Program-made: the position numbers and the translations under genes
Source: a virus
IMG/VR virus record: IMGVR_UViG_3300042884_000193
Location: 32,001-96,000 of that record
Length of the DNA: 64,000 bases
Direction: 5' to 3' (one strand)
Shown here: positions 1-64,000 of the stretch, one piece after another
How the letters are laid out: each line of letters opens with the position of its first letter
Position numbering within the stretch: the first letter of the stretch is position 1
Notes under the pieces: model-generated
Told to the model about the DNA's origin: nothing
Seen by the model: the letters and a program-made list of their open reading frames with translations, nothing else
Databases searched by the model: none

Positions 1-3000
1 AGGGCACTATAAACTTTTTTATTTTTATCTTTGAAAATAAACTTTTTAGTATATCCTTCCGCCTCTGTTTTATTATAAGCAAAATAAATCCCCTCTTTGG
101 TATTGAAGTCATTTTTCTTATAACCTTCTTCTCCGGGTTTATAAAATCTTCCTAAATTTTCTATTCCGATATTTCCTCCATGATAAACAATATTTTTTTC
201 TTGGCTATCCGGAAATATAGTAGTAAGGTATTGAGAGTATTGTTGCAGAGTCCCGATAGATGCTAATTCAAGATCAGCATCAAATAATTCTTTAACACCG
301 CCTTTTATTTCTTCTGTCTTCTCTGGTTCTGCTTTAGTAGTAGTTGTTGTTGTTCTTCCTAATAAAGGTTCAAACTGTTTTGTTTGTTTATTATAAACTT
401 CTACATCTTTAGCTTTTACAACCTCATTTTCTTTAAAGTTTGCTTGATTAACTCTAATAGTTTCAGTAGTGTCTTTATCTCCGTACCAGTTTTTATTATT
501 TCCCTTAGTCCAATACTTAGTATTTTTATTACCACCTCTTTGTTTACCCTCTCTTGAAAATACACCACCACTTTCTATAATTGCATCTATTTCTGTTTGT
601 GAGAGTGTACGATAATTATAACCTTCTTCCGATATATGGTCATCAGCAGATGCTTCACCTAATTGCAGATTACTTTCAAATACTCTATTTGTAAATCCTT
701 CTGGTGTAATTACTTCTTTAGTAGTAGTTGTAGTTGCAGGTCCGGCTTTTTTCTTAAGTACTGGAAGTTGAATGTTAACTGTGTTGTTAGCTTGATTATA
801 TGAAACACGAGCATTAGGCATAAGAGCTAATATCTCTTCTTTTATTTTATTAAACTCTTCTCTATTTGCAACAGTTATTGGATTATATAAGTCTTCTTTC
901 TCTTGCTGACTCTTGGCATTTCTAAGACCTTCTTTTGAAGCAGCATTTAAACTAATACTGCTCATTACAGGATTACCACTAGCATCTGTAAGAATTTCAT
1001 ATTCTCTATTTAGTTGTTGAGCATAAAGCTTAAGACCTTCTAATGATATATTAGTTGATTCAGTATACTCATGATCTACAGGAAGTCTAGACTGAACTTC
1101 AGATAGCATAGTTTTAAATGCTTCTTTGTTACCAGACTCATTTGATATTTTAGATGTCCATCTGTTTGTGGGCTTATCATTTACATATAATCTGACATAG
1201 CCTACATAATCATTATCACTTGTTCCTGACATGATAACATCCACAACACCACTTATAGGATTGGTATACACAGCCATTCCAATTCCATTTACCTCTGTAT
1301 ATGCAGATATTTTAGATCGTCTTCTTTCTAATTCTGCTTCTAGCTCCTGAGCTTTTTGCTCATCTTTCTCTACAAGACGAGCTTTTTTTATTTCATTTTC
1401 TAATACAGATTCAGAGTCACCAATAGCTTGCGCAAAATTGGAAGTTTCTGGAAACATCTCGGTATCTCTATTAGCCTGTACATCTGTAGTAGTTTCTGTA
1501 TCCATTGGTACAACTAGAGGTACAAACTCTTCTGTTGTTGTACCTCCTGAAGCAGCTAGTTCTGCATTGTATTTAGTGTCTAACCATTTTTGACCTTCAG
1601 CATAACTGTCAAAAGTTTTTTGTTCTCCATAGTTATTTACAATATATACATTCTGGCCAACCGGTCTTATGTTATCTAACTCGTTATAATCAAAAGGTCT
1701 TACATGTGTAAAAGTAAATCTATTTCTTTCATAGGAAGATTGACTTCCTGGCTCTAATGAATAGCTTATTTTTTTTCTTCTTTCTATATCATCAATTTGA
1801 GCTTGTATAGCTGGATCAGTTGTTGTTGACTCCGCAACAGGTACTTCAAGCTTTGCTTTAACCTCAGCTTGAATAGCATCTAACTTATTCTGGATTACTC
1901 TTAGGTTATTGATAAGCTGTATTACATTAGGCTTTGTATTCTCATCAATAGGTATACTAAGTGTAGCAGAAGCAGCATAAGGCTTTGGATCTATAATAGT
2001 ACCATCAGCTTTGACCTGACCATTAAGATAGAATATAAAATCTATAGGACTATCAAGATAAGTATCCATATCCTCTCTTCTGATAATGCTGAAACCATCC
2101 ATTGTTACAACGGTAAAGTCACCAGGTTTACCTGAAGAGAAAGGCATGTTTTCTTGATTACCAAAGAAGTCAGCTAATGTTAGATTACCGAGCTCATTTA
2201 GCATTGAGTTTATCAATTGAACTTGGGTTATAGCGACAGCAGATTTCTGAGATATAGCTTTATCAATTGCTTCTTTATATGCTTGATAGATCTCATCTTG
2301 ACGTGGCGTCAATGATCCTGCTTCTACGGCAACTTTGATATCTAGTAGAATCTGATCTGATACCGGCTCATTATTTTTAAATGCACGGTATGCGTCATCT
2401 GTAATAATCTCAGGTGTAATACTTACTGATCCAGATCCTCCTTGTGATTGACCAGGAGTTTGTGCTTGACCTCCACCAGTGCGACCAGTTGTAATATTAA
2501 ACTGATCAATAACATATGCAGCAAAAGGATTAGTAGTTACAAATGTCTCAAAGTCATCTGGTGTTTCTCCTGTAGCTTGTTGTTGAGGTAAGTATGTATT
2601 AGTATATACATTCTGAAGACTAGTAACAAGATCAGTAAGAGCCATAATCTCTTTTATATCTGTCTGCTGGGTAATAGGTACACCTCCTGGTTGACTGTTG
2701 CCACCGGTTGTGCCGCCTTGTCCAGACATATTACTTCCAGAGGTACCTTGCTTATCAAATGTATGAGCTGTTAAGTTAATTACCTCATCCAATAAGCTGT
2801 CATTCTTTGAAGGATTAATTCTAAAGATTTTGCTTAAGAAATCAAATAATGCTTTCTTAAACTCAGACCACATAGATATAGGTGTAGACTTAGGACCATT
2901 ATAGGTTATGTTTTGAAGTATTGCTTGGAATGTACCATTAGTCAATGCCTCTGCAACAAAGGTGCGCACATCATCTAAACCAATTGGTAAGATAGATGTT

Positions 3001-6000
3001 TTAGATGTCTTATAGTATTCAGATTTAGCTAAGTTTAATAACTGAGTCATCTGTAACTCAAATTGCTCATTCTCATCTATCTGACGGTTAACTAAGTATT
3101 GTAATGCACCGTTTAAGATAAGTGACTCTAATCTTAGAGTACCACCAATATAATCTGATGATGCAAAACGAGCATCAACTACAATACCACCAGTATCACT
3201 AAACCTTACAGGTACTGTAGCATTTTTAACAAAACGTATTTGGATCTTGTCTGATACAAGGTTCATAAGCTTCTTAGCTAAGAACTTATCATACTTACCA
3301 GCAAAGCCACTTATACTTACAGCCTTTAATATCTCCTGCAAAGAAACAGATTGATCAAACTGATCAATGTCCAGGTTAAACTGTGCATAGATCTGTTTTA
3401 ATATTCTTTTATCTGTAGCATCTTTGTCTAGTCTATTCAAAGAGAACTCATCTTGAAATTCAGATATGGTTTTACCACTTAAAGTTTTACCAGTAGATCT
3501 TTCAAAGTTATCTATCTCTTGAAGAACCTCTTTGTACTTTGGGTGGTTATGGTCAATAGTTTCCATATTCTCCGCATCTACAAACTCGTCTGGTAAAATA
3601 CCATCATCCTCAAATGCTTTAACAAATCTAGGATCAAAGAATATCTTCTTATTTATTAAGTTATTAAGAAATGCATTTAAGTCATTCTTGTGCTGAAGTG
3701 CATCCCAAATCTTTTCTCTTTGTAGCTTGCTATTTTTATGTACAAACTCAAGGGCCTCTTTAATTCTACCGTGGTGTATATTAAAACCTTCTGGATCATG
3801 TAGTCTATTCAATGCATCAACAGCATTACCTAGATCTGATCCATGTTGCATCATTTCTACTAAGTTGTTAAATGCCTTGTCAATGTTCTCATCAAGAACC
3901 ATATCTTTATTTACTCCGGCCTTAAACTTAAGTAAAGTATAAAAAGAATTGCGTAAATCGGTAATAGCGTTCTCTATATCAACAGTTACAGGATCCACAA
4001 TATCACCAGTAACAGGATCTCTTTGGATCTTATCTCTATTTTTAGCATAGTCTACAGCTGCCGATTTTAATTTATCTGTAACTATATCATATGTTGCTAA
4101 GTAATTTTTATAGTGTGCTAACTCAGTATCAATTTCCGCAAGCTTTTTAGCAGCCTCATCTGATGTTGCAGCAGCCTCAGCATATACAAGTCTTTCTTTA
4201 GCTAGTAAATCTACCTCTGTAGCAATTCCTCCACGGGTCATCATGTTTGTAAATGCGATACCCGACATTGATTGTAGGGGTTTGCTCTTAGAAGCTCTTG
4301 CTGTAATTTCAGAAATATAATCTTGAGCAGTTACAAGTTTAGTCTTCATTAATGCCATGTCAAATCTTACATCCTCAAATGCAATGTATTTGTACATCTC
4401 ATCTTCAAACTTCTCTTTGTCCTTTACTTGATCATACTGCCAAGGATTATAATGATTTTTTAAGCTTTGAGCTTCCTCAAAACTTTGTTTCATCATATCT
4501 ACTTTTTCAATAGAATTTGTAAGTCTATCTCTTAAACTTTTATTATCACCTTCTGCTTCTAGTTTTACACCAGGGAAAGCAGCCTGAAGATCTTTGTCCT
4601 CTAAGTTTAAGAACTCACTTAATGTATCTTTTAATAAATCAGTTTGACCGGACTTAAATAAAGTATGTAATTTTTTAAATAGCGCAAGATCTTGTGCCTC
4701 TAATTGAGAATGGGCAGATCCCGCATTACGACCCATCATCATAAAATCGGAGAAGCTTACCTGATGCGCTAGGTCACTGTCTATCATATTAAAGAAAGCC
4801 TGTGGGTTTGTATCCATTACAGCTACAACCTCCATAAAATCTTTCTTGAATTCAGCTCTTTGTTTTTTTACATTACTATATGTTTTATCTATGCCTAATT
4901 TATCAGCAACTATTGCAGGCGCTGTCTGTGTGGCAAAGTTTAAGGCTTGTCCATATTTACCCATAACACTACCAATAGCAAAACCACTAATAAATGTCTC
5001 TAAACCTTGTGCTGTAAATTGTTCATCTAATCCTTTTTGAAAGGATGCACGCATTCCAGCAGACTGAGCTAACTCAGGAGTTAAATATAATTTTGTATAG
5101 TAATCTTTATATCCCGTAGAAATCATCTCCTGATAGTTTTCTTGAAGACCTTCAGGGGCACCCGCAATAAACATATTCTTTACACGGCTAGGTGATGTTT
5201 GTAGTATGTGCTTATAGTATAATCTTGAGTTCTTAGCAAAAGGATTAAGCCTGCTTAATCCAGCTTTAAATCCTGTTTCAAGGATCACTGTTTTACCACC
5301 ATCTCTCACGGCCTTACCACCCACAGCTGCACCAACATTAAGCAACCTATCAGATGCTCTACCAATACCTCTAAACATATTGTTTAGAGTAATCTTATTA
5401 GTGTAAAAAATTATAGGTGCATTTGCTTTTGTTGTGGCGGCTCCTGCAGTTGTAGCAAGTTCATTTAATCTATTAATCTCTTGATCAGTAAGATTTCCTT
5501 TTTGTTTAGTTACTTCATTAATAATATCATTTTGCACCATACCTCCTTCAAGACGAGACTCTGACATTGCCATGTTTATTTCAGAGGCATCTCTGAAAAA
5601 CTCCCCAAATATAGTACGACCTTGTGCAATTGCAGTCATTGTTTTTCCTGCTCTTACTCCTTTAATTGCGTCAAGTCCTAGTCTAGTACTTCTAAAAAAA
5701 GGATTAGCAAAAGCATTAAGTGTTTTAGCAGTACCTACAGCTGCAAATCTAGCAGCTTGATAAAAGTCTTTTGCTCTATTTACAGTTTTTATTGTACGCA
5801 TTAATTCAGAACCTGTAGATAAAGTTCTACTAAGCTGCATTAAATTTCTACCCATTCGGGGTAGTGTAAATTCTGAAAGTGATCCTCTTGATGCTGTAGT
5901 AAGAGCTGCTAATGCAACTTCTTCTGCAGCAAATTCAGTAATAGCTCCTAATGAATATTGCAATGAACCAAATATATTTGCAGCGCTTCCCCAAAAACCT

Positions 6001-6632
6001 TCACGATCAGAGTGCATTAGATCTAATTGATCTGCAAAAAGTTGTGCAGCATAAGGATCTGTATCTTTATTCCATTCTACCCAGCTCGATGCTTGGTCAG
6101 CCATACCCCGACCAAATAATTCCATATTAGCAGCTGTCTGAAAATCATCCCATCCTGTAGTGTATTGTAAATAATAGTCATTATTATTTCTATATGGGTG
6201 AAAACCCACATCATCAAACTCATTATGATTATACCATTTTGCAAATCTTCTTCCATCAACATTAGCTCCATATATTCTATCTCCTGCCATGTGATAGTTT
6301 GTAGGACTAGACCATTGTTCTGATGCAATCATTTGAGCACCTGCTCCTTCAGCAAATGCCATAGATGACGTAGGTTTAGGTTGCGGTCCTCCATCAAAAC
6401 CAGCAGCCAAAACAGGAGAGTTCTCTTTAAATTTATCAGATGCAGCTTTTACCTCAGAATCAATTACTGTAACTAAAGGAGGAACATTACTAGATTCAGC
6501 AATATCCATCATATTGGGTGTATCTTCTAAAGCTAAATTGTTAAGCATATTAGCAGATTCAGATACAGGAATATTTGCATTCATATCAAAAGCCTCTTGA
6601 TTAAATGCCTCAGATTGTAAGTTTTCTGCCAT
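1..6632 (-). CDS. Giant polyvalent virion cargo/ejection-type protein, >=2210 aa, truncated at left edge
   Basis: ATG at 6632-6630 overlaps the TAA of the upstream gene (TAATG). Manual translation at 6632, ~3100, ~2950 and 3-300 is in one frame (MAENLQSEAF...VYHGG...GIYFAYNKTEAEGY). It is absent from the ORF track, consistent with no stop inside the window. Contains degenerate zincin, GNAT-like and ART-like segments. Confidence 0.85.
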   Translation of the reverse strand, partial: MAENLQSEAFNQEAFDMNANIPVSESANMLNNLALEDTPNMMDIAESSNVPPLVTVIDSEVKAASDKFKENSPVLAAGFDGGPQPKPTSSMAFAEGAGAQMIASEQWSSPTNYHMAGDRIYGANVDGRRFAKWYNHNEFDDVGFHPYRNNNDYYLQYTTGWDDFQTAANMELFGRGMADQASSWVEWNKDTDPYAAQLFADQLDLMHSDREGFWGSAANIFGSLQYSLGAITEFAAEEVALAALTTASRGSLSEFTLPRMGRNLMQLSRTLSTGSELMRTIKTVNRAKDFYQAARFAAVGTAKTLNAFANPFFRSTRLGLDAIKGVRAGKTMTAIAQGRTIFGEFFRDASEINMAMSESRLEGGMVQNDIINEVTKQKGNLTDQEINRLNELATTAGAATTKANAPIIFYTNKITLNNMFRGIGRASDRLLNVGAAVGGKAVRDGGKTVILETGFKAGLSRLNPFAKNSRLYYKHILQTSPSRVKNMFIAGAPEGLQENYQEMISTGYKDYYTKLYLTPELAQSAGMRASFQKGLDEQFTAQGLETFISGFAIGSVMGKYGQALNFATQTAPAIVADKLGIDKTYSNVKKQRAEFKKDFMEVVAVMDTNPQAFFNMIDSDLAHQVSFSDFMMMGRNAGSAHSQLEAQDLALFKKLHTLFKSGQTDLLKDTLSEFLNLEDKDLQAAFPGVKLEAEGDNKSLRDRLTNSIEKVDMMKQSFEEAQSLKNHYNPWQYDQVKDKEKFEDEMYKYIAFEDVRFDMALMKTKLVTAQDYISEITARASKSKPLQSMSGIAFTNMMTRGGIATEVDLLAKERLVYAEAAATSDEAAKKLAEIDTELAHYKNYLATYDIVTDKLKSAAVDYAKNRDKIQRDPVTGDIVDPVTVDIENAITDLRNSFYTLLKFKAGVNKDMVLDENIDKAFNNLVEMMQHGSDLGNAVDALNRLHDPEGFNIHHGRIKEALEFVHKNSKLQREKIWDALQHKNDLNAFLNNLINKKIFFDPRFVKAFEDDGILPDEFVDAENMETIDHNHPKYKEVLQEIDNFERSTGKTLSGKTISEFQDEFSLNRLDKDATDKRILKQIYAQFNLDIDQFDQSVSLQEILKAVSISGFAGKYDKFLAKKLMNLVSDKIQIRFVKNATVPVRFSDTGGIVVDARFASSDYIGGTLRLESLILNGALQYLVNRQIDENEQFELQMTQLLNLAKSEYYKTSKTSILPIGLDDVRTFVAEALTNGTFQAILQNITYNGPKSTPISMWSEFKKALFDFLSKIFRINPSKNDSLLDEVINLTAHTFDKQGTSGSNMSGQGGTTGGNSQPGGVPITQQTDIKEIMALTDLVTSLQNVYTNTYLPQQQATGETPDDFETFVTTNPFAAYVIDQFNITTGRTGGGQAQTPGQSQGGSGSVSITPEIITDDAYRAFKNNEPVSDQILLDIKVAVEAGSLTPRQDEIYQAYKEAIDKAISQKSAVAITQVQLINSMLNELGNLTLADFFGNQENMPFSSGKPGDFTVVTMDGFSIIRREDMDTYLDSPIDFIFYLNGQVKADGTIIDPKPYAASATLSIPIDENTKPNVIQLINNLRVIQNKLDAIQAEVKAKLEVPVAESTTTDPAIQAQIDDIERRKKISYSLEPGSQSSYERNRFTFTHVRPFDYNELDNIRPVGQNVYIVNNYGEQKTFDSYAEGQKWLDTKYNAELAASGGTTTEEFVPLVVPMDTETTTDVQANRDTEMFPETSNFAQAIGDSESVLENEIKKARLVEKDEQKAQELEAELERRRSKISAYTEVNGIGMAVYTNPISGVVDVIMSGTSDNDYVGYVRLYVNDKPTNRWTSKISNESGNKEAFKTMLSEVQSRLPVDHEYTESTNISLEGLKLYAQQLNREYEILTDASGNPVMSSISLNAASKEGLRNAKSQQEKEDLYNPITVANREEFNKIKEEILALMPNARVSYNQANNTVNIQLPVLKKKAGPATTTTTKEVITPEGFTNRVFESNLQLGEASADDHISEEGYNYRTLSQTEIDAIIESGGVFSREGKQRGGNKNTKYWTKGNNKNWYGDKDTTETIRVNQANFKENEVVKAKDVEVYNKQTKQFEPLLGRTTTTTTKAEPEKTEEIKGGVKELFDADLELASIGTLQQYSQYLTTIFPDSQEKNIVYHGGNIGIENLGRFYKPGEEGYKKNDFNTKEGIYFAYNKTEAEGYTKKFIFKDKNKKVYSA

Positions 6633-9600
6633 TATTTTTTTCTTGGTGGATTAGAACGGTAGTCATTGATAATCACTCTATTTAACTGAGACAATGTTTT
6701 TTCTGTAGTATCTCTTATAAGAGTTAAATTCTCACCAACACCTATCTCACGATATACATTTGTATGGGGTACAATTTTTCCTTGTGAAGGATCATATGCA
6801 TTATAAGCACCTGAAACTAAAACATTAGTACTGTTTGGTACAGGACTAAAAGTTATTTTTCCTGCATATGTGCCTTGCATAGGGTTATTGTAATCAACTT
6901 CATAAGTATTACCACCTCTAACATAATTACCTAGTTGATCTCCTTTTCTCAATTCTTTAATTAATTGAGTATTAGCTTGAGATGCTGGCATAATAACAGT
7001 ATATATTTCATCATCTTTTTTAGATGTCGCGGCAATTGCAGCTTGTTCTTCTTCTGTTAAATTTTTACCAGCTTCTCCCGACTGAGTTCTTGATGCAATG
7101 TAACCACCGTTTAATGAAAACTCAAATGACACATAATCCTTACTACCTAAAGTAACAAGACGTGTAGTCATTCCTCCTCTCGGTCTTTGTAAATCTTTTG
7201 AAGTCCATTTAGAGTCAAAGTCATTTATATCTTCAATAAAGTGTTTAAGAGCATCTGCCCCTATAGTGCTATTATCTTTTGATAGCATGTCAGATATAGT
7301 TTCATATGATGATAACTTACCTGGTAAAATTTTAACACCCTTAGGATCGACTGCAACAGCTTCTTGATAATTTCTATAAGCATCTCTAACGTGAGCCATT
7401 CCAGGACCTGCATAATTTGCAGCATCAGAATGTGAGTAATAAGGAATTGATACAATACCTCCTCCTGCTTTTTGAGTATCCATTCCTGGAAAAATTTGTT
7501 TTAAATCAGTAGAGGCATTATAGGATCGTTTATAGTTTTGAGTATAAAGCTCAAAAAATTCAGCATACTTGTCATCCCTATCTATCCAGTCTTGTGCATT
7601 TTCTTTTGATATATTAGTACCATCTGAGTTTACAATTCTTTCTGGTTGAGCCCAACCTAAAAGAGAACCCTTATTACCATAACCGGAACGCACATAGTTT
7701 AAAGTATATTCCTGTACCTTATCATCAAACTCAATAGATTTCATTCTTTGAGCATAATAATTTTTACCTTTTTCAACAGCCTTATCCCAAAGATCACCAG
7801 CATTTGTAGAAGCACTCCACGTATCTAAATTAAGATCTGTATAACCACCTCTTAATTTTCTGTATTCTTCATTAACTACAGCTTGTGACTCAAGCAAAAT
7901 GCCCTGTTGCGTATATCTTGTTGTTTCATAATCAACTACATATGAATTTTTATCCTTATCAAAACGCATATATTTACGCACAATGTGATCATTAGCATCT
8001 GTGATATTTTTATTAGCATTTTCAGGTCTATACTGTTCTTCTCTTTGCTTTTCTTTGTACCGGTCCCACCATTTATTTATGGATTCTTGTTTCTTTTCTG
8101 GAGATAACTTTAAATAAACTGGATTTTGTAGCCAATTTTGTATTAGCTCACTGCCATACTCATCAGTTAATCTACTATTATTAGCACCTCCTTTTTCAGC
8201 AGCAGTTATAGTATATGCTAGTTTAGATACTTTTTCATTATTAGCAGCTAAATCCTTCTCCATTTGGTCTTGGTTGACAATTGGAATTTTGAGTGCTGAT
8301 ATTTTAGCAAATATATCACCCTCATCACCTCTTCCTAATTTATTAGCTTTAAGAAGTGCAGCTGCAGCTGGGTTATCAAATGCTGCCATTACTTGATCGA
8401 TACCTTTCATACCCTTTGGTTGTTTATCTTTTTGCCAACTTGGTAACTTATATCTGTAGTAATCCTCTATTTGAGATCCTGGTAAATTAATTAATCTAGT
8501 TCTCCAGTCTCCTTTATCATCATTTGTAACACCCAATAGATCAGCAATAACTGATTTTGCTATTAAAGCTTGACTAGGATTATCACCTTTAGCAATATTA
8601 ACCAGTAAGGCTAAGGAACTTGTATACACAAGTCTTAATTGTTCTTTAGGATTTCCCGCATCTTTAATAGCATCTTCCGCCAATAATTGTGTACCATATC
8701 TCCAGTCAGATTCACCGCCGGCAGTTATATCAAATAAATTTCCATCAGTTCCTCCTTCTGGAGTCATCGGACCTGTTGGATCATTAGGATCTGCACCATT
8801 AACACCATTATTTCCTTTAACTTCACCTTTGGCTATTGCCAACTTCATATCATTCTGAGCTCTAAGATTTTCTTTGGCAATGTCCATCCCAAAGTCAAGT
8901 TGCATTTTTGCAGCATCTAATTGAGATTGCAACATCATTTTAGATCTATCTAAAGCAGCATCATATGCGGATTTTGCATACGGGTTTACCTCAAGATCTA
9001 CACTCTCATAAGCACTCGCAAATGCTACAGATGTATCATATAATGTTTTAGATAGTATGTCTCTTGATACAGCGGCATCAATCTTATTTCTTAAAGCACT
9101 AATGTTATTTACATCAAGTACTTCAGGATCTGTAATGCTTAATGTTTCATTATGATACTTAGCTGCATTATTTTCTACTGCAATCTGCTCGTCATTTAAA
9201 CCAAGTGCTTTATTTAATTCATCTTCAGGATTAATAAATATACCTTTATCTATAGCATCTTTAACAACGGTATTAGATGCTGTAAGTTGATCTCTATTAG
9301 ATTCAGCTTGAAGTTTTTGTTGTCTTGCAAAGTCATTAAGCTGAGTTGTCATATCATTTAAGTACGCAAGTTCAGCCTGTTGGGGATCACCACTACCAGA
9401 ATTTTGAGCAACATAATCCTTTCTTTTTAGGTATGCTTGGGTACGCATAAGTTCTTGGACTTTTGGATCAGAACCATAACTTTGCAATAAATAATTATAT
9501 AGGGGTGATACAATGGGGGCACCACCTTTAGTTTTTACTATCCATTTACCATCTGAAGAAAAACTTACTTTCTCAACATCTTCAAAACCCATCTTCTTAA

Positions 9601-10150
9601 GATCATTCATTGCATTTTTAGCAACATTAACATAAGAAGTATAAGTAGGTTTACCATATTGACGAGCTTGATCAGCTGATGCTTTAGAGAAATCTTGAGC
9701 CCAATAATTTAAAGCTCTTACACCACCTTCCCAATATTCTTCCCCACCACAATCCTTAGGATCAATACAGTTTTTAAGTCTTTCAGCTTTAGCTAACTCT
9801 TGCTGGTATTGACCAGTACGCATCATATCATAATTAATATCTTCATCATCAATTAATGGCTGAAATATTTTAGCAGCTGCGTTAACATTTTGCTCTAATG
9901 ATAAGTCAAGGGTAGATACTTTTTGAATACCACTCTGGATCTTTTTAAAGAACTCATCTCTACGCTGTGAGCTCTCCTGTCTTAGGACCGGAGCATTTAA
10001 TAATGATGCATAGAGATTGTTTACCTGATTGTAACCTTGGTCATACTGATACTGCTTAGTTTGCAGCATATTACCAAAGAAATTAAGGTCAGGTTGATAC
10101 GGTTGTATCTCTGGAAGAAACTGTGATATACCTTGGAGAAAAGCTGTCAT
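6632..10150 (-). CDS. Large virion cargo/ejection protein (1172 aa)
   Basis: Long ORF with helical N-terminus (QPYQPDLNF...KQYQYDQG); lies between cargo-like genes and the giant protein, as in crAss-like phages. Confidence 0.6.
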   Translation of the reverse strand: MTAFLQGISQFLPEIQPYQPDLNFFGNMLQTKQYQYDQGYNQVNNLYASLLNAPVLRQESSQRRDEFFKKIQSGIQKVSTLDLSLEQNVNAAAKIFQPLIDDEDINYDMMRTGQYQQELAKAERLKNCIDPKDCGGEEYWEGGVRALNYWAQDFSKASADQARQYGKPTYTSYVNVAKNAMNDLKKMGFEDVEKVSFSSDGKWIVKTKGGAPIVSPLYNYLLQSYGSDPKVQELMRTQAYLKRKDYVAQNSGSGDPQQAELAYLNDMTTQLNDFARQQKLQAESNRDQLTASNTVVKDAIDKGIFINPEDELNKALGLNDEQIAVENNAAKYHNETLSITDPEVLDVNNISALRNKIDAAVSRDILSKTLYDTSVAFASAYESVDLEVNPYAKSAYDAALDRSKMMLQSQLDAAKMQLDFGMDIAKENLRAQNDMKLAIAKGEVKGNNGVNGADPNDPTGPMTPEGGTDGNLFDITAGGESDWRYGTQLLAEDAIKDAGNPKEQLRLVYTSSLALLVNIAKGDNPSQALIAKSVIADLLGVTNDDKGDWRTRLINLPGSQIEDYYRYKLPSWQKDKQPKGMKGIDQVMAAFDNPAAAALLKANKLGRGDEGDIFAKISALKIPIVNQDQMEKDLAANNEKVSKLAYTITAAEKGGANNSRLTDEYGSELIQNWLQNPVYLKLSPEKKQESINKWWDRYKEKQREEQYRPENANKNITDANDHIVRKYMRFDKDKNSYVVDYETTRYTQQGILLESQAVVNEEYRKLRGGYTDLNLDTWSASTNAGDLWDKAVEKGKNYYAQRMKSIEFDDKVQEYTLNYVRSGYGNKGSLLGWAQPERIVNSDGTNISKENAQDWIDRDDKYAEFFELYTQNYKRSYNASTDLKQIFPGMDTQKAGGGIVSIPYYSHSDAANYAGPGMAHVRDAYRNYQEAVAVDPKGVKILPGKLSSYETISDMLSKDNSTIGADALKHFIEDINDFDSKWTSKDLQRPRGGMTTRLVTLGSKDYVSFEFSLNGGYIASRTQSGEAGKNLTEEEQAAIAATSKKDDEIYTVIMPASQANTQLIKELRKGDQLGNYVRGGNTYEVDYNNPMQGTYAGKITFSPVPNSTNVLVSGAYNAYDPSQGKIVPHTNVYREIGVGENLTLIRDTTEKTLSQLNRVIINDYRSNPPRKK

Positions 10151-10206
10151 AATTATGTTATAAAAGTATTACAAAAGATTTAGATTTACTAAACCTCATA
10201 AATTTA

Positions 10207-13200
10207 TTAGGATTCCTCCTCGTATGGATTATAGTTATTTGGCTTTACAGTAGGGCTTGTATATACATTAGCAGCGGAAGCTCCAGGATACACCTGCATC
10301 ATCTGAGCAAGCATTGCTGTATTTAGAGCCTCTTTTGTTTTAGGTGTATTAGACCCTGTACCTTTGTAGTACGCTGATAATAAACCAGTCAACTCCTCAT
10401 TAGATAAACTTGAATACTTAGGATTCTTTCTTGCTGCTGCATATTGATCTAAAATAGTAGGCATTGAACTTGTAGCTTCTCCTGTTGGGGATTTACCATT
10501 AATCTGAGACATATATCCACCAGCCTCAGGATGTATCCAAAATTGATCACCATATACAGAATTAAGATTTTGAGTTTTCATCATATTGGTAACTCCTGCT
10601 ACTGTATTTCTAAGTAGGTTATTTAACTTAATCTGCTTATTCTTATCATAGATAGCCTTAGATCCTACTACATTAGTATAGTAATCAGCATCAGCCGCAG
10701 CTTGTAACTGGTCTCTTTGTTGAGCACCTTGGAAGTTAGCAGCCTCAGCAGCATTAGAGTATCCAATATTTCTTGCATCTACTTCTGATGCGTTCTGTGC
10801 AGCCTGATCCATAAGTTGTCCCATAAGACCTGATGAAATAGATGCTGCGGCACCTGGAGATTTTGCAAAAGCATTAACCCCCTCAGTCATACCACGTACC
10901 ATTCCTGATGCTACTTGATCCCTGTATATAGGTGATTCAAATTGTGGTGTCATATATGCATTCTGTGGTAAGCGTTGGCGTATTGGCATATACCGATTTA
11001 CCGGTTGCAATGCAGATGCTGCAATATTAAGTTGATCTTGTAACCAAGGTTTAGGTCCAGGTTGTCTGTAAGGAGTAATATCATTGTCTACTTCAATATC
11101 TCCAGCTTCTCCTGGAATGATTTCTTCATCGGGACCAAACTCAGTCATCTCTAATGATGGATCCATATTAATCAAATCATACTGACCTGAAGTAGTATTT
11201 GTATTATAGGAGTCAGCGGGACTTATCATTCCTGCTGCTGCAGATCCAGCAATATATTCATCGCCATAACCACGTTGTCCAATATCAAAAGGTTTTAATT
11301 TAGTTTGTAGTTCGGGAGCAAGATTTGCTTTATCAAACATTAAATCTTTATAGCCTATGTAGGCCATTTGCTCTGCAGCATTAGCTAAACGCTTATCAGC
11401 TCCTTCCTCATAGGGTACACCAATCTCCTTAGCTTTGTTATATAATGTTTTATTAGTAATATCCTTACCATCAGCATCAGTAGCATTATTACTACCTTTT
11501 ACATCAAAACCATGAGCCCAAAGTGCTAAGTTTCTTTTTTGATGTCTTAAGTGAATTTTGACTAACTCATCATCAGTCATATTTTTTATAGCATTTTTAT
11601 TAGATATGCCATAAGTACCTTTATAGTTTGCATCTTTATCAGCAGCAGCTCTAATTTTATCAGCAAATGCTTTTTTAATAGCAGGATCCTGGAAAGTATC
11701 CTCAAGCATTTGATACATGCCTGCAAACTTATCACTACCATTAAATACTTTAGCTTTATCAGAACCTTTGTATGCAGGGTATTTACCTGCAGTTTCTTTA
11801 AAATTAAAGTACTTACCATCAGCTCCCTTTACAAAGACTTTACTCTTATCTGTGGCCTCCCTGTATTCTTTTTCTTTACGGGCATTAAAGGTAGCATCAT
11901 CCTCATCTTCTTTTCTCTCAATAATAATAGCGCCCTCTGGTATATTATATTTAGTAATTACTTTATCGGGTGTTTTTGTTTTAGTTCTTCTTACAACATT
12001 AGGGTTGTTAACATCATAACCACCACCCCCGCCGCCATTATTATTATCACTACCGCTATCATTAATAAAACCTAAGTTAGGCTCCGTTGTTTCATAGATA
12101 TTACCATCAGCGTCCTCATATATATATAGGCCTTTTCTTCTGCTATATGTTTGCTTAACAATATTATCAGGATCAAATTTGTTACGACCTTTTTTAGCAT
12201 AAGGTATAAATCTGCCTAACTTGTCAGCAGCTCCACCTTTTGCAAATACTTGCATTCCATATTGAGCCATCATTTCCATATCAGCTGGCATCTCCTCAGG
12301 CATTTGCTCAGGCATTCCTTCTGGCATCTGTTGAGACATAGCCATTTCAGCTCCCATCTCATCAGGCATTTGTTGAGCAGAAGGGTCCATTCCTTCAGGA
12401 CTACCTTGTTGCATTTGTTCAACCACCTGAGATATAAGTTGCATTACTTGATCCTGAGGCATACCAATTTGCACAAAGATTTGTGCTACTGCTTGAGGAG
12501 GAACACCTTGCTCTAATAAAGCAGCAACAACTTCTTCAGGTTGTGCACCTTGTTGTAATGCTTGTGCTACTTGTGCCATCATCTGTTCCATTTGTCCACC
12601 ACCTCCACCTTGTGGTTGAGGAGGTCCTTGTGGGGGCATACCTTCTGGAGGCATACCTTGTGGCATCTCTTGCGGCATTCCCTGAGGCATTTGTTGCATC
12701 ATTGCTTCTGGTGGCATCATTCCTGGACCACCTTCTTGACGACGGATAAATCTATTTAATCCGCCACCTCTTGAAAATACTTGATAACCTAACATAGCTT
12801 GAGGCATTGCATTTGGATCATTTACTTGTTGTGCCATTTGCTCAGCCATTTGAGCTGATTCGGCATCTGGCATATTTTGTTGATCAGGATTAGCAGTCAT
12901 GTTTTGATCAAACTGTGCAGCCTGCTCTTGGTCTACTTGAGCCATAGAGTTTATCATGTCCTGATAAAAAGGAAGATCCTTTATTGACATAGCCGGAATT
13001 TCCATAGCTTGTCTATCAAGACTTAATGCAGCAATTGCTGGTTCAGCAATCTTAGGTATCTCATCATTCTTCTTGGACTCTTGAGCAATAGCCAACATAC
13101 CAAGTTTCTTTGTCTTGTTCTTTATATTTGCAATAAGGGTATCCATTGTCATTTTATCCTTAGTCTCCGTAGGATCCATAAGGTTAGCAATGTCTTTATT

Positions 13201-13641
13201 AATATCATACTTCTTTGCAATATCTGCAAATGTGTAACCACCCTTACGATCAGGTAAACCAAAGTATGCAAGAATACCCGCATCCATATCTTTAGTTTTC
13301 TTATTACCACCTAACTTAAAGTCTTTACCATGAAAGTCACTGAAGATAAAAGTCTCTGGTGGAACATTAAGAGGAACACCGCCCGCATTGTGACGAGGTC
13401 CGTTAATTTTATATTGAGTTAAAAAACCTGTTGCTTTATCAATTACTGCAGCAGTTTCCCCACCCTCAGCTTCAATATTAGCGTCCTCACGCTTTACCTT
13501 TTTAATACTATCTCTAAACTCCAAACTAGGATCAGCTAGATCACTTGTTATAAATGAGGGAGCTGCTTGATAATAATCAAGGTATGAGTTACCGCCTTTT
13601 TTAGCTTGAGGTAATTTTTTAATTTTAACTTTACGTATCAT
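10207..13641 (-). CDS. Virion cargo protein with M/Q/P-rich low-complexity region (1144 aa)
   Basis: N-terminal ANIEAEGGET...GPRHNAGGVP...FIFSD motif recognised as typical of crAss-like cargo proteins; MPQG/MPEG repeats; several xxGG motifs. Confidence 0.65.
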   Translation of the reverse strand: MIRKVKIKKLPQAKKGGNSYLDYYQAAPSFITSDLADPSLEFRDSIKKVKREDANIEAEGGETAAVIDKATGFLTQYKINGPRHNAGGVPLNVPPETFIFSDFHGKDFKLGGNKKTKDMDAGILAYFGLPDRKGGYTFADIAKKYDINKDIANLMDPTETKDKMTMDTLIANIKNKTKKLGMLAIAQESKKNDEIPKIAEPAIAALSLDRQAMEIPAMSIKDLPFYQDMINSMAQVDQEQAAQFDQNMTANPDQQNMPDAESAQMAEQMAQQVNDPNAMPQAMLGYQVFSRGGGLNRFIRRQEGGPGMMPPEAMMQQMPQGMPQEMPQGMPPEGMPPQGPPQPQGGGGGQMEQMMAQVAQALQQGAQPEEVVAALLEQGVPPQAVAQIFVQIGMPQDQVMQLISQVVEQMQQGSPEGMDPSAQQMPDEMGAEMAMSQQMPEGMPEQMPEEMPADMEMMAQYGMQVFAKGGAADKLGRFIPYAKKGRNKFDPDNIVKQTYSRRKGLYIYEDADGNIYETTEPNLGFINDSGSDNNNGGGGGGYDVNNPNVVRRTKTKTPDKVITKYNIPEGAIIIERKEDEDDATFNARKEKEYREATDKSKVFVKGADGKYFNFKETAGKYPAYKGSDKAKVFNGSDKFAGMYQMLEDTFQDPAIKKAFADKIRAAADKDANYKGTYGISNKNAIKNMTDDELVKIHLRHQKRNLALWAHGFDVKGSNNATDADGKDITNKTLYNKAKEIGVPYEEGADKRLANAAEQMAYIGYKDLMFDKANLAPELQTKLKPFDIGQRGYGDEYIAGSAAAGMISPADSYNTNTTSGQYDLINMDPSLEMTEFGPDEEIIPGEAGDIEVDNDITPYRQPGPKPWLQDQLNIAASALQPVNRYMPIRQRLPQNAYMTPQFESPIYRDQVASGMVRGMTEGVNAFAKSPGAAASISSGLMGQLMDQAAQNASEVDARNIGYSNAAEAANFQGAQQRDQLQAAADADYYTNVVGSKAIYDKNKQIKLNNLLRNTVAGVTNMMKTQNLNSVYGDQFWIHPEAGGYMSQINGKSPTGEATSSMPTILDQYAAARKNPKYSSLSNEELTGLLSAYYKGTGSNTPKTKEALNTAMLAQMMQVYPGASAANVYTSPTVKPNNYNPYEEES

Positions 13642-13652
13642 GTAATTAGTTA

Positions 13653-16028
13653 TTAATCTTCATATTCAATTTCACCACCGTTGCTGATAATATCATCTAT
13701 CATATCTTGTGTAAGATAGATTGAACCACCTACTTGTAATCTAGGCATTTGCATACCTCTTTGAGCAAATGCTCTTAATGGACCACTGCTGAACTGAACA
13801 GGAGATCCCGCTAAACCACCTCCCTCAGGAGCTCCTGTAAATGTATTATAACCAAGGCGATCAGCATCTCTTACATCTGGTGATGCAGACTCCGTGTTCT
13901 CTGGCATAAATGCATTTCTCATAGCTAGATCAGCATTTCTTTTCTCCTTACGATTAAAGAAAGGTGTCGCAATATTAGCAATACCTGAGTTAATAAGATT
14001 AAGTGTAGGTATTGCGTTAAATGGATTTTTAACTTTACCACTACCTGTAGCTGTTACACTTTTCTCAACCTCACGTTCCCCCATCGCATAGCTATTTTCT
14101 TTATTGGTACCATTAATATTAAGAGTTTGATCCTGAGAACCTACCATAAGTGGATTATCTGTCTTAGCTCCAATGAAATCAAAAAATGATTTTTTATCTG
14201 TTGCTTTACCAGGTTGGAATGGCCCAGTTGATGGACCAGGTCCACCAAAAATATCGGGTATACCAAAAGTACTAGGTCCATAATCACCTTTAAAACTTGG
14301 TAGTTGTGAGCCACCCATTTTCTTTTCACCCAAGTATTGTTTGCGCATATAAGAATGCCAACTTTCTTCCGTATCTGGATTTTTATTAGGTTGTCCTTTT
14401 ATCGGATAACTAACTCTTTGTTTATCATCTGCTGGTGGATTTACAGGTGGTTCATCCTTAGAGGGATCTACTTGTGGTTCTGTTTGTTTAGGTAAGTTAT
14501 TAATATCTATCTGCATTGATGTTCCAGGTATAGTGATCATACCTGATCCTGAGCCTGGTGCTGGTATATTTTTCATACCACTTCTATCAATAGGTCTTTC
14601 AGACTCTATCATAGCAGCTTCATTTTTAAGGAATTTTCTACCCATCCCTCTTAGATTTTTTCTATTAGGATCAATACCAGCTTCATTTAATAACTCACGA
14701 CGCTCACCCCTTGAAATATTTTGCCATAGATCAGGGCTTAGTTGATCAGTTTGCATTAAACCTCCTCCTGGAGATTTTGCATTTTGCGCATATACTTTTT
14801 CATTTGATGCTTTCTCCCAGTCATAGTTATCAAATACTGACTGACCTTCAGGAAGAACTGTTATACTTGTATCATAGTTTCTAGTATCAAACATTTTACC
14901 TATTCCTATTTTATCTAGAAGTTTCCCGGCTACTGTTGGATTTGCTGTAACAGATTTTTGAATTCTATCATAGTCACCACTATCTAAAGCTTCTTGAAGT
15001 TTTTGGCTAAACCCCTGATCATATTTAACACTGTCCTCATCTAAATCAAATTGCCTACCTTGACGTAATCCCATATAGTCAGCTAAACCCATTTCAGGAG
15101 CTGCCATTTGAGTTGTGGTAAATGGAGCATAGTTTCTTCCTGTAAGCATCTCAGGAGATGCACCAGGACCACTTAAGTCTGTGCCAGGCATCTTTAATCC
15201 TTGCATTATAGGATAGTTACTTATAAAAGAAAGATCGGGTGGTCCACCAAAAGATGGCACTTGATTATTTTTAAACGCCTCTCCTACTTGACTATAGTAG
15301 TTATTATACAACTCAGGTAATATCGCATTAAGCTGCTCATTTGTCAATTCACTAATGTCTGAAACATTAGCTTGTTGCATAATTTGATTTTGAGATTCTT
15401 GCGGTAAGCCTGCAAACAATTGTGATTGCCATGTCTGTCCATCAATCTGATATTTATGTAAGCTGGTCTTTCCGCCTTTTTGTTTTATTACACCACTAGT
15501 TTGATTTGTACCATCTGGAATGTACTCAGGTGATGATACACCAATAGACCAGTCATTTGGTGCAACTTGTTCTTGTTGAGTTGCAGCAGCTTCTTCTTTA
15601 TCCTTTGCTTCTTTTGCTGCTTTTTCTTGTGCTGACATATATTGATAATATGCAGGCGCAACAAAAGTATCAACTAAAGTTTGACCAATATTTTGTAAAC
15701 TGTTTGTCTTATATTTTTCAGCTGCTGTTACAAACAACTCGGGATGAGCTACTTTAGGATTTTCTAAACCAGGATAGCCATAAGGAGCTTGCCAAGGAAT
15801 TTGCCCTCTAACTTCAGCAGTCATCAAATTACCCATAGGCATTTGCTGAGGAAACTCAGGAACATGATTTTGTTCTAAGTATCCTTGAGCAGAAGCTACA
15901 AACTTCTGTATTTCTTCTTGAAGCTTTTTATTTTGAGCATCTTTTTTATTCTCGGTAACTCCTTTTACAAAGTTATCAAGACGCTGTTTAAAAAAGCCAT
16001 CTGGTTTTGTTATTGGTTTTATGCTCAT
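13653..16028 (-). CDS. Putative virion internal protein (791 aa)
   Basis: Long ORF in the cargo cluster; KQKGG, KKMGG and LQVGG motifs; ends in DIISNGGEIEYED. Confidence 0.55.
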   Translation of the reverse strand: MSIKPITKPDGFFKQRLDNFVKGVTENKKDAQNKKLQEEIQKFVASAQGYLEQNHVPEFPQQMPMGNLMTAEVRGQIPWQAPYGYPGLENPKVAHPELFVTAAEKYKTNSLQNIGQTLVDTFVAPAYYQYMSAQEKAAKEAKDKEEAAATQQEQVAPNDWSIGVSSPEYIPDGTNQTSGVIKQKGGKTSLHKYQIDGQTWQSQLFAGLPQESQNQIMQQANVSDISELTNEQLNAILPELYNNYYSQVGEAFKNNQVPSFGGPPDLSFISNYPIMQGLKMPGTDLSGPGASPEMLTGRNYAPFTTTQMAAPEMGLADYMGLRQGRQFDLDEDSVKYDQGFSQKLQEALDSGDYDRIQKSVTANPTVAGKLLDKIGIGKMFDTRNYDTSITVLPEGQSVFDNYDWEKASNEKVYAQNAKSPGGGLMQTDQLSPDLWQNISRGERRELLNEAGIDPNRKNLRGMGRKFLKNEAAMIESERPIDRSGMKNIPAPGSGSGMITIPGTSMQIDINNLPKQTEPQVDPSKDEPPVNPPADDKQRVSYPIKGQPNKNPDTEESWHSYMRKQYLGEKKMGGSQLPSFKGDYGPSTFGIPDIFGGPGPSTGPFQPGKATDKKSFFDFIGAKTDNPLMVGSQDQTLNINGTNKENSYAMGEREVEKSVTATGSGKVKNPFNAIPTLNLINSGIANIATPFFNRKEKRNADLAMRNAFMPENTESASPDVRDADRLGYNTFTGAPEGGGLAGSPVQFSSGPLRAFAQRGMQMPRLQVGGSIYLTQDMIDDIISNGGEIEYED

Positions 16029-16234
16029 TATCCGTAATGTGAAAGGTCTTGTTTCATTTTAGTAAAGAGGTCTGCGCCAAGTTTCATCTTAGGCAGATCT
16101 TGAGGCATTGTGTACTGACCCATTGGGTTGTACATAGCTGGTCCTCCTTCTTGCATAAAGAAGTATCTTCTATCATAAGTTCCTCCCTCGGACATTACAA
16201 TAGGGACACCAAAAAGGTTCTCGTAGTTATACAT
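16028..16234 (-). CDS. Small protein made largely of xEGG / LPKMKLG motifs (68 aa)
   Basis: Fills the gap between two genes; TAATG overlap with the downstream gene. Confidence 0.6.
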   Translation of the reverse strand: MYNYENLFGVPIVMSEGGTYDRRYFFMQEGGPAMYNPMGQYTMPQDLPKMKLGADLFTKMKQDLSHYG

Positions 16235-16271
16235 ACAGCTAAGTTACATTATATTGTTAAGATACTCAAAT

Positions 16272-19200
16272 TTAGTTAGTTTTCCTAGAGTTTGTCCATG
16301 CTGCTTCAAAGTAATTGTCTAGTGATTTATGATCTCTTGGTTTAGCAGTACCTCCTAATTTTTTAACAGAATTAGTTAACGTAGAAATTTCACCCTCAAG
16401 GTTATATAAGTTAAGTAACTCATCTGGTGTAAGATTTTCAAAACCTCTTCCAACAAGACTGGCAAATTCTTTTCGTGCAGCATCTAATCTTTTAGTAGCT
16501 TCAGCTCCTGTTAATTGTACAGCTGGTTTAGAAACTGCAGAATTTGATCTATACAGTGGGTGTTTTTCAGGTATGCGATCAAATGCATTAAAATGTTCTC
16601 TTAGTTTTTCAATAACCAGATCTGGATTTTGATATGATATTCCTTGTGCGGGTTTTGAAACATCATAAATATCTACAACATTTTTTGTATCATTGTATCT
16701 AAAGTTACCTCTAAGATTATCAACATCTAAGAAAAACCCCCTAGACATTAAATCTCGTGCATCTGCTTCTAATTTATTTAGGACTTCTTCTTTTGTGAGG
16801 TTTTGGAATTTTCCGGTTCTATTTAAATTTGGCATTATTTCAATAAGACCGCTGCCATCTTTATGTGCTCTTTTAACAACAGCTATATTATCACCTATAA
16901 CACCTTCAAAAGATTTTAGTAAATCGTCAACGTTATCTGTTTTAAATGTCTGACCTACTTTGATAACATGACCTGGATCATCAGCTAATTCAAAAACCAT
17001 ACCTTCAGCACCATTACCAAGACTTCTACCTAAAGGAGAGTTAGGTTGTATATTTTGTTCTTCTAACAAAGTTCTAAACTCTTTTGCTTGGTCTCTGCCT
17101 ATTCCCCAGGCATCAGAAAAATTGCTACGTGTATCAAAAGGACTACCTTTAATTTTAGCTCTTCCTATATCAGTTAAATCCTCAGCTAATTTATATTGCG
17201 CACTCCATCTATTATTATAGGCTTTCCAATAATCAGCAAATTGAGCAAGATCTATATCATCTGCTTTTCCACCAGTAAGAGTTACAAAGTTTTCAAGCAT
17301 TTTAGCTTCTGCATCAGCCTTTACTTTACCTATTAAAGGATCCCAATTTAATTTAGATGCATCTTTTATTTCTCTATACCCCATTAAAAAATTAGGTTTC
17401 GCTTTATAAGCAGTGTAATTTCTTTCAGAGTCTGCTAGGAATGCTTCTTTTCCTTTTCCTACTATTTTACTTTCTGCATTTGCAATATCAAATGCTAAAG
17501 GATTATATTTATAAATATTACTTACAAAATTATTTGTTGCATTCATTGCAGGTTTTGCAAGCTCATATCCTGCTTTTAATACAGGAGCTGCAAAAGGTGC
17601 TATTTCTAAAGCAGTTATTAAATTTTCAGCAAAAGCATTTGCATAATCAAGGGGATTACCCGTATCATTAGCATGTCGCCAAGGTTCGAGAGCTTGACCG
17701 CTTTGTATAGTTTTTAAACCATGTACTCCAAATCCGTAAGTTAAAGCATTACCTGCATTAAGCCAAGGAACAGCTTTTGGAGCTGCATTTAGAAGTTGTC
17801 TTCCACCAGCTACTGTAGCTTGAACAAGTGGTGATGATGCCGCTGCACCATATACCAATTCTCCAAGTCCTGCTAAGCCTGCTTCTCCAAGAGCAACAGG
17901 AGCCATTAATAAACTTTCAAAAATAGGAACACTTGGTAAACCTGCTGGATCATTAATAGGGGCACGTCTGAAGTTTTTTATATCTTTTTTTCTCTGTTCT
18001 TCTTCTACCTTTTCTTTATCAAACCTGCTTCTTCCTTCTTGTAGATCTATAATAGAAGCAAGTTCAGGGCTAATCTTTTTTTCTTCTATCTTCTCATACT
18101 CCGGTATTTGATCTGCAGGAATACCTTTAGCAATTCTTTGTTGACGAATTACATCAGGTACTCTAGCATAACCTTTCCTACCCCAATTAGATGCTTCATA
18201 TTCTTTTACTGAATTCCACCCCATAGCTTGAGCTCGCCTATTAAGTTCCATATTTTCAGCAACAGATTTACTAGAATCATAGCTAAAATCAAAGTCACCA
18301 CCTTCTTCTGCTTTAGGTAGCTCACCTCCTTCCTTTAGAGGTTTTATAATAAGATTGTTAAGACCATTTTCCTTACTGCTACCAATAACTTTAAAACCTT
18401 TAGGTATATTACCCATTATTTCTTTTTCTGAAATTGCACCACTATTAAGCCCTGTTTTAGGATTCCAGATAAAAGGTATTCTTTTATCACTATACGGCAT
18501 TCCGGCAAAGTTACTTCCTAAACCTTTGGTATATCTACTAGGGACAACAAGTCTTGTATTTCCAAAAGCGCTTAGGTCACCTGCTCCTGGAGTACCCACA
18601 CTCCAAGTTCTAATAGTTTTTTCGGTAGGAGTATTAAATACATCTCCTGCTTTTAGTCCTTCAAGTAATTTATTTTCTGCTGATCCACGTTCATAATAAC
18701 CAAGAATTCTAGAAATAGGGTAATCAGCTTTACTAAAATCAGTAGCGCCGGATCTTGTAAAGTCTTCCATTTGTGCCCATTCTTCAGGAGTTAATTTCAT
18801 ACCCTTACCAAATTTATCTAATAATCCAGCTTGAGCATCAGTATAAGTCTTTGGTATATAGCCTGAAGATTTAATTGGAAAATTAGGTCTTTCAACTTTC
18901 CATGCTGGAAAACCAAAATCTGTTAAACGAGAATTTCCTGTAGCAACTTTGTTATAAACTTTTCCTGCACTTTTAACTAAGGGTCCTGCAGTCATTCTTG
19001 CAGAGTTTATGGCCATTCCCAAAGGTTTTACGATAGGGGCCGCCTCCAGTGCCTCCGAGGCCATATTAATTAAACCTTCTTTAGTTGTCCATGACTCAGG
19101 TTGAAGTGCAGCATTAGACAATCTATAAGCAGCATTTGCATAAAAAAAAGGATTAGCATATTGAGTTACATCTGAAAAGGCATCTCCATCTTCCCTATAC

Positions 19201-20528
19201 CCATAGTTACCAAGATTACCTTGAGGAATATATCCATATTTCATTGCATGCCCAGCAGCTTCTATAGGATTACTTAAAGCATAATAAATTTGATTAACAG
19301 TTTCCTGGGCAGGAGTTGTTCTTTTAGCGGTGAGTGTATCATGTCTATTTAATTTTTCATATGCTTCACGTTCTTTTTCTGCTTTAATACGTGCCTCTTC
19401 TGCTCTCACCTCAGCTAAAATCTGCGGACCAGTTTTACCTTCCCATTCTAAAGGAGGTTTGAACGTATTAGCAGGCATAGTAGATTCTGCTACAGCAAAT
19501 CCTGATATTAAATCCTGATTCATCTTTTTTATATCAGCTTTTAAAGAAGATGAAGAAGTAGTAGTTTTTGATTTTGCTTTAGGAGGTAGTGTAGAATACC
19601 CAGGTATACCTTCCATTACTTGTTGATCCCAAGTTTGTTGTTTTGGTTGAGCTTTAATTATACCTATACCCGTTCCTTGTCCTTTAGTAAAGTGAGTTTT
19701 CTCTGGCTGCCATGCCCAACCTGATGCTTCATACTCACCAACAGAGTTATGACCAGCTGCTTCAGCTCTTCTATTAAGCTCAGCATTTTCTTTAGGGCTT
19801 TTTCTCCAATCGTAACTAGGTTTAAAATTAGGATTAGAAAATTGACCCTCAATTTGCATCCTATGTAAAGGACCACCTTGTTTTTTTCTTTCTACATAAC
19901 GCATTCTCTGTATCTCAGGATCAAATATTAAGTTTTGATTTTTACCGCCCCAGTTGCGATCATTACTTAACATAAAGTCCTTATACTCCATCCAACCTGT
20001 ATCGCCAGGTTTATTCTCTCCTGGAATATGTGACTTTAACCAAACACCTGTATTAGGGTTAGTGCTAAAACCATGATAATAACCATCACCAGGATCCGGT
20101 TGCCATTGAGGATAATTTGCTAAAGCCTCTTCAAAATTCTTAGGTTTACCTAAGGCATCCCACATGCCATAGTGATCATATTGTCTAGGATTTCCATATT
20201 GCCACTCAGCATCAGGTCTTCTATTCTCAGGTGCAGTTTCACTATATTTTAAAAACGCTTCATAATCATTAGGTAGTCCTTGTTGAGCTTGAGGTAACTT
20301 CTCTTCTATAACACCTACAGCTCCTGGAAATGTATAGCTAGGTACACCCGGTATCATGGTAATAGGATTACCATACATATCATTTGGATATACGGGTGTA
20401 GCCTTTACATGTTTTTTAACACCGGTCATTGTAAGGTTAGAACTTGGTACATATAGTTTATCCAAGTTCTTATCCTTGCTGTTTTCTTTGTAACCGGTTG
20501 TGCTAACCTTTAATTTCCGTGCTGCCAT
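16272..20528 (-). CDS. Multidomain cargo-type protein with ADP-ribosyltransferase-like and protein-kinase-like domains (1418 aa)
   Basis: ART-like R-S-E motifs ISRIL / RTWS / EKE (~18335-18800); kinase-like GNGAEG, VIK, DNLRGN, IYD (~16580-17040); internal 35-aa repeat. Confidence 0.75.
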   Translation of the reverse strand: MAARKLKVSTTGYKENSKDKNLDKLYVPSSNLTMTGVKKHVKATPVYPNDMYGNPITMIPGVPSYTFPGAVGVIEEKLPQAQQGLPNDYEAFLKYSETAPENRRPDAEWQYGNPRQYDHYGMWDALGKPKNFEEALANYPQWQPDPGDGYYHGFSTNPNTGVWLKSHIPGENKPGDTGWMEYKDFMLSNDRNWGGKNQNLIFDPEIQRMRYVERKKQGGPLHRMQIEGQFSNPNFKPSYDWRKSPKENAELNRRAEAAGHNSVGEYEASGWAWQPEKTHFTKGQGTGIGIIKAQPKQQTWDQQVMEGIPGYSTLPPKAKSKTTTSSSSLKADIKKMNQDLISGFAVAESTMPANTFKPPLEWEGKTGPQILAEVRAEEARIKAEKEREAYEKLNRHDTLTAKRTTPAQETVNQIYYALSNPIEAAGHAMKYGYIPQGNLGNYGYREDGDAFSDVTQYANPFFYANAAYRLSNAALQPESWTTKEGLINMASEALEAAPIVKPLGMAINSARMTAGPLVKSAGKVYNKVATGNSRLTDFGFPAWKVERPNFPIKSSGYIPKTYTDAQAGLLDKFGKGMKLTPEEWAQMEDFTRSGATDFSKADYPISRILGYYERGSAENKLLEGLKAGDVFNTPTEKTIRTWSVGTPGAGDLSAFGNTRLVVPSRYTKGLGSNFAGMPYSDKRIPFIWNPKTGLNSGAISEKEIMGNIPKGFKVIGSSKENGLNNLIIKPLKEGGELPKAEEGGDFDFSYDSSKSVAENMELNRRAQAMGWNSVKEYEASNWGRKGYARVPDVIRQQRIAKGIPADQIPEYEKIEEKKISPELASIIDLQEGRSRFDKEKVEEEQRKKDIKNFRRAPINDPAGLPSVPIFESLLMAPVALGEAGLAGLGELVYGAAASSPLVQATVAGGRQLLNAAPKAVPWLNAGNALTYGFGVHGLKTIQSGQALEPWRHANDTGNPLDYANAFAENLITALEIAPFAAPVLKAGYELAKPAMNATNNFVSNIYKYNPLAFDIANAESKIVGKGKEAFLADSERNYTAYKAKPNFLMGYREIKDASKLNWDPLIGKVKADAEAKMLENFVTLTGGKADDIDLAQFADYWKAYNNRWSAQYKLAEDLTDIGRAKIKGSPFDTRSNFSDAWGIGRDQAKEFRTLLEEQNIQPNSPLGRSLGNGAEGMVFELADDPGHVIKVGQTFKTDNVDDLLKSFEGVIGDNIAVVKRAHKDGSGLIEIMPNLNRTGKFQNLTKEEVLNKLEADARDLMSRGFFLDVDNLRGNFRYNDTKNVVDIYDVSKPAQGISYQNPDLVIEKLREHFNAFDRIPEKHPLYRSNSAVSKPAVQLTGAEATKRLDAARKEFASLVGRGFENLTPDELLNLYNLEGEISTLTNSVKKLGGTAKPRDHKSLDNYFEAAWTNSRKTN

Positions 20529-23500
20529 TATCTAGGTGAGTAAAGAAGTTTATTGTTTGTAATTTTAAGAGTCATCAACATTTCCCTTGGTGCCTGCTTA
20601 ATCAACAATACGTGATTAGAGTAGTGACGGAATTTCTTCCTCTGTAAAGGAGGCTTTTGATAATTCATATTATTAGCATTCAAGGTTCTAATGTAGCCAT
20701 TTTCTTGAGTATCCCAAATAGGTTGTTGTACAAGTACTCCACCCACTTGATACTCACCACGATCATTAGTAATATCCCAGAATTGGTTGAATCTATATTT
20801 GTTCTCCTCTTTAGAGAATATGATATCTATACTATTAAAGTTAATAATAGGATAGCTAATCATTGCAAATGGATTATTCTTAGGCTTAATAAATAGGTTT
20901 AATAATCCAGATACCTGCTCCGTATTAAATACAACAGCCTGATCAAAGTTTCCATCTAGTATATGAAATTGGTCAATACCATTAGCTGCTACTTTATAAC
21001 ACTCTAGCATATATTCAAGGCTTCTTGTGGTATTTACTATCTGTCCTGTTTGAGCTATATACTCTACTTCAAATGAGTAGTCTAGACCATAGAAGTTACA
21101 ATATAAATCCCAGCGATAGTTATGTCTCCAAATATCTTTACCTTTAGTACTATAAAAGTCAATAGGTGCTGACATAGTTAAATCAGGATGCCAGTCGTGG
21201 AATGATACCCAATACTTTTGTTTAGGGTCATAGCTTACAGTCCAAGAGGCATCTTCAAAATACAAAGGATCACCTAGATAGATATTAGTACGTACAGGTT
21301 TTCCATTTATAATGGGGTAGAATATATTGTCACTTATATAGGTTATAGGATTAGGTGCATCTTCACGTAACTTATAATCCTTCTTACAGAAATATACAAC
21401 TTGGTCTTGGTTATCAAATATTGTTTGACAGCCGATACCTATTACTGGATTATCTGTTAAAGCAAATGTAGGGAAGTCTTGTAATAGACGGTAAGGTAAG
21501 TAATAAGCAAACCACCATTTCAGTCCAGCATTTGATATTTCCTCTAAGCCCTCACCGTATGCAAAGACTTTTCCTTGGCTCTGACTCATCCAATATAATC
21601 CAAATGGTGTTGTAGTTACTGACCATTTATTTTGACAAGCTCCATATTGGAATGCATTCTCTGTATTAGATATACTTTGAGGATCTGTAGAGAACAGACC
21701 TCCATCACCTAATATAATTTTAGTATTAAGCTCTGTTTGAAGAACATCCTGACCAGCATAAAGCAATGGACTAGCATCTTTAAATAACACAGCAAATCCT
21801 GTTTTGTTAACAGGCTTAATCATCAAAGGTCTGTTAGCGTAATCTACATAGTTCATTGCTAAGAAAATATTCCAAGTATCTTTTGGAGCATCATTTTTAA
21901 ATGGCAATGAGTATATAATCCTATTAGGCATATATGTAAAACATGATGCTGATACTGCTGGATTATAATACGGAAATTGCATTTGACCCCATGAGTTGAA
22001 ATTAGACATTAGATAACTTACTCCTAATGAATAATCATACTTATAGTAATTACCAAACTTGATAATCTGTGTATCAAACATTTGAGCTAAGTCTGTATAT
22101 GTATACTCATCGTAATGTCTGCGGGCTGGTTCATTATCCCAGTCGCGGCATGCTAGATTAATCTCAGACTCAACATAGAAATCTCTAACACTTGAATTAA
22201 ACAAATACATATATGCATCTTTTAATCCAAATACAAAGTTTGCAGCATTGAAACCAGAGCCAAATCCTCCCATATTTTCGGGATCAGCAGCATCATCAAT
22301 TGCAGCCTGATCTACTGTAATACTAGTAGTTGTTGTTGTTTGTGTAATGTACGGGGGACAACCATCGCAACCAGGTTGAAATCCTCCGGCTGTGTAAACA
22401 CCATTGTCCCAATAAGCAGGATTGGGAACTGTCTCAGTTGTTGTCGTTGATGATGTATTAGCAAGATCTGGTGATTCTATACCATTACCACCTTGAATTT
22501 CAGTAATTCCAGCAAATGGATTTCCTCCAACTCCCCTATCTAAGTGGTGTAAGTTACTAGGTATCTCCCATGCGTCAGGATGTATAAGATTTTGGAACAC
22601 AGATGATATAAAGCCAGAAACCTCAAACTCAGTAAAGTCAGCCCAATATCTAGGGAAACCTAACATATAATAATTAGCATAGTTAAACTCAGTGCCATCA
22701 GGTACATTATACAACCAGTCCCTAAAATAAAAGAAAGTATTCTTTTCGGTATAGCGTCCTACATAAGTATCGCCACCAAATAATACAGGACTTGTAAATC
22801 TAGTATTAGTATTTGTAAGGGGAATATTATTATTAACTATTATCTTACAAGGTATAGGTATTTGTCTAACTCCATTTAATTGCCCATATTGATTTACGAG
22901 TCTTACTTTAAGACCGGCATAAAAACATGATGCTGATGTCCCAAACTCTGGAAGAGGGCTATTATCATGATCCCAATCAGATGAAGAAACAGCAGAACCA
23001 AAATGACTACCAATAGTTTGTGCAGTATTGTCTAGTATATTAGGGTTATTTACTGCTGCTGTAACATGTAGAGCTACTGTCCTATGTCTGTTTAGATTAT
23101 TTATTTTATAGTAAGTTCCGTTATCTGTAAAGAAGTTTTGTACACTGGGATCTAAATACATAGACTTATCAATGTATCTTCTTGTATTGCCATAAATAGC
23201 GTTACCTGTCCAATGATGATGTAGGTTACCATGACTTAAATATCTCCAAGCATATTGACGATATTTAACTAAAGCTTTAATAAGATCTATAGCCACATTC
23301 ATACCTTGGCTAAAGTATTGAGCTGTTAATACAAGCCCTGTTGCAATACGTAAAAATTTAGGTAATGATTGCAGATCTGTATTTTCATTTTCTTTCTTAT
23401 ACCTATTTCCCTGATAACCAGCCACCTGTGCAACTTCGGAAGCCAAATAGGCAACTGCCATATTCATCGGGCTATCTAACTGAGGACCTCCTACTGATGC

Positions 23501-25855
23501 AGATGCTAAGTTTAAAAAAGAGCTACCTGCGATATTTAAAGGTATAACTGTACCACTTTGTAATGCTGCAATTAGTCCACTATTATAAGCATTTAAAGAA
23601 GCAGTGCCTTCTACAGATTCTTTTTTCTTACCTGCTATATGAACAACAATTGCTTCAGCGATACCCGTTAAACATGCTACAATAAATGCTAAGTCAGTAA
23701 GTAACTTATGTCTAGGATGTCCAGGAACAGGTCTAAACTTACCCCTTACATTATAACCAAACTCATCAGAATTTTGAGATATCTCTGTATAGATTTTAAG
23801 TTCTGTTGGGGATAAGTAAGGATTTCTAAAGTTAGTTTCTGGTGAGTGAAATGTAAAAAGATTTTGGCTATAAAATTTTATATCAGATGCTGATGTAGTT
23901 ACACCAGGCCCATAAAAATAAATTTCATTAGTATCATTAACACCCCCATTAGTTTCGTCATTAACAATAGCAGGATCTACATATAATGGATTAAAAGGAT
24001 AGTTTTGAAATAAACCAATTGTAGTAGGCTCACTTGAGCCATCTACATCACTAACATTTTGTAACTTATAAGTACGCATGTTATTAATGATACCTTTTGC
24101 AAGTACTGTTTTATTACCTACACGAGTACCTCTTAATATTTCATAGCCTACAATACTAGGTATTATGTTACCATAATTATCTACAGGTGGTTTTATATTA
24201 TCAAAAGTAACACCTAGCAATCTTATATATTGAGCTTTACCTAATGAGTCAGTTCTAACATGTGTGTAGCTATCATTTATCACACCGTTAGCTGGTCCGT
24301 TAAATGTGTTAAGTAAATCGGCTGGCATCTTATGGTGTCGTATCGGCTTACCACAAAGATCATAATCAAAACTATTAGTAGTTCCACCAATGTTTACTCC
24401 TGTATCAGGATCTGTATATGTAGCATTCCAGATATTGGGTTTATTATCTGGATAAATCTCAGATGATTCCCAGTAACCCATATCACCTTGAGCAATTACT
24501 ACACCTCCATCAGGTAGTGTATAGTTAGTTGGTGTAAAGGTTGCTGTATTATATACCTCCCATCTTTTAGGTATATAGGGCTCCATAGGATCCCCAGCTT
24601 CAATAGCATCAATATTATTTACAACAAAGTCTTGTCCTGTTGCAATATTATATTCTATAAAAGGCTTACGCGCGCGACCCGGTATATGATAAGATGAACT
24701 TGTCTCGCCCGTATCATACACCCACCTAATCCAAAAAGCATATTGCTCATCACGCATATATCCAACATTGGTTCCTGCTTTTTCATAGTAGGTATGTGGG
24801 TACTCGGTCATTACCCACTGTGTTGAAATCTGATTTGCTAAAGGTTGATAGTTGAAATCAAATCTTCCTGTAGGTGCAATTCTAAATAAATACTCAGAGC
24901 TTGCTGCCATTGTATCTGATTTCTCATAAGGAAAGTTTCTATATGGTATTAGGGCCAATGGTATAGAGGGTAAAGACTCCTCTAAATTATCTATTGACAC
25001 ATATTTTGTACGAGTACTATAAGTACCAAATCTTTTAGCTGAACTATTAGCAGCCACCATCCTAACTACAACAAGTTCAAACTCATCATAGTTATCTTGA
25101 TCTAAGTTACTAAAGGTAATATCTAAAGATCCTTGTAAGTTATCGTGATTAAATACAGCAACAACATTACTTGGAGAAAAATAATCAGTAGCCTTTACTC
25201 CATTTATAGTATATGCGATTACAACAAAGTAAGATCCATTAAGTAATGTCCCTCCAGTTGTTCCAATATCCATTGACATACAAGGTGAATGCGCATGTGA
25301 TATAAGTCTTATTGCATCACAGTCTAATTGATTTGTAGGTGTGCATATAATACAACTATCAATAGTAGTACAGTTTTGGATATACGGAACATTATCTACA
25401 TTTAAAGATCTATCAGGATTTAATCCGTCTGCCCAGTATAATTGCCAGCTGCAATCAAAATTAAGTTTAGCAGCTCCAGTAATAAGATTACTTTGACTAA
25501 AACTTAAGCAATCATCATTAACAACTTTTATATAAGCATCAGTATCTCCACATTTTGCAGTATCAAAAAGACCAACCTCAGAATGAATATTATCTGTAGA
25601 GAAAATACCCCAAGTGGTATCGTGCATATATACAGCACCAATAACAGTATAAGGAGCAGAAGCACATAACAAGGTAGCCTGCTCAGTACTCAAGGTACCT
25701 AACTGTCCCTCATTTGTATTGTTTACAGCATTACGCGCATGTGACCACGCCCCTTCGGGAAAGAACACTTCATCATAGTCTTTAGTAAGACCTTTATTAA
25801 ATGTACTTGTATTAACTTCTGATCCTGCATTTGAAGGGCCTTCTTTCTTTGCCAT
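20528..25855 (-). CDS. Tail stabilisation / muzzle protein (P22 gp10-like position in crAss-like phages), 1775 aa
   Basis: Starts FNKGLTKD...WSHARNAVN; contains GYMRDEQYAF, FGGDTYVGRY and WTVSYDPKQKYWVSFHDW motifs; follows two ring-protein genes. Confidence 0.7.
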   Translation of the reverse strand: MAKKEGPSNAGSEVNTSTFNKGLTKDYDEVFFPEGAWSHARNAVNNTNEGQLGTLSTEQATLLCASAPYTVIGAVYMHDTTWGIFSTDNIHSEVGLFDTAKCGDTDAYIKVVNDDCLSFSQSNLITGAAKLNFDCSWQLYWADGLNPDRSLNVDNVPYIQNCTTIDSCIICTPTNQLDCDAIRLISHAHSPCMSMDIGTTGGTLLNGSYFVVIAYTINGVKATDYFSPSNVVAVFNHDNLQGSLDITFSNLDQDNYDEFELVVVRMVAANSSAKRFGTYSTRTKYVSIDNLEESLPSIPLALIPYRNFPYEKSDTMAASSEYLFRIAPTGRFDFNYQPLANQISTQWVMTEYPHTYYEKAGTNVGYMRDEQYAFWIRWVYDTGETSSSYHIPGRARKPFIEYNIATGQDFVVNNIDAIEAGDPMEPYIPKRWEVYNTATFTPTNYTLPDGGVVIAQGDMGYWESSEIYPDNKPNIWNATYTDPDTGVNIGGTTNSFDYDLCGKPIRHHKMPADLLNTFNGPANGVINDSYTHVRTDSLGKAQYIRLLGVTFDNIKPPVDNYGNIIPSIVGYEILRGTRVGNKTVLAKGIINNMRTYKLQNVSDVDGSSEPTTIGLFQNYPFNPLYVDPAIVNDETNGGVNDTNEIYFYGPGVTTSASDIKFYSQNLFTFHSPETNFRNPYLSPTELKIYTEISQNSDEFGYNVRGKFRPVPGHPRHKLLTDLAFIVACLTGIAEAIVVHIAGKKKESVEGTASLNAYNSGLIAALQSGTVIPLNIAGSSFLNLASASVGGPQLDSPMNMAVAYLASEVAQVAGYQGNRYKKENENTDLQSLPKFLRIATGLVLTAQYFSQGMNVAIDLIKALVKYRQYAWRYLSHGNLHHHWTGNAIYGNTRRYIDKSMYLDPSVQNFFTDNGTYYKINNLNRHRTVALHVTAAVNNPNILDNTAQTIGSHFGSAVSSSDWDHDNSPLPEFGTSASCFYAGLKVRLVNQYGQLNGVRQIPIPCKIIVNNNIPLTNTNTRFTSPVLFGGDTYVGRYTEKNTFFYFRDWLYNVPDGTEFNYANYYMLGFPRYWADFTEFEVSGFISSVFQNLIHPDAWEIPSNLHHLDRGVGGNPFAGITEIQGGNGIESPDLANTSSTTTTETVPNPAYWDNGVYTAGGFQPGCDGCPPYITQTTTTTSITVDQAAIDDAADPENMGGFGSGFNAANFVFGLKDAYMYLFNSSVRDFYVESEINLACRDWDNEPARRHYDEYTYTDLAQMFDTQIIKFGNYYKYDYSLGVSYLMSNFNSWGQMQFPYYNPAVSASCFTYMPNRIIYSLPFKNDAPKDTWNIFLAMNYVDYANRPLMIKPVNKTGFAVLFKDASPLLYAGQDVLQTELNTKIILGDGGLFSTDPQSISNTENAFQYGACQNKWSVTTTPFGLYWMSQSQGKVFAYGEGLEEISNAGLKWWFAYYLPYRLLQDFPTFALTDNPVIGIGCQTIFDNQDQVVYFCKKDYKLREDAPNPITYISDNIFYPIINGKPVRTNIYLGDPLYFEDASWTVSYDPKQKYWVSFHDWHPDLTMSAPIDFYSTKGKDIWRHNYRWDLYCNFYGLDYSFEVEYIAQTGQIVNTTRSLEYMLECYKVAANGIDQFHILDGNFDQAVVFNTEQVSGLLNLFIKPKNNPFAMISYPIINFNSIDIIFSKEENKYRFNQFWDITNDRGEYQVGGVLVQQPIWDTQENGYIRTLNANNMNYQKPPLQRKKFRHYSNHVLLIKQAPREMLMTLKITNNKLLYSPR

Positions 25856-25857
25856 AC

Positions 25858-26760
25858 TTAAACTGCATTATTAATATTATAGTCAATCGGATAAAAATAT
25901 GACTTGAACATGTCATAGTATTTACCATACATAGCCTTACGATTCATAGCCCAAACTTTCTGCATCTCAGAGAAGTTAGGAGTATTAACTACCGATAGTG
26001 CATTATTACGCGCAGCTCTAAATTCAGTAGCAATTAGTTGATACTGAACTGTCACATTTTCTCCCATAAGAAGTAATGTCTCATAGATTTTCTTTTTAAG
26101 GGCATACTCGTAGTACTCATTTAAAAAAGGGTGATCTGGTACCATTAACTCTCCATCCTCATTCTCCATATTTCCTTGATAGTTGATATAGATGTTACCC
26201 TCTTGGAAGCTTGTCCAAATAAAATTATCTTTTATGTAGGCGTCATCAGAAGAGTACATCTGGAGATTAGGGCAATCACAGTCAATAAACTGAGAATTTT
26301 TAAACCTAATAGGAAACATAGATTTGTAATGACGTGTAGTTGTATTGACAACTTGAATAAGCTGGTAATCATTTCCACATTTTGTTAGGCATACTGGTGT
26401 ATTTGTAGTGTTTACTTGAGAACACAAGTTACCTTCAACCCAATCTCTATATTCAGGAACTACTTGTTGAATCTGAGTACCTTGAGGATTTACAATAGTA
26501 CTCGTATACTCACCACAAATAAGAGCAAAGTTCATTACAAAGAAGTCATCAGGAAGTCTAACCTTTCCTTTAACAACTTCTAAAACTTTTTCTTTAGTGT
26601 GATATATACGTAGACCTAAATCATAGTTAGCTTTAATTGCAATTTTGACAAGCGTAGCAGGCTCAATTTTGTTCTCCAATGACGCAGTTGGAAGATCCAC
26701 TCGGACATCTTCCAAAAGTTGCTCAAAAGTCCTATATTTAAGAGTGTAGTTATAGTTCAT
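25858..26760 (-). CDS. Tail ring / tubular protein (300 aa)
   Basis: KVRLPDDF and FQEGNIYINY...DGELMVPD...YYEYAL motifs; immediately upstream of the stabilisation protein. Confidence 0.6.
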   Translation of the reverse strand: MNYNYTLKYRTFEQLLEDVRVDLPTASLENKIEPATLVKIAIKANYDLGLRIYHTKEKVLEVVKGKVRLPDDFFVMNFALICGEYTSTIVNPQGTQIQQVVPEYRDWVEGNLCSQVNTTNTPVCLTKCGNDYQLIQVVNTTTRHYKSMFPIRFKNSQFIDCDCPNLQMYSSDDAYIKDNFIWTSFQEGNIYINYQGNMENEDGELMVPDHPFLNEYYEYALKKKIYETLLLMGENVTVQYQLIATEFRAARNNALSVVNTPNFSEMQKVWAMNRKAMYGKYYDMFKSYFYPIDYNINNAV

Positions 26761-27431
26761 GTTCTGATAATGTTTTGTTTGTCATCTTGAGCACTGTCCG
26801 CTGGCATTTGAGCTGTTGTAAAGAATCCTGATACAACCTGCTGCTCAATCTCCATAAATAGATATTCAGGTAATGCTAGTTGTTGATCTTGTCTTATAGA
26901 ACATTCTGAATTTGCATCACAAGTAAATAAAGTAACATCATCTTCAAATATACCTTCAACCTTTGCAGCATCCCAATCTACATTAGGAAAATACAAATAA
27001 CCATTGAGGTACCAAAAATACTTAGTCTTATTGTATCTAAATTTGGTAGTCTTAGTCATTGCTGTATATTGAGCAGGGTCTGTTTTATATACAAAGAATG
27101 ACCCGTCAACAGAAGTCACACTCCTAAGCAATGGGCCATAGGTACCTTCCATAAGGTTAGGTAACTTTTCTCTAGTGCGTTTTATTATTACTCCGGACTG
27201 AACATCGCAGCATGCCTCAACCTTGTCTATCTCAATAAGCTCGACGCAAGGCAAAGTTTTAAATATACTGTTATACTTAAGCAGTTGATTCAGTGAATCT
27301 TGTCGCTTAAGATAAAATTTTGCAGCCTTTGTTATAAGACTGAATAAGAGTCTATCAGTAATAAAAGCATCTTGAGTAAGACCTTTTATTAATGAGCGGA
27401 CCCTTGATATGCTTTCTCCTACTGTAGTCAT
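26757..27431 (-). CDS. Head-tail ring/adaptor protein (224 aa)
   Basis: LPCVELIEID and YFWYLNGYLYFPN...VEGIFED motifs; ATGA overlap with the next gene. Confidence 0.55.
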   Translation of the reverse strand: MTTVGESISRVRSLIKGLTQDAFITDRLLFSLITKAAKFYLKRQDSLNQLLKYNSIFKTLPCVELIEIDKVEACCDVQSGVIIKRTREKLPNLMEGTYGPLLRSVTSVDGSFFVYKTDPAQYTAMTKTTKFRYNKTKYFWYLNGYLYFPNVDWDAAKVEGIFEDDVTLFTCDANSECSIRQDQQLALPEYLFMEIEQQVVSGFFTTAQMPADSAQDDKQNIIRT

Positions 27432-27433
27432 AG

Positions 27434-28015
27434 TTAAAATTCAAATTCATTATATGTTGAAATATCTTGTTCTTTAAGCTCAGAGAAAACAAAAGGCTTT
27501 GTTCTATTTGATATTAAAGCTGATACATTATCGCGTCTGCCTATGGTTACATAGGTCTTCCAGTTATTCTTAAACTCAGCAGAAAAGGTTCTCTTAAACT
27601 GTCTAATTGGAGTAAACCCCCACATAGAATAGTCTTTCATTGTACCCTTCTGCGTATAGTTGGTATAAAATATTTTAGCCAATGCCCCATCTGACTCCCA
27701 ATTCTTTCTTGCTACAGCTCCATCATCATTATGATAACTATAATAAGTCTTATAGTTATTACCATCATTGATGCAAGTAGCGCCAAATAACATTCCCAAA
27801 TGCTCCGGAAGCTTAATACCATCTCGGGTAGTAATAACAGTTTTCCAGATCTCTTCAGAATGATGCATTATAATTTCTTTAAACTCCTTGTACTCAAGGT
27901 CTTTGTATTTAGGGAACTTGTTAATGAATTCTTTAAACATGTCTATGTTCAAAGTAGTTATAACATTCTTCCTAAATCTAGGTCCTTTTATATCAGGTCT
28001 TTGGTTATTACTCAT
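27434..28015 (-). CDS. HU/IHF-like DNA-binding protein (193 aa)
   Basis: GIKLPEHLGML resembles the HU/IHF beta-hairpin motif; position matches the IHF-like gene of crAss-like tail modules. Confidence 0.5.
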   Translation of the reverse strand: MSNNQRPDIKGPRFRKNVITTLNIDMFKEFINKFPKYKDLEYKEFKEIIMHHSEEIWKTVITTRDGIKLPEHLGMLFGATCINDGNNYKTYYSYHNDDGAVARKNWESDGALAKIFYTNYTQKGTMKDYSMWGFTPIRQFKRTFSAEFKNNWKTYVTIGRRDNVSALISNRTKPFVFSELKEQDISTYNEFEF

Positions 28016-28090
28016 AACGTATACTACAATTTACAAAATTTCTTTCAGGTTTGAAAGATAATACATAATTGATTACTAGACAAGTAGTAG

Positions 28091-28117
28091 AAAGCCCCCA
28101 AGTTGTACTTGAGGGCC
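28091..28117 (-). terminator. Probable intrinsic terminator
   Basis: Minus strand GCCCTCAAGT-ACA-ACTTGGGGGC followed by a short TTTCTAC tail. Confidence 0.55.
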
Positions 28118-28120
28118 CCC

Positions 28121-28156
28121 TGGTTTAGTCACGAATAAACCAACAAACGTAGACTA
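28121..28156 (-). promoter_or_regulatory. Hairpin with loop antisense to the phage leader motif
   Basis: Minus strand TAGTC-T-ACG[TTTGTTGGTTTATT]CGT-GACTA, then AACCA; see findings. Confidence 0.5.
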
Positions 28157-28699
28157 TAATACAGGTAATGTCTTTATCATAATAAGCGCACTAATAGAAG
28201 TATCGCCATCACAATCTGTTCTCACTCTAAAATAATAGTTAGTATTAGAGTTTAAAAGAGTAAGTGTAAAAGTAGGAGTTGTTAAAGTAGGTGAGGTTGT
28301 ATATACCCCTTCTACAGTTCCATAATCTACAGTATAACTTTCTGCTCCTGTATCTTCCCAATTAAGTATGATAGCTGTTGTACCTACATAACTAGGATGT
28401 ATATTGATTGGAGGAAGACAGTTAGGATCAACACTTTGTGCTGACATTGCTTGGTAAGCATTTTCTAGTGAAGCTCCTGCAGGTAATGCTGGGTAAGAGT
28501 CACCACCTGCTAATAATTCTCCAAAGTTAATGATGCTATAGTTACCATGTTTTACACAAGTGTCTTGGATAGTCTCATAGCACGGAGTTGGATCCGGGCA
28601 TTTAATATCAGGAGGACATGTATATACAGGTGCAGTTGTAAGGGGGAGATCCTTACAACCGCATGATGTATTTGTAGATTGACAAGTTGAACAAGCCAT
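28154..28699 (-). CDS. Cys-rich structural protein with C-terminal fibronectin type III domain (181 aa)
   Basis: PPINI...IILNW...YTVDY...LNSNTNYYFRVRTDC FN3 pattern; CxxC/CxC N-terminus. Confidence 0.7.
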   Translation of the reverse strand: MACSTCQSTNTSCGCKDLPLTTAPVYTCPPDIKCPDPTPCYETIQDTCVKHGNYSIINFGELLAGGDSYPALPAGASLENAYQAMSAQSVDPNCLPPINIHPSYVGTTAIILNWEDTGAESYTVDYGTVEGVYTTSPTLTTPTFTLTLLNSNTNYYFRVRTDCDGDTSISALIMIKTLPVL

Positions 28700-28704
28700 T
28701 TTAG

Positions 28705-30207
28705 TTAGGGTTTAGTAGTTACTGAGGTAAATGGACAATCTGTAATTGTTGATCCAATAATTACTCTCATGCGAATTTGATAATTAGTAGCTGCTACAAG
28801 ACCTGTTATTTGTCCAAGTACAGGACCTACTGCAGGATTTATAGAAGATACTGTGGTTACAATTGCAGTTTGAGCTGAATTCCAACACTCAAGCATGTAC
28901 GTAACAGGACTTGATAATGGATTAGCAAACACATAATCAATATAAGTAACGTCTGCAGAGTAAGTTACAGATGGACAAAGTGCACTATTCACAATTGAAT
29001 AATTTAAAGATTGGCTACACTTTAAACCAGCTATTGTATCATCCATACATAAGTTAAGACTTACGGTATAGTCAGTATAAGCATTTAAAGATGTTGCGGT
29101 TATATTAATTGGAACAGGTGCTCCATTAATATTAGATGCAACATTAATTTGTGTAGTATAGGCATTACCATATGCATCGGTTATTGTTATGTAACAACCT
29201 GCTGCATAGCAATCTGTAAATGATCCAATAGAACCAGTTAGATCAACAAGGATACTTGGTGATGTGTAAGATGCTGTCATAGTTACATCAACATCATCGC
29301 AGCTTGGTGTGCAGCATGTAGTAACTACATTGTATACTGCATTACGCATATCACAAATAGTAATCCACATATTGTTGATTGCATCTGCCATAGTGTTATA
29401 ACTACCTGCCAATACCCATCCTGGCAAACTACCCATGTTAACGGATGTGTTAGTTAGGGAAGGTGATGTATCTAAGTTTATACACTCTTGTGAAATGGCT
29501 GAATAAATCTGAGAAGGTGTACCTGTAGAGTTTTGAAGAGCACAGAATGTAGTCTCAAGGTTCTCTACAAAATCACTAATATCAATATTAGTTCCAGCAG
29601 TTAAACAACTAGTAGGAATTGTAATAGGGGGGTATACGGGATTACAAGGATCACAAGCTTCAATTATTATCAATCTATCATTGATATCTGTTACTGTATT
29701 TGTTAGGGCCGTTAAGCTGCTTGCAATAGAGCAAACTCTTGATCCAATTGCTGCAGCATAATCTGCAATAGACATTTCTACAACAAGATTACCAAATCCA
29801 TCAGTATATTGAAAACAAGAAGCAATTGGAACTAAACAGCTCATTGATTCTTGACAATTGGTTACAGGAACTTCTCCAGGAACTAAAGATTTACTTGTAC
29901 CTGTAGTAGTGGATGTTCCTGTTGTAAGTGCACAAAGTTGATCTAAGATAAACTGAATAAGATCATGAATATTCTCAGGCTTTGGACAAATAGGTGAGAA
30001 ACACGTTAAGTCAAAACCAGGATTGGTAAGACTTAGTTGCTCAGCTAATGTGCATATCTCTATTGCTACCTTATAAGTAACATCAGAAATACTATCTCCT
30101 CTGCATAATGTAATGCATGGAATATCCGGTCCCTGCCAGATTACGCAGTTACTTGAAACAGGATTACATCCTGCTTGAGTATTAGTTGGTTGAATAGGAA
30201 GTGCCAT
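28705..30207 (-). CDS. Cys-rich fibre-like protein with C-terminal FN3 domain (500 aa)
   Basis: Many cysteines, short coiled-coil segments, C-terminal ITGLVAATNYQIRMRV. Confidence 0.65.
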   Translation of the reverse strand: MALPIQPTNTQAGCNPVSSNCVIWQGPDIPCITLCRGDSISDVTYKVAIEICTLAEQLSLTNPGFDLTCFSPICPKPENIHDLIQFILDQLCALTTGTSTTTGTSKSLVPGEVPVTNCQESMSCLVPIASCFQYTDGFGNLVVEMSIADYAAAIGSRVCSIASSLTALTNTVTDINDRLIIIEACDPCNPVYPPITIPTSCLTAGTNIDISDFVENLETTFCALQNSTGTPSQIYSAISQECINLDTSPSLTNTSVNMGSLPGWVLAGSYNTMADAINNMWITICDMRNAVYNVVTTCCTPSCDDVDVTMTASYTSPSILVDLTGSIGSFTDCYAAGCYITITDAYGNAYTTQINVASNINGAPVPINITATSLNAYTDYTVSLNLCMDDTIAGLKCSQSLNYSIVNSALCPSVTYSADVTYIDYVFANPLSSPVTYMLECWNSAQTAIVTTVSSINPAVGPVLGQITGLVAATNYQIRMRVIIGSTITDCPFTSVTTKP

Positions 30208-30244
30208 ATATATAATTTACTGTTTTTTTATCTATTATCAAAAT

Positions 30245-32542
30245 TTATCCTCCGCATAATAAGCATGGCAAAACACCATCTTCTAAAACTATACTTGTAA
30301 TATTTGCTGAGGTCATAGTATATGTTTGAAAAGTAGGATCGGAACCAGCAACTATTGTAAATCCAATTGCCCATAAACAATTACCATTATAATTAAATAC
30401 GTATGCAGAAAAAGGATCCAGGCTATCTAAAATATTATAATCAAGTACCAGATTAAATTGAGGACAAAGATTAGCACCTCCGCTAGGGGCACTCCCATCA
30501 AGACACTGTGTGCAACCAAAAGTACCTGGATCAACTCCATACGCTCCTACTGTAAATGTATAAGTTATAGGTGGAGGTGGTGGTATAAAAGGATTACCTG
30601 AAGGTTCTGGACAAATAACTGGAACAACAGGTGTTGTTATTATACAGGCTGTAGGATCATTGATAACAGCTAAGTCTGATAAATTCTTTTTAATCCATAA
30701 TCTTTCTAGGTTAATACCATCGCATTGATTACTTATACCATACTTTAACTCTTTAAACAGTCTGTAGTAACCATCTGCAAATCTTATGTTAGCCGTTATA
30801 TCACACTGACTCTGCTGGATCTGATAAAACTTTCTATCAGGCTTAGGAATAACTCTTGTATACTTTATAGGAGCTGGATCTGGTGCTGGAAGACAGCACT
30901 CACAGTCTTTAAATATTTGAAGAACTCCTTCCTCATCTACGTATATAGTAAGATTACTAATTGCTTGATCATCAAAAGGAATTTCTGCTACTTTCCAACA
31001 ACTTCTTGGATCTGTATCTTGTGTTATTTTAACAACCTGCTCAAGTTCTGCAGGTTCTGCAAACTGAGAATTATAAGTATAAAGAATATCTAAAGGATCT
31101 AAACAATTAGTCAACTCATAAACAGGAGGTGGGCCAGGTAATTGACTTGCACAATCTGGACAAGTTCCAAAATTATTTAGTATTGTTATTGCTTGAGGTG
31201 AATCACCTGATTGTTCTACTACTAACCAACAAGTATTCGGATAACCTGCAATATAAAGAACTTGGCCTACGTATCCTGATATACCTGGTGTTAAAGCTAC
31301 CGTTGTGTATTGTGTTTGCTCTAGTGCTATACAGTCCCTTATAGCATAAATAGTCGGAGGTGGATCACATGCTGCGCAGTTTGCAACCGAGATAATATTA
31401 GAATATACCACATGTATTGTATTACTACAATCCTCTGATTCTGTTACATAAAAACAAGAACCATCAATATTAACAAAACCGTCAAGGTAAGATGAGAATT
31501 CAGTATTAGATGCAATTAAAATATCACCTGTTTGACCACAGGGTGTTAATACATAACAAGTTACATCAGCTACAGAACTTGTCATTGCAAGTACTGACTT
31601 CTGGTATGTGTCAGATACAGATGCCGTAAATGTAGTTAAATTAACTTGTTCTAATCTATAGATGGTTTCATCAGCGTCACTGTTAAAAAATCCAACTGGG
31701 GCACCACTTGTAGTAAATCCTTGAAAAAGGGTTGATCCTGATTTAGAGTCAATTGTTGTAGGGGGTATCATACCTACTGTATTTATCCAACTAGCACCTG
31801 CATTGTAAGAATACAATACATTACCATTACCTGCAGAAGCAATTAAAATATTATCACTTGACCAAGCTAGATTAGTATACTTAGGTGATTTGCCCATAGC
31901 AGCAACGGTTGTACCAAAGTACTGGACCATAGTAAAACCTAATCCACCATCTGTTGATCTAAATATTTTTCTTTTTGTAGTTACTATAATAGTAGATGCA
32001 TCTGCTGATAAATGCAGACTTGTTATATAGTCATTAGGAAAAGCAGAGTCTATAACATTACCGGTATATAACGGTAACCATGACACACCGCCATCAATTG
32101 TCTTATATAATTTAGATTCTTGAGATGCAATACCAACTAAATCATTTATAAAATGAATAGCAAGGCATTGAAGGCCAATTACTGCAGTAAAACTATTTAA
32201 GCGATTAAATGATACACCACCATCTGTAGATTTTGCTACACCGCCCATACCCGCTGTATAGATGATACTATTATTATTGGTATAACTTATTCGATAAATA
32301 GTTGGTGTATATGCGCTCCAGTTACCTGTACAAGTTACAAGAGTAGTACCACTATCAACTGACCTAGACAGATAGCCTAATCCTCCTAATATAATTTCAT
32401 TAGGATTAGTGGGATCAGCTTTTACATCATAGAATGCAGGTGAACCACTAATAGATTTATCGGTCCATATGCTTGTAGCATGATCATAGACTTTTAGTTT
32501 TCCCTCATCACCACAATAATATGTTTTACCTATAATGGGCAT
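30245..32542 (-). CDS. BNR/Asp-box beta-propeller protein with Cys-rich repeats (765 aa)
   Basis: Asp-box repeats SVDSGTTL, STDGGVSF, TIDGGVSW, STDGGLGF, SYNAGASW, then repeats ending CxxC. Confidence 0.75.
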   Translation of the reverse strand: MPIIGKTYYCGDEGKLKVYDHATSIWTDKSISGSPAFYDVKADPTNPNEIILGGLGYLSRSVDSGTTLVTCTGNWSAYTPTIYRISYTNNNSIIYTAGMGGVAKSTDGGVSFNRLNSFTAVIGLQCLAIHFINDLVGIASQESKLYKTIDGGVSWLPLYTGNVIDSAFPNDYITSLHLSADASTIIVTTKRKIFRSTDGGLGFTMVQYFGTTVAAMGKSPKYTNLAWSSDNILIASAGNGNVLYSYNAGASWINTVGMIPPTTIDSKSGSTLFQGFTTSGAPVGFFNSDADETIYRLEQVNLTTFTASVSDTYQKSVLAMTSSVADVTCYVLTPCGQTGDILIASNTEFSSYLDGFVNIDGSCFYVTESEDCSNTIHVVYSNIISVANCAACDPPPTIYAIRDCIALEQTQYTTVALTPGISGYVGQVLYIAGYPNTCWLVVEQSGDSPQAITILNNFGTCPDCASQLPGPPPVYELTNCLDPLDILYTYNSQFAEPAELEQVVKITQDTDPRSCWKVAEIPFDDQAISNLTIYVDEEGVLQIFKDCECCLPAPDPAPIKYTRVIPKPDRKFYQIQQSQCDITANIRFADGYYRLFKELKYGISNQCDGINLERLWIKKNLSDLAVINDPTACIITTPVVPVICPEPSGNPFIPPPPPITYTFTVGAYGVDPGTFGCTQCLDGSAPSGGANLCPQFNLVLDYNILDSLDPFSAYVFNYNGNCLWAIGFTIVAGSDPTFQTYTMTSANITSIVLEDGVLPCLLCGG

Positions 32543-32550
32543 ATCTTAAT

Positions 32551-32685
32551 TTATTTAGGTGTATCAATAGTTTTAGCAACAGGTTTTGGTTTGTGTATAC
32601 AATGTGTACACATTTGTTTACCGTCTTTAGTTGTTCTCTTTTGGCAGCCACAACTCAGGGCTGTTCCACAATTTGCGCATTTCAT
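32551..32685 (-). CDS. Small Cys-rich metal-binding protein (44 aa, not in ORF track)
   Basis: MKCANCGTALSCGCQKRTTKDGKQMCTHCIHKPKPVAKTIDTPK; AAACCAAC leader upstream. Confidence 0.7.
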   Translation of the reverse strand: MKCANCGTALSCGCQKRTTKDGKQMCTHCIHKPKPVAKTIDTPK

Positions 32686-32702
32686 GATATGTTGGTTTTA
32701 AA

Positions 32703-33260
32703 TTATTTACACGTTCCACACCCACATCCACAAGCTAACTTAGTAAGTTTACCTAACACATAAGTGTACATTGCCATACCTTCTGTAGGGTTATGACAAT
32801 ACTCTACACGTGCTTTAGCAGCTTGTAACATGGTCCAGAGAAGTTGTACTTCTCTTAATTTATTTGCTAGAGGTGATAGGGGTTCACAATTAGGAACATC
32901 TAGACAACAAAGCAAATCATTTATCTGGTTTAATGCCTGAGTAATACGTAAGTGGTTATACTCAACATAAACAGTCTCATTAGGAGCAACACTGTATCTA
33001 ACAACATATACACCATCAGGAATTGCATTACGTGTAGTTCCACAGTTAGTTAATTGTAAACCTAACTCACATGCTGTATAGTTTACAGAGAAGTCTGTAC
33101 CTGGTTGCAATTCAATTGCAGTGGTAAATCCAGGAGCTGTAATCTCAAGCTTAGGACAATCCAAAGGTACAGTATCATTGTAAGTACTAGTATCTATAAC
33201 TCTAAAGATACAGTTAGTAAGAACATCAGGAATTTCTATTGAGAGTGCGTGTTGTGCCAT
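32703..33260 (-). CDS. Structural (tail/hub-type) protein (185 aa)
   Basis: IPDGVYVVRYSVAP motif; TATCTTTG promoter element upstream. Confidence 0.55.
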   Translation of the reverse strand: MAQHALSIEIPDVLTNCIFRVIDTSTYNDTVPLDCPKLEITAPGFTTAIELQPGTDFSVNYTACELGLQLTNCGTTRNAIPDGVYVVRYSVAPNETVYVEYNHLRITQALNQINDLLCCLDVPNCEPLSPLANKLREVQLLWTMLQAAKARVEYCHNPTEGMAMYTYVLGKLTKLACGCGCGTCK

Positions 33261-33272
33261 AGTACTAAGTTA

Positions 33273-33280
33273 CAAAGATA
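33273..33280 (-). promoter_or_regulatory. Bacteroidota-type -7 promoter element TATCTTTG
   Basis: Matches TAnnTTTG; just after a terminator and 13 nt before an ATG. Confidence 0.55.
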
Positions 33281-33292
33281 TAGTGTAAAAAT

Positions 33293-33330
33293 AAAAAAGG
33301 GAGAGAGTTTTTTTTGCTCCCTCCCTTTTT
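33293..33330. terminator. Intrinsic terminator (potentially bidirectional)
   Basis: AAAAAAGGGAG...CTCCCTTTTT inverted repeat downstream of 33348..34916. Confidence 0.8.
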
Positions 33331-33347
33331 ATAAGTTTTAGTTAAGA

Positions 33348-34916
33348 TTATCGGTTGTCCGCGTTAGGATCAATTGGGTCGCAAGTCTCTGGACAAGCAT
33401 ATGTTGTCAAAGTAGTACAGCCGCTACCTGCGTTGCTCAACCAAGCTTCAACAAAGCCTTCAAATGCTACGTTGTAGTTAGTAGTTGCAGACAATACACT
33501 TGTTGCATCTAATGCTACAGTTATAGGTGCTGTTGCACTACCTAAAGTAATTGTGAATACTGTAGTACTTACTACTTCATAGATGTAAGCATTAGCAACG
33601 ATAGTACCCGTTCCACCTGTTAAAGTAACAACCATACCTGGTAACAAACCTGCTGTAGAAGCTACAGTGATTGTACCATAAGCTGGAATAGCACCTGCAG
33701 CAGCAGTACTTGTAGAAGCAGCAGTTGAATCAATACCTGCAACAACATTATCCTCAGTTACAACAATTTGCAACAAGTACTGATCATTATCAAATACACC
33801 AGTTGGGTTGTTAAAGCGGGGAACATTGTGCTGAATATAATAGCTAGTATAGAAAGCATTGCGATTAATTGTATCATACACGTCTGTACCATTAGTGATC
33901 TCACGGATACGCAAGTCAGATCCAGTATAGAAAGGTTGTTGCATGTAGGCTTCAGTTAAGATAAGCTGACGAATAACATTCTCTCCTGTTCCTTTTAATT
34001 GCTGAGGGGTACAAGTATCATTAACACAGATACCTGTGAAAGCACAAGGATCTCCATTAAGATCTACTTCAGAAGCATAGATTTTAACTGGCTCTAAGAA
34101 AGCAATGATAGAATCATTAGGGTAGAAAGTACAGTCTTGGAAACGTGTATCAACATAAGCTCCTGTAATAATCAAACCAGCACCGTCAGTAGCATCAGCA
34201 GGGTCAACTACAGGAAGAGATGCTGGATTCTGAATGTAACCTAATAATAGATCTAAGTTTGTCGTAGAAGATGTACCATCTCCAAGCTCAGTCCAAGACC
34301 CACCACTGTTAGTTGTATAAGTAATCGCAACTTGAATAAATGGATTAACCAATGGAGAGTTCAACAATTGGTAAGCCCACTGTACGTATACAATCAAAGG
34401 ATTTACAGCTACTGGAGCAATTGCATCAGCTGGACAACATCCAGTGTAACCAGCGGCAGTATAATAACTATTACGAGTTAATGTACGTAATACTGGAGAA
34501 CCTTTGATGTCTACACGCAAGTTGTAAGTTTCACCGCAAAGGAAATCTTTAGTGCAAGTACCACCAAATTCATAGTCTGTATCACCTACTACAATTTGAG
34601 CTTGTTGAGAAGGACAAGATTCTACTTTGTAGAAAGATGATACATACTTAGGGTTGATAGTCTTAGACTTTACAGACTCAGAATATCCACCGTGGAATGG
34701 ACCAATTTTGTCATTAGGGTGAATAGAACCTGATACAAGTACCAATGGGCACTTTAAAGCAGTTGATGGATCAAGATCCGTAGGGATAGTCCAAGTTTTT
34801 GGATCAACAAAAGTAAACTGACCTAGAGTTAAGTCACTTGTTGATAATCCTGGATCAGTAACAAAACCATTGTATCCTACAAAGGTTTTCTGAAAGGCAT
34901 GATTAAAATACGACAT
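33348..34916 (-). CDS. Major structural protein (auxiliary capsid / crAss gene-73-like position), 522 aa
   Basis: Own terminator and promoter-like element suggest high expression; inserted small beta-barrel segment ITVASTAGLLPGMVV; gene order. Confidence 0.5.
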   Translation of the reverse strand: MSYFNHAFQKTFVGYNGFVTDPGLSTSDLTLGQFTFVDPKTWTIPTDLDPSTALKCPLVLVSGSIHPNDKIGPFHGGYSESVKSKTINPKYVSSFYKVESCPSQQAQIVVGDTDYEFGGTCTKDFLCGETYNLRVDIKGSPVLRTLTRNSYYTAAGYTGCCPADAIAPVAVNPLIVYVQWAYQLLNSPLVNPFIQVAITYTTNSGGSWTELGDGTSSTTNLDLLLGYIQNPASLPVVDPADATDGAGLIITGAYVDTRFQDCTFYPNDSIIAFLEPVKIYASEVDLNGDPCAFTGICVNDTCTPQQLKGTGENVIRQLILTEAYMQQPFYTGSDLRIREITNGTDVYDTINRNAFYTSYYIQHNVPRFNNPTGVFDNDQYLLQIVVTEDNVVAGIDSTAASTSTAAAGAIPAYGTITVASTAGLLPGMVVTLTGGTGTIVANAYIYEVVSTTVFTITLGSATAPITVALDATSVLSATTNYNVAFEGFVEAWLSNAGSGCTTLTTYACPETCDPIDPNADNR

Positions 34917-34984
34917 GTTTTTTTGTTTTTAAGGGTTATAAATATATATTCAATATAAGAAGAACTTTTATATTCTCCAAATTT

Positions 34985-35575
34985 TTACAAATAATCTTTC
35001 ATCTCATGGTCAAGTAAGCGCATTGCTGTCTTGTCTGTACCAAAAGCATTGAGCTGGTCTACCCAGTTTTGCATCTTGTTATGCTCTTCTACCTGCTCTT
35101 TTAGATACGCTAATGCAAACTCATATAACATATGATCTGCTTTCTTCATAGCATCATTTGCTAAATCTTTAATCTGCTTAGTTATGGTAATTTCATGGTC
35201 ATAAGACATTTCAATAATTTCAGGCAATCCTGAAAAAGTTTGATTTGGTGCATCTAACTTAGGAGTCATTGGCTGTACGCCCATAGATAACAAGTAAGTT
35301 CTTGCTAAATCTGAATGAGCCATTTCCTCATTAGAGTACTTACGCCAAATTTTAGCAGCATTAACATAACCGTTATTATCTAACCACATAGACATAGCCA
35401 AGTAGATTCTACCTGAGTATTCTTCTTGTTGTACGCGATAGTTTAAATACTCTACGCAGTCATCTGACAATAGTATGTTCTTACCTTTAGTAGGTATTGC
35501 TTTCTTTAAAGTTGCTTGTGGTGCTGTTGTACCTACGACTTCTCTCTTTAGTAAATTTCTTGGTTGTTCGGCCAT
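34985..35575 (-). CDS. ftnA: Ferritin (FtnA-like, non-haem)
   Basis: Ferroxidase-centre pattern QQEEYSGRIY, EEMAH, DHE, EQVEE on a four-helix bundle; ~30-aa basic N-terminal extension. Confidence 0.85.
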   Translation of the reverse strand: MAEQPRNLLKREVVGTTAPQATLKKAIPTKGKNILLSDDCVEYLNYRVQQEEYSGRIYLAMSMWLDNNGYVNAAKIWRKYSNEEMAHSDLARTYLLSMGVQPMTPKLDAPNQTFSGLPEIIEMSYDHEITITKQIKDLANDAMKKADHMLYEFALAYLKEQVEEHNKMQNWVDQLNAFGTDKTAMRLLDHEMKDYL

Positions 35576-35586
35576 TATTGCATGTA

Positions 35587-36291
35587 TTATGAGTTTTCTT
35601 CACTAGAGCTTTGAGCAATTTGATATTGAGTAATTGACTCTATATCACCTGCTAAAACTTGCACAGCGTCATCAACAATAGTTTCAGCGACATCATCTTT
35701 AAATTCACAAGGAACATCTGATGTAACTACAAAACCTGTGTATGGATTAACACAGCCTAAAATTTGTATCTCAACTGGATTTCTATAGTAGATAAGGTTA
35801 ACTGTATCTATAGTAAAATCTGATTCTGTATATACTTTAATCTTGTTACCGGCTAAGGTACAAAATGTTTCTGCCCATTCAAAACTAGGCTTCTTGTTGG
35901 TATCACGTAGCAGAATTGCTGCATTAGCCTCCTCAGCTAAATAAACAATCATGCGCCTTGGATTAGGGCAACAGTCACTAGAGGCATAAGCATCAATTCT
36001 CTTAAACTCCATGTAGTCTGGAGGTAATGATTCTGACATTACATAATCAGGCATGTTAACAGTTGAGAGAGCTGTTGTTGTTAGCAAGGGTTGAAGATCA
36101 TCAATTTTCCTTTTTGATTGCTCATCACCTTGCTTTTGGATATTAATACCTGCAAGTTGTCGACGGACCCATTGGATCTGTGCTTTATTAAAAGCCTCAA
36201 CAATCTGCCAGCACTCTATGTTATCATAGTCATTACTAGCAAGCTTGTTAAGCCTTTGTTTTATTTTAATTTGCAGGGTTGAGTTGTTCAT
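35587..36291 (-). CDS. Head-tail connector ring protein (234 aa)
   Basis: LNKLASN...AFNKAQ...EQSKRKIDDLQPL and YYRNPV motifs; position after MCP-associated genes. Confidence 0.6.
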   Translation of the reverse strand: MNNSTLQIKIKQRLNKLASNDYDNIECWQIVEAFNKAQIQWVRRQLAGINIQKQGDEQSKRKIDDLQPLLTTTALSTVNMPDYVMSESLPPDYMEFKRIDAYASSDCCPNPRRMIVYLAEEANAAILLRDTNKKPSFEWAETFCTLAGNKIKVYTESDFTIDTVNLIYYRNPVEIQILGCVNPYTGFVVTSDVPCEFKDDVAETIVDDAVQVLAGDIESITQYQIAQSSSEENS

Positions 36292-36464
36292 TATCCTTTA
36301 ACTCTTTTTAATCTTGGGTTTTTAGCTTTTGCTTTAGCAGAAGCCTTGCGTGTGCTAGTAGCTAAGATAGCTCCAGCAGCTTTTTTAGAAATGCCTTGTT
36401 TAGCAGCAATCTTAGATTGCACTGATTTAAAACCAGGATGTGCCGAATTACTCTTTTTCATCAT
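36291..36464 (-). CDS. Small K/A-rich basic protein (57 aa, not in ORF track)
   Basis: MMKKSNSAHPGFKSVQSKIAAKQGISKKAAGAILATSTRKASAKAKAKNPRLKRVKG; TAATG overlap with the next gene. Confidence 0.75.
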   Translation of the reverse strand: MMKKSNSAHPGFKSVQSKIAAKQGISKKAAGAILATSTRKASAKAKAKNPRLKRVKG

Positions 36465-36472
36465 CTATACTT

Positions 36473-36727
36473 TTAACATTTCCACTTTCTAAGTGACTTA
36501 TTGATTCTGCTATCAGGATCATTAGCTGTCTTAGAGCTTGTAAGTTTCTTTTTCATACCAGACATTCTAGCACAAAAGCTTTTCTTTCTAGCTCCGCCCT
36601 CTGGTTGCGGTGCCTTCAATCCGGGTTTGCCAGGATTGGCTTTGTTATAAGAAGCACGTCCTTTAGCATTAAGACCACCACTTGGTGCCTTACCCTCTTT
36701 TCTTTGCCATGCTGGTGACTTTGCCAT
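36473..36727 (-). CDS. Small basic phage protein (DUF6321-like, recognised from memory)
   Basis: AWQRKEGK..GGLNAKGRASYN...RKKSFCARM...RINKSLRKWKC pattern. Confidence 0.65.
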   Translation of the reverse strand: MAKSPAWQRKEGKAPSGGLNAKGRASYNKANPGKPGLKAPQPEGGARKKSFCARMSGMKKKLTSSKTANDPDSRINKSLRKWKC

Positions 36728-37113
36728 TATTTCTTTTTTTTAACAGTTCCCCCCGCTTTACGATGCTGTATTTGTGCATTTAATATTGAAAGTTTGTCTC
36801 CTGCACGACCGGCCTTAGTAGCTATTCTATTCCCCAAGTTAAAGTTATTATTTTCATATGCACTTCTTGCTCTATTTTCCAAATTGGCACTTCTGTTAGT
36901 CAAGAAATTTTTCTTAACGTTTTCAGAAAAGGTAGCCTTAGGATCATTTTGTTTAAAAATACCACCTTCCTCGTATTTCTTAACAGATTTAGCTTTAATC
37001 TTTTTCTCTTGCTTAAGCATTTGCGCAGTAGGTTTCTTTCCAGAACCTTTGTTAGCGCGAATGTTATCCCAAAGTCCTCTTTGAGATGTACTTCCATCTT
37101 TGCGCTTAAGCAT
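36727..37113 (-). CDS. Basic protein; start reassigned to ATG 37113
   Basis: MLKRKDGSTSQRGLWDNIRANKG...; the track start (GTG 37134) overlaps the upstream small gene. Confidence 0.65.
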   Translation of the reverse strand: MLKRKDGSTSQRGLWDNIRANKGSGKKPTAQMLKQEKKIKAKSVKKYEEGGIFKQNDPKATFSENVKKNFLTNRSANLENRARSAYENNNFNLGNRIATKAGRAGDKLSILNAQIQHRKAGGTVKKKK

Positions 37114-37117
37114 TTGT

Positions 37118-37252
37118 TTACTTTTTGCAGCCACAGCTAGTCATTTTTGTGGGATACACAGAACTCAAAGCACCACCTCTTTTAAAGGTAGGCTTTGAAT
37201 TAGCATATCCAATTAATGATTTCTTTTCAGCAGTATTTACAATCTTGCTCAT
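37118..37252 (-). CDS. Small basic protein (44 aa, not in ORF track)
   Basis: MSKIVNTAEKKSLIGYANSKPTFKRGGALSSVYPTKMTSCGCKK; fills the gap exactly. Confidence 0.65.
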   Translation of the reverse strand: MSKIVNTAEKKSLIGYANSKPTFKRGGALSSVYPTKMTSCGCKK

Positions 37253-37254
37253 TA

Positions 37255-38142
37255 TTACTTTTTACCACCTTTTTTGTACATACCACCTTTGTTATACATG
37301 CCTCCTTTGTTGTACATAGGTGACATTTTACTACCAGCTCTTCCTCCTCGCTTCTTTTCACTAAGATCAACAATTTTAGTACCTGCTTTCTTCAAGCGAG
37401 TTGAGATAACAGAATTTGATCTTGATGAAGATGATCCACCTTCAGCATTAGAGCTAGAGTTAGCCTTAGAAGATCCTCCTGTTGCACCAGCATCACTTCT
37501 TGATGCAGGATTTGCCTGCACTTTAGTTGTTTGGTTATTGCTGTTAACATTAGTAGTAGTTGAAACAGATTCAGGATTTTTTCCACCACGCAATACTTCA
37601 GCAGTGCGTCTAGCTTTTGCATCTCTAACACCACCTAATACTTCTTCTTTTCTAACTTTTTTATTCCAACGTCCTTCTTGACGAGCTGCTTTATCAGCTG
37701 CTTTGTTTGCTGCTTTAGTTGCTGCTTTATCTTGTCTTATATCAGCTCTTTCGGATCTGCCCTGAACACGTGTAGTACGTCTATCTTGACGATCTTGACG
37801 TCTGTCTGCAGCACCAGGACCTTTACCAGCTATGGCTTTAACTGTATTTTTAACTCCTCTACCTACGGCAGAAGCAGCATCAGCAACAGCATATCTAGCA
37901 TCATCTAGAGCATATCCAACATCAAATGCTACACCTTTAGCTGTATTTTTGTCTTTTGATACACCTTTTTTAACAACTGTTTTAAGATAAGGACCATCAG
38001 TGCGCTTTATCACTGATTTTTTAATATCACCTTTTCTATTTCGAACAACAGTTTCTTTAATAGAATAAGGACTTCCATCACCAACAATAGGAGTGGTTGT
38101 TGTAGTTCTTCTAGGAACTTTGGGTTTTTTACTTGTTGCCAT
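37255..38142 (-). CDS. Highly basic, low-complexity protein (295 aa)
   Basis: K/R/S-rich; ends MYNKGGMYNKGGMYKKGGKK. Confidence 0.75.
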   Translation of the reverse strand: MATSKKPKVPRRTTTTTPIVGDGSPYSIKETVVRNRKGDIKKSVIKRTDGPYLKTVVKKGVSKDKNTAKGVAFDVGYALDDARYAVADAASAVGRGVKNTVKAIAGKGPGAADRRQDRQDRRTTRVQGRSERADIRQDKAATKAANKAADKAARQEGRWNKKVRKEEVLGGVRDAKARRTAEVLRGGKNPESVSTTTNVNSNNQTTKVQANPASRSDAGATGGSSKANSSSNAEGGSSSSRSNSVISTRLKKAGTKIVDLSEKKRGGRAGSKMSPMYNKGGMYNKGGMYKKGGKK

Positions 38143-38159
38143 TATATTATGGGATTGAA

Positions 38160-38348
38160 TTAGTATTTATCAGGTTTAGCTTGTGGTTTATTTACTCCAC
38201 CAGATTTTGCATTTTTAGGTGCGCTGTTCTGTGCAGTAGCTTTTGCATTTAAACCTACATATGTGCCACTTGATTTAGGTGCACGCTCTACTGTAACGGG
38301 TGTGTTTAAGTTTACCCACACTCCACATGCTGAATTCTTTGTTTTCAT
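38160..38348 (-). CDS. Small basic protein (62 aa)
   Basis: Internal repeat GVWVNLN / GTYVGLN with APK.SG; in operon context. Confidence 0.65.
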   Translation of the reverse strand: MKTKNSACGVWVNLNTPVTVERAPKSSGTYVGLNAKATAQNSAPKNAKSGGVNKPQAKPDKY

Positions 38349-38386
38349 TTTGATATATAAATATTAAGTTGTTATATTAAAGATAA

Positions 38387-39406
38387 TCATTGATTCCAAT
38401 ACTTTTCTACTTTTTTGGTTAAATCTACCAAAATTTCTTCATTTAAAGGATTAGTAAGATACTCTACAACATCTGGTTGGTTACGACCTAGTAGCACATT
38501 TTTATCTTTATGGTAGATAAATCCATCAGCTTTAGCTACAATAAACTTATAGTAAGTTGCATCTTTAACCAAAGACTTAATTTTCAAAGTCTCCATGCTA
38601 AAGTTACATGCATCTAAAAACTGTTGAGCTGCACGATTAGCACTTTTCTCAGAACCTTCTCCGGTAATATAGGTATCCATGTTGTCATAGATAATATCAT
38701 TTGGTGTGTTCTTCTTGTACTGAGCACTTGCACTATCAACAACTTTAGCTATATACCATAGTTTGTTTGTATTCTTATCAAATAGTTTTTGTAACTCAGA
38801 CAAAGCTTTATTACGTAACTTCTTAGTTTCTGTTTTAGTAGATACGGTTTCAACATGCTTATCCAAGTAAAACTTAGGAACCGGCATTTTTGATCTTGCA
38901 TCTTCATAGCTTTTAGCAACGATGCTAAAGCCACCTGCATTAATCGCATACATCTTAACTAGATCATAAGGATCTTTAGGATCAAGAAATACTGGATCAT
39001 TACCACACTTTAATTCAAGTTTAGACCAGAAATCATCATTGTCAGGTCTAAGCAATTTAACTTTTGCCCAAAAGTCTTTGTCCTCTACATCAAGAACATT
39101 TGCTGCAAGCTCTCTTTCAATTTCTGCAACCACATTTCTAATTTCTTTAATTACAGCAGCTCTTACTTCTGGATCAGGAATGTTTTTAACATCTGGTGCA
39201 AATTCATTAAGCCCTGTTACATATCTTTTAATTCCATTGAATTCTAGACATGCTAATTGTTCAATATGTTTTACTCCCTCATAGAGAGACATTCCGTATT
39301 TCTCTAATCCCATATTTGATATTCTGTCATCAAAATATGGTTTAATTGCTATTGGTGAGCGCTTAGTCTCTGAGTAACGCTCTACTTTTGTAAATGATGT
39401 TGACAT
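38387..39406 (-). CDS. Conserved structural protein downstream of MCP (crAss gene-75-like), 339 aa
   Basis: YVTGLNE and FW...FLDPKDPYD motifs; position directly after MCP. Confidence 0.6.
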   Translation of the reverse strand: MSTSFTKVERYSETKRSPIAIKPYFDDRISNMGLEKYGMSLYEGVKHIEQLACLEFNGIKRYVTGLNEFAPDVKNIPDPEVRAAVIKEIRNVVAEIERELAANVLDVEDKDFWAKVKLLRPDNDDFWSKLELKCGNDPVFLDPKDPYDLVKMYAINAGGFSIVAKSYEDARSKMPVPKFYLDKHVETVSTKTETKKLRNKALSELQKLFDKNTNKLWYIAKVVDSASAQYKKNTPNDIIYDNMDTYITGEGSEKSANRAAQQFLDACNFSMETLKIKSLVKDATYYKFIVAKADGFIYHKDKNVLLGRNQPDVVEYLTNPLNEEILVDLTKKVEKYWNQ

Positions 39407-39446
39407 GTTTGTTGGTTTTATTTTTTATTGGTTTTGTAAAGATAGT

Positions 39447-39477
39447 AAAAAGGGGGAGATTTTAACCTCCCCCTTTT
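39447..39477 (-). terminator. Intrinsic terminator after MCP
   Basis: AAAAAGGGGGAG-ATTTTAAC-CTCCCCCTTTT. Confidence 0.85.
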
Positions 39478-39492
39478 ACAGATTATTTAAGA

Positions 39493-41112
39493 TTAGAATG
39501 ATCCGCCAGTGATTGGGTTACGCATAACAATTTTCAATACTTTGGTTGGGTCTTTAACCCAGATTGCAGGCATTGTTTGTGTCATGTATACACGGTATCC
39601 ATTGAATTGTCCAGAAGACGCAAAGCCTTGGCTACGTCCCATGTAATCCATAGTTCCGTTTTGGTACCACCACTTTAATTGATTATCCCAAGATAATTTC
39701 AACAAGAAGATGTTGTCATTAGTATTATCTGTGATATCAAAGATGATGAAGCTATAAGAAGACAATGGGAAACCATCAATGATTGGGTTTTCAATGTCAT
39801 TAGTATGTAAGTTGTCAAACGCTGGGTTAAGCACAAACTTCACGTTAGCCAAGAATGGGATAACATAAGAAGTGTAAGCAAATCCAAAGTTCAAGTCCAT
39901 ACCTTGACCAGTGATTGCTCCGATGTCAGCAGCTTGGATCAACAAACCTGAAGACATTGCTTCACGCTTGATTGCCTCATTAACCATACGCATACCACCC
40001 ATACCTGTTTGTACAATCAACTGACGCTTAGGATCTGGACCTTGGAAGTCAACCTTACCAGCGTAGAAGTTATACAATTCAGAACGGAATAAGTCAAGGT
40101 TAAAACCAGACTTGTTATATACGCGCTTAAATGAGTTGTCCAATTGCTTCCAAAGACCCACAGATAAACGCAAGTCATCTGGACCGTCTTGACGCACACG
40201 ACCACCTTGTCCCCACATTAAGTAAGTCTCGATGTCATTTGCAACTTTAGCCAAGTGAGCTGCTTCCATTGCAGTTAAGAAAGTGCGGCTTAAAGATCCG
40301 TTAGACATAGCACGCTTAACATAATCCTTACCCATACGCGAAACCATAGTATCTAGGTTAGCTACAGATGGATCCATGTTTTTGTCAAAGTTACGCCAGA
40401 TCTCTACTACAGGTACAGTACCATCAGCATTCATACCACCCTTAAGCATAAGGTCAGCACGAGAAGATACAGAATAGTGTACGTGAGCTTCAGTTCCTCC
40501 TACAAAGTTGTAGAATTCACGGAAACCAGTAGCAGTAGTGATGTCAGAGAAACGCTCTCCGTACTCACCACGAGCAGAACCTTTACGGAAGATTTTAGTA
40601 CCTGGTACAAGATAGTTAGTTGATAACGAGAAAGAGCTATCATTGTTTACCAATTGTACAGTGTACAAGAAACCATCACCTAGAGGAACAATGTCATCTA
40701 CAGTAATGTACATCTCAGCACCGTTGTACTTGTCATAAGTGATGATATCACCATGTCCAAATTCACGACGTGACAATTTGATTCTAAATGTAGTACCATC
40801 AGCACCTACTGTTGTAGCGCCATCTAATTCTACATCATCAACAATGTAAGGAAGATCTAATACAACTGGTGTTTGCCACTTGTACTCTCCACGAGCATTG
40901 TCAACATTAATTACATTCTTTCCACCAAAGCTAGACATTTGGTACAAAGGCATTTCTACCTTTTGCGCCATTGCCCAAAGATCTACTGGTCCTAAATCCA
41001 TAGGTTCAGAGTTCTTGAGCATGTTAACCAAGTGGTAAGAATCTACGTGTGAGCTAGCGGTGTAGCTGGTATCCCGCAGAAATATACCATTGTTTAAAAC
41101 TGGAGTTGCCAT
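39493..41112 (-). CDS. Major capsid protein (539 aa)
   Basis: EYKWQ, GLWKQL, VQTGMGGM, VLNPAFD and IWVKDPTK motifs; portal-scaffold-MCP order; strong terminator. Confidence 0.85.
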   Translation of the reverse strand: MATPVLNNGIFLRDTSYTASSHVDSYHLVNMLKNSEPMDLGPVDLWAMAQKVEMPLYQMSSFGGKNVINVDNARGEYKWQTPVVLDLPYIVDDVELDGATTVGADGTTFRIKLSRREFGHGDIITYDKYNGAEMYITVDDIVPLGDGFLYTVQLVNNDSSFSLSTNYLVPGTKIFRKGSARGEYGERFSDITTATGFREFYNFVGGTEAHVHYSVSSRADLMLKGGMNADGTVPVVEIWRNFDKNMDPSVANLDTMVSRMGKDYVKRAMSNGSLSRTFLTAMEAAHLAKVANDIETYLMWGQGGRVRQDGPDDLRLSVGLWKQLDNSFKRVYNKSGFNLDLFRSELYNFYAGKVDFQGPDPKRQLIVQTGMGGMRMVNEAIKREAMSSGLLIQAADIGAITGQGMDLNFGFAYTSYVIPFLANVKFVLNPAFDNLHTNDIENPIIDGFPLSSYSFIIFDITDNTNDNIFLLKLSWDNQLKWWYQNGTMDYMGRSQGFASSGQFNGYRVYMTQTMPAIWVKDPTKVLKIVMRNPITGGSF

Positions 41113-41144
41113 GTTTTTTTTATTTATTTAAGGGTTAAGTTAAT

Positions 41145-42362
41145 TTATCGTTTAAAAAAGTTATCATTTCTAGGTATGCGGCGTTGAACTTTCTCCTCTC
41201 TTTCTACTACCGGAGTACTAGATGTTTTACGAGCTTCTTCACTTTTCAACTGACGCACAGTTTTTTCTACTTGCTCATTCTTGCCGCTGTCCTTTATCTT
41301 ATTTCTGTATCCTACAGGATCAGCTAATAACCAAAGTGCCTCAGCAATCAATGGGTAGTTTGGTTCTACATATTGGTGTTTCTCTAGCAAGTGACCTAAC
41401 ATATTTGTAGGTTTACCTGACATAGATGGGTAGTTAGGTTGTACAAGACCAGCATATAACATACCCTGTGTCTTCTTATCTAACTTAATTCCATTAAGTT
41501 CACCAGGCTGTAAAGTTGTATATACATTATGTACATATGCTTTAGCAGCTTCCTGTTGTTGTGATCTTATTTGCTCTTGTTGAGCAAGCTTTTGAGCAAC
41601 AACAGATTCTTGCATTTTGTCCAACTTTGGTTTGAACTTTAATGCCTTAGCTTCTAGATCACCACGATCTCTCCAGTCTTCAATTTCTTCTTCAATATCA
41701 GCGGTAGTACCAAAGTTTGTAGCTCTCAAGTACTCACGTACTATCTGCTCTTGGTCATCTGCTTTCTTAGGATTTAATTCTCTTACTTCCTCAACTTGAG
41801 CAAGTACTTTAAATAATCCTTTTAAGTCATCACCGCCATCTGCTACATATTTAGCAGCAGCTTGAAGTTCCTCTGGAAGAGCTTCAAAGAATTCTACAGG
41901 TGTTTCCTGACGTATTCTATTTTCTCTTTCACTGAAGTTGGCTTCTAAAAGCTCTTCAAAATCTTTAATTGAATATTCATCAAGAGACTTATCATCATCA
42001 AAAGGTACAATTTGTCCCTTCTCAATAAGCTTATTCATTACCTCAGCCATTCCGCTTTTGTCAAGCTTAGGGCGACCTCCTGATTTTTTAGTTTCAGATT
42101 CATCATCTGAAGCCATAACAGGATCAATGTCTTTTAGAATATCATCAATAGATTCTGGTGCTTTCTGTCCCTGTGGATCTTCTTCATCCTCAGGATTGTC
42201 AATAAAAGAAAGATCTTCATTCCTAGGACTAAAAATACTAGGCTTTGTTTCTTTCTCAGGGAGCACAACGCTTTCTGCACCCGGTGTTCCTAGAATTTCA
42301 TCTAGGTTCATTTCTACTTGTGCTACTTCCGTAACATCGGTATTTATATTATCTAAGCTCAT
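41145..42362 (-). CDS. Acidic scaffold-like protein between portal and MCP; start reassigned to 42362
   Basis: Acidic disordered N-terminus and coiled coils; ATG 42362 is preceded by ATAAACCAACAAAC and a TATATTAA element. Confidence 0.6.
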   Translation of the reverse strand: MSLDNINTDVTEVAQVEMNLDEILGTPGAESVVLPEKETKPSIFSPRNEDLSFIDNPEDEEDPQGQKAPESIDDILKDIDPVMASDDESETKKSGGRPKLDKSGMAEVMNKLIEKGQIVPFDDDKSLDEYSIKDFEELLEANFSERENRIRQETPVEFFEALPEELQAAAKYVADGGDDLKGLFKVLAQVEEVRELNPKKADDQEQIVREYLRATNFGTTADIEEEIEDWRDRGDLEAKALKFKPKLDKMQESVVAQKLAQQEQIRSQQQEAAKAYVHNVYTTLQPGELNGIKLDKKTQGMLYAGLVQPNYPSMSGKPTNMLGHLLEKHQYVEPNYPLIAEALWLLADPVGYRNKIKDSGKNEQVEKTVRQLKSEEARKTSSTPVVEREEKVQRRIPRNDNFFKR

Positions 42363-42460
42363 TGTTTGTTGGTTTATAATATTAATATAGGCAAAAGTAT
42401 TCATTTAAACTTTTAAGATTTTAAAATCTCAAAAATTAAAGTTGATCATATAGCTAATGG

Positions 42461-45196
42461 CTACTCTTCTGCTCCAGCATCAAATCTATTTTTGTTCTCT
42501 CTAGCAATTTGCAGCTTGGTCATCGCAATATCTTTTTGAGTAGCAAGTTTCTCTTTTTCAAGGTCTAGTTTAGTAGATGCCTGTGAAGCTCTTGAAACTT
42601 CCTTATCTTGTTGAATCTGAGTGTTTTGTCTATATAACTCAGTATTCTGAAGTTTGTCCATAGCATCAACATAGTCACTTTGCTTGTTCTCATTGATGTC
42701 TTTCATTGAGCCAAAGCCTGCAGATTTGATCTGAGCTTGTAGAATATCAGCTTGACGATTTTTCTCATTCTCAGCAGACTCAAACTCCATCTTCTGCTTA
42801 GCTTCATCTTGTTTAGCTTTGATAGCTTGATCTTGCATTTGTTGTTGCTGTTGCATTTCTTCTTTACGCTTTTGCTCAGATTTAATCTCAGTAGCTTTAA
42901 GTACATTAGTAACTTCGGCAATAGACTCAGACTTCATAATATTACCAAGATCATAGATTGACGCATTAGTTGTATTATTCTGAATAGCTAATTGTTTAAG
43001 CTGATCTAGTAATGCTCTTTGGTTAGAGCGCGTTGTGCAATATACATTAAAGTCTCTGAGCATTAGATCAGTACCGTTAATCTCAAAGTTAGCTTTTTCT
43101 TCAGCTGTTGTTATATATTGTAAGCGTACCGAGGGTTTGGTACTGTGATAATACTGGGATAAATCTGTACGCATAGAGTGTACACGTGGCATTAAATAAT
43201 CACAGTGCTGTATAAAATATATTTCAGTTTGAGCATAAGATGAGTTTACAGCTTGTTCAACACCTGTTGCAGTTTCTTGTGATAACTGTTGTCCCATCCG
43301 TTGCGGAGTAATACCTATTGTCTCAAAAGCTTGCATCTTAAAGTAATTAGCCAACTGAATACGAGACATTAAGCGGTTAGTTTGCTCAAGGTCAAGTTTC
43401 TGATAGTGCTGGAAGGCAAGTGGATTTTCTGTATTACTGATAGATGTATCTAAGGGTAAGATCTGAAAATTCTTCATTGCAACATATGCTTTTGCATAAG
43501 CATTCTTACCCCAGTCTTCTCCAAGAGAATGTTTAGGTAAAGCATTCTGATCCAATAAGATAACTGTTCCCAGTTCATCTATTAATATATCTGCAATCTG
43601 GTTATTTACAATGTTGTAGCCAATCTGAAATGGCTTCATTAAATCAATTAGGGAAGTAGATCTTGTATTACGGTCAGAGAATACGGAGCCCTCAATAGGA
43701 AGTTTACAACCATACAGAGAGTTGTCTCCTTTAAATTGAAACTTTATTGGCTTGATTGCATTTTGGTTCACACCTAAATATATAGGATTAATACCTCCGG
43801 GAGATTTAGTTCCCCAGAAAGATGGCGCGTGAGGGCCAATCTTAACTCCACCCCAAACCTCATTGATCCAGATCCAATCTATATGTTCACCAAACATTAG
43901 ATTATTTTTGGTCTTATTTTTAATAAGGTTAGTATCATAGACAGGTTTATCTACAACCTGATAGTCTTCTGTAATAACTTCATGTGATGCATTACCAAGA
44001 TCATCAATCTTGGTTAAGTGCCCTACACGACGCTGCGATTTCCAATATACTGTAGTTACACGAAGCATATCTGTTAATCCCATGTCAAAGAAATCCTCTG
44101 ACTCACTCATAATCCATTTAACAATATCTCCACCTACTGTAGAATTTTGCCACATGGATGTATATTGACGGTAACCAAGAGATGGCATTTCTGTATTCCA
44201 CTCATGTGATTTAGTGCCATCATAGTAACTACCATCATTCTGATATCCCTGGATAGGATATCCCGCAGAGCGCACAGGATATATAAGCTCTAATGATTTA
44301 AGCTGATCCTCATTCATCAACCACCCATACTTGTCAACTACATCAGCAACAGACATCATATCAAACTTACCAGCCCAACTTCCCTCTGATATATAACGTG
44401 TGTCTGGTGATTTATGGTAGAATGTTAATACTGGATTCCATAACTCAATATTATAGTCGTCCTCCATCATCTTAAAGTGCCAGAACTCACGGTCAGTAAT
44501 AAGCATATCACGGAAAGCTCTTTCTTCAAGTTCTTCCATGTGAAATCTCTCAATATCATTCAAGTGTTGGTGAGTAGCCCATTGCTCTACTATACCTGTA
44601 TAACTTTTCTGAAAAAAGTTCTGTATCTCAGGTAATGTTTTAAGTTTATCTGGCGATAGTACATCTTGATATTGTTTTTCATCAATATCATATCCCATAT
44701 TTTGAAGATTAGTTTTAACCTTCAACTCTGCTTGTTTTAACAATAACTGCTCTACTTCAGTTCTCTTAGCCTCTAATTCTTCATTATATGAAATATCATC
44801 AACAGCTTTAAATATAACCTTTGTACTTCTCTTAGAAAATTCAGCAACAAGTGTATTAATTACACTAGGAATAATAGGATAAAACTTAAGCTCTAATGCT
44901 GAAGTATCTTCTTTTGTAAGAACTTCTATCATGTCGGCATACTCATTATCCTGCTCTATGATATAGTCGGTTTTATCTATGATACCTTTAGCCAGCTTAT
45001 AGTTCTTCATAAGGCGGCGAGCATTGCGACGGATTTGTTTTAATCCTTCCCATTCCAACCAGTCAAGGTTCCATGCAGCCCAAGCTTCATCTTTTTTGGA
45101 ACGTGGCAAAAACTGAATAGGCTGATTAAGAGTACCCATTTTGTTGTACTCAACCTTGGCACCAGCCTTAACTTGCATTGCATTAAATATCTGCAT
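42461..45196 (-). CDS. Portal protein (911 aa)
   Basis: FYPIIPSVINTL, WINEVWGG, SLIDLMKPFQIGYNIVNNQ and IGITPQRMG motifs; follows TerL. Confidence 0.85.
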   Translation of the reverse strand: MQIFNAMQVKAGAKVEYNKMGTLNQPIQFLPRSKKDEAWAAWNLDWLEWEGLKQIRRNARRLMKNYKLAKGIIDKTDYIIEQDNEYADMIEVLTKEDTSALELKFYPIIPSVINTLVAEFSKRSTKVIFKAVDDISYNEELEAKRTEVEQLLLKQAELKVKTNLQNMGYDIDEKQYQDVLSPDKLKTLPEIQNFFQKSYTGIVEQWATHQHLNDIERFHMEELEERAFRDMLITDREFWHFKMMEDDYNIELWNPVLTFYHKSPDTRYISEGSWAGKFDMMSVADVVDKYGWLMNEDQLKSLELIYPVRSAGYPIQGYQNDGSYYDGTKSHEWNTEMPSLGYRQYTSMWQNSTVGGDIVKWIMSESEDFFDMGLTDMLRVTTVYWKSQRRVGHLTKIDDLGNASHEVITEDYQVVDKPVYDTNLIKNKTKNNLMFGEHIDWIWINEVWGGVKIGPHAPSFWGTKSPGGINPIYLGVNQNAIKPIKFQFKGDNSLYGCKLPIEGSVFSDRNTRSTSLIDLMKPFQIGYNIVNNQIADILIDELGTVILLDQNALPKHSLGEDWGKNAYAKAYVAMKNFQILPLDTSISNTENPLAFQHYQKLDLEQTNRLMSRIQLANYFKMQAFETIGITPQRMGQQLSQETATGVEQAVNSSYAQTEIYFIQHCDYLMPRVHSMRTDLSQYYHSTKPSVRLQYITTAEEKANFEINGTDLMLRDFNVYCTTRSNQRALLDQLKQLAIQNNTTNASIYDLGNIMKSESIAEVTNVLKATEIKSEQKRKEEMQQQQQMQDQAIKAKQDEAKQKMEFESAENEKNRQADILQAQIKSAGFGSMKDINENKQSDYVDAMDKLQNTELYRQNTQIQQDKEVSRASQASTKLDLEKEKLATQKDIAMTKLQIARENKNRFDAGAEE

Positions 45197-45201
45197 ATCT
45201 T

Positions 45202-47415
45202 TTATCTAAAATTTTTAAATGGACTTCTTGGTAACTTCATACCACTAAAGCTCTTGTCACCCCCACCAATATGACGGAAAGGGCTCATATTCAATTTACT
45301 GAATTTATCGTTGTTATCCAAGCTTTTTGGTTTACCGCTATCTTCAAATCTTTTTTTATAACCTCTATTTGCTTGTTGAACTTTTGCAAAAGCTACTAAA
45401 GCAGCAAAAGCTACAAGTCTATCTACGTTAACTCCTTCTCTATAAGCTTGCATTTCTTTAAGCAACATGATGTCTGGTATACGCTCTATACCATAGGTAG
45501 TCTTAACTACTTTACCATCAGCTGTTGTTTCTTCATGTAGCTCCTCACGTAAGAATTCAATAGCATAACTTACCATATGACTTTTAAATAAAGTCCCTGT
45601 ATTACGCCAGCCGTATTCCTGGAATACATTAGCGTTAGCTCCTATATCTTTCAAGAATAGAATCTGCTGTCTTGGAACTAAATACTTTTGCTTCTTACGG
45701 TTAATCATATGTGTGATAAACTGTGGAATATTATTCTCAACAATAGTCCAGGCATTGTACCACTCAATAATAAGTTCTAATCTCTCATGTGTTTTATTGA
45801 TATCATCAAAGCGGCCACACCAAGCAGCTACTAGTTTATCCTGCTCAATAGCAGTCTCTACCTCATCACCGTCTCTCCTTGTTACTTCTACAGATGTTTT
45901 ATACACATAGATGGCGCACAAGGACTCTGATGTAGTAGTTTTACCTTCTCCCACGGGATCGACAGATGCATAATACATCCCAAATTCAGGATCCTTGCAG
46001 GGTCTTTCATATACAACAACACATCCTGTTTTATCCTCTGTGTCTTTTGTAATAGGAAAATCCTTGATAGGTAATTTGTTAGTCTCCTTTGCAGTTATCT
46101 TACCATTCTCATCTTTATATATCTCAAGGTGCTCATAAGGATAAATCTTTTCTTCAATTCTTCTCATTTGAGCAACAACCAAATGCTGAGGAAATGCAGA
46201 TGCTGTTCTAAAATCAAAAGCTTCTTTAATATTTCTAGGATGCTGTGATATACGAAGCTGATATTCTGCCGGATCTAATTCTCTTTTCCATGCCGCAAAT
46301 TGTTCATCCAATGCAACAAGAGCTTCTTCTACTTTAGAGTTACCAAAAGAATCTATAAATGGGGGCATTGACCATTGTTCAGGAATAAACAAACCTGTTC
46401 TACCATGCACACCGGTCTCATCAATTAATCTTGATTCTACTGCATATATATCATTAGCATCAGGCCTGATAATCATTTTACGTAAAGGCTCACACTGAGA
46501 CAAATCTCCTACAGAACCTGCAGCAATAAACATTCCCGTAGTCATGAATCCTGATTTCATAGCAGGGCGTATGTACTCAAATGTTGTATCCATCTTAGGA
46601 GCAATACCTGCTTCCTCATGGAAAAAATACCTGCACGGTCCCCCTACACCATTGGTAGGATCTTTCTCAAAAGACATACCCTGGAGTACACCTTTAAGAC
46701 CTATTTCTGTTTTACGTTTCTGAATACCTGTGGTTATCTCAATCTTCTGTTGCCACATCATAACCTTATTAGGATTCATAGGGCGGTACCAGGCAGTGTG
46801 TTGATTTAAAAAAGCCTCGTATTCATTTAAGAATTTCCAAGTTCCTTTCTCATTAATATAGTCTTTAAGACTAGCTCCCATTTTAAGAGTAACCCCTTCC
46901 TCAAACCAGATCTGATTTATAAACTTACCAGCATGATAATAGGATGATGCAATTTGACGTTTCTTTAATATGGCGGCATGTTTAAAGTTTAATTCAGCCA
47001 GCATCTCATATAACGCCATATGATACTGAGCATCTCTGACATCAGCAAAACCATATTTTTGAATCTCTTTATTAAAGATAGGTAAGAAGTTTAACCACAT
47101 ATAATAGTCACGTGGTATATACCAGGCATTGCCATTATTTTTATATATAGCTCCTAAACGACATTTATCTTTTTGATCATTCCAGTATTGTATGTAGTCT
47201 TTAGTACCCTGAGGAAATTGACAATAAAAACCTTTAGCATTAAAGTTTCTTGCCTCAGCATTGAATACAAGACTTGTTTCATCAAACTGATATTGACCCG
47301 GCTCTTTAAATATGCTAAAAACAAAATCTCTAAAATCATCATGAGTAGCAAAGAGGGTCATTGACCACTCTCCATTTTCCCATGTAGGAATTTCTATATC
47401 TGTTTGTTGTAGCAT
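45202..47415 (-). CDS. terL: Terminase large subunit (737 aa)
   Basis: LKKRQIASSY (Walker A variant), FFHEEAG (Walker B), ASVDPV / IVENN / NVDRL nuclease motifs. Confidence 0.9.
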   Translation of the reverse strand: MLQQTDIEIPTWENGEWSMTLFATHDDFRDFVFSIFKEPGQYQFDETSLVFNAEARNFNAKGFYCQFPQGTKDYIQYWNDQKDKCRLGAIYKNNGNAWYIPRDYYMWLNFLPIFNKEIQKYGFADVRDAQYHMALYEMLAELNFKHAAILKKRQIASSYYHAGKFINQIWFEEGVTLKMGASLKDYINEKGTWKFLNEYEAFLNQHTAWYRPMNPNKVMMWQQKIEITTGIQKRKTEIGLKGVLQGMSFEKDPTNGVGGPCRYFFHEEAGIAPKMDTTFEYIRPAMKSGFMTTGMFIAAGSVGDLSQCEPLRKMIIRPDANDIYAVESRLIDETGVHGRTGLFIPEQWSMPPFIDSFGNSKVEEALVALDEQFAAWKRELDPAEYQLRISQHPRNIKEAFDFRTASAFPQHLVVAQMRRIEEKIYPYEHLEIYKDENGKITAKETNKLPIKDFPITKDTEDKTGCVVVYERPCKDPEFGMYYASVDPVGEGKTTTSESLCAIYVYKTSVEVTRRDGDEVETAIEQDKLVAAWCGRFDDINKTHERLELIIEWYNAWTIVENNIPQFITHMINRKKQKYLVPRQQILFLKDIGANANVFQEYGWRNTGTLFKSHMVSYAIEFLREELHEETTADGKVVKTTYGIERIPDIMLLKEMQAYREGVNVDRLVAFAALVAFAKVQQANRGYKKRFEDSGKPKSLDNNDKFSKLNMSPFRHIGGGDKSFSGMKLPRSPFKNFR

Positions 47416-47416
47416 A

Positions 47417-47938
47417 TTAAGTCATTTGGTCATAAGCAAGTCCAGCACCCCCGCGCGCACGACCTGCTTGTTCTTCTTGAAGGTCTTTATAAGCACCTTT
47501 ATAAGCTTCTCTAATTTGTTGAAACTTAGCCGCTGTATTTGTAAGAGCCGTAAGATTACCATCTCTACCATCTGTAATACTTGTTGTACCCATATAGTTA
47601 GCCAGCCTATCAAGCATTTGTTTAATACCATTATAAGCTCTCATAGTTGGTGTCTCATAAAGCTTCTTACAAAGCTGTAAAGCTCCTGGAATACCATCAT
47701 CCTCAGGACTAAATTCCGCTTTGATCTCAGCTAATATAATCTCTTCTTTGTCATCTTCTGCAAGATTGAAAAAAGGATTTAGATCTGGATTAGGACAGCT
47801 CATATAAAAAAGATACAGATATATCTTCAAATGATCCTCTGGATAGTCATCCATAATTTTCTTTAAAGTACTTATAGTGTAGCAGTGTTCACTAGGAACT
47901 ACCACTCCATTTTGCATATCAAATAGTTTTACCAGCAT
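47417..47938 (-). CDS. Conserved protein upstream of TerL, possible terminase small subunit (173 aa)
   Basis: Position; helical C-terminus ending ARGGAGLAYDQ. Confidence 0.45.
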   Translation of the reverse strand: MLVKLFDMQNGVVVPSEHCYTISTLKKIMDDYPEDHLKIYLYLFYMSCPNPDLNPFFNLAEDDKEEIILAEIKAEFSPEDDGIPGALQLCKKLYETPTMRAYNGIKQMLDRLANYMGTTSITDGRDGNLTALTNTAAKFQQIREAYKGAYKDLQEEQAGRARGGAGLAYDQMT

Positions 47939-48743
47939 TTCTCATTGTATTTATAATACTAATCACCTCATTTTTGAGGTAAGGCACCTCATATTCAACT
48001 ATTCCACTCACAACAGGCTCACCAAACTGATCATATAAAACAACTCTATTATCATAAGCATCTTTACCAGCTTCCTCAAACAATATGTGTTCTATAATCA
48101 TCATCCCTGGCTTTAATCTAGGGTTATGTTTAAGAATCATATACATATAGAAACTTAACTGTAATGCATAATGGTTAAGATTACAATCATCCAAATGATG
48201 GAGTGGAGCAAGCATTCTATCACTAACTCCTTCCCAATTAACATAAGACTCAGTCTTAATTTCTTTATTAGTCTTGTAATCATATATATTGACCTTTCCG
48301 TTAATTACTTCTATTCTATCTGCTTGACCACATAGTCCCGCACTCTTAAGATACGTCATATGCTCAGGATATATACCATCTGCAAGTTTTTGATCAGGTG
48401 CCTTTTTAATCCCATCAACTTCAATAGGTTTAAAAATAGGTATAATACAACCATCTTTTTCTATAGTGCTACATGATGTATAAGCAAGCTCTCTTTGGTT
48501 ATGATACCATGTGCCTAGATTAACAGCTTTTTGTGATTCATTTCTCCAAGCTTCTTTAACATCAGTTTCTGTCATACCATACCATTTGCTCCAATTGTTC
48601 TTAACAGATTTAGCAGCTATAATATCAGCATCAAAAGGTTTCTTATATTTAGATATGATGCTTGTTACGCTAGTCCATGTGATATTATCACTGGTATCTA
48701 TGCTTGTATAACTATGTGTCTCGGGTTTAAATACTATTGCCAT
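47919..48743 (-). CDS. PD-(D/E)XK nuclease (274 aa)
   Basis: SVTSII, GTWYH, GQADRI...IYDYKT and YALQLSFY motifs. Confidence 0.85.
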   Translation of the reverse strand: MAIVFKPETHSYTSIDTSDNITWTSVTSIISKYKKPFDADIIAAKSVKNNWSKWYGMTETDVKEAWRNESQKAVNLGTWYHNQRELAYTSCSTIEKDGCIIPIFKPIEVDGIKKAPDQKLADGIYPEHMTYLKSAGLCGQADRIEVINGKVNIYDYKTNKEIKTESYVNWEGVSDRMLAPLHHLDDCNLNHYALQLSFYMYMILKHNPRLKPGMMIIEHILFEEAGKDAYDNRVVLYDQFGEPVVSGIVEYEVPYLKNEVISIINTMRNAGKTI

Positions 48744-49053
48744 CGGTTTCTAGTTTAGCGTTTAAATCATCCTCTTCTTCTTCACTCATTACTGCAAACC
48801 ATCTACCTTTAGGACAGGCTGAAGATAGACTGCGAGTTTTATATTTAAGGGAACAGCCACAATCACTGCAACACGGTTGAGTTCCAGGTACCTCACATTT
48901 ATCACCTTTAAGATCTATTAAAGGACACGTACTACATATATCATTTCTGTAACTAGCAATTCTCTCAATCTTCTTGCGAGTAAAATAGTAATTAAAAACT
49001 CCCTCTAAGATGAGCCACTTAGTCTTCCAGATTTTTTTGAGTTTGCTTATCAT
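48727..49053 (-). CDS. Small Cys-rich metal-binding protein (108 aa)
   Basis: RxxICxxCP...CxxCGC..K......CPKGRW pattern. Confidence 0.7.
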   Translation of the reverse strand: MISKLKKIWKTKWLILEGVFNYYFTRKKIERIASYRNDICSTCPLIDLKGDKCEVPGTQPCCSDCGCSLKYKTRSLSSACPKGRWFAVMSEEEEDDLNAKLETDGNSI

Positions 49054-49399
49054 TTTTATGTTGGTTTTTCTTTTCTATATACTCATCCATAATTCCTTTA
49101 GCTCTGTTATATCTCTTTAGTTTTTCTACATAACTATTATAGATGTTATATTTAACAAAGCTTTTAGGGGGATCTTGTGCTACTTCCTTTTTAGCAGACT
49201 CAATCTTCTTATTAAGGATGTTATATCTAAGGGTAAATGTACCGAGATTTGGTAACCTTATAAAGGGATGCTCAATTTCTCCTAGGGTTTTTCTTACATG
49301 TACCCAGTAGAAATCTACAACATCCTTTACAAGATCAGGGCTTTTTTTAAGAGCTTTAGCTGTAGCGCTACTCAGATCCTTTGCTTTCTTGGGGTTCAA
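49019..49399 (-). CDS. HU/IHF-like DNA-binding protein (126 aa)
   Basis: Two N-terminal helices followed by IRLPNLGTFTL. Confidence 0.65.
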   Translation of the reverse strand: MNPKKAKDLSSATAKALKKSPDLVKDVVDFYWVHVRKTLGEIEHPFIRLPNLGTFTLRYNILNKKIESAKKEVAQDPPKSFVKYNIYNSYVEKLKRYNRAKGIMDEYIEKKNQHKNDKQTQKNLED

Positions 49400-49757
49400 A
49401 TCTTATAAATTTATAGTCCAATAAAATATTACCTGTAGTTTGCACAACAATTTCCTTAGAGATTTTGATTTTTTTACGGTTTTTTCCAACCTTTACAAAA
49501 TCAATAAGTCCTTTGCGCTCAGCCTTTGCAACAGCATTTCTAACTGACTGACTACAACCAAATATGTTATTGTCAGCAGCCGTATTACAAAAATCAGTAA
49601 GTTCTGTTTCACCAGAAATAGCAAGCATAGATAAGCAGCTCAAGTCCAGATCAGAAACTTTAATGTTCTTTATAAAGCAATGAGTGATGAATTGGAGTTT
49701 TACAATCTCCCATAAGTCCATCCTCACTTTTTTTTGTACTTGATTTACTATAGCCAT
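49368..49757 (-). CDS. Winged-helix DNA-binding protein (129 aa)
   Basis: SQSVRNAVAKAERKGLI recognition-helix and wing pattern. Confidence 0.55.
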   Translation of the reverse strand: MAIVNQVQKKVRMDLWEIVKLQFITHCFIKNIKVSDLDLSCLSMLAISGETELTDFCNTAADNNIFGCSQSVRNAVAKAERKGLIDFVKVGKNRKKIKISKEIVVQTTGNILLDYKFIRFEPQESKGSE

Positions 49758-49760
49758 GAC

Positions 49761-50024
49761 TTATTTCTCAGCTTTTAGTTTACGGCCTTGTTGAGGAATA
49801 GGCTGCTCTTTAGATTCTGCTGCATGTGAATCAGGACCTGCTTCAATTTGAGCTATCTTCATAGCAGCATACAAGCGTCTAGCTCTAAGTTCTTCTAACT
49901 CAGTAATAGCAGTCTCATAACGCTTTTGAGCTTCAAGTAATTCCATCTGAGAATCAAAGTATTTAATCATCTCAGCTTTTCTCTCCTCAATCATTTCAGG
50001 AGTAATTGTTTGTTGGTTTTCCAT
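49761..50024 (-). CDS. Coiled-coil hypothetical protein (87 aa)
   Basis: ORF with a TATATTTG element upstream. Confidence 0.7.
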   Translation of the reverse strand: MENQQTITPEMIEERKAEMIKYFDSQMELLEAQKRYETAITELEELRARRLYAAMKIAQIEAGPDSHAAESKEQPIPQQGRKLKAEK

Positions 50025-50047
50025 AATTTTAAATATTTAGATTTAAA

Positions 50048-50055
50048 CAAATATA
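50048..50055 (-). promoter_or_regulatory. Bacteroidota-type -7 element TATATTTG
   Basis: Matches TAnnTTTG, between a terminator and the ATG at 50024. Confidence 0.55.
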
Positions 50056-50086
50056 GGTGAAAAGTTTAAACTTACAACATTTAAAC

Positions 50087-50131
50087 AAAAAAAAAGACCC
50101 GCTAGCAGATCTTACGGTATGCTAGACGGGT
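50087..50131 (-). terminator. Intrinsic terminator
   Basis: Minus strand ACCCG-T-CTAGCA...TGCTAG-CGGGT-C followed by T9. Confidence 0.8.
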
Positions 50132-50147
50132 ACCTAATACTTAAGAG

Positions 50148-50501
50148 TTAAGCTCGTTTACCGTCTTCTTCTCTCTTAGCCTTTATATATCCTGTTAACT
50201 CAGCAATGTTAGTACTCAACTGAGTCATGTGCGTAGTAAGGTTATCCATCTTTAGATCAAGCTTCTCGTGAGCAGCTTTCTGATCTTCTTTAAGTATTTC
50301 CATTCTATTATAGATGCTTGTCTCTTTAGCCATAAGATCTGTTTCTAGGGAGTCCATGTCACTTGCGAGTTTATCCACCTTCCCTTTCAACTTCCCTAGT
50401 TCCTGCTTAAGAGCATAATATGCTGATAAACCTGCACCTATTGTCATCACTATCCAGATAACATCTTTAGTGGTAAATACCCACGCTTCTGCTGATCCCA
50501 T
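50148..50501 (-). CDS. Single-TM coiled-coil protein, holin-like (117 aa)
   Basis: N-terminal hydrophobic helix VIWIVMTIGAGLSAYYAL followed by a coiled coil. Confidence 0.45.
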   Translation of the reverse strand: MGSAEAWVFTTKDVIWIVMTIGAGLSAYYALKQELGKLKGKVDKLASDMDSLETDLMAKETSIYNRMEILKEDQKAAHEKLDLKMDNLTTHMTQLSTNIAELTGYIKAKREEDGKRA

Positions 50502-51052
50502 TATAATTTCTTTAGAGGGTTAATAATTGCTGGTCCCATAGAAAGTGTTGTTCCTACATTATTTAAAGTTACAGCAAAAATAATATATATCGGTTGTGTA
50601 ATATCAAAAATAGTCGAGTTCGTATATCCCCCAGGTAATGTTGCTGTTGAAGTATTTTGCACATTAGTATTACTTGTAATACGAGTCATAGCATTAGCCG
50701 CACCCCCTGATGTAGAATTAATACCAAAGGCATAAGCTGCGGTACCAGTTGAAGCTCCGGCACTTAGTCCACCACCTAATTGAATAGGACTACCTGATAA
50801 ATTAGTAGTATTGTTCATATAAACCAGCATGCTTGTAGCACCTGTTCCCGCATAGTTTATAGCTGCTTCTACACTTCCAAAATCTTTATTTCCTACATTC
50901 CAATAATTACCAATCGTTAACGTATTAGCAGGTATAGTTAAAATCTTTACAATAGTTTGAGTTAATGTTCCTGTTAAAGTTGTAAACGTTGTATCAGATA
51001 CGGCAGCTATAGGTAACTGATTAATAGATGGTATTTGTATTTGCGTACTCAT
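50501..51052 (-). CDS. Fibre/spike-tip-like structural protein (183 aa)
   Basis: T/G/N-rich beta protein with an IPANTL motif. Confidence 0.5.
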   Translation of the reverse strand: MSTQIQIPSINQLPIAAVSDTTFTTLTGTLTQTIVKILTIPANTLTIGNYWNVGNKDFGSVEAAINYAGTGATSMLVYMNNTTNLSGSPIQLGGGLSAGASTGTAAYAFGINSTSGGAANAMTRITSNTNVQNTSTATLPGGYTNSTIFDITQPIYIIFAVTLNNVGTTLSMGPAIINPLKKL

Positions 51053-51083
51053 AATTATGCTTGGTTATAGATTGTAAATATAG

Positions 51084-52001
51084 TTACACTAGTGAAATAA
51101 TTAATAACTCTCCACCTGCTCCTGTAGCATTGTAAGCTACAGAACCTAGTGTATTATTAATAGCTCCGGCATCAAAGTTCATTGTTTCACCAGGTTTTAG
51201 TGTAACACCACCAACAGTTGCATTGATAGTTCCTACATTAGCAAATGACATAGAGTATCTACCTGCGGGTATAGTACCTGATGTACCTGCAGGTCTTAGG
51301 AAAGTAGGAGTTCTTTGAACACCTGCTTGATCACTAGCAATAGCAACTGATATAGAGTTAGCCATTGTCTGTTGACCTTCATTAGGTAATGCTCCGATAT
51401 TCACAGTACCATCTACAGTAATAGAACCTCCACCATCTGAAATATTAACGTGTCCACTTGCATTTACCTCAATAGTTTGCTGAATTCCACCAGCTGTAAC
51501 ACCTGCTACAAGAAAAGAATTTGGAGGTGCTGTAACCCCATCTGTTCCTACGCAATTATCTATAAGTTGAACACTAGTTTCAATCTTAGTAAGAGTCTCA
51601 TTACCAGCTTCAATAGCCCCTAATATAAGTGCTAATACAGCAGAAGGATCTGCATATACTAAACATCCTGGAGTAGCTGCCCCTGGAGGAACTACAGGTG
51701 TTGTACTACCTGGTAGATAGTATGTAATCGGACCCCAGGTAGATGTATCAGGATTCCATACCCGTACCTCTAAATATACTGTATCACCATTACAAGTATC
51801 TACTGTAAATTTAGCTTCATACTCTGTACTAGCTTGAAGTGTAGTAAGTATTGATGAAAGTATAAATTCTACATCATCGGTATTAGCATCAATAATTTTA
51901 AGTTGATCACAAGTACATTGAAGTCCTTGTAATACTTTTAACTCGTAGTTAAAGTTAGAGCCTTTATCTCCTTCTTTTGGGTTTCCGTTTCCTAGTGACA
52001 T
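51084..52001 (-). CDS. Fibre-like structural protein (305 aa)
   Basis: GDKGSNFNYELKVLQGL N-terminus, coiled coils, DGGGSITVDGTV, C-terminal beta domain. Confidence 0.55.
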   Translation of the reverse strand: MSLGNGNPKEGDKGSNFNYELKVLQGLQCTCDQLKIIDANTDDVEFILSSILTTLQASTEYEAKFTVDTCNGDTVYLEVRVWNPDTSTWGPITYYLPGSTTPVVPPGAATPGCLVYADPSAVLALILGAIEAGNETLTKIETSVQLIDNCVGTDGVTAPPNSFLVAGVTAGGIQQTIEVNASGHVNISDGGGSITVDGTVNIGALPNEGQQTMANSISVAIASDQAGVQRTPTFLRPAGTSGTIPAGRYSMSFANVGTINATVGGVTLKPGETMNFDAGAINNTLGSVAYNATGAGGELLIISLV

Positions 52002-52015
52002 AGTTTTATAATTTT

Positions 52016-52198
52016 TTAAGCTCTCTTTGGAGCATCTTGAGGATTTGCATAAAGTGCTAACTTTTCACGTGTATTAGGCTCTACCTTATCCTGATAACAT
52101 GTTATTGGACGGCCTCCTATAGGAGCTTTACATCCTGCTGATTTAGAACCAGGTACACTGTTATAATATTCTTCTAATGATCCTTTTCTTAATGACAT
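52016..52198 (-). CDS. Hypothetical protein (60 aa)
   Basis: Fills the gap in the operon. Confidence 0.55.
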   Translation of the reverse strand: MSLRKGSLEEYYNSVPGSKSAGCKAPIGGRPITCYQDKVEPNTREKLALYANPQDAPKRA

Positions 52199-52212
52199 AT
52201 GTTTAAGTTTTA

Positions 52213-52860
52213 TTAGTTAAAGTAAACTAGTGTTTGGTCAGACATAAACTCAATATCTATGTATGCTGTACCTACCCAAGATGCTCCAGCAGTTGCTACA
52301 ATAGATACAAAGTAGTCATCAAGACCTGCTATTGTATTATCCAGTACAATCGTTGCAAATGTAAGTGGTATAGCTGCTCCTGTACTTGCGTTTTTTACTA
52401 AAGCGTTTACTGTAAACTTACCAGATACTCCATTATATGTAGTTACGCCAAGAGCGCCAATCACACTAGCATCATTAATTAATCTAAGTCTAGTATCTCC
52501 TGATATTACACCAATTAGGTATGAATAAGACGATTGACCTATCCCATTAAAGTTTACAATACCACCTAATTTGTAAGTATTGTATAATAGTGGACCGCTT
52601 GTAATAGTATCAGGTAACTGTATAAAATCACTTTCTGCTTCTGGATCTAATATACCCGTTACATAGTTCATTTGAGTACCCGGAGCAGGTACTATAGATG
52701 CAGCAAAATCTTCTACGGTCATACCATAAGACTGGTACTTGTCTCCGCGTTTAGCGTAAGTTACGTTGTTACCAAGAATTACAAGATCTTGTGTAGGATC
52801 TTGTACTGTAGTTTTTACTAGTTTGTTTTTGAGTAGGTATACCCAGTTTAAAATATCCAT
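52213..52860 (-). CDS. MDILNW-family fibre paralog (215 aa)
   Basis: Shares a ~55-aa N-terminal module with two neighbours. Confidence 0.7.
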   Translation of the reverse strand: MDILNWVYLLKNKLVKTTVQDPTQDLVILGNNVTYAKRGDKYQSYGMTVEDFAASIVPAPGTQMNYVTGILDPEAESDFIQLPDTITSGPLLYNTYKLGGIVNFNGIGQSSYSYLIGVISGDTRLRLINDASVIGALGVTTYNGVSGKFTVNALVKNASTGAAIPLTFATIVLDNTIAGLDDYFVSIVATAGASWVGTAYIDIEFMSDQTLVYFN

Positions 52861-52861
52861 C

Positions 52862-53413
52862 TTAGTTATTTATTGTATAAAGTTCATAATAAACGTACAA
52901 ATCACCATCCCAGTTATTAACCCCAGCTATTGTAGGATTAGCGTTATAAAGATTAAACTCTAATCCGTTTGAAACTCCTGTAGCAATTAAATGAGGGATA
53001 ACATTATCAGTTATAGTGTTTTTGTAATACACTGAGTATTGTACATATACGTTATCTCTGTTAGTTATAGTAAGGTCTAGATCTGGATTATCAATCAAGA
53101 AAGAAACTGAAGTAGCATAAGCTGCACTAGGTGTTAAAGGAGCAGATGTTCCCATATTGACAATATCAATAATACCACGGGCAGTAGTTACTGTTACAAC
53201 GCTAGTAGCTGCAATATCTAACTCATAGTGAGCCGTATTAGCAATGAGACCTGCTTCAATAAAATCTTCAGCAGGCATGGCATAAGATTGATACTTATCT
53301 CCCCGTTTTTGGAATGATACATCAGCACCAAGCACTAGTAAGTCTTGTGGACTGTCTAGTGTGGTTCTGATTAAGTCTTGTTTCTTTATGCCTAGCCAGT
53401 TAAGGATGTCCAT
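52862..53413 (-). CDS. MDILNW-family fibre paralog (183 aa)
   Basis: Same N-terminal module, different C-terminus. Confidence 0.7.
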   Translation of the reverse strand: MDILNWLGIKKQDLIRTTLDSPQDLLVLGADVSFQKRGDKYQSYAMPAEDFIEAGLIANTAHYELDIAATSVVTVTTARGIIDIVNMGTSAPLTPSAAYATSVSFLIDNPDLDLTITNRDNVYVQYSVYYKNTITDNVIPHLIATGVSNGLEFNLYNANPTIAGVNNWDGDLYVYYELYTINN

Positions 53414-53416
53414 TTT

Positions 53417-53539
53417 TTACATTTTTAGTTCATTAAGGGCTTGCAAAATAACCTCTACATCTTTTAGAGTATATACTCCTTTTAATGTAGCTGCATTTAA
53501 CGCTTGCTCAATAATTTCAATTGCTCTTTCTTTTTCCAT
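53417..53539 (-). CDS. Small helical protein, possible fibre chaperone (40 aa, not in ORF track)
   Basis: MEKERAIEIIEQALNAATLKGVYTLKDVEVILQALNELKM; TAATG-coupled to the fibre gene. Confidence 0.65.
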   Translation of the reverse strand: MEKERAIEIIEQALNAATLKGVYTLKDVEVILQALNELKM

Positions 53540-55278
53540 TATGCTAGTAATACTTTTTGTGCTACTCCATTGATTATTACAGTCCATGTTTTACTAGAAG
53601 ATACTGTTGTTTCAGTAGTAACAGCTCCAGCGTTGTAAGTAGTAGAACCTACAACAAACTGATTACTTCCAGTTGCAGTAGCAGCTCTACCTAAAAGAAC
53701 AGATCCACTAAAGTTACCTGATACAGTGTTTGGTCCGATGGCTACGTTATTAGCTCCAGTAGTGTTAGCTTGAAGAGCTTGATAACCCATAGCTACGTTA
53801 TTACTTCCTGTATTACTTTGTAAAGCTTGGTAACCTATAGCAACAGCATTAGCTCCACCGTTTTGTAATGCAGATTGCCCTACAGCAGTTCCGAAGTTAC
53901 CTGTAAAACTAGTCATTGCTGCAGAACCTACAGCAGTATTACCGTTTCCTCCAACATTAGCTCTTAAAGCTTGGTATCCAAGTGCAGCATTACCAGTTCC
54001 TGAAGAATTATTTAATGAAGCTTCAAATCCAACAGCTACGTTAGCTGATCCACTTGTGTTATTTGAAAGTGCAAAAGCTCCAACTGCTGTAAGTTCACCC
54101 GTAGTGTTAGTACTGCTAAACAAAGCGCTTACCCCAACAGCTACATTATAATTTCCAATAACGTTATTTTTTAAAGCTTCTGAGCCAATAGCCGTGTTCT
54201 GAAGACCGGAAGTATTAAATCGTAAAGCCTGTACTCCAACAGCAACGTTAGCTGCTCCGCTTCCATTAGAATACATAGCGGATGATCCAACTGCTGTGTT
54301 GTTTCCGGCAGCATTATTATATAAGGCTTGTGAACCAATAGCAGTGCTTCCACTAGAATTTGAATTTAAACGCAAAGTGTTGTAACCCACAGCTGTGTTT
54401 TCTCCTCCAGCAGCAGCTTGTTCCATAGAATAACTACCTATGGCTGTGTTATAATTACCAAAAGTTATTGTGACACCAGCTTGATTTCCTACAAGAGTAC
54501 AGCCAGTAGATGAAATTAAACTATTTCCTGCATAACTTCCAATAGCTGTGTTTTGAACACCGTTTGTATTACTTCTTAATGTATTATAACCATATGCTGT
54601 ATTTTCAAAACCAATGGTATTAGCTTCTAAAGCATTTTGTCCAAAACTAGTGTTAGAAGGGGCGTCATTTTGACCATTATTCCAAATTGTTCTATCAGTG
54701 TTATTCCACTCTAAATGAGGGATCTGTGTTTGATATACAGGAATGTTAATTACTCCACCGCCTAATGTTGCAGCACCACCTGTACCAGTAGTAGTTAAGC
54801 TATTAGTAGCTCCTGAAGGACCCGTTGCTCCAGTTGGACCTTGTAATCCAGTGGCACCAGTAGCTCCATTTGCACCTTGTGCAGCAAGTAATGCCCAGTT
54901 AGTAGGATCTGCAGAAGGATTGGTAGCAGATGGACCTACAGGATTTATACAGAACCAAGATGCTCCGCCATAGCCTACGGCATCATCAATTACATAAGTT
55001 CCTCCAGCAGACCAAGCTCCTTGCCAGTTTAAACCAGCAGGACCTACAGGACCAGGTATACCAGCAGGACCGGTATTACCAGCAACTCCTTGAGGACCAG
55101 CTGGGCCAGCAGGTAAGATTTGAGCAAAGTCTCCAATCTCCATTGCGTAGTTCTGATAAAGATCTCCGCGTTTATTAAATCCTACTTTAGAACCAAAGAT
55201 CATTAAATCTTGAAGGTTAGCAGGTTGTGTACGTACAAATTTGTTTTTAGCTAGATATAGCCAGTTTAGAATGTCCAT
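53539..55278 (-). CDS. Fibre/adhesin: MDILNW module, collagen repeats, CBM-like WQGAW domain, 14-aa NxAxG beta-roll repeats (579 aa)
   Basis: GPAGPQG triplets, WQGAWSAGGTYVIDDAVGYGGASW, many NTAxGxxAL repeats (YadA-head-like). Confidence 0.8.
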   Translation of the reverse strand: MDILNWLYLAKNKFVRTQPANLQDLMIFGSKVGFNKRGDLYQNYAMEIGDFAQILPAGPAGPQGVAGNTGPAGIPGPVGPAGLNWQGAWSAGGTYVIDDAVGYGGASWFCINPVGPSATNPSADPTNWALLAAQGANGATGATGLQGPTGATGPSGATNSLTTTGTGGAATLGGGVINIPVYQTQIPHLEWNNTDRTIWNNGQNDAPSNTSFGQNALEANTIGFENTAYGYNTLRSNTNGVQNTAIGSYAGNSLISSTGCTLVGNQAGVTITFGNYNTAIGSYSMEQAAAGGENTAVGYNTLRLNSNSSGSTAIGSQALYNNAAGNNTAVGSSAMYSNGSGAANVAVGVQALRFNTSGLQNTAIGSEALKNNVIGNYNVAVGVSALFSSTNTTGELTAVGAFALSNNTSGSANVAVGFEASLNNSSGTGNAALGYQALRANVGGNGNTAVGSAAMTSFTGNFGTAVGQSALQNGGANAVAIGYQALQSNTGSNNVAMGYQALQANTTGANNVAIGPNTVSGNFSGSVLLGRAATATGSNQFVVGSTTYNAGAVTTETTVSSSKTWTVIINGVAQKVLLA

Positions 55279-55342
55279 GATTAGATTAGATTAATGGATT
55301 AGTATATAGTATAATATAAGAAGACTTGTTTACATATGCAAA

Positions 55343-55780
55343 TTATAACTGGACATATACATCTGTAATGTACCAGCTATTAACAGGATCTGGATTAGCA
55401 ACTACAGTCACTGCTCCAGGATCACCTGTATTACCTAGTGCCATTATGGTTATAGAAGGATAAGTACCCGCATCTAACTGCACTCCTGCAACAGGTTGTA
55501 CAGAATAATTATCAGGCGTAACGTTTTTAATCATTACAGTCTGACCATTCAAACTATTAGTAGATGGTAAGTATACCGTAGGGCTTGTAGCTGTAGTAGC
55601 TCCTGTTAAGAAAATATATGTAAGGTAACTTGTAAACTGTGCACAGCTTAATGAGTACTCAGTAATACCAAGAGTATCAAAGTCTAATACAATAACAGTA
55701 GGAGCACCTAAAGGTGTAGATCTTGGATCGGGTTTAGTAGCTACATTTGTAGCAAATATATTGTTAGGAGGTGTTGGCAT
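55343..55780 (-). CDS. Structural beta-sandwich protein (145 aa)
   Basis: TVYLP...GQTVMIKN pattern typical of phage fibre domains. Confidence 0.55.
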   Translation of the reverse strand: MPTPPNNIFATNVATKPDPRSTPLGAPTVIVLDFDTLGITEYSLSCAQFTSYLTYIFLTGATTATSPTVYLPSTNSLNGQTVMIKNVTPDNYSVQPVAGVQLDAGTYPSITIMALGNTGDPGAVTVVANPDPVNSWYITDVYVQL

Positions 55781-56070
55781 TATTTTAATCTTTTATTGTT
55801 TCCTTTTCCATTGCGGGCCCTGTTAGTAGATCTTGATTCCTTAACCAACTTGCCTGTTTTTGTATGAGATTCATCTTTACCGTTACTGTTCCCGTAGGTA
55901 CCTGCTGCACGGTTTGCCATGTTTAGCTTAGCTCTATACTTATTTCTCTCAGGTGTACTGTGATACTCTTTATTATAAGCATTCTTTTTAGCACGAGCCT
56001 CAGGATGACTAGCAAAATACTTTGCAGACTTGCTTTTTCCTGTAGATTTTCCCGCTAAACTATTTCTCAT
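55780..56070 (-). CDS. Basic HNH-like protein; start reassigned to 56070
   Basis: GKDESH...NRARNG resembles a degenerate HNH; TATCTTTA element just upstream. Confidence 0.5.
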   Translation of the reverse strand: MRNSLAGKSTGKSKSAKYFASHPEARAKKNAYNKEYHSTPERNKYRAKLNMANRAAGTYGNSNGKDESHTKTGKLVKESRSTNRARNGKGNNKRLK

Positions 56071-56165
56071 ACTATAAAGATACAACAACAAATATAAAAA
56101 TATCTGTAGAAAAAGCATTGAAAATCAAAAAAAATTCATAATCTTGTATAAGATATCCACACTAT

Positions 56166-57164
56166 ATGAAGCTAACCGCTACTGGTAAACTCGCTAAAGA
56201 GTATCTAAAGAAGTATCCTAAACTTCCAATCCAAACACTTGCTAAACTTATGCTTGCTGAAAATGAGCTACACTTTAATAGTATAGATCATGCACGCTCA
56301 CTACTTAAAGCACATGCTGGACTAGGAGGTAAACTTACCAGAAAGACTGTAGACCCTGAGTTACAAAGACCCATAACATATAACTATGCACCCTTTAATG
56401 ATATACCAAAGTCATATAAGTCTGGACCTAATGACTTTATACTACCAGATGATGCCAATCATATTCTTGTTCTTTCTGATATACACTTCCCTTATCATGA
56501 TGAAGAAGCTCTTGGTAGTGCTATTCAATATGGAATTGCTCAAGAAGTTAATACAATTCTCCTTAACGGTGATGTTTTAGATTTCTACCAGCTGTCACGG
56601 TTTGACAAGGACCCTTCTAAACCTAAGATGCAAGTAGAACTTGAACAAGGTAGATGGTTTATGAAAGCATTACGTACAGCATTCCCTAAAGCTAGAATTT
56701 ATTACAAGATTGGTAACCACGAGGAGAGACTTGAGAAGTGGCTAAGGATTAAAGCACCTGAATGGATTGGTATGGATGAGTTTGAGTTGAAGATGCTCCT
56801 AAGATTTGGAGAGAATCAAATTCAACTTATAGAGTCTACATCTACCATCAAGGCAGGTAACTTAAATATCATTCACGGTCATGAATATCTAGGTGGTGGT
56901 ACAGTGAACCCTGCAAGAAACTTATATCTTAAAGCAAAGGCTAGTACTATCTGCGGTCACTTTCATAGAAAATCAGAATTTATAACAAGAGACATTAACA
57001 ACAATATCCAAGGAGCTTGGAGTACTGGTTGCTTATGTGAGTTATATCCTGAGTACATGAAAGGTCATTCCGATTGGGTACATGGATTTGCAGTAGTTAA
57101 AATAGAAAAGGATGGTACCTTTTCAGTAGATAACAAGATGATCATTGATGGGGTAGTATCATAA
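56166..57164 (+). CDS. Calcineurin-like metallophosphoesterase (332 aa)
   Basis: SDIH, NGDVLD, GNHE, HGH and GHFH motifs. Confidence 0.9.
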   Translation: MKLTATGKLAKEYLKKYPKLPIQTLAKLMLAENELHFNSIDHARSLLKAHAGLGGKLTRKTVDPELQRPITYNYAPFNDIPKSYKSGPNDFILPDDANHILVLSDIHFPYHDEEALGSAIQYGIAQEVNTILLNGDVLDFYQLSRFDKDPSKPKMQVELEQGRWFMKALRTAFPKARIYYKIGNHEERLEKWLRIKAPEWIGMDEFELKMLLRFGENQIQLIESTSTIKAGNLNIIHGHEYLGGGTVNPARNLYLKAKASTICGHFHRKSEFITRDINNNIQGAWSTGCLCELYPEYMKGHSDWVHGFAVVKIEKDGTFSVDNKMIIDGVVS

Positions 57165-57166
57165 CT

Positions 57167-57388
57167 ATGGCAACTTATATTAAAGCAGGAACATATCAAG
57201 TACCTCATTCTGATGAACAGATTGAGGCTAACATATATATAGACCCGCGAGTAATACAAGTACTTGATAGTGAAGAAGAACTAGTAGTAGAACTTACCTA
57301 TGAAGAACTCCGTGGTATCATGGCCATCATGGCAGCAGAGCAAGAGAAGACTCACTTCCGTATCCAAGCTCTAGGCAGAAACAATTAA
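57167..57388 (+). CDS. Hypothetical protein (73 aa)
   Basis: Starts 2 nt after the phosphoesterase stop. Confidence 0.65.
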   Translation: MATYIKAGTYQVPHSDEQIEANIYIDPRVIQVLDSEEELVVELTYEELRGIMAIMAAEQEKTHFRIQALGRNN

Positions 57389-57395
57389 AAAGAGA

Positions 57396-57462
57396 GTAGG
57401 GTCTACGTTACGAGCAGATCCTATCCCGAGATAAGATGTGTTTGGAGTAAAGCAGACCCTAC
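57396..57462. terminator. Long imperfect hairpin between convergent genes
   Basis: GTAGGGTCT...AGACCCTAC 9-bp inverted repeat with further inner pairing; no clear U-tract. Confidence 0.45.
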
Positions 57463-57465
57463 GTA

Positions 57466-57756
57466 TTAATATACAATTGCTACAGCATGGTCTTGAACCA
57501 TCATGTAGTCAACTCCATCTAGTTGTACTAGCTCAGCATTAGATAGCATACCAGCGCTAACATACACCTCATCACCAGACTTAAGATCAGTAACATCAGT
57601 ACCTACAGCAAATACTGTAAGACGAGTCCACTTGATCATCATCTCCTGGTCAAGCTGTGCCTGAACCTCTGGAGTTATTTCTATAAGAGACTTTATTTCT
57701 GATACTGGCTTAGTAATCAGGATGCGTTTTCCGCGTAGTTGTTTGAATGCGCTCAT
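57466..57756 (-). CDS. groES: GroES/Cpn10-like co-chaperonin (96 aa)
   Basis: LRGKRILI...VFAVG....LKSGDEVYV...DGVDYMMV.....AI pattern; TATATTTG at 57780-57787. Confidence 0.8.
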   Translation of the reverse strand: MSAFKQLRGKRILITKPVSEIKSLIEITPEVQAQLDQEMMIKWTRLTVFAVGTDVTDLKSGDEVYVSAGMLSNAELVQLDGVDYMMVQDHAVAIVY

Positions 57757-57799
57757 GTGTTTATTGGTTTAATGTGTGACAAATATATACAAGAATTTG

Positions 57800-58000
57800 T
57801 TACGGGCAAGAATTTTTTTTATGCTCCCGCCATTCCATATAGAATCCGACAGCTACTATAAGATTCATACCTACAGAAGAAAGTATCTCTACCAAGTCCT
57901 CGTAGACATTAATACTGAGGTGGATGTGCCCAACTGTCCAGAAAGGAATAGCTAGGTTAGAAGATATCCACCGTAGGGTATAGGTAATAAACTGTAGCAT
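57800..58000 (-). CDS. Small membrane protein; start reassigned to 58000
   Basis: Two hydrophobic segments; TATATTTG at 58008-58015. Confidence 0.55.
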   Translation of the reverse strand: MLQFITYTLRWISSNLAIPFWTVGHIHLSINVYEDLVEILSSVGMNLIVAVGFYMEWREHKKNSCP

Positions 58001-58099
58001 CTCGTAACAAATATAGCGTAAAATTGTTACCACACTATAGTATGTTTTAATAGTCATTAACCCCAATTTCACAGGCTAATGCATAGTATATCATACTTT

Positions 58100-58990
58100 A
58101 ATGTGGTTTATAGGGAACAAAAAACCTGGTTTTTATACCCTGTAAGGGATGTTATCATGTATAGAGAGTATACTCCGTACCTCCCCGGGTACGTTTCATA
58201 GTACAGATATCAGGATAAACCTGGCACCATTGATATGAGATAGATGTGGTTAATAACATCTGTCACATATATATGCTAAATTTGTGACGCAAATATCTAC
58301 TATACTTGCGACAGCTATAGTGGAAAATAATCACCAGAATCAGCCCTTTAGTGGAAAATAATCCCCAACCCCCTTGCGCTAATCCGCCATTACTGGAAAA
58401 TTTTAGGAGTATTGGCGAACTATAGAGTGCCAAACTCCGTAACAAAAAGGTGCCAAACTCGGAAGTTCTCCGAATTACCCTATATAATTTTGCATGAATT
58501 TTTCCAGAAATTACATGCTCCGGCATATAGTAATCCAATATACCCCATATCTATACGTAGGGACATATAGTCCCCGGGTAGTAATCTTTACCGGGACACC
58601 CCCCGGGCAGGGTGGAGGTAGGGGATTTATATTGTGGGAGAGGGTGTAAGGGGTGTTCTATAGCGATGGCCCGGCTCGGCTGGCTGGCGGGGGTACCCCC
58701 TGGCTCTTGGAGGATCACTCATCTGGTCATCTGCTTGAGGGGGGTGGCTACCTTCTGCGACGGGCAAGGTTCTCATGCTTGCTTGCACTGCATGCACAGC
58801 ATGGCCAACACGACCGTGGCACTGCTCCACACAAACACCAGACCACACAGCCACAGCCTCCTACGTCGGCTCTGTCTGCGTGTTGCTCCAAAGAAACTCA
58901 TTATCGCCAAAGGCGGTGCTTAACATTTAAGTACTGACTCGCGTGTAATGGACTACGCTTCAAGTGTCCTATAATAGCCCAAAAACTTAT
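58100..58990. repeat. Non-coding strand-switch region with direct repeats, palindromes and G-tracts
   Basis: TAGTGGAAAATAATC x2 (58318, 58349), GTGCCAAACTC x2 (58427, 58450), TCCCCGGGTA x2 (58182, 58571), palindrome GGGGGTACCCCC (58689). Confidence 0.75.
58885..58905 (+). promoter_or_regulatory. Repeated early-region element, copy A
   Basis: GCTCCAAAGAAACTCATTATC, 110 nt before ATG 58995. Confidence 0.55.
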
Positions 58991-58994
58991 ACAA

Positions 58995-59633
58995 ATGGCT
59001 ATTACTGCAATCCTCCGCTTGCCGAATGCGGACAACAAAACGGCAAAAAGTTCTAACATCTATCGCTATGCTGTCAAGTGTGACACGCCTGCCGAGAGAC
59101 AAATGTTAGACACAGCACTCGACAAGGTGCGTACTGTTAACGGGAACTTGTGGGTCTTCGACCCAACGAGCCTAGACCCCCAAATCCAGGACCGCACTCG
59201 TCGAGACATTGCTGCAGGCTGTATCTTGCCTAAAGGTACAATCACCATATTGTCCAATCTACAGATCCCTCACGAGAGATTCCAAGATTGGTCAAGTGCG
59301 TGCACCATTCTGCAAACTGATAGCGGGTATTCCATTTCACTGGAAGAACACCCTATCGATGCAGAGCAACGTGCTGCAATGCAAGACACCATACTTGCAA
59401 TGCGTGAGCGCGGTGCTGTTGGTGGTCTCTCACAAGATGATATCAATGCTCGCATTGGTGACCTCTTGTTTGCAGACATTGCAGTTCCCAAGTTGGTTGT
59501 CAAGAAGCGCACCTTTGTGCCGATGACAATTGACTTCAGTGCCACACCTTTCACAGACTCTGCACCAGAGACTCCTGAAAGCGAGACACCAATCTTCGGC
59601 ACTCCTGCTGAAGACACCGAGAGCGGGGAATAG
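58995..59633 (+). CDS. First early-type gene, acidic C-terminal tail (212 aa)
   Basis: A-rich leader, ORF visibly more GC-rich than the late genes, terminator follows. Confidence 0.8.
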   Translation: MAITAILRLPNADNKTAKSSNIYRYAVKCDTPAERQMLDTALDKVRTVNGNLWVFDPTSLDPQIQDRTRRDIAAGCILPKGTITILSNLQIPHERFQDWSSACTILQTDSGYSISLEEHPIDAEQRAAMQDTILAMRERGAVGGLSQDDINARIGDLLFADIAVPKLVVKKRTFVPMTIDFSATPFTDSAPETPESETPIFGTPAEDTESGE

Positions 59634-59650
59634 TCCTCGGCCTCACCTAT

Positions 59651-59690
59651 ACCACACACATTGCTTCGGCTCTGTGTGTGGTTTTTTTTT
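59651..59690 (+). terminator. Intrinsic terminator with UUCG loop
   Basis: ACCACACACA-TT-GC-TTCG-GC-TC-TGTGTGTGGT followed by a T-run. Confidence 0.85.
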
Positions 59691-59748
59691 CCTCGGCGCT
59701 GCGTATACTCTCACCGTGCACTCTCACCGCACACTCCTCACTGGATCA

Positions 59749-59774
59749 GCTCCACACAAACTCAGCTTACCAGA
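59749..59774 (+). promoter_or_regulatory. Repeated early-region element, copy B
   Basis: GCTCCACACAAACTCAGCTTACCAGA, after a terminator and 126 nt before ATG 59875. Confidence 0.55.
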
Positions 59775-59874
59775 GCTGCTGCCGCTGCGCGAACACTGAC
59801 AATAACATTAGTTACTATCACCAACAAGAGAGGGAGCACTACTACTCATATGGAAAACTTATACACTTATATAT

Positions 59875-60096
59875 ATGACAACACAAGCAACACTTACAGC
59901 AGAGGAGACAGACCTATGCTACAACGAATTCACCAGACAGATGACTGAGGAAGATCCAGACTGCAGTGACAACTGTAGGATATGTGACACTGAGGATGAG
60001 TGCAGTGAGATGCATGTCTGCTGCGGTACTTACAACTGGTCATTCACTCTACCATCAGGTAGAATAGTATGGTTAGGTTATGACTACGGTCATTAA
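59875..60096 (+). CDS. Small acidic Cys-containing protein (73 aa)
   Basis: DPDCSDNCR...CCG...GYDYGH; a hairpin follows the stop. Confidence 0.7.
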   Translation: MTTQATLTAEETDLCYNEFTRQMTEEDPDCSDNCRICDTEDECSEMHVCCGTYNWSFTLPSGRIVWLGYDYGH

Positions 60097-60098
60097 AC

Positions 60099-60129
60099 AG
60101 CAGGGGCTACGGCCCTTGCTCTAACTTTT
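60099..60129 (+). terminator. Hairpin with UACG tetraloop (terminator or processing site)
   Basis: AGCAGGGGC-TACG-GCCCTTGCT, then CTAACTTTT. Confidence 0.55.
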
Positions 60130-60156
60130 ACTATCACCTCCATGATCAAGGTAACG

Positions 60157-60415
60157 ACTATGGACTATTCTTGGAAAGCTAGTATGGTCTGCTACTATGG
60201 ACAAACACAAACTCATATGCTGAGGATCAGTTAGTTAGCTACTATGGACTATTGTATTCCTATGGAAAAGGAAGGGTGGGGGAAGAGGCACAGGCACACT
60301 ACTATGGACATGCTCGCGCTTCGCGCTCGCTCCCTCTCTTCCTCCTTGCTCCACATAAACTCATTTTATCAGACCCATTGCGCCTTCGGCGTTGACAAGG
60401 ACTATGGACTATGGG
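60157..60415 (+). repeat. ACTATGGAC repeat cluster (5 copies)
   Basis: Copies at 60157, 60194, 60241, 60301 and 60401. Confidence 0.8.
60348..60373 (+). promoter_or_regulatory. Repeated early-region element, copy C
   Basis: GCTCCACATAAACTCATTTTATCAGA, 103 nt before ATG 60451. Confidence 0.55.
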
Positions 60416-60450
60416 CATTAACATTGAACAATTAACAACCAAATATAAAT

Positions 60451-60969
60451 ATGCTAAAAGCACAATTTATCGGTGCATCTAAGACTGGGTCTTGGAAGTA
60501 CCGCGTTATCGGCACGACAGCCGAAGTTACAGCCTTTAAGGTATGGAACACTACACAGGTTAACAACAAAACCGGTGAACTGATTAAGCGCACTGCGCAG
60601 AATCATGATGTCTTATTTGTATCAATGTACAACAGAGATGAGCAGGGTAATGTAACAGGGACTGTTGTTCCTTACCCATCAGGTACTGTTATACATAGAC
60701 CATTAGTTGCGGGTGACCGTATTGGCGAAATGATCTATGAGTTTGAGCCTGATGCAAAAACAGCGTCCATTATTAATATGGCACAGGCTGTTGGTACAGA
60801 GATTACTACTATGATGCACAACATTGGGGCATTCAATGGAGTAAGCAATACTCAGGCGACTGTGGTTTCTGCAAATCCTGTGGCTGCAACACCTGCCATT
60901 AACTTCAATGCAGTACCATTATTGGAGGCTGAGGCAGATGGAGAAGAAGAAGAGGAAGATGAAGCATAA
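60451..60969 (+). CDS. Early-type protein with acidic tail (172 aa)
   Basis: Ends EAEADGEEEEEDEA; A-rich leader. Confidence 0.8.
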   Translation: MLKAQFIGASKTGSWKYRVIGTTAEVTAFKVWNTTQVNNKTGELIKRTAQNHDVLFVSMYNRDEQGNVTGTVVPYPSGTVIHRPLVAGDRIGEMIYEFEPDAKTASIINMAQAVGTEITTMMHNIGAFNGVSNTQATVVSANPVAATPAINFNAVPLLEAEADGEEEEEDEA

Positions 60970-61116
60970 TCTTGATGTAAATCATTAAGAAACGGTAGTT
61001 AAGTGGTTGGGTATCAGCGAGTTACAGTGACTTGTTGACACCCACCACTGACTACCTATCTTTATGCTAATTGCCTCAAAATCAATAACAATAGCCGTAA
61101 CATATGGCTAAATGAT

Positions 61117-61284
61117 ATGATTAAGACTTTCAACTTCATTGGTAAGTTATACTCTCATATAGTTACTATGTACTATAAGCTTAAAGAGAGATACTCTTAT
61201 GTTAGATTCATAGTAGTTAGACTCCGTGGTGGAGTTTGCTTTGGTTACTTCTCTGTTAGTAATGATATAGAGAATGCCTTATGA
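61117..61284 (+). CDS. Hypothetical protein (55 aa, not in ORF track)
   Basis: MIKTFNFIGKLYSH...DIENAL; ATGA overlap with the next ORF. Confidence 0.5.
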   Translation: MIKTFNFIGKLYSHIVTMYYKLKERYSYVRFIVVRLRGGVCFGYFSVSNDIENAL

Positions 61285-61475
61285 ATCACCTATTGCTTTA
61301 TTTCTATCTTATGACCGGGATGGTTACTAAGAACGAGGACGGATTGTATGATATACATAGTCCCAATGCTGTTGTAATAGAATCGGCCTGTGAAGGTGAG
61401 GTTTTATTATGGATAGAGACCGGTGAGTTTGCATATGATGATAATCTATGTAGAGCCGGTGAGTTAAATGATTAA
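61281..61475 (+). CDS. Hypothetical protein (64 aa)
   Basis: ORF track; coupled to the upstream ORF. Confidence 0.6.
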   Translation: MNHLLLYFYLMTGMVTKNEDGLYDIHSPNAVVIESACEGEVLLWIETGEFAYDDNLCRAGELND

Positions 61476-61631
61476 ATACTATATGCCATGTTAGATAGAT
61501 TAATTTACTAAATCGCAGTTTCCGTAGTCACCAATTTCTTTGAATAATGTTTAGGGTGATAAATACGACAGAGAAAGAACATTACATACAGCTGATGAAG
61601 TAGGCTGTTTTATTACTTAATACCTTTAAGC

Positions 61632-61922
61632 ATGACACAGATATTAGTTCCCGATAATGTCAACCCATATGATAAGAAAGAACTAATGTCCTTTATAGAG
61701 TCATTAGGCTTAAGTCTTATGGAAGACTATGAGGAAGTATTCCAATATCTTGATCCATTTACCCAAGGTAGATGGATTGATATGGGAATGAAAGTATTTT
61801 TAACTGTGAATACTTATAGACGACATCCAGGTAAAAGATTTGTAGTAGGCTATAATGTAGACTATGTAAGATCTGATAAGCCTGTTAAGTCTTATGTAGT
61901 TCACGAGTATAAAATGATTTAG
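61632..61922 (+). CDS. Hypothetical protein (96 aa)
   Basis: ORF track. Confidence 0.65.
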   Translation: MTQILVPDNVNPYDKKELMSFIESLGLSLMEDYEEVFQYLDPFTQGRWIDMGMKVFLTVNTYRRHPGKRFVVGYNVDYVRSDKPVKSYVVHEYKMI

Positions 61923-62164
61923 TGAGCCGGTGCAGTATAGGTGAAAGTTGAATAAGACCTACTCTGTAAACAAAACCTCAACCCGGGTACACGATGTAAG
62001 GGTCAACTATGCAGGTCTGTAAATTCACAGTTCAGACAACCTGCGAGATAACAGAAACTGTAACAGATTATGAGAGCCGTGACTACCATATAAAAGTAGT
62101 CAGTCCACGATGGCAAGGTATGCAAGGGTTAACACTTACTATGATAGGCTTCATAATTCTGATT

Positions 62165-62317
62165 TGTATTAATGCATCATAACTTACTTCACAAGGGTAA
62201 GCAGTTATAGTATATGCCGAGTTAGATAGATTTGATAATCTATACTATACGTAGGGTCTCTTCAGACTTGGAGTAACGTCCAGCAGGTAATACTATAACT
62301 GAATGCAGAGTGGTACA
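62165..62317 (+). ncRNA. Twister ribozyme (type P1) with extended P5
   Basis: P1 TGTAT/GTACA; UAA; P2 TGCA/TGCA; P4 CTTAC/GTAAG with loop TTCACAAGG; P5 CAGTTATAGTAT/ATACTATAACTG; conserved GA; pseudoknots CAC/GTG and TC/GG. Confidence 0.75.
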
Positions 62318-62369
62318 CACCAAGGTTAAACTTCTACCTTAAAAGAAGTAACATAAAACAAATAGTAAT

Positions 62370-62681
62370 ATGGCAGACGAGAGCATATTCGCTAAACCAT
62401 TACCAGTATACTGGACTATGGCAAACAAACAGAGTATTAAGGTAGATGATATGGGCAATGGCCATGTCAGGAATGCTTTTAAAGTACTCATTGTTCAGCA
62501 TAACAAGTTAAAGCGTGAGTATAATACGCTTGTTGATATGTACGATGACTTGATGAAGCAATCAGGAACTGTTGTCAAGTCCTATAAAGAGGTTACTCTT
62601 AATGGTGATATGGCACAAGAGTTTAATGATAAGCAAGAAGAACAAGCCAATGACCCTGAAGGTGATGGCTGTCCATTTTAA
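62370..62681 (+). CDS. Hypothetical protein (103 aa)
   Basis: WTMANKQSIKVDDMGNGHVRNA motif; A-rich leader. Confidence 0.75.
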   Translation: MADESIFAKPLPVYWTMANKQSIKVDDMGNGHVRNAFKVLIVQHNKLKREYNTLVDMYDDLMKQSGTVVKSYKEVTLNGDMAQEFNDKQEEQANDPEGDGCPF

Positions 62682-62737
62682 TGTGTGAAGGATAGACATA
62701 AGGTTTTTATAAGTTCCTTATTGTCGCTGTGTGGAAA

Positions 62738-62775
62738 ACCTGCGGGTGTTGGGCTATGCCCGCAGGTACTTTTTT
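62738..62775 (+). terminator. Intrinsic terminator
   Basis: ACCTGCGGGTGT-loop-ATGCCCGCAGGT, then ACTTTTTT. Confidence 0.85.
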
Positions 62776-62806
62776 GTAAATAAGTTAAATCAATTAATAC
62801 ACGACT

Positions 62807-62929
62807 ATGAAAGCTAGAATTAAAGATGTTATTGTATGGGCTATTGTCATATTAGGCAATGCTGCGATTTGGTATCTGTGGTATCATTTGGGTTATATGG
62901 TAGGAAATTTAAACACGGGGTGTTTATGA
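62807..62929 (+). CDS. Small single-pass membrane protein (40 aa, not in ORF track)
   Basis: MKARIKDVIVWAIVILGNAAIWYLWYHLGYMVGNLNTGCL; ATGA overlap. Confidence 0.6.
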   Translation: MKARIKDVIVWAIVILGNAAIWYLWYHLGYMVGNLNTGCL

Positions 62930-63120
62930 CCGACGCACAAAAGACTAAGATATCTCTAATAGAAGATATCAATAAGGCCAAACTCCTTATGTATGATAAG
63001 ATTCTGACTGTTGATGACTTTGATAATCTGTATGACATGACTAACTTTGAGTTAGAGCATGTGCTATATGGGTTAGACAGAAGCATTGCATTTTCAAGAG
63101 AACTAATCAAAAACATATGA
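62926..63120 (+). CDS. Hypothetical protein; start reassigned to 62926 (64 aa)
   Basis: MTDAQKTKISL...; ATGA coupling at both ends. Confidence 0.65.
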   Translation: MTDAQKTKISLIEDINKAKLLMYDKILTVDDFDNLYDMTNFELEHVLYGLDRSIAFSRELIKNI

Positions 63121-63362
63121 GTAAAATGAAAAACACCCCAGAATTTGAGAAAATGATGGCAGACCAAGAGTTGGCTGCTTCAGTGCATTATCAAGAAGAA
63201 GAAGCTGAACGCTCTGCTCTTCTTGAAGAGTTAGCCAAACTAGAGGCTATTGCACAAGTAAGAATTGCTTATGATAAAGCTGTTAGAGAATTGGACATTG
63301 CTATGAACAATTATGCAGATGCTGTTACTAACCTACATAAATTATTAGATGAAAAAGAGTAA
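63117..63362 (+). CDS. Coiled-coil hypothetical protein (81 aa)
   Basis: ORF track. Confidence 0.7.
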   Translation: MSKMKNTPEFEKMMADQELAASVHYQEEEAERSALLEELAKLEAIAQVRIAYDKAVRELDIAMNNYADAVTNLHKLLDEKE

Positions 63363-63501
63363 TGCCCTTATCTTAATGTACTTTGTGTTAATCACATTAG
63401 TAGCATTAATGACCTCTTGTACAACCACACATAGTTGTCAAGATAGTTTTAAACCAAAGATCCGCGAGAACTATAATCCTCGCGGAACTAACGGGTGGTA
63501 A
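63349..63501 (+). CDS. Small lipoprotein (50 aa, not in ORF track)
   Basis: MKK, a hydrophobic stretch, LMTS-C lipobox, then a short basic mature peptide. Confidence 0.65.
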   Translation: MKKSNALILMYFVLITLVALMTSCTTTHSCQDSFKPKIRENYNPRGTNGW

Positions 63502-63686
63502 GATAATAGCCCCGCTCGCGAGGGGATCGTAAAACACAGTAAGCCTCTTGACAATGCTCAAAGTAACTGTTCTCATCGTATAGGAGATAGAGTTAGCCTT
63601 CTCGACGTCGTTTAAAAAGGTTGACAGCTTGGAAAGACAGCCACCTTTAGGGTGTTAAAATTAAGTTCAACTAAAAACCAACTAAA

Positions 63687-64000
63687 ATGAAGTTATTAAT
63701 CAATGTGTGTTATGGCGGATACGGTATATCTGATGAAGCCTTTGAGTTATGGGCAAAGAAAAAGAATATTGAGCTCACAAAAAAGACTCTTGAGTATGGT
63801 GACTATGGTTACTATGTAGATGGTGATACTATTATATCAGAAAATGATATAGATAGAGATGACCCTACTATTATAGAAGTTTTTGAAGAACTAGGTTCAG
63901 AAAGAACTTCGGGTCGGCATGGTCAGCTAAAACTTGTTGAGTTACCTGACGGCTGTCAGTATGATATCACAGAGTTTGATGGCTGGGAGTCTATAGGTGA
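63687..64000 (+). CDS. Conserved phage hypothetical protein, truncated at right edge
   Basis: KLLINVCYGGYGIS...RDDPTIIEVFEELG...LVELPDG...EFDGWE; AAACCAAC leader. Confidence 0.75.
   Translation, partial: MKLLINVCYGGYGISDEAFELWAKKKNIELTKKTLEYGDYGYYVDGDTIISENDIDRDDPTIIEVFEELGSERTSGRHGQLKLVELPDGCQYDITEFDGWESIG

Follow-up and report, generated by a model that had tools for sequence, protein, structure and literature searches.

The window analysed here is a stretch of 64,000 nucleotides from a crAss-like phage, the source genome being a complete virus record of 119,556 bp with terminal repeats. On the minus strand, an uninterrupted open reading frame with an ATG start (16272..20528) encodes a protein of 1418 aa, which confirms the gene called in the first-pass annotation. 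Its start codon overlaps the stop codon of the upstream gene within the sequence TAATG. The product of this upstream gene, which fixes the slot, matches the muzzle protein model PF25731 crAss_MUZ (E 5.6e-30, 104.7 bits at a cut-off of 27) and also phrog_37948, a virion structural protein. The major capsid protein encoded in the same-strand operon matches crAss001 gp32 (7qof, E 3.2e-4) and phrog_11589 (E 3.1e-32). The 1418-aa gene lies in a virion operon immediately after the muzzle gene, in line with the first-pass interpretation. An ORF of 68 aa is located downstream of it. A search of a 50,697-record phage collection with the 1418-aa protein yielded no match. The chain runs from an N-terminal leader through module A, cassette 1 and cassette 2 to a C-terminal cap. 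Both cassettes open with a joint made up of a degenerate tag and the 38-aa repeat R, continue through a helical spacer with NPxxYxNA...LExxP at its end (the pre-tip motif) and finish with an enzyme-like tip closed by K-x-GG:

20528..25855, minus strand: crAss muzzle protein gene (1775 aa), directly upstream
20298..20528, minus strand: N-terminal leader, aa 1-77, with the degenerate tag ...EEKLPQAQQG at its end
19872..20297, minus strand: module A (previously termed the first domain), aa 78-219, with ERKKQGG at its end
19716..19871, minus strand: joint 1, degenerate tag GGPLHRMQIEGQFSNP with the first copy of R behind it (aa 234-271, window 19716-19829; R profile E 3.4e-23)
18957..19715, minus strand: cassette 1 spacer, aa 272-524, a Ser/Thr/Lys-rich stretch and a charged helix leading to the pre-tip motif in its long form
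19035-19154, minus strand: long-form pre-tip motif NPFFYANA...ALEAAP of cassette 1, aa 459-498
18324..18956, minus strand: tip 1, aa 525-735, predicted R-S-E ADP-ribosyltransferase (ART) fold (R607, S643, E701, E703), with LKEGG at its end
18183..18323, minus strand: joint 2, tag GG-ELPKAEE-GG with the second copy of R behind it (aa 745-782, window 18183-18296; R profile E 2.8e-24)
17532..18182, minus strand: cassette 2 spacer, aa 783-999, comprising a charged helix, an Ala/Gly-rich stretch and the short-form pre-tip motif
17595-17657, minus strand: short-form pre-tip motif NPLDYANA...ALEIAP of cassette 2, aa 958-978
17067..17531, minus strand: helical and small-strand subdomain preceding the kinase, aa 1000-1154 (AF2 model, block pLDDT mostly 86-97)
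16539..17066, minus strand: tip 2 core, aa 1155-1330, predicted minimal protein-kinase fold (G1171-x-G1173-x-x-G1176, K1190, D1268, N1275, D1289)
16350..16538, minus strand: helical end piece of cassette 2, about 60 aa (aa 1331-1393), with VKKLGG at its end
16272..16349, minus strand: C-terminal cap TAKPRDHKSLDNYFEAAWTNSRKTN (aa 1394-1418) and stop codon

The two copies of R share 65.8% identity over 38 aa (E 3.4e-10), and all remaining internal matches of the protein had E >= 15. The 35-aa repeat claimed to head both cassettes is therefore present twice, in the form of this 38-aa element. At the DNA level, only 70 of the 114 nucleotides and 17 of the 38 third positions are identical in the two copies, and R has therefore been kept at the protein level. 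K-x-GG terminates the ART tip (aa 732-735) and the kinase cassette (aa 1390-1393), as had been described, and module A (aa 216-219) ends in the same way. Both pre-tip motifs, which had been presented as matching, were found and each is kept within its own homologue family, but a profile–profile comparison of the two motif-bearing spacer segments (hhalign) gave a non-significant E of 0.28. Of the proposed duplicated delivery module, there remain the elements common to both cassettes (R, the brief motif before the tip and the closing K-x-GG), whereas overall homology between the cassettes is lacking.

The homologues of the protein are mosaics. Each of the 65 collected sequences (808-2316 aa) covers between 6 and 75% of the query, module order varies, and related phages shuffle the modules at conserved joints. 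Matches to the leader are confined to the N-termini of homologues (e.g. residues 1-90 of P0003 at 93% and 1-84 of P0061 at 92%; 17 homologous segments were collected). Module A is the most widespread module, occurring at any chain position in 29 homologues with 54-88% identity and about 57 invariant columns. It matched nothing in Pfam, PHROG, NCBIfam or the PDB sequences, and nothing above 0.79 in the ESM Atlas. Homologues of the cassette 2 spacer are found in P0008, P0010, P0023, P0028 and P0042. The end piece of the same cassette recurs behind other modules in P0024, P0077, P0079, P0082 and P0092, and in 20 copies in P0075. The C-terminal cap also stands behind the last x-GG in P0012, P0013 and P0020, whose last module differs. 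Behind 20 instances of the pre-tip motif we found nine different tip families, and either form, long or short, can stand before one and the same family, so that the variable tips expected from a homologue collection do occur behind conserved elements. The domains detected were Glucosaminidase (4) and Phage_lysozyme2, SLT and ART-PolyVal (1 each) in one scan of 24 homologues, and LysM (2) and SLT, YkuD, ADPrib_exo_Tox, ART-PolyVal, SET and GNAT (1 each) in another of 36. Cell-wall hydrolases in the same chain are sensible only for a protein that exits the virion upon infection.

The joints follow a strict pattern. R occurs in 71 copies in 61 of the 138 collected proteins, and a GG lies within 45 aa upstream in 50 of 61 copies, as against 22.8% of 12,905 background windows; 27 of these 50 copies have K at position −2. 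The tag pattern gave 46 matches in 32 of the 138 proteins, where shuffled sequences predict 0.06, and GG precedes it by at most 14 residues in 43 of the 46. The sole internal exception (P0026, position 247) has GG 15 residues before the tag. In relatives the tag reads VKIKSLPKAQ, and the tags of the 1418-aa protein itself are degenerate by comparison. A tag also forms the N-terminus of a 1144-aa gene product of the window, MIRKVKIKKLPQAKKGG, of the product of the gene after the L004 homologue, and of L021, P0042 and P0122.

Such boundaries might also mark a polyprotein from which a phage or host protease, cutting after each K-x-GG in maturation or after ejection, would free tag-headed units. 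T4 internal proteins and the core polyproteins of adenoviruses and asfarviruses are cleaved at fixed short sites of this kind. Every module of the 1418-aa protein is closed by K-x-GG, GG stands before R and the tag at the frequencies given above, and cutting after GG would create N-termini such as TIKQVKIKSLPKAQ, mirroring the start of the stand-alone genes, MRKVKIKSLPKAQ. Behind the kinase end KKLGG stands the terminal cap in the 1418-aa protein, but a joint with the tag IKQVKIKSL in P0004. Iyer et al. (PMC5512222) moreover proposed, in the part of that paper considered here, that polyvalent proteins are processed to give functional units. On the other hand, the three protease families searched (Peptidase_C48, Peptidase_C39 and prohead protease S78) are absent from the whole genome at E <= 1, cleavage is not mentioned in the passages of the crAss001 paper used here (PMC10172136), and GG may be a mere structural terminator of modules. 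We consider proteolytic processing rather unlikely.

Structure prediction and fold search, which had been proposed for both tips, pointed to an R-S-E ART fold with conserved catalytic residues for tip 1 and to a protein-kinase fold, likewise with conserved catalytic residues, for tip 2. R-S-E transferases carry the Arg on strand 1, a motif of the Ser-x-Ser type on strand 2 and, ahead of strand 5, Glu-x-Glu. The motifs claimed for tip 1 were found at ISR 605-607, RTWS 640-643 and EKE 701-703 and are invariant in all 24 aligned sequences. In the model, R607, T641-W-S643 and E701-x-E703 fall on strands 106-109 and 141-145 and at positions 202-204, respectively, the middle motif being T-W-S instead of S-T-S. 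Tip 1 as modelled combines the ART fold with the three-motif set of the R-S-E clade (C3/VIP2/iota/ExoS/Alt type), and its fold matches in BFVD include phage VIP2 proteins, MuF-like ART fusions and ModB. Neither tip matched any Pfam, PHROG or NCBIfam model. ADPrib_exo_Tox (PF03496) was matched neither by the full protein (P0001, which at E <= 1 gave a chance hit to CSN8 only) nor by tip 1 alone. ART-PolyVal (PF18760) was not found in the 1418-aa ORF; elsewhere in the genome it matches two frames only, of 3182 aa (E 3.5e-8) and 2097 aa (E 0.002).

Tip 2 is, according to the structural model, a minimal NleH/OspG-like protein-kinase fold. All kinase motifs claimed for it are in place (GNGAEG from 1171, VIK to 1190, DNLRGN 1270-1275 and IYD to 1289), and G1173, G1176, V1178, K1190, N1275, N1279 and D1289 are invariant in all 36 sequences. 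However, the Asp of DNLRGN (D1270) is variable, the near-invariant Asp in these 36 sequences being D1268. Judging by the order of secondary-structure elements, these residues would represent the glycine loop, the strand-3 Lys, the catalytic-loop Asp and Asn and a DFG-like Asp. The usual spacing between Asp and Asn in the kinase catalytic loop is 5; in tip 2 it is 7, which is unusual among protein kinases. Kinase-PolyVal (PF18762) was detected neither in the whole phage genome (E <= 10) nor among the 36 relatives (E <= 0.001).

The position of the gene is that of cargo protein C1 (gp45) in crAss001, an equivalence drawn from gene position alone. As with gp45, the gene lies immediately downstream of a muzzle gene, and at L001, L003 and L004, i.e. 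for every homologue with DNA context, a muzzle gene is likewise followed by a giant, variable gene (of 2286, 1075 or 1423 aa). According to the passages of Bayfield et al. (2023, Nature, PMC10172136) drawn on here, crassvirus cargo is held in the capsid and tail and ejected from the N- to the C-terminus, and gp45 is expected to help form a trans-envelope channel. Both proteins have an Ala/Gly-rich hydrophobic stretch, which in gp45 is a predicted helix. In the 1418-aa protein, the stretches at aa 860-910 and 963-990 are of moderate hydrophobicity (Kyte–Doolittle peaks of 1.47 and 1.31), under that of typical membrane helices. Both proteins also have GG followed by a short helical element, the gp45 family carrying YGG four residues before the tail-barrel-bound helix 214-245 in the portion of the source used. 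BLAST with gp45 and gp46 of crAss001 revealed no similarity to the 1418-aa protein; the R profile aligned with gp45 220-238 at no better than E 3.7, and hhalign gave P 0.057 for a pre-chosen segment but no match when the whole protein was used. Unlike the two-enzyme chain of 1418 aa, gp45 has 842 aa and no enzyme domain annotated in its record.

The shared slot, the channel role expected of gp45 in the cited part of PMC10172136, the Ala/Gly-rich stretches and tips without a match to any enzyme family model would all suit a structural ejection or channel protein, a C1-like ejectosome component whose tips are binding or pseudo-enzyme domains and do not modify the host. Against it, the R, S and ExE residues of the transferase are invariant in 24 of 24 sequences that are otherwise 49-83% identical, and in the kinase the same is true of the glycine loop and of the Lys, Asn and Asp (36 of 36 sequences, otherwise 20-85% identical). 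Pseudo-enzymes usually lose their catalytic residues. A purely structural role is in our opinion improbable.

The tip folds match those of secreted bacterial toxins and effectors, and a conserved carrier with swappable tips is typical of polymorphic toxins. The phage could accordingly carry the gene as a passenger, coding for a polymorphic toxin or a contact-dependent effector of bacteria for which the virion has no use. This seems very improbable, since the gene is translationally coupled by TAATG to the muzzle gene in the late operon of a phage whose genome is complete, the homologues with DNA context all follow muzzle genes, the tips are both internal and terminal, and a Pfam search of the protein found no secretion domain. 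Polymorphic toxin systems have an N-terminal domain for secretion or trafficking, one toxin tip at the C-terminus and a neighbouring immunity gene, a layout at odds with these last two features and with the virion-operon context. NleH1/2, OspG and HopBF1 are bacterial type III effectors and not phage proteins; the likeness of tip 2 to them is at the level of fold only, and its catalytic loop, unlike theirs, has extra residues between Asp and Asn. T7 gp0.7 is synthesised after infection and is not packaged. T4 Alt has an N-terminal capsid-targeting peptide that is cleaved. Tip 1 shares the R-S-E-type ART fold, as predicted, with Alt and with the MuF-ART and VIP2-like phage head proteins, its own virion location being deduced. 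In contrast to these single-enzyme proteins, the ART of this crAss-like podovirus forms one bead in a chain of several enzymes.

The known class that the protein resembles most closely in its make-up is that of polyvalent proteins, phage proteins of several enzymes that are predicted to enter the host by injection, which include ARTs and truncated kinases in Bacteroidetes phages and prophages and for which cassette-like recombinational variability has been raised (Iyer et al. 2017, J Bacteriol, PMC5512222, as far as the part of the paper used here goes). Disparate activities are predicted in one polypeptide (ART and kinase folds within 1418 aa; lysozymes, GNAT, SET and ART-PolyVal in homologues), and the gene lies in a late same-strand operon with those of the major capsid and muzzle proteins. 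Polyvalent proteins are typically encoded among late or virion phage genes of the portal-terminase type, or else among conjugation genes. Because of the muzzle-adjacent slot and the mosaic homologues of such modules, we place it among the polyvalent proteins as defined by Iyer et al. (2017). The claim of an undescribed system does not stand, as both the class (PMC5512222) and crassvirus cargo (PMC10172136) are described in the parts of these papers considered. The 1418-aa protein differs from described polyvalent proteins in the R-S-E-type ART as an internal module and in that the derived Pfam models, ART-PolyVal and Kinase-PolyVal, miss both tips. An R-S-E transferase, its activity being predicted, looks new as a module of a polyvalent protein. 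The undescribed part appears to be the conserved inter-module joints. The strict order of K-x-GG, VKIKSLPKAQ tag, repeat and pre-tip motif seems to be new, as do stand-alone cargo genes beginning with the same tag; in the text of PMC5512222, supplement aside, we did not meet the joint syntax (K-x-GG, tag, R, pre-tip motif, C-cap) in the portion used.

Taken as a whole, the gene probably encodes a polyvalent protein of the first cargo slot (the gp45 slot), with modules of ART and kinase fold shuffled at joints, which is packaged, injected and modifies the host. Packaging in the capsid and injection are most likely, judging by the gene position. During assembly, the 1418-aa protein would be loaded into the cargo space of capsid and tail, the VKIKSLPKAQ-type tag, which also heads stand-alone cargo genes, most likely serving as an address or docking label for the loading of each unit. 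At infection, the chain would be threaded out through the tail, N-terminus first and before the DNA, and its moderately hydrophobic Ala/Gly-rich stretches may help to cross or line the envelope. In the cytoplasm it would refold, and the transferase and kinase could modify host proteins in favour of take-over or to blunt defence, as with T4 Alt and T7 gp0.7.

We tentatively suggest that the joint (K-x-GG, the near-invariant VKIKSLPKAQ and often R) is a loading or docking code in a clade of crAss-like phages, although we would not rate this as probable. Every tagged unit, whether a separate gene product or a bead in a chain, might then be recognised by one virion partner (the portal, tail-barrel ring proteins or a GG-specific protease), with R as the counterpart of the gp45 helix that lies along the inside of the tail barrel. 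If this reading is true, any enzyme could be swapped into a standard socket, stored in order and injected before the DNA.

The gene under study (window 16272-20528, minus strand), whose product is termed P0001, is a single open frame of 1418 codons with an ATG which overlaps the stop codon of the upstream gene as TAATG, and it belongs to a long minus-strand late operon. The source virus record is complete (119,556 bp, direct terminal repeats; full genome G000), with the window covering its bases 32001-96000. The features relevant to the position of P0001 are the following (window coordinates unless marked G000).

39493-41112, minus strand: major head protein of the same operon, 539 aa (phrog_11589, E 3.1e-32; crAss001 capsid gp32, 7qof, E 3.2e-4)
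Directly upstream of P0001: crassvirus muzzle protein, 1775 aa (PF25731, E 5.6e-30, 104.7 bits, cut-off 27)
25858-28699: putative small ring or hub proteins; the portal is expected among the large ORFs lying upstream of the capsid gene
16028-16234, minus strand: 68-aa ORF downstream of P0001, with two x-GG motifs (MSEGG, MQEGG) and LPKMKLG, which resembles the tag described below
Downstream of the 68-aa ORF: three proteins (791, 1144 and 1172 aa) and, last, a frame leaving the window
10207-13641, minus strand: the 1144-aa cargo-block protein, N-terminus at 13591-13641
1-191, continuing past the left edge (G000:C1:31805-32191), minus strand: the window-leaving frame, 3182 aa in the full genome (ART-PolyVal, E 3.5e-8)
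G000:C1:16450-16785: 2097-aa frame (weak ART-PolyVal match, E 0.002)

The ART-PolyVal matches in the 3182-aa and 2097-aa frames indicate that the phage has several polyvalent giants. The 1144-aa protein had no Pfam or PHROG match, and the 68-aa ORF could represent what is left of a joint, or else a small cargo peptide. The order of a muzzle gene (~1770 aa) followed by a variable gene is kept in three related viral contigs (L001, L003 and L004), where the post-muzzle gene encodes 2286, 1075 or 1423 aa. In crAss001 the muzzle gene gp44 directly precedes gp45 (cargo protein C1), and next come C2 and the subunits of the virion RNA polymerase (Bayfield et al. 2023, PMC10172136). Elsewhere in the window, which contains no tRNA, G+C reaches up to 0.469 at 58000-60000 as compared with ~0.35-0.39 in the rest, and transcription turns to the plus strand there.

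The first-pass annotation had assigned an ADP-ribosyltransferase (ART) and a protein kinase to the two cassette tips on the basis of short motifs, all of which were found at the positions it gave, and we have now confirmed both folds by structure prediction and fold search. The AlphaFold2 model of tip 1 (aa 500-745) had a mean pLDDT of 82.0 and a pTM of 0.79. All 50 Foldseek matches listed from the PDB were ADP-ribosyltransferases of the R-S-E type (Tre1, ExoS/ExoT, VIP2, C3, iota, CDTa, C2-I, Certhrax, SpvB and Vis); the best one was 6drh_F (E 8.9e-5), and nine were found at E <= 0.001. Among viral models, phage VIP2-like proteins, MuF-ART fusions and ModB were matched. In the alignment of P0001 with 23 homologues (49-83% identical), R607 (within PISR), I639-R-T-W-S643, E701 and E703 were invariant in all 24 tip 1 sequences. 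The Pfam families ART-PolyVal and Kinase-PolyVal matched neither tip of P0001.

The model of tip 2 (aa 1000-1418; pLDDT 86.3, pTM 0.70) gave protein kinases in every Foldseek match listed, 31 of them at E <= 0.001. The folds matching in size were those of the minimal effector kinases NleH2 (4lrk, TMt 0.57), OspG (0.47-0.50) and HopBF1 (0.43). In the model, strands bearing the glycine loop and the Lys come first, then one helix, a pair of strands and a long helix, followed by the loop LDVDNLRGN, the strands FRYN and VVDI, and YD; this predicted order is consistent with a kinase core whose C-lobe is reduced. A phmmer search of the full library yielded 42 relatives at E <= 0.001, most of which match query positions 156-297 only, i.e. 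the core at aa 1155-1296. Residues G1173, G1176, V1178, K1190, M1232, N1275, N1279 and D1289 were invariant in a 36-sequence alignment and G1171, D1268, N1271 and D1286 nearly so. We infer that D1268 is the catalytic Asp, N1275 the metal-binding Asn and D1289 the DFG-like Asp; D1270, proposed earlier as the catalytic residue, is unconserved in this alignment. The ~60-aa helical end piece of the kinase cassette (aa 1334-1395) was also observed with 20 matches in the homologous protein P0075 (3291 aa).

P0001 as a whole matched nothing in PHROGs, NCBIfam or PDB sequences; its sole Pfam match was at chance level (0.21), and no relatives were detected by tblastn and megablast in a collection of 50,697 phage records. 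A word-indexed search found 65 homologues of 808-2316 aa, each spanning just 6-75% of P0001. Mapping of their BLAST segments defined the following modules.

Leader, aa 1-77: N-terminal in every case
Module A, aa 78-219: ~30 proteins, 54-88% identity, at any position in the chain
Repeat R (described below): one to three copies
ART tip: in 23 proteins
Spacer of cassette 2 (hydrophobic): in ~10 proteins
Kinase cassette: in 4 proteins
C-terminal cap, 25 residues: terminal in every case

In the ESM Atlas, the top score for module A (0.79) was under the chance level of the Atlas itself. The homologues carry further enzymes. Pfam detected Glucosaminidase in four of the 24 ART-bearing sequences and Phage_lysozyme2, SLT and ART-PolyVal in one each. 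Among the 36 kinase-core sequences, LysM was found in two, and SLT, YkuD, ADPrib_exo_Tox, ART-PolyVal, SET, GNAT and DUF5872 in one each, while the homologues P0010, P0019, P0028, P0042 and P0016 had no Pfam family. A module with the HERSHW motif (HExxH pattern; consensus of alignment A5) occurs in many homologues and is absent from the window; this module may represent a peptidase of the zincin-like type inside the same chains, with possible relevance to self-processing.

The two cassettes, previously regarded as a duplicated delivery module, are not duplicates of each other. Whole-protein self-BLAST of P0001 gave the identity match alone, and the 38-aa repeat R became visible only when the halves were compared: its copies at aa 234-271 and 745-782 share 65.8% identity across 38 residues (E 3.4e-10), and all other internal pairs had E >= 15. 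R is not a recent duplication. Its DNA copies agree at 70 of 114 positions (61%) and at 17 of 38 third positions, and this low identity argues that R is kept by selection on the peptide; the same figures rule out R as a site of recombination at the DNA level. The R profile detected 71 copies in 61 of the 138 collected proteins and 56 clusters (178-1967 aa) in a database search; a region-restricted word search using R found 5 proteins only. In this genome, R is present in two copies, both inside P0001. The R profile gave nothing significant among PDB sequences; the best match, the SPOR-domain amidase 1x60 (E 0.57), was treated as chance. An R-like copy (E 9.2e-10) was noticed at residue ~221 of the product of the gene after the post-muzzle gene in contig L001 (16915-20889, plus strand), which shows that R also occurs outside the first cargo slot.

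R stands in a conserved context. A GG pair lies within 45 residues upstream of 50 of the 61 R copies, which are related to one another, as against 22.8% of 12,905 background windows, and in 27 of these 50 cases Lys is found two residues ahead of GG; given the relatedness of the copies, the binomial p-value overstates how independent they are. Between GG and R, most relatives have the nearly invariant tag VKIKSLPKAQ. A loose tag pattern matched 46 times in 32 of the 138 proteins (0.06 expected from shuffles), with GG no more than 14 residues ahead in 43 of the 46; the only internal exception is position 247 of the homologue P0026, where the distance is 15 residues. P0001 itself has degenerate tags, namely EEKLPQAQQG behind the leader, GGPLHRMQIEGQ behind module A and GGELPKAEEGG behind the ART. 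The chain end obeys this rule as well: P0001 and the homologues P0003, P0005 and P0006 have KKLGG ahead of the cap AKPRDHKSLDNYFEAAW; in P0012, P0013 and P0020 the last module in front of this cap is a different one, and in P0004 the same KKLGG continues into IKQVKIKSL. The tag also opens separate proteins, namely the stand-alone 1144-aa protein (MIRKVKIKKLPQAKKGG, window 13591-13641) and the product of the gene after the P0001 homologue in contig L004 (MRKVKIKSLPKAQ), and it is likewise N-terminal in L021 and in the homologues P0042 and P0122.

Processing of the P0001 chain by cutting at K-x-GG would also fit this joint syntax, but the three protease families tried (C48, C39 and S78) had no match in the genome. 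Since separate cargo genes also begin with the tag, it is best read as a putative address or docking label. The tag DNA pattern was found in 4 stretches of the viral-contig collection and each of two scans for related loci found 4 loci, which marks the clade as rare in this collection. Motifs of the [KR]-x-GG type were also seen to be frequent in other proteins of the cargo block (window 6632-16028, minus strand). The GG motifs are KTKGG, AEKGG, KLRGG, QKAGG, RPRGG and YVRGG in the 1172-aa protein, AKKGG, FKLGG, DRKGG, FSRGG, RQEGG and FAKGG in the 1144-aa protein, and KQKGG and KKMGG in the 791-aa protein.

The idea of a conserved carrier with a swappable tip is supported, since the 20 instances of the pre-tip motif that were examined, with P0002 left out as a fragment of the same protein, precede nine tip families, and in two clusters both forms of the motif occur ahead of the same tip family. 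These forms are a long one, NPxx[YW]xNAAYR...SWTT...LExxP, and a short one, NxxDYxxA...LExxP. The regular expression was written from the same sequences, and the counts thus reflect conservation within families, not kinship of the forms. The two matching motifs noted earlier in P0001 are indeed present, each conserved in its own family, but their kinship was not borne out, as profile-profile alignment of long and short segments gave no significant homology (hhalign, E 0.28).

The sole, weak match of the R profile in crAss001 gp45 (residues 220-238, E 3.7) falls inside helix 214-245, which Bayfield et al. 2023 (PMC10172136) resolved at the inner tail-barrel wall. With hhalign, P was 0.057 on a pre-chosen segment and nothing was found with the whole protein; the match falls short of significance. 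The gp45 family has YGG four residues ahead of the barrel helix. A relationship between R and this helix may be considered a lead only.

The first-pass annotation had proposed an undescribed system. The mosaic multi-enzyme family matches the polyvalent proteins of Iyer et al. 2017 (PMC5512222), and the system is therefore of a known kind. The same survey reports kinases without the C-terminal subdomain and cassette-like variability for polyvalent proteins of Bacteroidetes (pro)phages, and it states that the R-S-E clade of ARTs had not turned up among polyvalent proteins. In contrast to the proteins described there, P0001 has an R-S-E ART as an internal module. Our literature search found no paper joining 'Crassvirales' with 'polyvalent protein', and the papers listed for crAss-like phages, ADP-ribosyltransferase and virion were reviews or unrelated, judged by title and abstract.

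The analysis shows the folds, the conservation of catalytic residues, the position of the gene, the mosaic make-up of the family and the syntax of the joints, and it gives good support to the view of P0001 as a real polyvalent cargo protein that combines an R-S-E ART with a minimal kinase. P0001 would most likely be packed into the particle's cargo space and pass out through the tail from N to C ahead of the DNA, as proposed for gp45 (PMC10172136). The Ala/Gly-rich stretches of the protein, with Kyte-Doolittle peaks of 1.47 and 1.31, may aid passage through the envelope, and the transferase and the kinase, once refolded, would modify host proteins. Ejection is supported by the cell-wall hydrolase modules of sister proteins, since such enzymes can be of use only during entry, once outside the virion.

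The crAss-like phages rank with the most abundant of all known phages, and, to our knowledge, little of what they inject apart from their RNA polymerase has been described. P0001 shows that enzymes predicted to modify the host, here an R-S-E ADP-ribosyltransferase and a minimal kinase, can occupy the first cargo slot. The joint syntax provides a testable handle on the loading and ordering of cargo and on the plugging in of new effectors, with a 10-residue tag which is identical across diverged proteins and also starts stand-alone cargo genes. If the tag is a packaging address, cargo genes would be predictable from sequence alone in uncultured phages.

Follow-up and report, generated by a model that had tools for sequence, protein, structure and literature searches.

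A conserved RNA hairpin at the 3' end of a predicted late transcript in crAss-like phages, with a loop complementary to the leader of a scaffold-like gene

CrAss-like phages are among the most abundant phages known. The window analysed here, a stretch of 64,000 nucleotides, comprises bases 32001-96000 of a 119,556-base (119.6-kb) single-contig virus record with direct terminal repeats. The carrier genome is a crAss-like phage (Crassvirales), based on its capsid and ring proteins and on the order of its terminase, portal, and capsid genes. A 539-aa protein (39493-41112) matches Crass_capsid (E 2.3e-33), a 224-aa protein (26757-27431) matches CrAss_Ring_2 (E 1.9e-18), and the window encodes homologs of Cellulophaga phage phi14:2 portal, large terminase, and tail tubular proteins in identical order. 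Comparison of the region flanking the element described below with public phage records gave no DNA or protein match. PHROG and Pfam returned little for the flanking proteins and for the proteins encoded at the candidate target sites, and the 339-aa, 500-aa, 96-aa, and 405-aa proteins had no sequence match in PDB.

The element lies on the minus strand at the stop codon of a gene encoding a 181-aa protein. The C-terminal domain of this protein resembles fn3 (E 2.9e-05, just below the curated cut-off), and the protein also has a weak match to the PHROG annotation "major tail protein." The features of the locus are:

28154..28699, minus strand: 181-aa gene preceding the hairpin, which falls in its 3' UTR; the C-terminal domain of the product is Fn3-like.
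28126..28156, minus strand: RNA hairpin, identified from sequence and RNAfold, from the same element in relatives, and from stem covariation.
28134..28147, minus strand: 14-nt loop, the candidate seed, with a U/G-rich core, GUUGGUUU, that is near-invariant in the family (40 distinct hairpins).
28092..28118, minus strand: GC-rich 12-pair stem-loop followed by an interrupted U-tract, likely an intrinsic terminator shared with the hairpin (fold and covariation).

The 5' arm of the hairpin begins with five pairs (28156-28152) that open with the TAG stop (28156-28154) of the 181-aa gene, and it continues after a bulged T (28151) with three further pairs (28150-28148); the 3' arm is 28133-28126. RNAfold predicts this hairpin and, 7-8 nt further on, a 12-pair stem formed by 28118-28107 with 28103-28092. 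The z-score for the 116-nt stretch was -3.18, and equally good folding was obtained in 1 of 200 shuffles. In the minimum-free-energy fold, the loop is open save for two weak pairs. A previous reading of this DNA, made from sequence alone, had placed a hairpin followed by a terminator at the stop of 28154..28699. Sequence and RNAfold bear out the hairpin (minus strand 28156-28126, with a 14-nt loop and a GC-rich stem after it). The terminator fared less evenly: the 12-pair stem is predicted and covaries, but the U-tract is interrupted in this phage (it has 4-10 T in relatives) and a simple terminator scan did not call the second stem (28092-28118). The hairpin is located in the 3' UTR and shares its terminator layout with the mRNA, and relatives have the same layout. 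This location corresponds to the 3' end of a predicted late transcript, at the end of the structural gene block.

The sequence-only reading also suggested that AACCA, immediately 3' of the stem, could pair back to the loop as a pseudoknot. This pairing is restricted to the phage in the window and its near-identical kin, and a pseudoknot between 3' spacer and loop was rejected as a family feature. The mean longest match between spacer and loop was 3.8 nt, compared with 3.3 nt for shuffled spacers; nine of the 40 distinct hairpins have a match of at least 5 nt, and a 7-nt match is found only in the window and L001. An Rfam search of 27000-29000 with E values up to 10 yielded no family at the hairpin; the only two matches, to snoRNAs, lay outside it and were attributed to chance. 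An internal promoter for a free-standing small RNA was considered and rejected, because sigma-70-type matches were at chance level (three found vs. 2.5 expected). No Bacteroidota-type -7 box was seen by eye upstream of the hairpin.

Related viral loci were gathered via the neighboring 500-aa protein, which gave 79 loci. A covariance model of the hairpin and terminator matched 66 of them (65 at E ≤0.39, and L076 at E 2.1), and every match was on the gene strand, downstream of the 500-aa gene. Thirteen loci had no model match, at least two of which (L011 and L012) stop short of the expected site. The closer loci carry the hairpin at the same site, 3' of the 181-aa homolog and 5' of the terminator and a 193-aa gene, and their loop is unchanged while the 193-aa protein drops to 33-54% identity. 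The loop core persists in the family although the flanking proteins fall to approximately 30% identity. The hairpin is single-copy, with one strong model match per complete genome (the window genome and relatives G001-G003). A weak second match in the window at 62730-62810 (minus strand, 17.4 bits, E 0.14-0.17) lies among plus-strand genes and is probably only a terminator-like stem.

Stem covariation was evaluated in an alignment of 53 of the 80 sources, from which apparent duplicates and loci with no match were left out; one of the 53 rows is the weak match at 62730-62810, probably a non-member. These sequences represent 40 distinct hairpins, with four to six pair types at each stem position. 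A 5-nt loop anchor is present in all 40 hairpins, and an identical 12-nt loop is common to 14 of them; variants differ mostly on the 5' side. The 28 unbulged hairpins, in which seven pairs are fixed, have 154 Watson-Crick pairs, 38 G.U pairs, one A.C pair, and three others. The ratio of G.U to A.C pairs indicates that only the sense strand can form the fold, which is expected of an RNA and not of a double-stranded DNA site. In an alignment that was fitted to the model and leans towards it, 93.0% of cells were paired, compared with 58.9% in shuffles (none of 500 reached the observed value). All 18 pairs have changed on both sides, and the covariation score was 0.818, compared with 0.08-0.19 when partners were slid. 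The terminator stem (helix 3) is 95% paired, with changes on both sides in 10 of 10 pairs. The hairpin is thus a conserved, strand-specific RNA structure with a near-invariant loop core. The sequence-only reading had expected a covarying stem and an invariant loop at the syntenic site, and this is what the relatives have (66 of 79 loci, 40 distinct stems, loop core kept). It had also named an unconserved loop as evidence against its proposal; the core is kept in the 40 distinct hairpins.

Other conserved sequences were observed near the hairpin. Upstream of the 193-aa gene, a block at 28016-28060 (minus strand) differs very little among 11 relatives, in contrast to the variable remainder of the spacer (compared at the same place in L001-L009, L013, L018, and L019). 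Judged by its sequence, the block looks like a phage-specific promoter for the genes past the terminator. Loci L045-L079, a distant clade, have a second conserved block (ACGTTGG-like) in the spacer between hairpin and terminator, as well as an A/C-rich tract directly upstream of the hairpin that could pair over 5-6 nt with the 5' half of the loop. These extra blocks could mask the seed in cis or provide a second contact.

The cultured crAss-like phage phi14:2 has no such hairpin in its 50-kb structural half (L187, 50001-100000). The single model match in this half is a bare terminator (11.9 bits), and the core 8-mer occurs two times, compared with 1.4 expected. The accessible part of the phi14:2 preprint describes host-RNAP middle and late promoters and no terminator hairpin (10.1101/2020.03.07.982082). 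Our literature search found nothing on such a hairpin in crAss-like phages.

The main site complementary to the loop is the leader of the 405-aa gene. This gene lies between the portal and major capsid genes, the position of g092 in phi14:2. The 405-aa protein has no family match and no PDB match, so we call the gene "scaffold-like" from its position. Its true start is ATG 42362. The open reading frame list had put the start at 42404, but relatives have no ATG at 42404 and a conserved promoter-like block overlaps that position. The sites considered, all on the minus strand, are:

42364..42377, minus strand: 14-nt exact loop complement ending 1 nt before ATG 42362 of the 405-aa scaffold-like gene; duplex -18.6 kcal/mol.
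39407..39418, minus strand: 12-nt complement (12/12) abutting ATG 39406 of a 339-aa gene just downstream of the capsid gene; duplex -16.7 kcal/mol.
50008..50019, minus strand: 12-nt complement (12/12) in codons 2-6 of an 87-aa gene (ATG 50024); duplex -16.7 kcal/mol.
57759..57771, minus strand: 13-nt complement with one G.U, 2 nt before ATG 57756 of a 96-aa ORF; duplex -15.9 kcal/mol.
32690..32698, minus strand: 9-nt complement before a 44-aa ORF (ATG 32685); duplex -11.3 kcal/mol; found in three of three relatives.
49059..49067, minus strand: 9-nt complement before a 108-aa gene (ATG 49053); duplex -11.3 kcal/mol; found in none of three relatives.

All six complementarities had been listed in the sequence-only reading, and all are present where it placed them. 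The 14/14 match before the scaffold-like ATG (42377-42364) is the one most widely shared among relatives: all 25 distinct orthologous start regions collected have the loop-complement core, which follows a conserved promoter-like block and precedes the ATG by 2-14 nt. The family includes five distant genomes in which the 500-aa protein is approximately 32% identical and the scaffold orthologs (426-441 aa) are 48-50% identical to the scaffold-like protein. In all five, the exact 10-mer is rare (two to four copies per genome), with one copy in the hairpin and another immediately 5' of the scaffold ortholog. When the loop consensus was compared with 220 same-composition arrangements against the scaffold start regions, it ranked first (mean longest match 10.4 nt), and the runners-up were register shifts of the same word. 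By sequence comparison, the entire family has conserved the loop complement at the scaffold-like start.

Further sites differ in how well they are kept. The core is at the orthologous start of the 339-aa gene in three of three complete relatives and at the ortholog of the 87-aa gene likewise in three of three; at the 96-aa ORF, the relatives have a T variant of the core. A groES identity that had been attached to the 96-aa ORF (57466-57756) was rejected, as no Pfam, PHROG, or PDB sequence match supports the label. Both 9-nt matches that had been proposed (before 32685 and 49053) are located correctly, but their duplex energy of -11.3 kcal/mol is at background. The match at the 44-aa ORF appears weak by energy, yet conserved, and the one at the 108-aa gene is probably incidental. 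The 44-aa ORF (32551-32685) begins MKCANCG and is zinc-ribbon-like by eye; its leader core is kept in all four complete genomes.

Short U/G-rich and A/C-rich sequences can match frequently by chance, and controls were based on shuffled sequences, permuted loops, and sites inside genes. The complement 14-mer with up to two mismatches occurs seven times compared with 0.90 expected, a count reached in none of 100 shuffles; the seven are the hairpin itself, four claimed targets, and two unrelated intragenic sites. The 8-mer core complement has 12 copies in the whole genome, 10 of them sense to local genes and one ambiguous. The hairpin is the only clearly antisense copy, and seven of the sense copies are at starts of ORFs of at least 40 aa. 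Duplex energy separates four start regions (-15.9 to -18.6 kcal/mol) from the next best (-11.4 kcal/mol). Among 860 interior sense windows, the best value was -13.7 kcal/mol, and none reached -15.9 kcal/mol. With permuted loops (n = 200), 0.5% reached -18.6 kcal/mol anywhere, and 11% equaled the observed number of start regions at or below -12 kcal/mol (four, compared with a mean of 1.5).

Counts of short matches gave less separation. Against 500 shuffled loops of the same composition, eight start windows had a match of at least 8 nt (mean 3.1; 7.6% of shuffles equal), and two had a match of at least 10 nt (mean 0.19; 3.4% of shuffles reach this). The same shuffled-loop test gave similar or weaker figures in three relatives. 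Among the 220 arrangements, scored with the corrected scaffold start, the loop was equaled by 84 for matches of at least 8 nt, by 20 for at least 9 nt, and by three for at least 10 nt. For a loop rich in U and G, 8-9-nt matches are background. The eight most over-represented leader 6- or 7-mers of this genome do not include the motif, and those of relative G003 do. A genome-wide leader motif was rejected on these grounds, as 8-9-nt match counts were no better than those of many same-composition arrangements and the motif was not a top leader k-mer. The energy gap and the chance controls together indicate that the signal comes from a few strong sites, foremost among them one deeply conserved target, and not from a general leader code. 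Coordination of many genes, as suggested by the sequence-only reading, is not supported: four start regions stand out in this genome, and about four or five orthologous genes keep the core in three relatives. That reading had asked whether equally good matches occur at random positions. None of the 860 interior sense windows reaches -15.9 kcal/mol, and neither this condition nor that of an unconserved loop refuted the proposal. The counts of 8-9-nt matches are at background. Its caution about low complexity was well placed, since both the loop and the leaders are low-complexity, and this is visible in the shuffle controls.

A different leader word, with core AACCCTTAA, was observed before the capsid gene and at least two others (41113-41140, 34917-34945, and 53414-53440, minus strand). 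In both this genome and G002, 6- and 7-mers from this word rank with the most over-represented ones in leaders. This word may be a promoter or a start-site element.

Co-variation of loop and leader was examined in genomes with a changed loop, and the evidence is mixed. In G008, the loop has a G-to-A change, and of the neighboring motif copies in the scaffold leader, one has the usual form and the other has the corresponding C-to-T change, which gives 13 nt of perfect complement. In the L030 type, G009, G010, and G018, the scaffold leader does not match the changed loop positions, and the complement is reduced to 7-8 nt. G017 and G020 retain 10 nt of complement, located in codons 5-8 in G020. 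Overall, the leader matches the loop changes in one of five variant genomes, and the two do not, as a rule, change together in this lineage. The UUUG at the 5' side of the loop is more conserved than pairing with most leaders would need.

Conservation of loop positions where the leaders mismatch is a point in favor of the main alternative, in which a phage or host protein, or RNA polymerase, recognizes the hairpin. Reading of the loop by such a factor could adjust how efficiently transcription terminates, how far it runs on into the ring, cargo, and virion-polymerase genes downstream, or how stable the 3' end is, and the complementarity would be a by-product of a U/G-rich loop facing A/C-rich leaders. 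The hairpin is always found close before the GC stem and T run at the end of the structural block, and the genes past it would be needed in lower amounts. The background level of genome-wide short-match counts is consistent with this explanation as well, and the second block between hairpin and terminator in the distant clade could be a further protein contact. A by-product of composition does not readily account for the first rank of the loop among 220 same-composition arrangements against scaffold start regions, or for the recurrence of the exact 10-mer at the scaffold gene in five of five distant genomes with only two to four copies per genome. No candidate binding protein was identified. 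We consider a protein or polymerase site unlikely, although it deserves serious weight.

In the reading that we prefer, pairing of the loop at the scaffold-like leader and at a few other start regions lowers translation of these genes late in infection. We propose it as a candidate that is about evenly balanced between right and wrong. Structure, strand, conservation, single copy, and conserved complementarity of the hairpin and its main site are direct observations. According to this proposal, the late transcript that ends after the 181-aa Fn3 gene would carry the hairpin just before the terminator stem, and the stem would serve only to display the 12-14-nt U/G-rich loop. Pairing partners of this loop would be the A/C-rich, short leader of the scaffold-like head gene and, in the phage of the window, the start regions of three other genes (339 aa, 87 aa, and 96 aa). 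Translation start in Bacteroidota and their phages does not involve Shine-Dalgarno pairing. Because the paired stretch is 0-14 nt from the ATG in a leader with no Shine-Dalgarno sequence, pairing should hinder 30S binding. The RNA would have to accumulate, as a processed 3' fragment or as the mRNA end, and pairing would have to occur and result in repression; a search for RNA runs with sequence from 27401-37400 found none. Loading of the 30S subunit would then be blocked, and translation would drop as the 3'-end RNA builds up. The predicted outcome is a late-stage brake, or dosage control, on head-assembly proteins.

Pairing could also be real and follow a different logic. The 5' leader and 3' hairpin of one long late mRNA could pair in cis for end protection or mRNA loop closure, or abundant leader RNA could pair with the nascent loop and alter terminator efficiency, coupling the head genes to the downstream genes. 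The scaffold motif is just downstream of the promoter-like block, which would place it close to the predicted 5' end of the scaffold message, and the loop is at the extreme 3' end of the transcript, on the same strand, approximately 14 kb downstream. However, a hairpin and T-run terminator-like site lies between them, after the capsid gene, which makes a single 14-kb transcript doubtful, and two of the four strong sites are on other transcription units. We judge these arrangements improbable. A DNA-level element, either a protein-binding site or a cruciform, with a double-stranded motif used in both orientations at promoters and at the hairpin, would fit the motif being the same site on double-stranded DNA and adjoining the promoter-like block at the scaffold gene, but it merits hardly any weight given a fold that works only as sense-strand RNA (38 G.U vs. 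1 A.C) and stems that covary freely, which a DNA site would not need.

Pairing of the loop with start regions, as preferred here, would have a wider meaning for this group of phages. We think it possible, at slightly under an even chance, that an environmental crAss-like lineage encodes a dedicated riboregulator, in which a loop-displayed anti-leader seed sets head-gene translation by pairing in trans or between 5' and 3' regions of one mRNA. The hosts of this phage are presumably Bacteroidota, and to our knowledge Bacteroidota lack Hfq. If true, virion-protein dosage in Bacteroidota phages would be under a conserved RNA-on-RNA circuit, the first of its kind, that operates without Hfq. A family-wide, single-copy hairpin with a loop that mirrors the scaffold-gene leader allows RNA-based control of head-assembly dosage in crAss-like phages to be framed as a concrete hypothesis, which is testable by mutation. 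The hairpin is also a compact metagenome marker (invariant loop, free stem, terminator) for the phage lineage and for the end of its late structural transcript.

The lambda nut (boxB) hairpins are RNA signals for antitermination. Like them, the hairpin described here would form in nascent RNA, with a loop that matters, a variable stem, and a link to a terminator. Unlike them, it is at the operon end directly before a terminator and not near a promoter. No boxA-like element and no partner protein were found in this phage, and a nut/boxB-type antitermination signal was rejected because of the position of the hairpin at the operon end. In phage P22, synthesis of the scaffolding protein is under autogenous post-transcriptional control, and the effector is the free protein. 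Scaffolding-protein synthesis would be the regulated step of head assembly in both cases; in P22 the effector is a protein, whereas here it is proposed to be an RNA, and the scaffold role of the 405-aa protein is assigned from position.

GcvB masks CA-rich translational enhancers (PMC7534054). As described in the accessible part of that source, GcvB resembles the proposed regulator in that A/C-rich sequence immediately 5' of start codons is the pairing partner of a single strand rich in U and G, and in that a translation-promoting leader is masked instead of a Shine-Dalgarno sequence. The two have no homology in sequence or structure (no Rfam family with E up to 10). The regulon of the phage hairpin would be much smaller, and the hairpin is not a free-standing RNA gene.

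Some base-pairing small RNAs are derived from mRNA 3' ends, and CpxQ, SroC, and DapZ are examples. These RNAs form a reviewed class (PMC9438474), and the comparison made here is with the class as presented in the available part of the review. The phage hairpin is similar in having a seed-bearing structure in a 3' UTR that would use the predicted terminator of its parental mRNA, a seed that is short, conserved, and single-stranded, and candidate targets at translation start regions. A conserved accessible seed is present, and conserved complementary sites are found at the scaffold-like start, with a weaker signal for further genes. It differs in that the seed is in a hairpin loop, in that it is phage-encoded and would be aimed at the phage's own head genes, and in that it is known here from sequence alone. 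By analogy, the closest known logic may be a combination of masking as in GcvB with small RNAs cut from mRNA 3' ends, as far as the available parts of the two sources describe them (PMC7534054, PMC9438474).

Follow-up and report, generated by a model that had tools for sequence, protein, structure and literature searches.

The window analysed here is a stretch of 64,000 nucleotides from the genome of a crAss-like lake phage. Close to its end, an element of 153 nt (62165-62317) lies on the (+) strand between small genes, and the neighbouring ORFs are all on this same strand. The next ATG is found at 62370, 52 nt past the last nucleotide of the element, which agrees with the distance of about 50 nt given in a previous reading of this DNA from its letters (hereafter the sequence-only reading). 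It opens an ORF of 103 aa (62370-62681, + strand), 3' of which there is a terminator-like hairpin of 12 pairs, 7 of them G-C, that runs into a T-run (62738-62777, + strand). Coming from upstream, no terminator-like site is met before this one; the scan of 60900-62900 returned two such sites, and shuffled sequences average 1.0 over the same scan. The RNA upstream of the element (61923-62170) gave no sign of structure (z = -0.04; 94 of 200 shuffles fold equally well). A promoter-like site at 62129-62157 was considered and dismissed, as sites of this kind number 8 against a shuffle mean of 8.6. Searches with the neighbouring ORFs yielded one PHROGs match of unknown function for one of ten ORFs and no Pfam match for six, and the 103-aa ORF matches neither a PHROG nor a Pfam family. 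By tblastx, this ORF is not common to the other loci that carry the element. Because nearly all of the neighbouring ORFs lack a PHROG or Pfam match, there is no gene association to lean on.

The element has the predicted architecture of a twister ribozyme of type P1, that is, one that ends in P1, with P3 absent, P5 obligatory and a putative cut between U62170 and A62171. In this subfamily P1 is open and P5 is closed. A script check found every helix and coordinate of the sequence-only reading in the sequence. The minimum free energy fold of 62160-62322 contains P1, P2, P4 and P5; at -45 kcal/mol (z = -3.52) it is equalled by none of 200 shuffles. P1 is formed by UGUAU (62165-62169) and GUACA (62313-62317) in five pairs including U62169.G62313, as given by the script check and by family covariation. 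The 5' strand of the internal loop L1 follows with U62170 and two adenines (62170-62172); here lies the predicted scissile bond U62170-A62171, and the three nucleotides correspond to the UAA of the Rfam twister P1 consensus (RF03160) as aligned to the relative L031. P2 pairs UGCA (62173-62176) with UGCA (62304-62307). Its 5' strand is extended by U62177, for which there are two alternative partners, namely A62303, as a possible fifth P2 pair, or G62196 in a candidate pseudoknot, T2. The loop L2, or junction J2-4, consists of C62178, the candidate T2 partner of G62195, and AUAA (62178-62182).

The P4 hairpin (62183-62201), made of CUUAC (62183-62187) and GUAAG (62197-62201), closes the loop L4, UUCACAAGG (62188-62196), which has the 9 nt that had been claimed for it; the usual twister L4 has 8 nt. 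Within L4, the UU and AAGG positions are conserved, CAC (62190-62192) pairs with GUG (62310-62312) in the pseudoknot T1, and GG (62195-62196) is the L4 side of the candidate T2 with U62177-C62178. P5 (62202-62301), assigned from sequence and fold, consists, as proposed earlier, of 12 perfect base pairs (62202-62213 with 62290-62301) around exactly 76 nt (62214-62289). This apical part comprises a bulged A, a 4-bp extension (62215-62218 with 62286-62289) and three hairpins, and both the extension and the three hairpins are part of the minimum free energy fold. The core resumes with J5-2 (A62302), A62303 and the 3' strand of P2 (62302-62307; script check and family alignment), and the family alignment places G62308, A62309 and the T1 triplet GUG in the 3' strand of L1 (62308-62312).

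Scans of IMG/VR with sequence patterns brought up well over 100 related copies, in which the core is conserved and the flanks are unrelated. An exact 22-mer from P4/L4 retrieved nine viral contigs. A relaxed pattern led to 17 loci, of which 13 carry the complete element and four a chance match, and a pattern in which P4 and L4 were left free gave at least 120 matches. By nucleotide similarity, a blastn search of 61600-62700 against 50,697 phage records returned no match. Of the 37 unique members whose P5 interior is ≤60 nt, 35 went into a covariance model, R1; L100, which has a decayed 3' half, and L102, a near-duplicate of L104, were left out, and the window copy was not part of the model. 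All 120 positions of R1 align to 62160-62322, at 86.8 bits (E 3e-26), and in the whole genome of 119,556 bp this element is the single match at E ≤ 1. It gave 132 matches in 100 sources searched (out of 130) and 37 more in 36 further sources, where the search of the remaining sources took in all but L001 and L130. None was found in nine loci with chance pattern matches only.

Among the loci found, the sources of the subfamily are phage contigs and six MAG contigs only. Relatives carry two to three copies in a single orientation, and 131 of the 132 R1 copies lie outside any same-strand ORF of ≥50 aa, which establishes the intergenic position. Most copies were retrieved by patterns that fix part of the core, and its conservation is inflated accordingly; 32 of the 132 copies are free of this bias and agree with the conserved L1 and L4 positions where these are intact.

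The fold of the element is established by covariation among 119 distinct copies. Across these rows, 91.6% of the cells in paired columns can pair, compared with 77.5% in shuffled alignments, and none of 500 shuffles reached as high a value. Compensatory changes occur in 29 of 31 pairs, so that P1, P2, P4 and P5 all covary, and only 22.7-50.5% of cells remain paired in a control in which the 3' partners were slid by 1-3 columns. In P1, all six pairs of the family model change on both sides, with just 71.5% of cells paired. P2 is paired in 98.5% of cells and each of its pairs has changed on both sides somewhere in the family. For P4 the figures are 98.6% and compensatory changes in five of five pairs, and in P5 the basal 11 pairs, ten of which show compensatory change, are paired in 94.4% of cells.

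The T1 pseudoknot was absent from the model that produced the alignment. Its triplets are complementary in 106 of the 119 copies and come in six types: CCC:GGG (60), CAC:GUG (22, the type of the window copy), CCA:UGG (21), and UCA:UGA, UCC:GGA and CUC:GAG (one each). By column, the pairs are CG 107/UA 2, CG 85/AU 22/UA 2 and CG 87/AU 22, with zero one-sided changes. The strand is equally established: frequent G.U pairs, as in the innermost pair of P1 (UG 44), work only in the RNA of this strand. These observations also bear on the question whether the signal could reside in the DNA, with P5 as a near-palindromic inverted repeat for recombination or small-cassette mobility and the RNA fold as an incidental by-product. 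Such an element would fit a P5 stem that is nearly identical on both strands, copies in unrelated flanks, and inserts that look shuffled between phages. We consider it hardly credible, since the G.U pairs of P5 and P1 are mismatches in the DNA of the other strand, the long-range covariation of L4 with the 3' strand of L1 in T1 has no DNA-level explanation, and the orientation in the window is always that of the neighbouring genes.

The order of P1, UAA, P2, L2, P4/L4, P2', GA plus three T1 bases and P1' is that of twister P1 (RF03160), of the class reportedly introduced by Roth et al. 2014. The succession of the essential twister stems P1, P2 and P4 with the internal loop L1 between P1 and P2 (PMC5408937) is present. 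Shared with RF03160 are, in addition, the three-pair T1 (CAC 62190-62192 with GUG 62310-62312, all Watson-Crick, linking L4 to the L1 3' strand), a four-pair P2 between a conserved A and a conserved G, a U-A step beside P1, and a conserved U...A and AAG in L4; P5 is an allowed optional stem of that family. The core is conserved throughout the alignment. In the 5' strand of L1 (alignment columns 11-13), U(-1) is found in 113, A(+1) in 116 and A(+2) in 115 of 119 copies, and in the 3' strand the equivalents of G62308 and A62309 in 112 and 115, respectively. The L4 positions UU and AAGG are each conserved in 112-116 of 119, which is also the range of all L1 and L4 positions outside T1, some of them fixed by the retrieval patterns. 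In L2, the equivalent of C62178 and the A that follows are each present in 113 of 119 copies. J2-4 varies among copies found without retrieval patterns (CAUAA, CACAA, CAUU, CAAA).

These positions can be compared with what two reviews state about twister. The scissile step there lies beside P1, in the 5' strand of L1, and joins a less conserved U to an A of very high conservation (PMC5408937); U62170-A62171 occupies this position in the sequence. About ten very highly conserved nucleotides are described for L1 and L4 (PMC5408937), and the family alignment contains such a set. The two reviews further list a P2 of four pairs that an A-G pair extends on the side of T1, a T1 of three pairs with an A-A pair, a U-A pair within L4 and an optional P5 (PMC5408937, PMC6154101). 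In the window, the counterparts are A62172/G62308, A62193/A62309 and U62189/A62194. A62172 and G62308, at 115 and 112 of 119, flank the four pairs of P2 (UGCA/UGCA), presumably as a non-canonical A-G pair. A conserved twister guanine has been proposed as the general base (PMC5408937, PMC6154101); by analogy, G62308 would be its counterpart, with the catalytic role taken from these reviews. The G-C pair that closes L4 on P4 is given as essentially invariant (PMC5408937). Here, it is C62187-G62197 that we take to correspond to the review's pair, and it varies among the copies (CG 93, UA 10, AU 6, GC 3, UG 3).

Several features set the subfamily apart from RF03160. It has no P3, and P5, found in 1% of annotated twisters (PMC6154101), is never missing: its basal sequence is largely conserved, and its tips of 6-174 nt vary freely. 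The dinucleotide of L2 is YC and its L4 partner GG, whereas the class has GC. A single U is added on the 5' side of L4, A + R follows the last branch where the Rfam consensus has gUAAA, an additional covarying Y-R pair sits atop P2, T1 occurs in six variants, and the score is far under the Rfam cut-off.

That last point deserves attention, as cmsearch with the Rfam twister-P1 model had been put forward as a check by the sequence-only reading. The search was negative for the window and far under threshold for relatives. A missing covariance-model hit is one half of what that reading had named as evidence against a twister, and formally this half was obtained. No Rfam family reaches its gathering score in the whole window, and 61900-62500 has no match at E ≤ 10. 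Over the genome, RF03160 did not return the element; its sole match (21.7 bits) lies outside the window at G000:C1:23090-23122. The short-P5 relative L006, searched at E ≤ 10, had no twister match and only snoRNA and thermometer matches at chance level. On L031, the smallest relative, RF03160 reached 18.8 bits (E 0.11) where the cut-off demands 67.2, and the interior was passed over as local ends. This partial alignment covers model positions 1-68 with P1, UAA, P2, the GC slot, AA, P2', GAGGG and P1', and the placement of UAA, P2, GAGGG and P1 on this minimal relative matches the one proposed for the window. None of 31 R1 matches in 14 loci reached the cut-offs of the twister models (RF03160, RF03154, RF02684). 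The Rfam miss is probably due to the layout of the model, whose junctions differ and which contains two interior branches, and not to a wrong fold.

Other small self-cleaving ribozymes were also compared. Twister-sister (RF02681) is described as cleaving in the opposite loop strand and having no pseudoknot (PMC5408937). The covarying pseudoknot rules against this class, and the Rfam searches of the window and of 61900-62500 gave no RF02681 match. Pistol (RF02679) has an unrelated fold. Bona fide Pistol ribozymes do occur near copies of the family, on the same contigs, in the same orientation and within a few hundred bases (L019 8330-8390, L024 3922-3985); none was found in the genome of the window.

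We propose that 62165-62317 (+) very probably encodes an intact twister self-cleaving ribozyme, from a large subfamily that is restricted to phages. The idea of a twister with an extra domain in P5 and a predicted cut between U62170 and A62171 is upheld by the covariation of four stems and T1, by the conserved L1 and L4 and by the partial RF03160 alignment on L031. That the RNA cuts itself, at exactly which bond, and how this acts on expression are our inferences.

The second pseudoknot is less clear-cut. In twister, a conserved GC dinucleotide of L2, immediately 3' of the P2 strand, pairs with two nucleotides of L4 (PMC5408937). The corresponding pairing is compatible in 98.2% of cells, with the dinucleotide UC in the window and CC in most relatives. 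Because G62195 and G62196 are invariant, T2 has no covariation support: in IMG/VR, a non-G at G62196 gave no match and at G62195 one, compared with at least 120 for the GG frame. A pseudoknot pair of the U.G type had been claimed earlier; it would be U62177.G62196, which the sequence permits, within a T2 that lacks this support. In the alignment, 62177 is subject to two constraints. It covaries in Watson-Crick fashion with 62303 (columns 20-352: CG 82, UA 32, UG 2), and pairing with the invariant G62196 is open to it throughout (columns 20-40: CG 80, UG 32). A purine at 62177 was matched nowhere in IMG/VR, as opposed to at least 120 matches with a pyrimidine, and this pyrimidine-only rule hints that T2 forms. 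A U62177-A62303 pair would lengthen P2 to five pairs. According to the review, the active site may be perturbed when the length of P2 is altered (PMC5408937).

The pyrimidine-only position, its Watson-Crick covariation and its permanent ability to pair with G62196 raise the question whether the ribozyme is an allosteric or switching one, in which a ligand, a protein or the kinetics of transcription would control cleavage by way of the mutually exclusive pairings of U62177, with A62303 or G62196, or by way of P5. A double constraint of this kind would suit a switch or a base triple. A static triple explains it equally well, the inserts contain no conserved aptamer-like domain, the tips of P5 are hypervariable, and neither the window nor 61900-62500 has a riboswitch match in Rfam. 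A switch thus appears very improbable.

The P5 insert itself was suggested in the sequence-only reading to be a regulatory or protein-binding domain. This does not find support in the family, where the inserts range from 6 to 174 nt, are hypervariable and are unrelated between copies, or in the window, whose 76-nt insert on its own carries no thermodynamic signal (z = -0.59; 50 of 200 shuffles fold equally well). Since relatives carry a loop of 6 nt in its place, the insert is dispensable for the fold. As a tRNA it was also discarded, with ARAGORN reporting none in the window and RF00005 none in the genome. Over 44 nt, the window insert is 95% identical to a free-standing hairpin (L074:521-617) that stands between two ribozyme copies in L074 and L137 and shows two compensatory pairs. 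An 18-mer scan for further homologues led only to L074 and its near-twin L137. A similar free hairpin is located in L002 directly upstream of its ribozyme copy, and P5 stems without the 3' strand of L1 occur in L107 (3511-3644), L093 (11559-11614), L025 (433-483) and L085 (534-634). The basal P5 stem, of the CAGUUGUAAUA type, is conserved well beyond the needs of pairing.

The free hairpins, the P5 stems without the 3' strand of L1 and the conserved basal stem could be read in favour of a twister-fold RNA that does not, or not mainly, cut. Here, the fold would be a stable scaffold in early transcripts, on which the variable P5 hairpin is displayed or protected, either as a site for protein binding or as a small cargo RNA, and the core would be kept for folding and not for catalysis. 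Against such a scaffold, A(+1) and the G after P2', which in twister are required for catalysis only, show the same degree of conservation as the structural bases. The unrelated inserts, which shrink down to a 6-nt loop, also argue against it, as do a window insert that folds no better than its shuffles and the numbers, since 1 Mb contained about four free hairpins and about 130 embedded ones. We therefore regard a mainly non-cutting RNA as quite improbable. A related idea, unlikely but less so, is that the P5 stem is a slot for exchangeable small structured RNAs, with a core that both cuts early transcripts and carries, presents or releases cargo hairpins. The same cargo would then be found inside P5, as in the window, or alone between two ribozymes, as in L074 and L137. 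With such a slot, formation of the active site may be coupled to the folding of the cargo or P5 through the two constraints on U62177, whose partner is A62303 or G62196.

Returning to the self-cleaving twister, metatranscriptome contigs were consulted. Ten freshwater or lake metatranscriptome runs share 6-8% of the sampled words of 61600-62700. Among four runs compared, one (X2) had no contig and the others one each, spanning 62100-62150, 62100-62139 and 62100-62173, the last of which runs on for 19 unlike letters. None of these contigs covers the ribozyme or the part downstream of it. They say nothing on cleavage, because their stops differ and the data are contigs. A candidate role in the processing of early polycistronic RNA fits the layout of the locus, in which the element is intergenic and on the same strand as the genes, and the terminator-like hairpin follows the next ORF.

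For such a role, the following sequence of events can be envisaged. Once the plus-strand block of small genes is transcribed, the RNA would fold into P1, P2, P4 and P5. L4 would then dock on both loops, through CAC 62190-62192 with GUG 62310-62312 (T1) and through GG 62195-62196 with U62177-C62178 (T2), which would bring the U62170-A62171 step beside G62308. By inference from the twister class, the 2'-OH of U62170 would attack the phosphate. The upstream RNA would be left with a 2',3'-cyclic phosphate, and the downstream RNA, its 5' end formed by the folded ribozyme, would begin with a 5'-OH on A62171. This downstream RNA, likely a message, would hold the 103-aa ORF (62370-62681) and end at the 62738-62777 hairpin. 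A likely consequence is that the stability and translation of this message would be uncoupled from the upstream transcript.

A comparable case is that of the theta (HDV-like) ribozymes of gut phages, a phage-specific subfamily recognised by comparative genomics and located beside small structured RNAs (PMC10879173). Like these, the present family would be a phage-specific subfamily of a known self-cleaving class. The class differs, and theta ribozymes are tied to tRNAs (PMC10879173), whereas the genome of the window has no tRNA. We found no description of a phage twister subfamily with an obligatory P5 in the literature searched, which lay mostly outside the subscription journals. Members of this subfamily that bear P5 may be present already among the supplementary data of Roth et al. 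2014 or in the Rfam seed alignments.

If cleavage is confirmed, a large, phage-only branch would be added to twister that current catalogues do not detect, and annotations of lake and other environmental phages would be missing a recurrent RNA-processing signal. With six T1 variants, a changed T2, an extra base in L4 and a P5 that tolerates 6-174 nt, the family offers natural experiments on the twister core. Its variants are useful for finding essential contacts and for engineering ribozyme insulators and aptazymes. For the phages themselves it would mean, if true, that crAss-like phages need no host nucleases to cut the early messages they make.

All stems that the sequence-only reading had placed in the element (window 62165-62317, +) are present at their coordinates, and a script check confirmed each proposed pair. 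P1 (62165-62169 / 62313-62317) has five pairs, one of them U.G, and the predicted cut follows it between U62170 and A62171, with A62172 next. P2 (62173-62176 / 62304-62307) could be extended by a fifth pair, U62177-A62303. P4 (62183-62187 / 62197-62201) carries the 9-nt loop L4 (62188-62196, UUCACAAGG), and P5 (62202-62213 / 62290-62301) consists of 12 perfect pairs enclosing 76 nt. The 3′ strand of L1 comprises G62308, A62309 and GUG 62310-62312, the latter complementary to CAC 62190-62192. All four stems appear in the minimum-free-energy fold of 62160-62322 (-45 kcal/mol, z = -3.52; none of 200 shuffles folded as well), which also lengthens P5 by 4 bp and contains three hairpins.

According to two reviews (PMC6154101; PMC5408937), P1, P2 and P4 are essential in twister ribozymes, while P0, P3 and P5 are optional, P5 being found in 1% of members. 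Cleavage takes place at a U-A step adjoining P1; P1 itself is not needed for cutting. P2 is formed by four pairs plus an A-G pair, and L4 contains a U-A pair. The L4-L1 pseudoknot, named T1 there, has three pairs plus an A-A pair, and T2, which connects L4 and L2, uses a conserved GC in L2. Each of these features has a counterpart in the element, for T2 a candidate one, with differences.

Rfam 15 gave no match to the window at gathering scores and none to 61900-62500 at E <= 10. The Rfam twister-P1 model, RF03160, did not return the element in a search of the whole phage genome, so that the comparison proposed in the sequence-only reading was negative; this was one half of what that reading had named as evidence against a twister, the other being a lack of self-cleavage. 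The sole RF03160 match in the genome is a weak one outside the window (G000:C1:23090-23122, -, locus L001; 21.7 bits, E 0.002), in which 33 nt span model positions 1-68. Among 31 family copies from 14 loci compared with Rfam, none reached a twister cut-off. The smallest relative, L031, with a P5 loop of 6 nt, is aligned end to end by RF03160 (18.8 bits, E 0.11). Here, the model matches P1, UAA, P2, the L2 slot, AA, P2′, GAGGG and P1′, and both interior branches are skipped as local ends. The branches of the model appear to be P3 and P4, whereas the family has P4 and P5, which would explain its low scores. A literature search found no description of this P5-bearing phage twister subfamily.

An exact 22-mer from P4/L4 is present in nine IMG/VR contigs, where both core halves are nearly identical to the element while the flanks and P5 interior are unrelated. 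A pattern search that left P2 and P4 unconstrained returned 17 loci (13 full elements and four chance matches), and one that did so for P4 and L4 gave at least 120 matches. In 125 tabulated matches, the L4 triplet varies in step with the one that follows GA. From 35 aligned short-P5 members, leaving the window out, we built a covariance model, R1, which holds nested stems only. R1 recovers the element over the full model length at 86.8 bits (E 3e-26), with no second match at E <= 1 over the 119,556-bp genome; within the window, its second match (17460-17497, -; 13.2 bits, E 0.16) covers the outer stems only and looks like chance. R1 gave 132 matches over 100 sources and 37 over 36 further sources, and none in nine loci holding only chance pattern matches. 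In other phages, two or three copies share one orientation. Among 185,579 prokaryote species, represented by one genome each, the core pattern was found on only six contigs, all MAG-derived and all with an R1 match.

Covariation was counted over 119 distinct rows. Standard pairs form in 91.6% of cells compared with 77.5% in shuffles (0/500 as high), and sliding the 3′ partners by 1-3 columns left 22.7-50.5% of cells paired. Changes on both sides occur in 29 of 31 pairs. T1, which is absent from R1, shows no one-sided changes at its three pairs (CG 107, UA 2; CG 85, AU 22, UA 2; CG 87, AU 22). Its L4:L1 triplets are CCC:GGG in 60 rows, CAC:GUG, the type of the element, in 22 and CCA:UGG in 21, with UCA:UGA, UCC:GGA and CUC:GAG in one row each. 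They are fully complementary in 106 of the 119 rows; the other 13, mostly decayed copies, are gapped or mismatched. Each main T1 type is accompanied by 3 to 15 different P4 sequences, which means that the T1 changes are not one inherited event. Every unpaired core base is conserved in 112-116 of 119 rows, part of this core being fixed by the retrieval patterns; 32 matches without either pattern have the same core where intact, and add P2 covariation (UGCGU/ACGCA, UGUAC/GUACA) and junction variants. The relatives settle the structure of the element.

T2 cannot be demonstrated by covariation, since G62195 and G62196 are invariant (one and zero matches for non-G variants, versus at least 120 for the normal form). 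U62177 could pair with G62196 (CG 80, UG 32 in the family) and shows Watson-Crick covariation with A62303 (CG 82, UA 32, UG 2). A purine was never found at this position. This restriction to pyrimidines, combined with covariation with another partner, points to a role for both contacts, either in a base triple or as alternative states.

The P5 interior ranges from 6 to 174 nt across the family and is unrelated between most copies. The 76-nt insert of the element forms three hairpins, yet is no more stable than shuffled sequence (z = -0.59); with the tips also unrelated, the special regulatory or protein-binding role once suggested for it is unsupported. The first 44 nt of the insert share 95% identity with L074:533-576. 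In this relative locus, the complete P5-like hairpin (L074:521-617) is free-standing, with a ribozyme copy on either side, and differs from the element's version by two compensatory pairs. L137, a near-twin of L074, has the same free hairpin at L137:4028-4124. The variable interior and the free-standing homologue indicate that the fold does not require the insert, which behaves as a movable module. Another free P5-like hairpin (L002:3729-3802; 11 of 12 stem positions complementary) lies directly upstream of the ribozyme copy at that locus. Four further elements (L107:3511-3644, L093:11559-11614, L025:433-483 and L085:534-634) share the P5 stem and a P2-like stem; a short, different hairpin replaces P4/L4, the GA-plus-T1 strand is absent, and R1 scores about 20-23 bits where it matches. 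They represent either copies that have decayed or a separate, non-catalytic relative. The family copy at L019:7056-7309 (-; 27.9 bits) has an insertion of about 120 nt in an unusual place, on L4's 5′ side.

The minus strand of the window carries a virion block that includes portal, large terminase and major head protein. Downstream of these head genes comes a series of very large ORFs (3-32542, -; 2210 aa, open-ended, then 1172, 1144, 791, 1418 and 1775 aa), reminiscent of the giant virion proteins found in crAss-like phages. The terminase shares about 25% identity with its counterparts in crAss-like phages of Bacteroides, Flavobacterium and Cellulophaga. Near 56166 begins a block of small plus-strand ORFs without known family, which may be early, judging by this kinship. 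The element is intergenic and on the same strand as these genes; in the family, 131 of 132 copies fall outside any same-strand ORF of at least 50 aa. The next ORF spans 62370-62681, and a strong terminator-like hairpin follows it (62738-62777, +; 12 pairs, seven of them G-C, then a T-run), with no such site between 61238 and this hairpin.

Upstream of the ribozyme, 248 nt (61923-62170, +) hold no convincing ORF and fold no better than shuffles (z = -0.04), so we rejected them as a structured RNA. A sigma-70-like match (62129-62157, +; TTAACA, 17-nt spacer, CATAAT) stops 8 nt short of P1; we do not regard it as a promoter, as shuffles yield such matches at least as often and the promoters of the likely host group are of other kinds. 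Contigs from three RNA-Seq metatranscriptome libraries of freshwater or lake origin reach only 62100-62173, with differing end points, and do not bear on cleavage. The genome contains no pistol, hatchet or tRNA. Near family copies elsewhere, Pistol ribozymes exceeding the Rfam cut-off (57.7 and 57.1 bits) occur in the same orientation (L019:8330-8390, -; L024:3922-3985, +); these loci, with L024:8602-8663 (+), also contain a freshwater-1 RNA (84.4 bits) and tRNAs.

Bacterial twisters have been described near phage genes, where they may process polycistronic transcripts (PMC6765202). The observation made in the sequence-only reading holds, and we propose that the element very probably belongs, as an intact copy, to an uncatalogued twister variant restricted to phages, and is predicted to cut between U62170 and A62171 ahead of a 103-aa gene.
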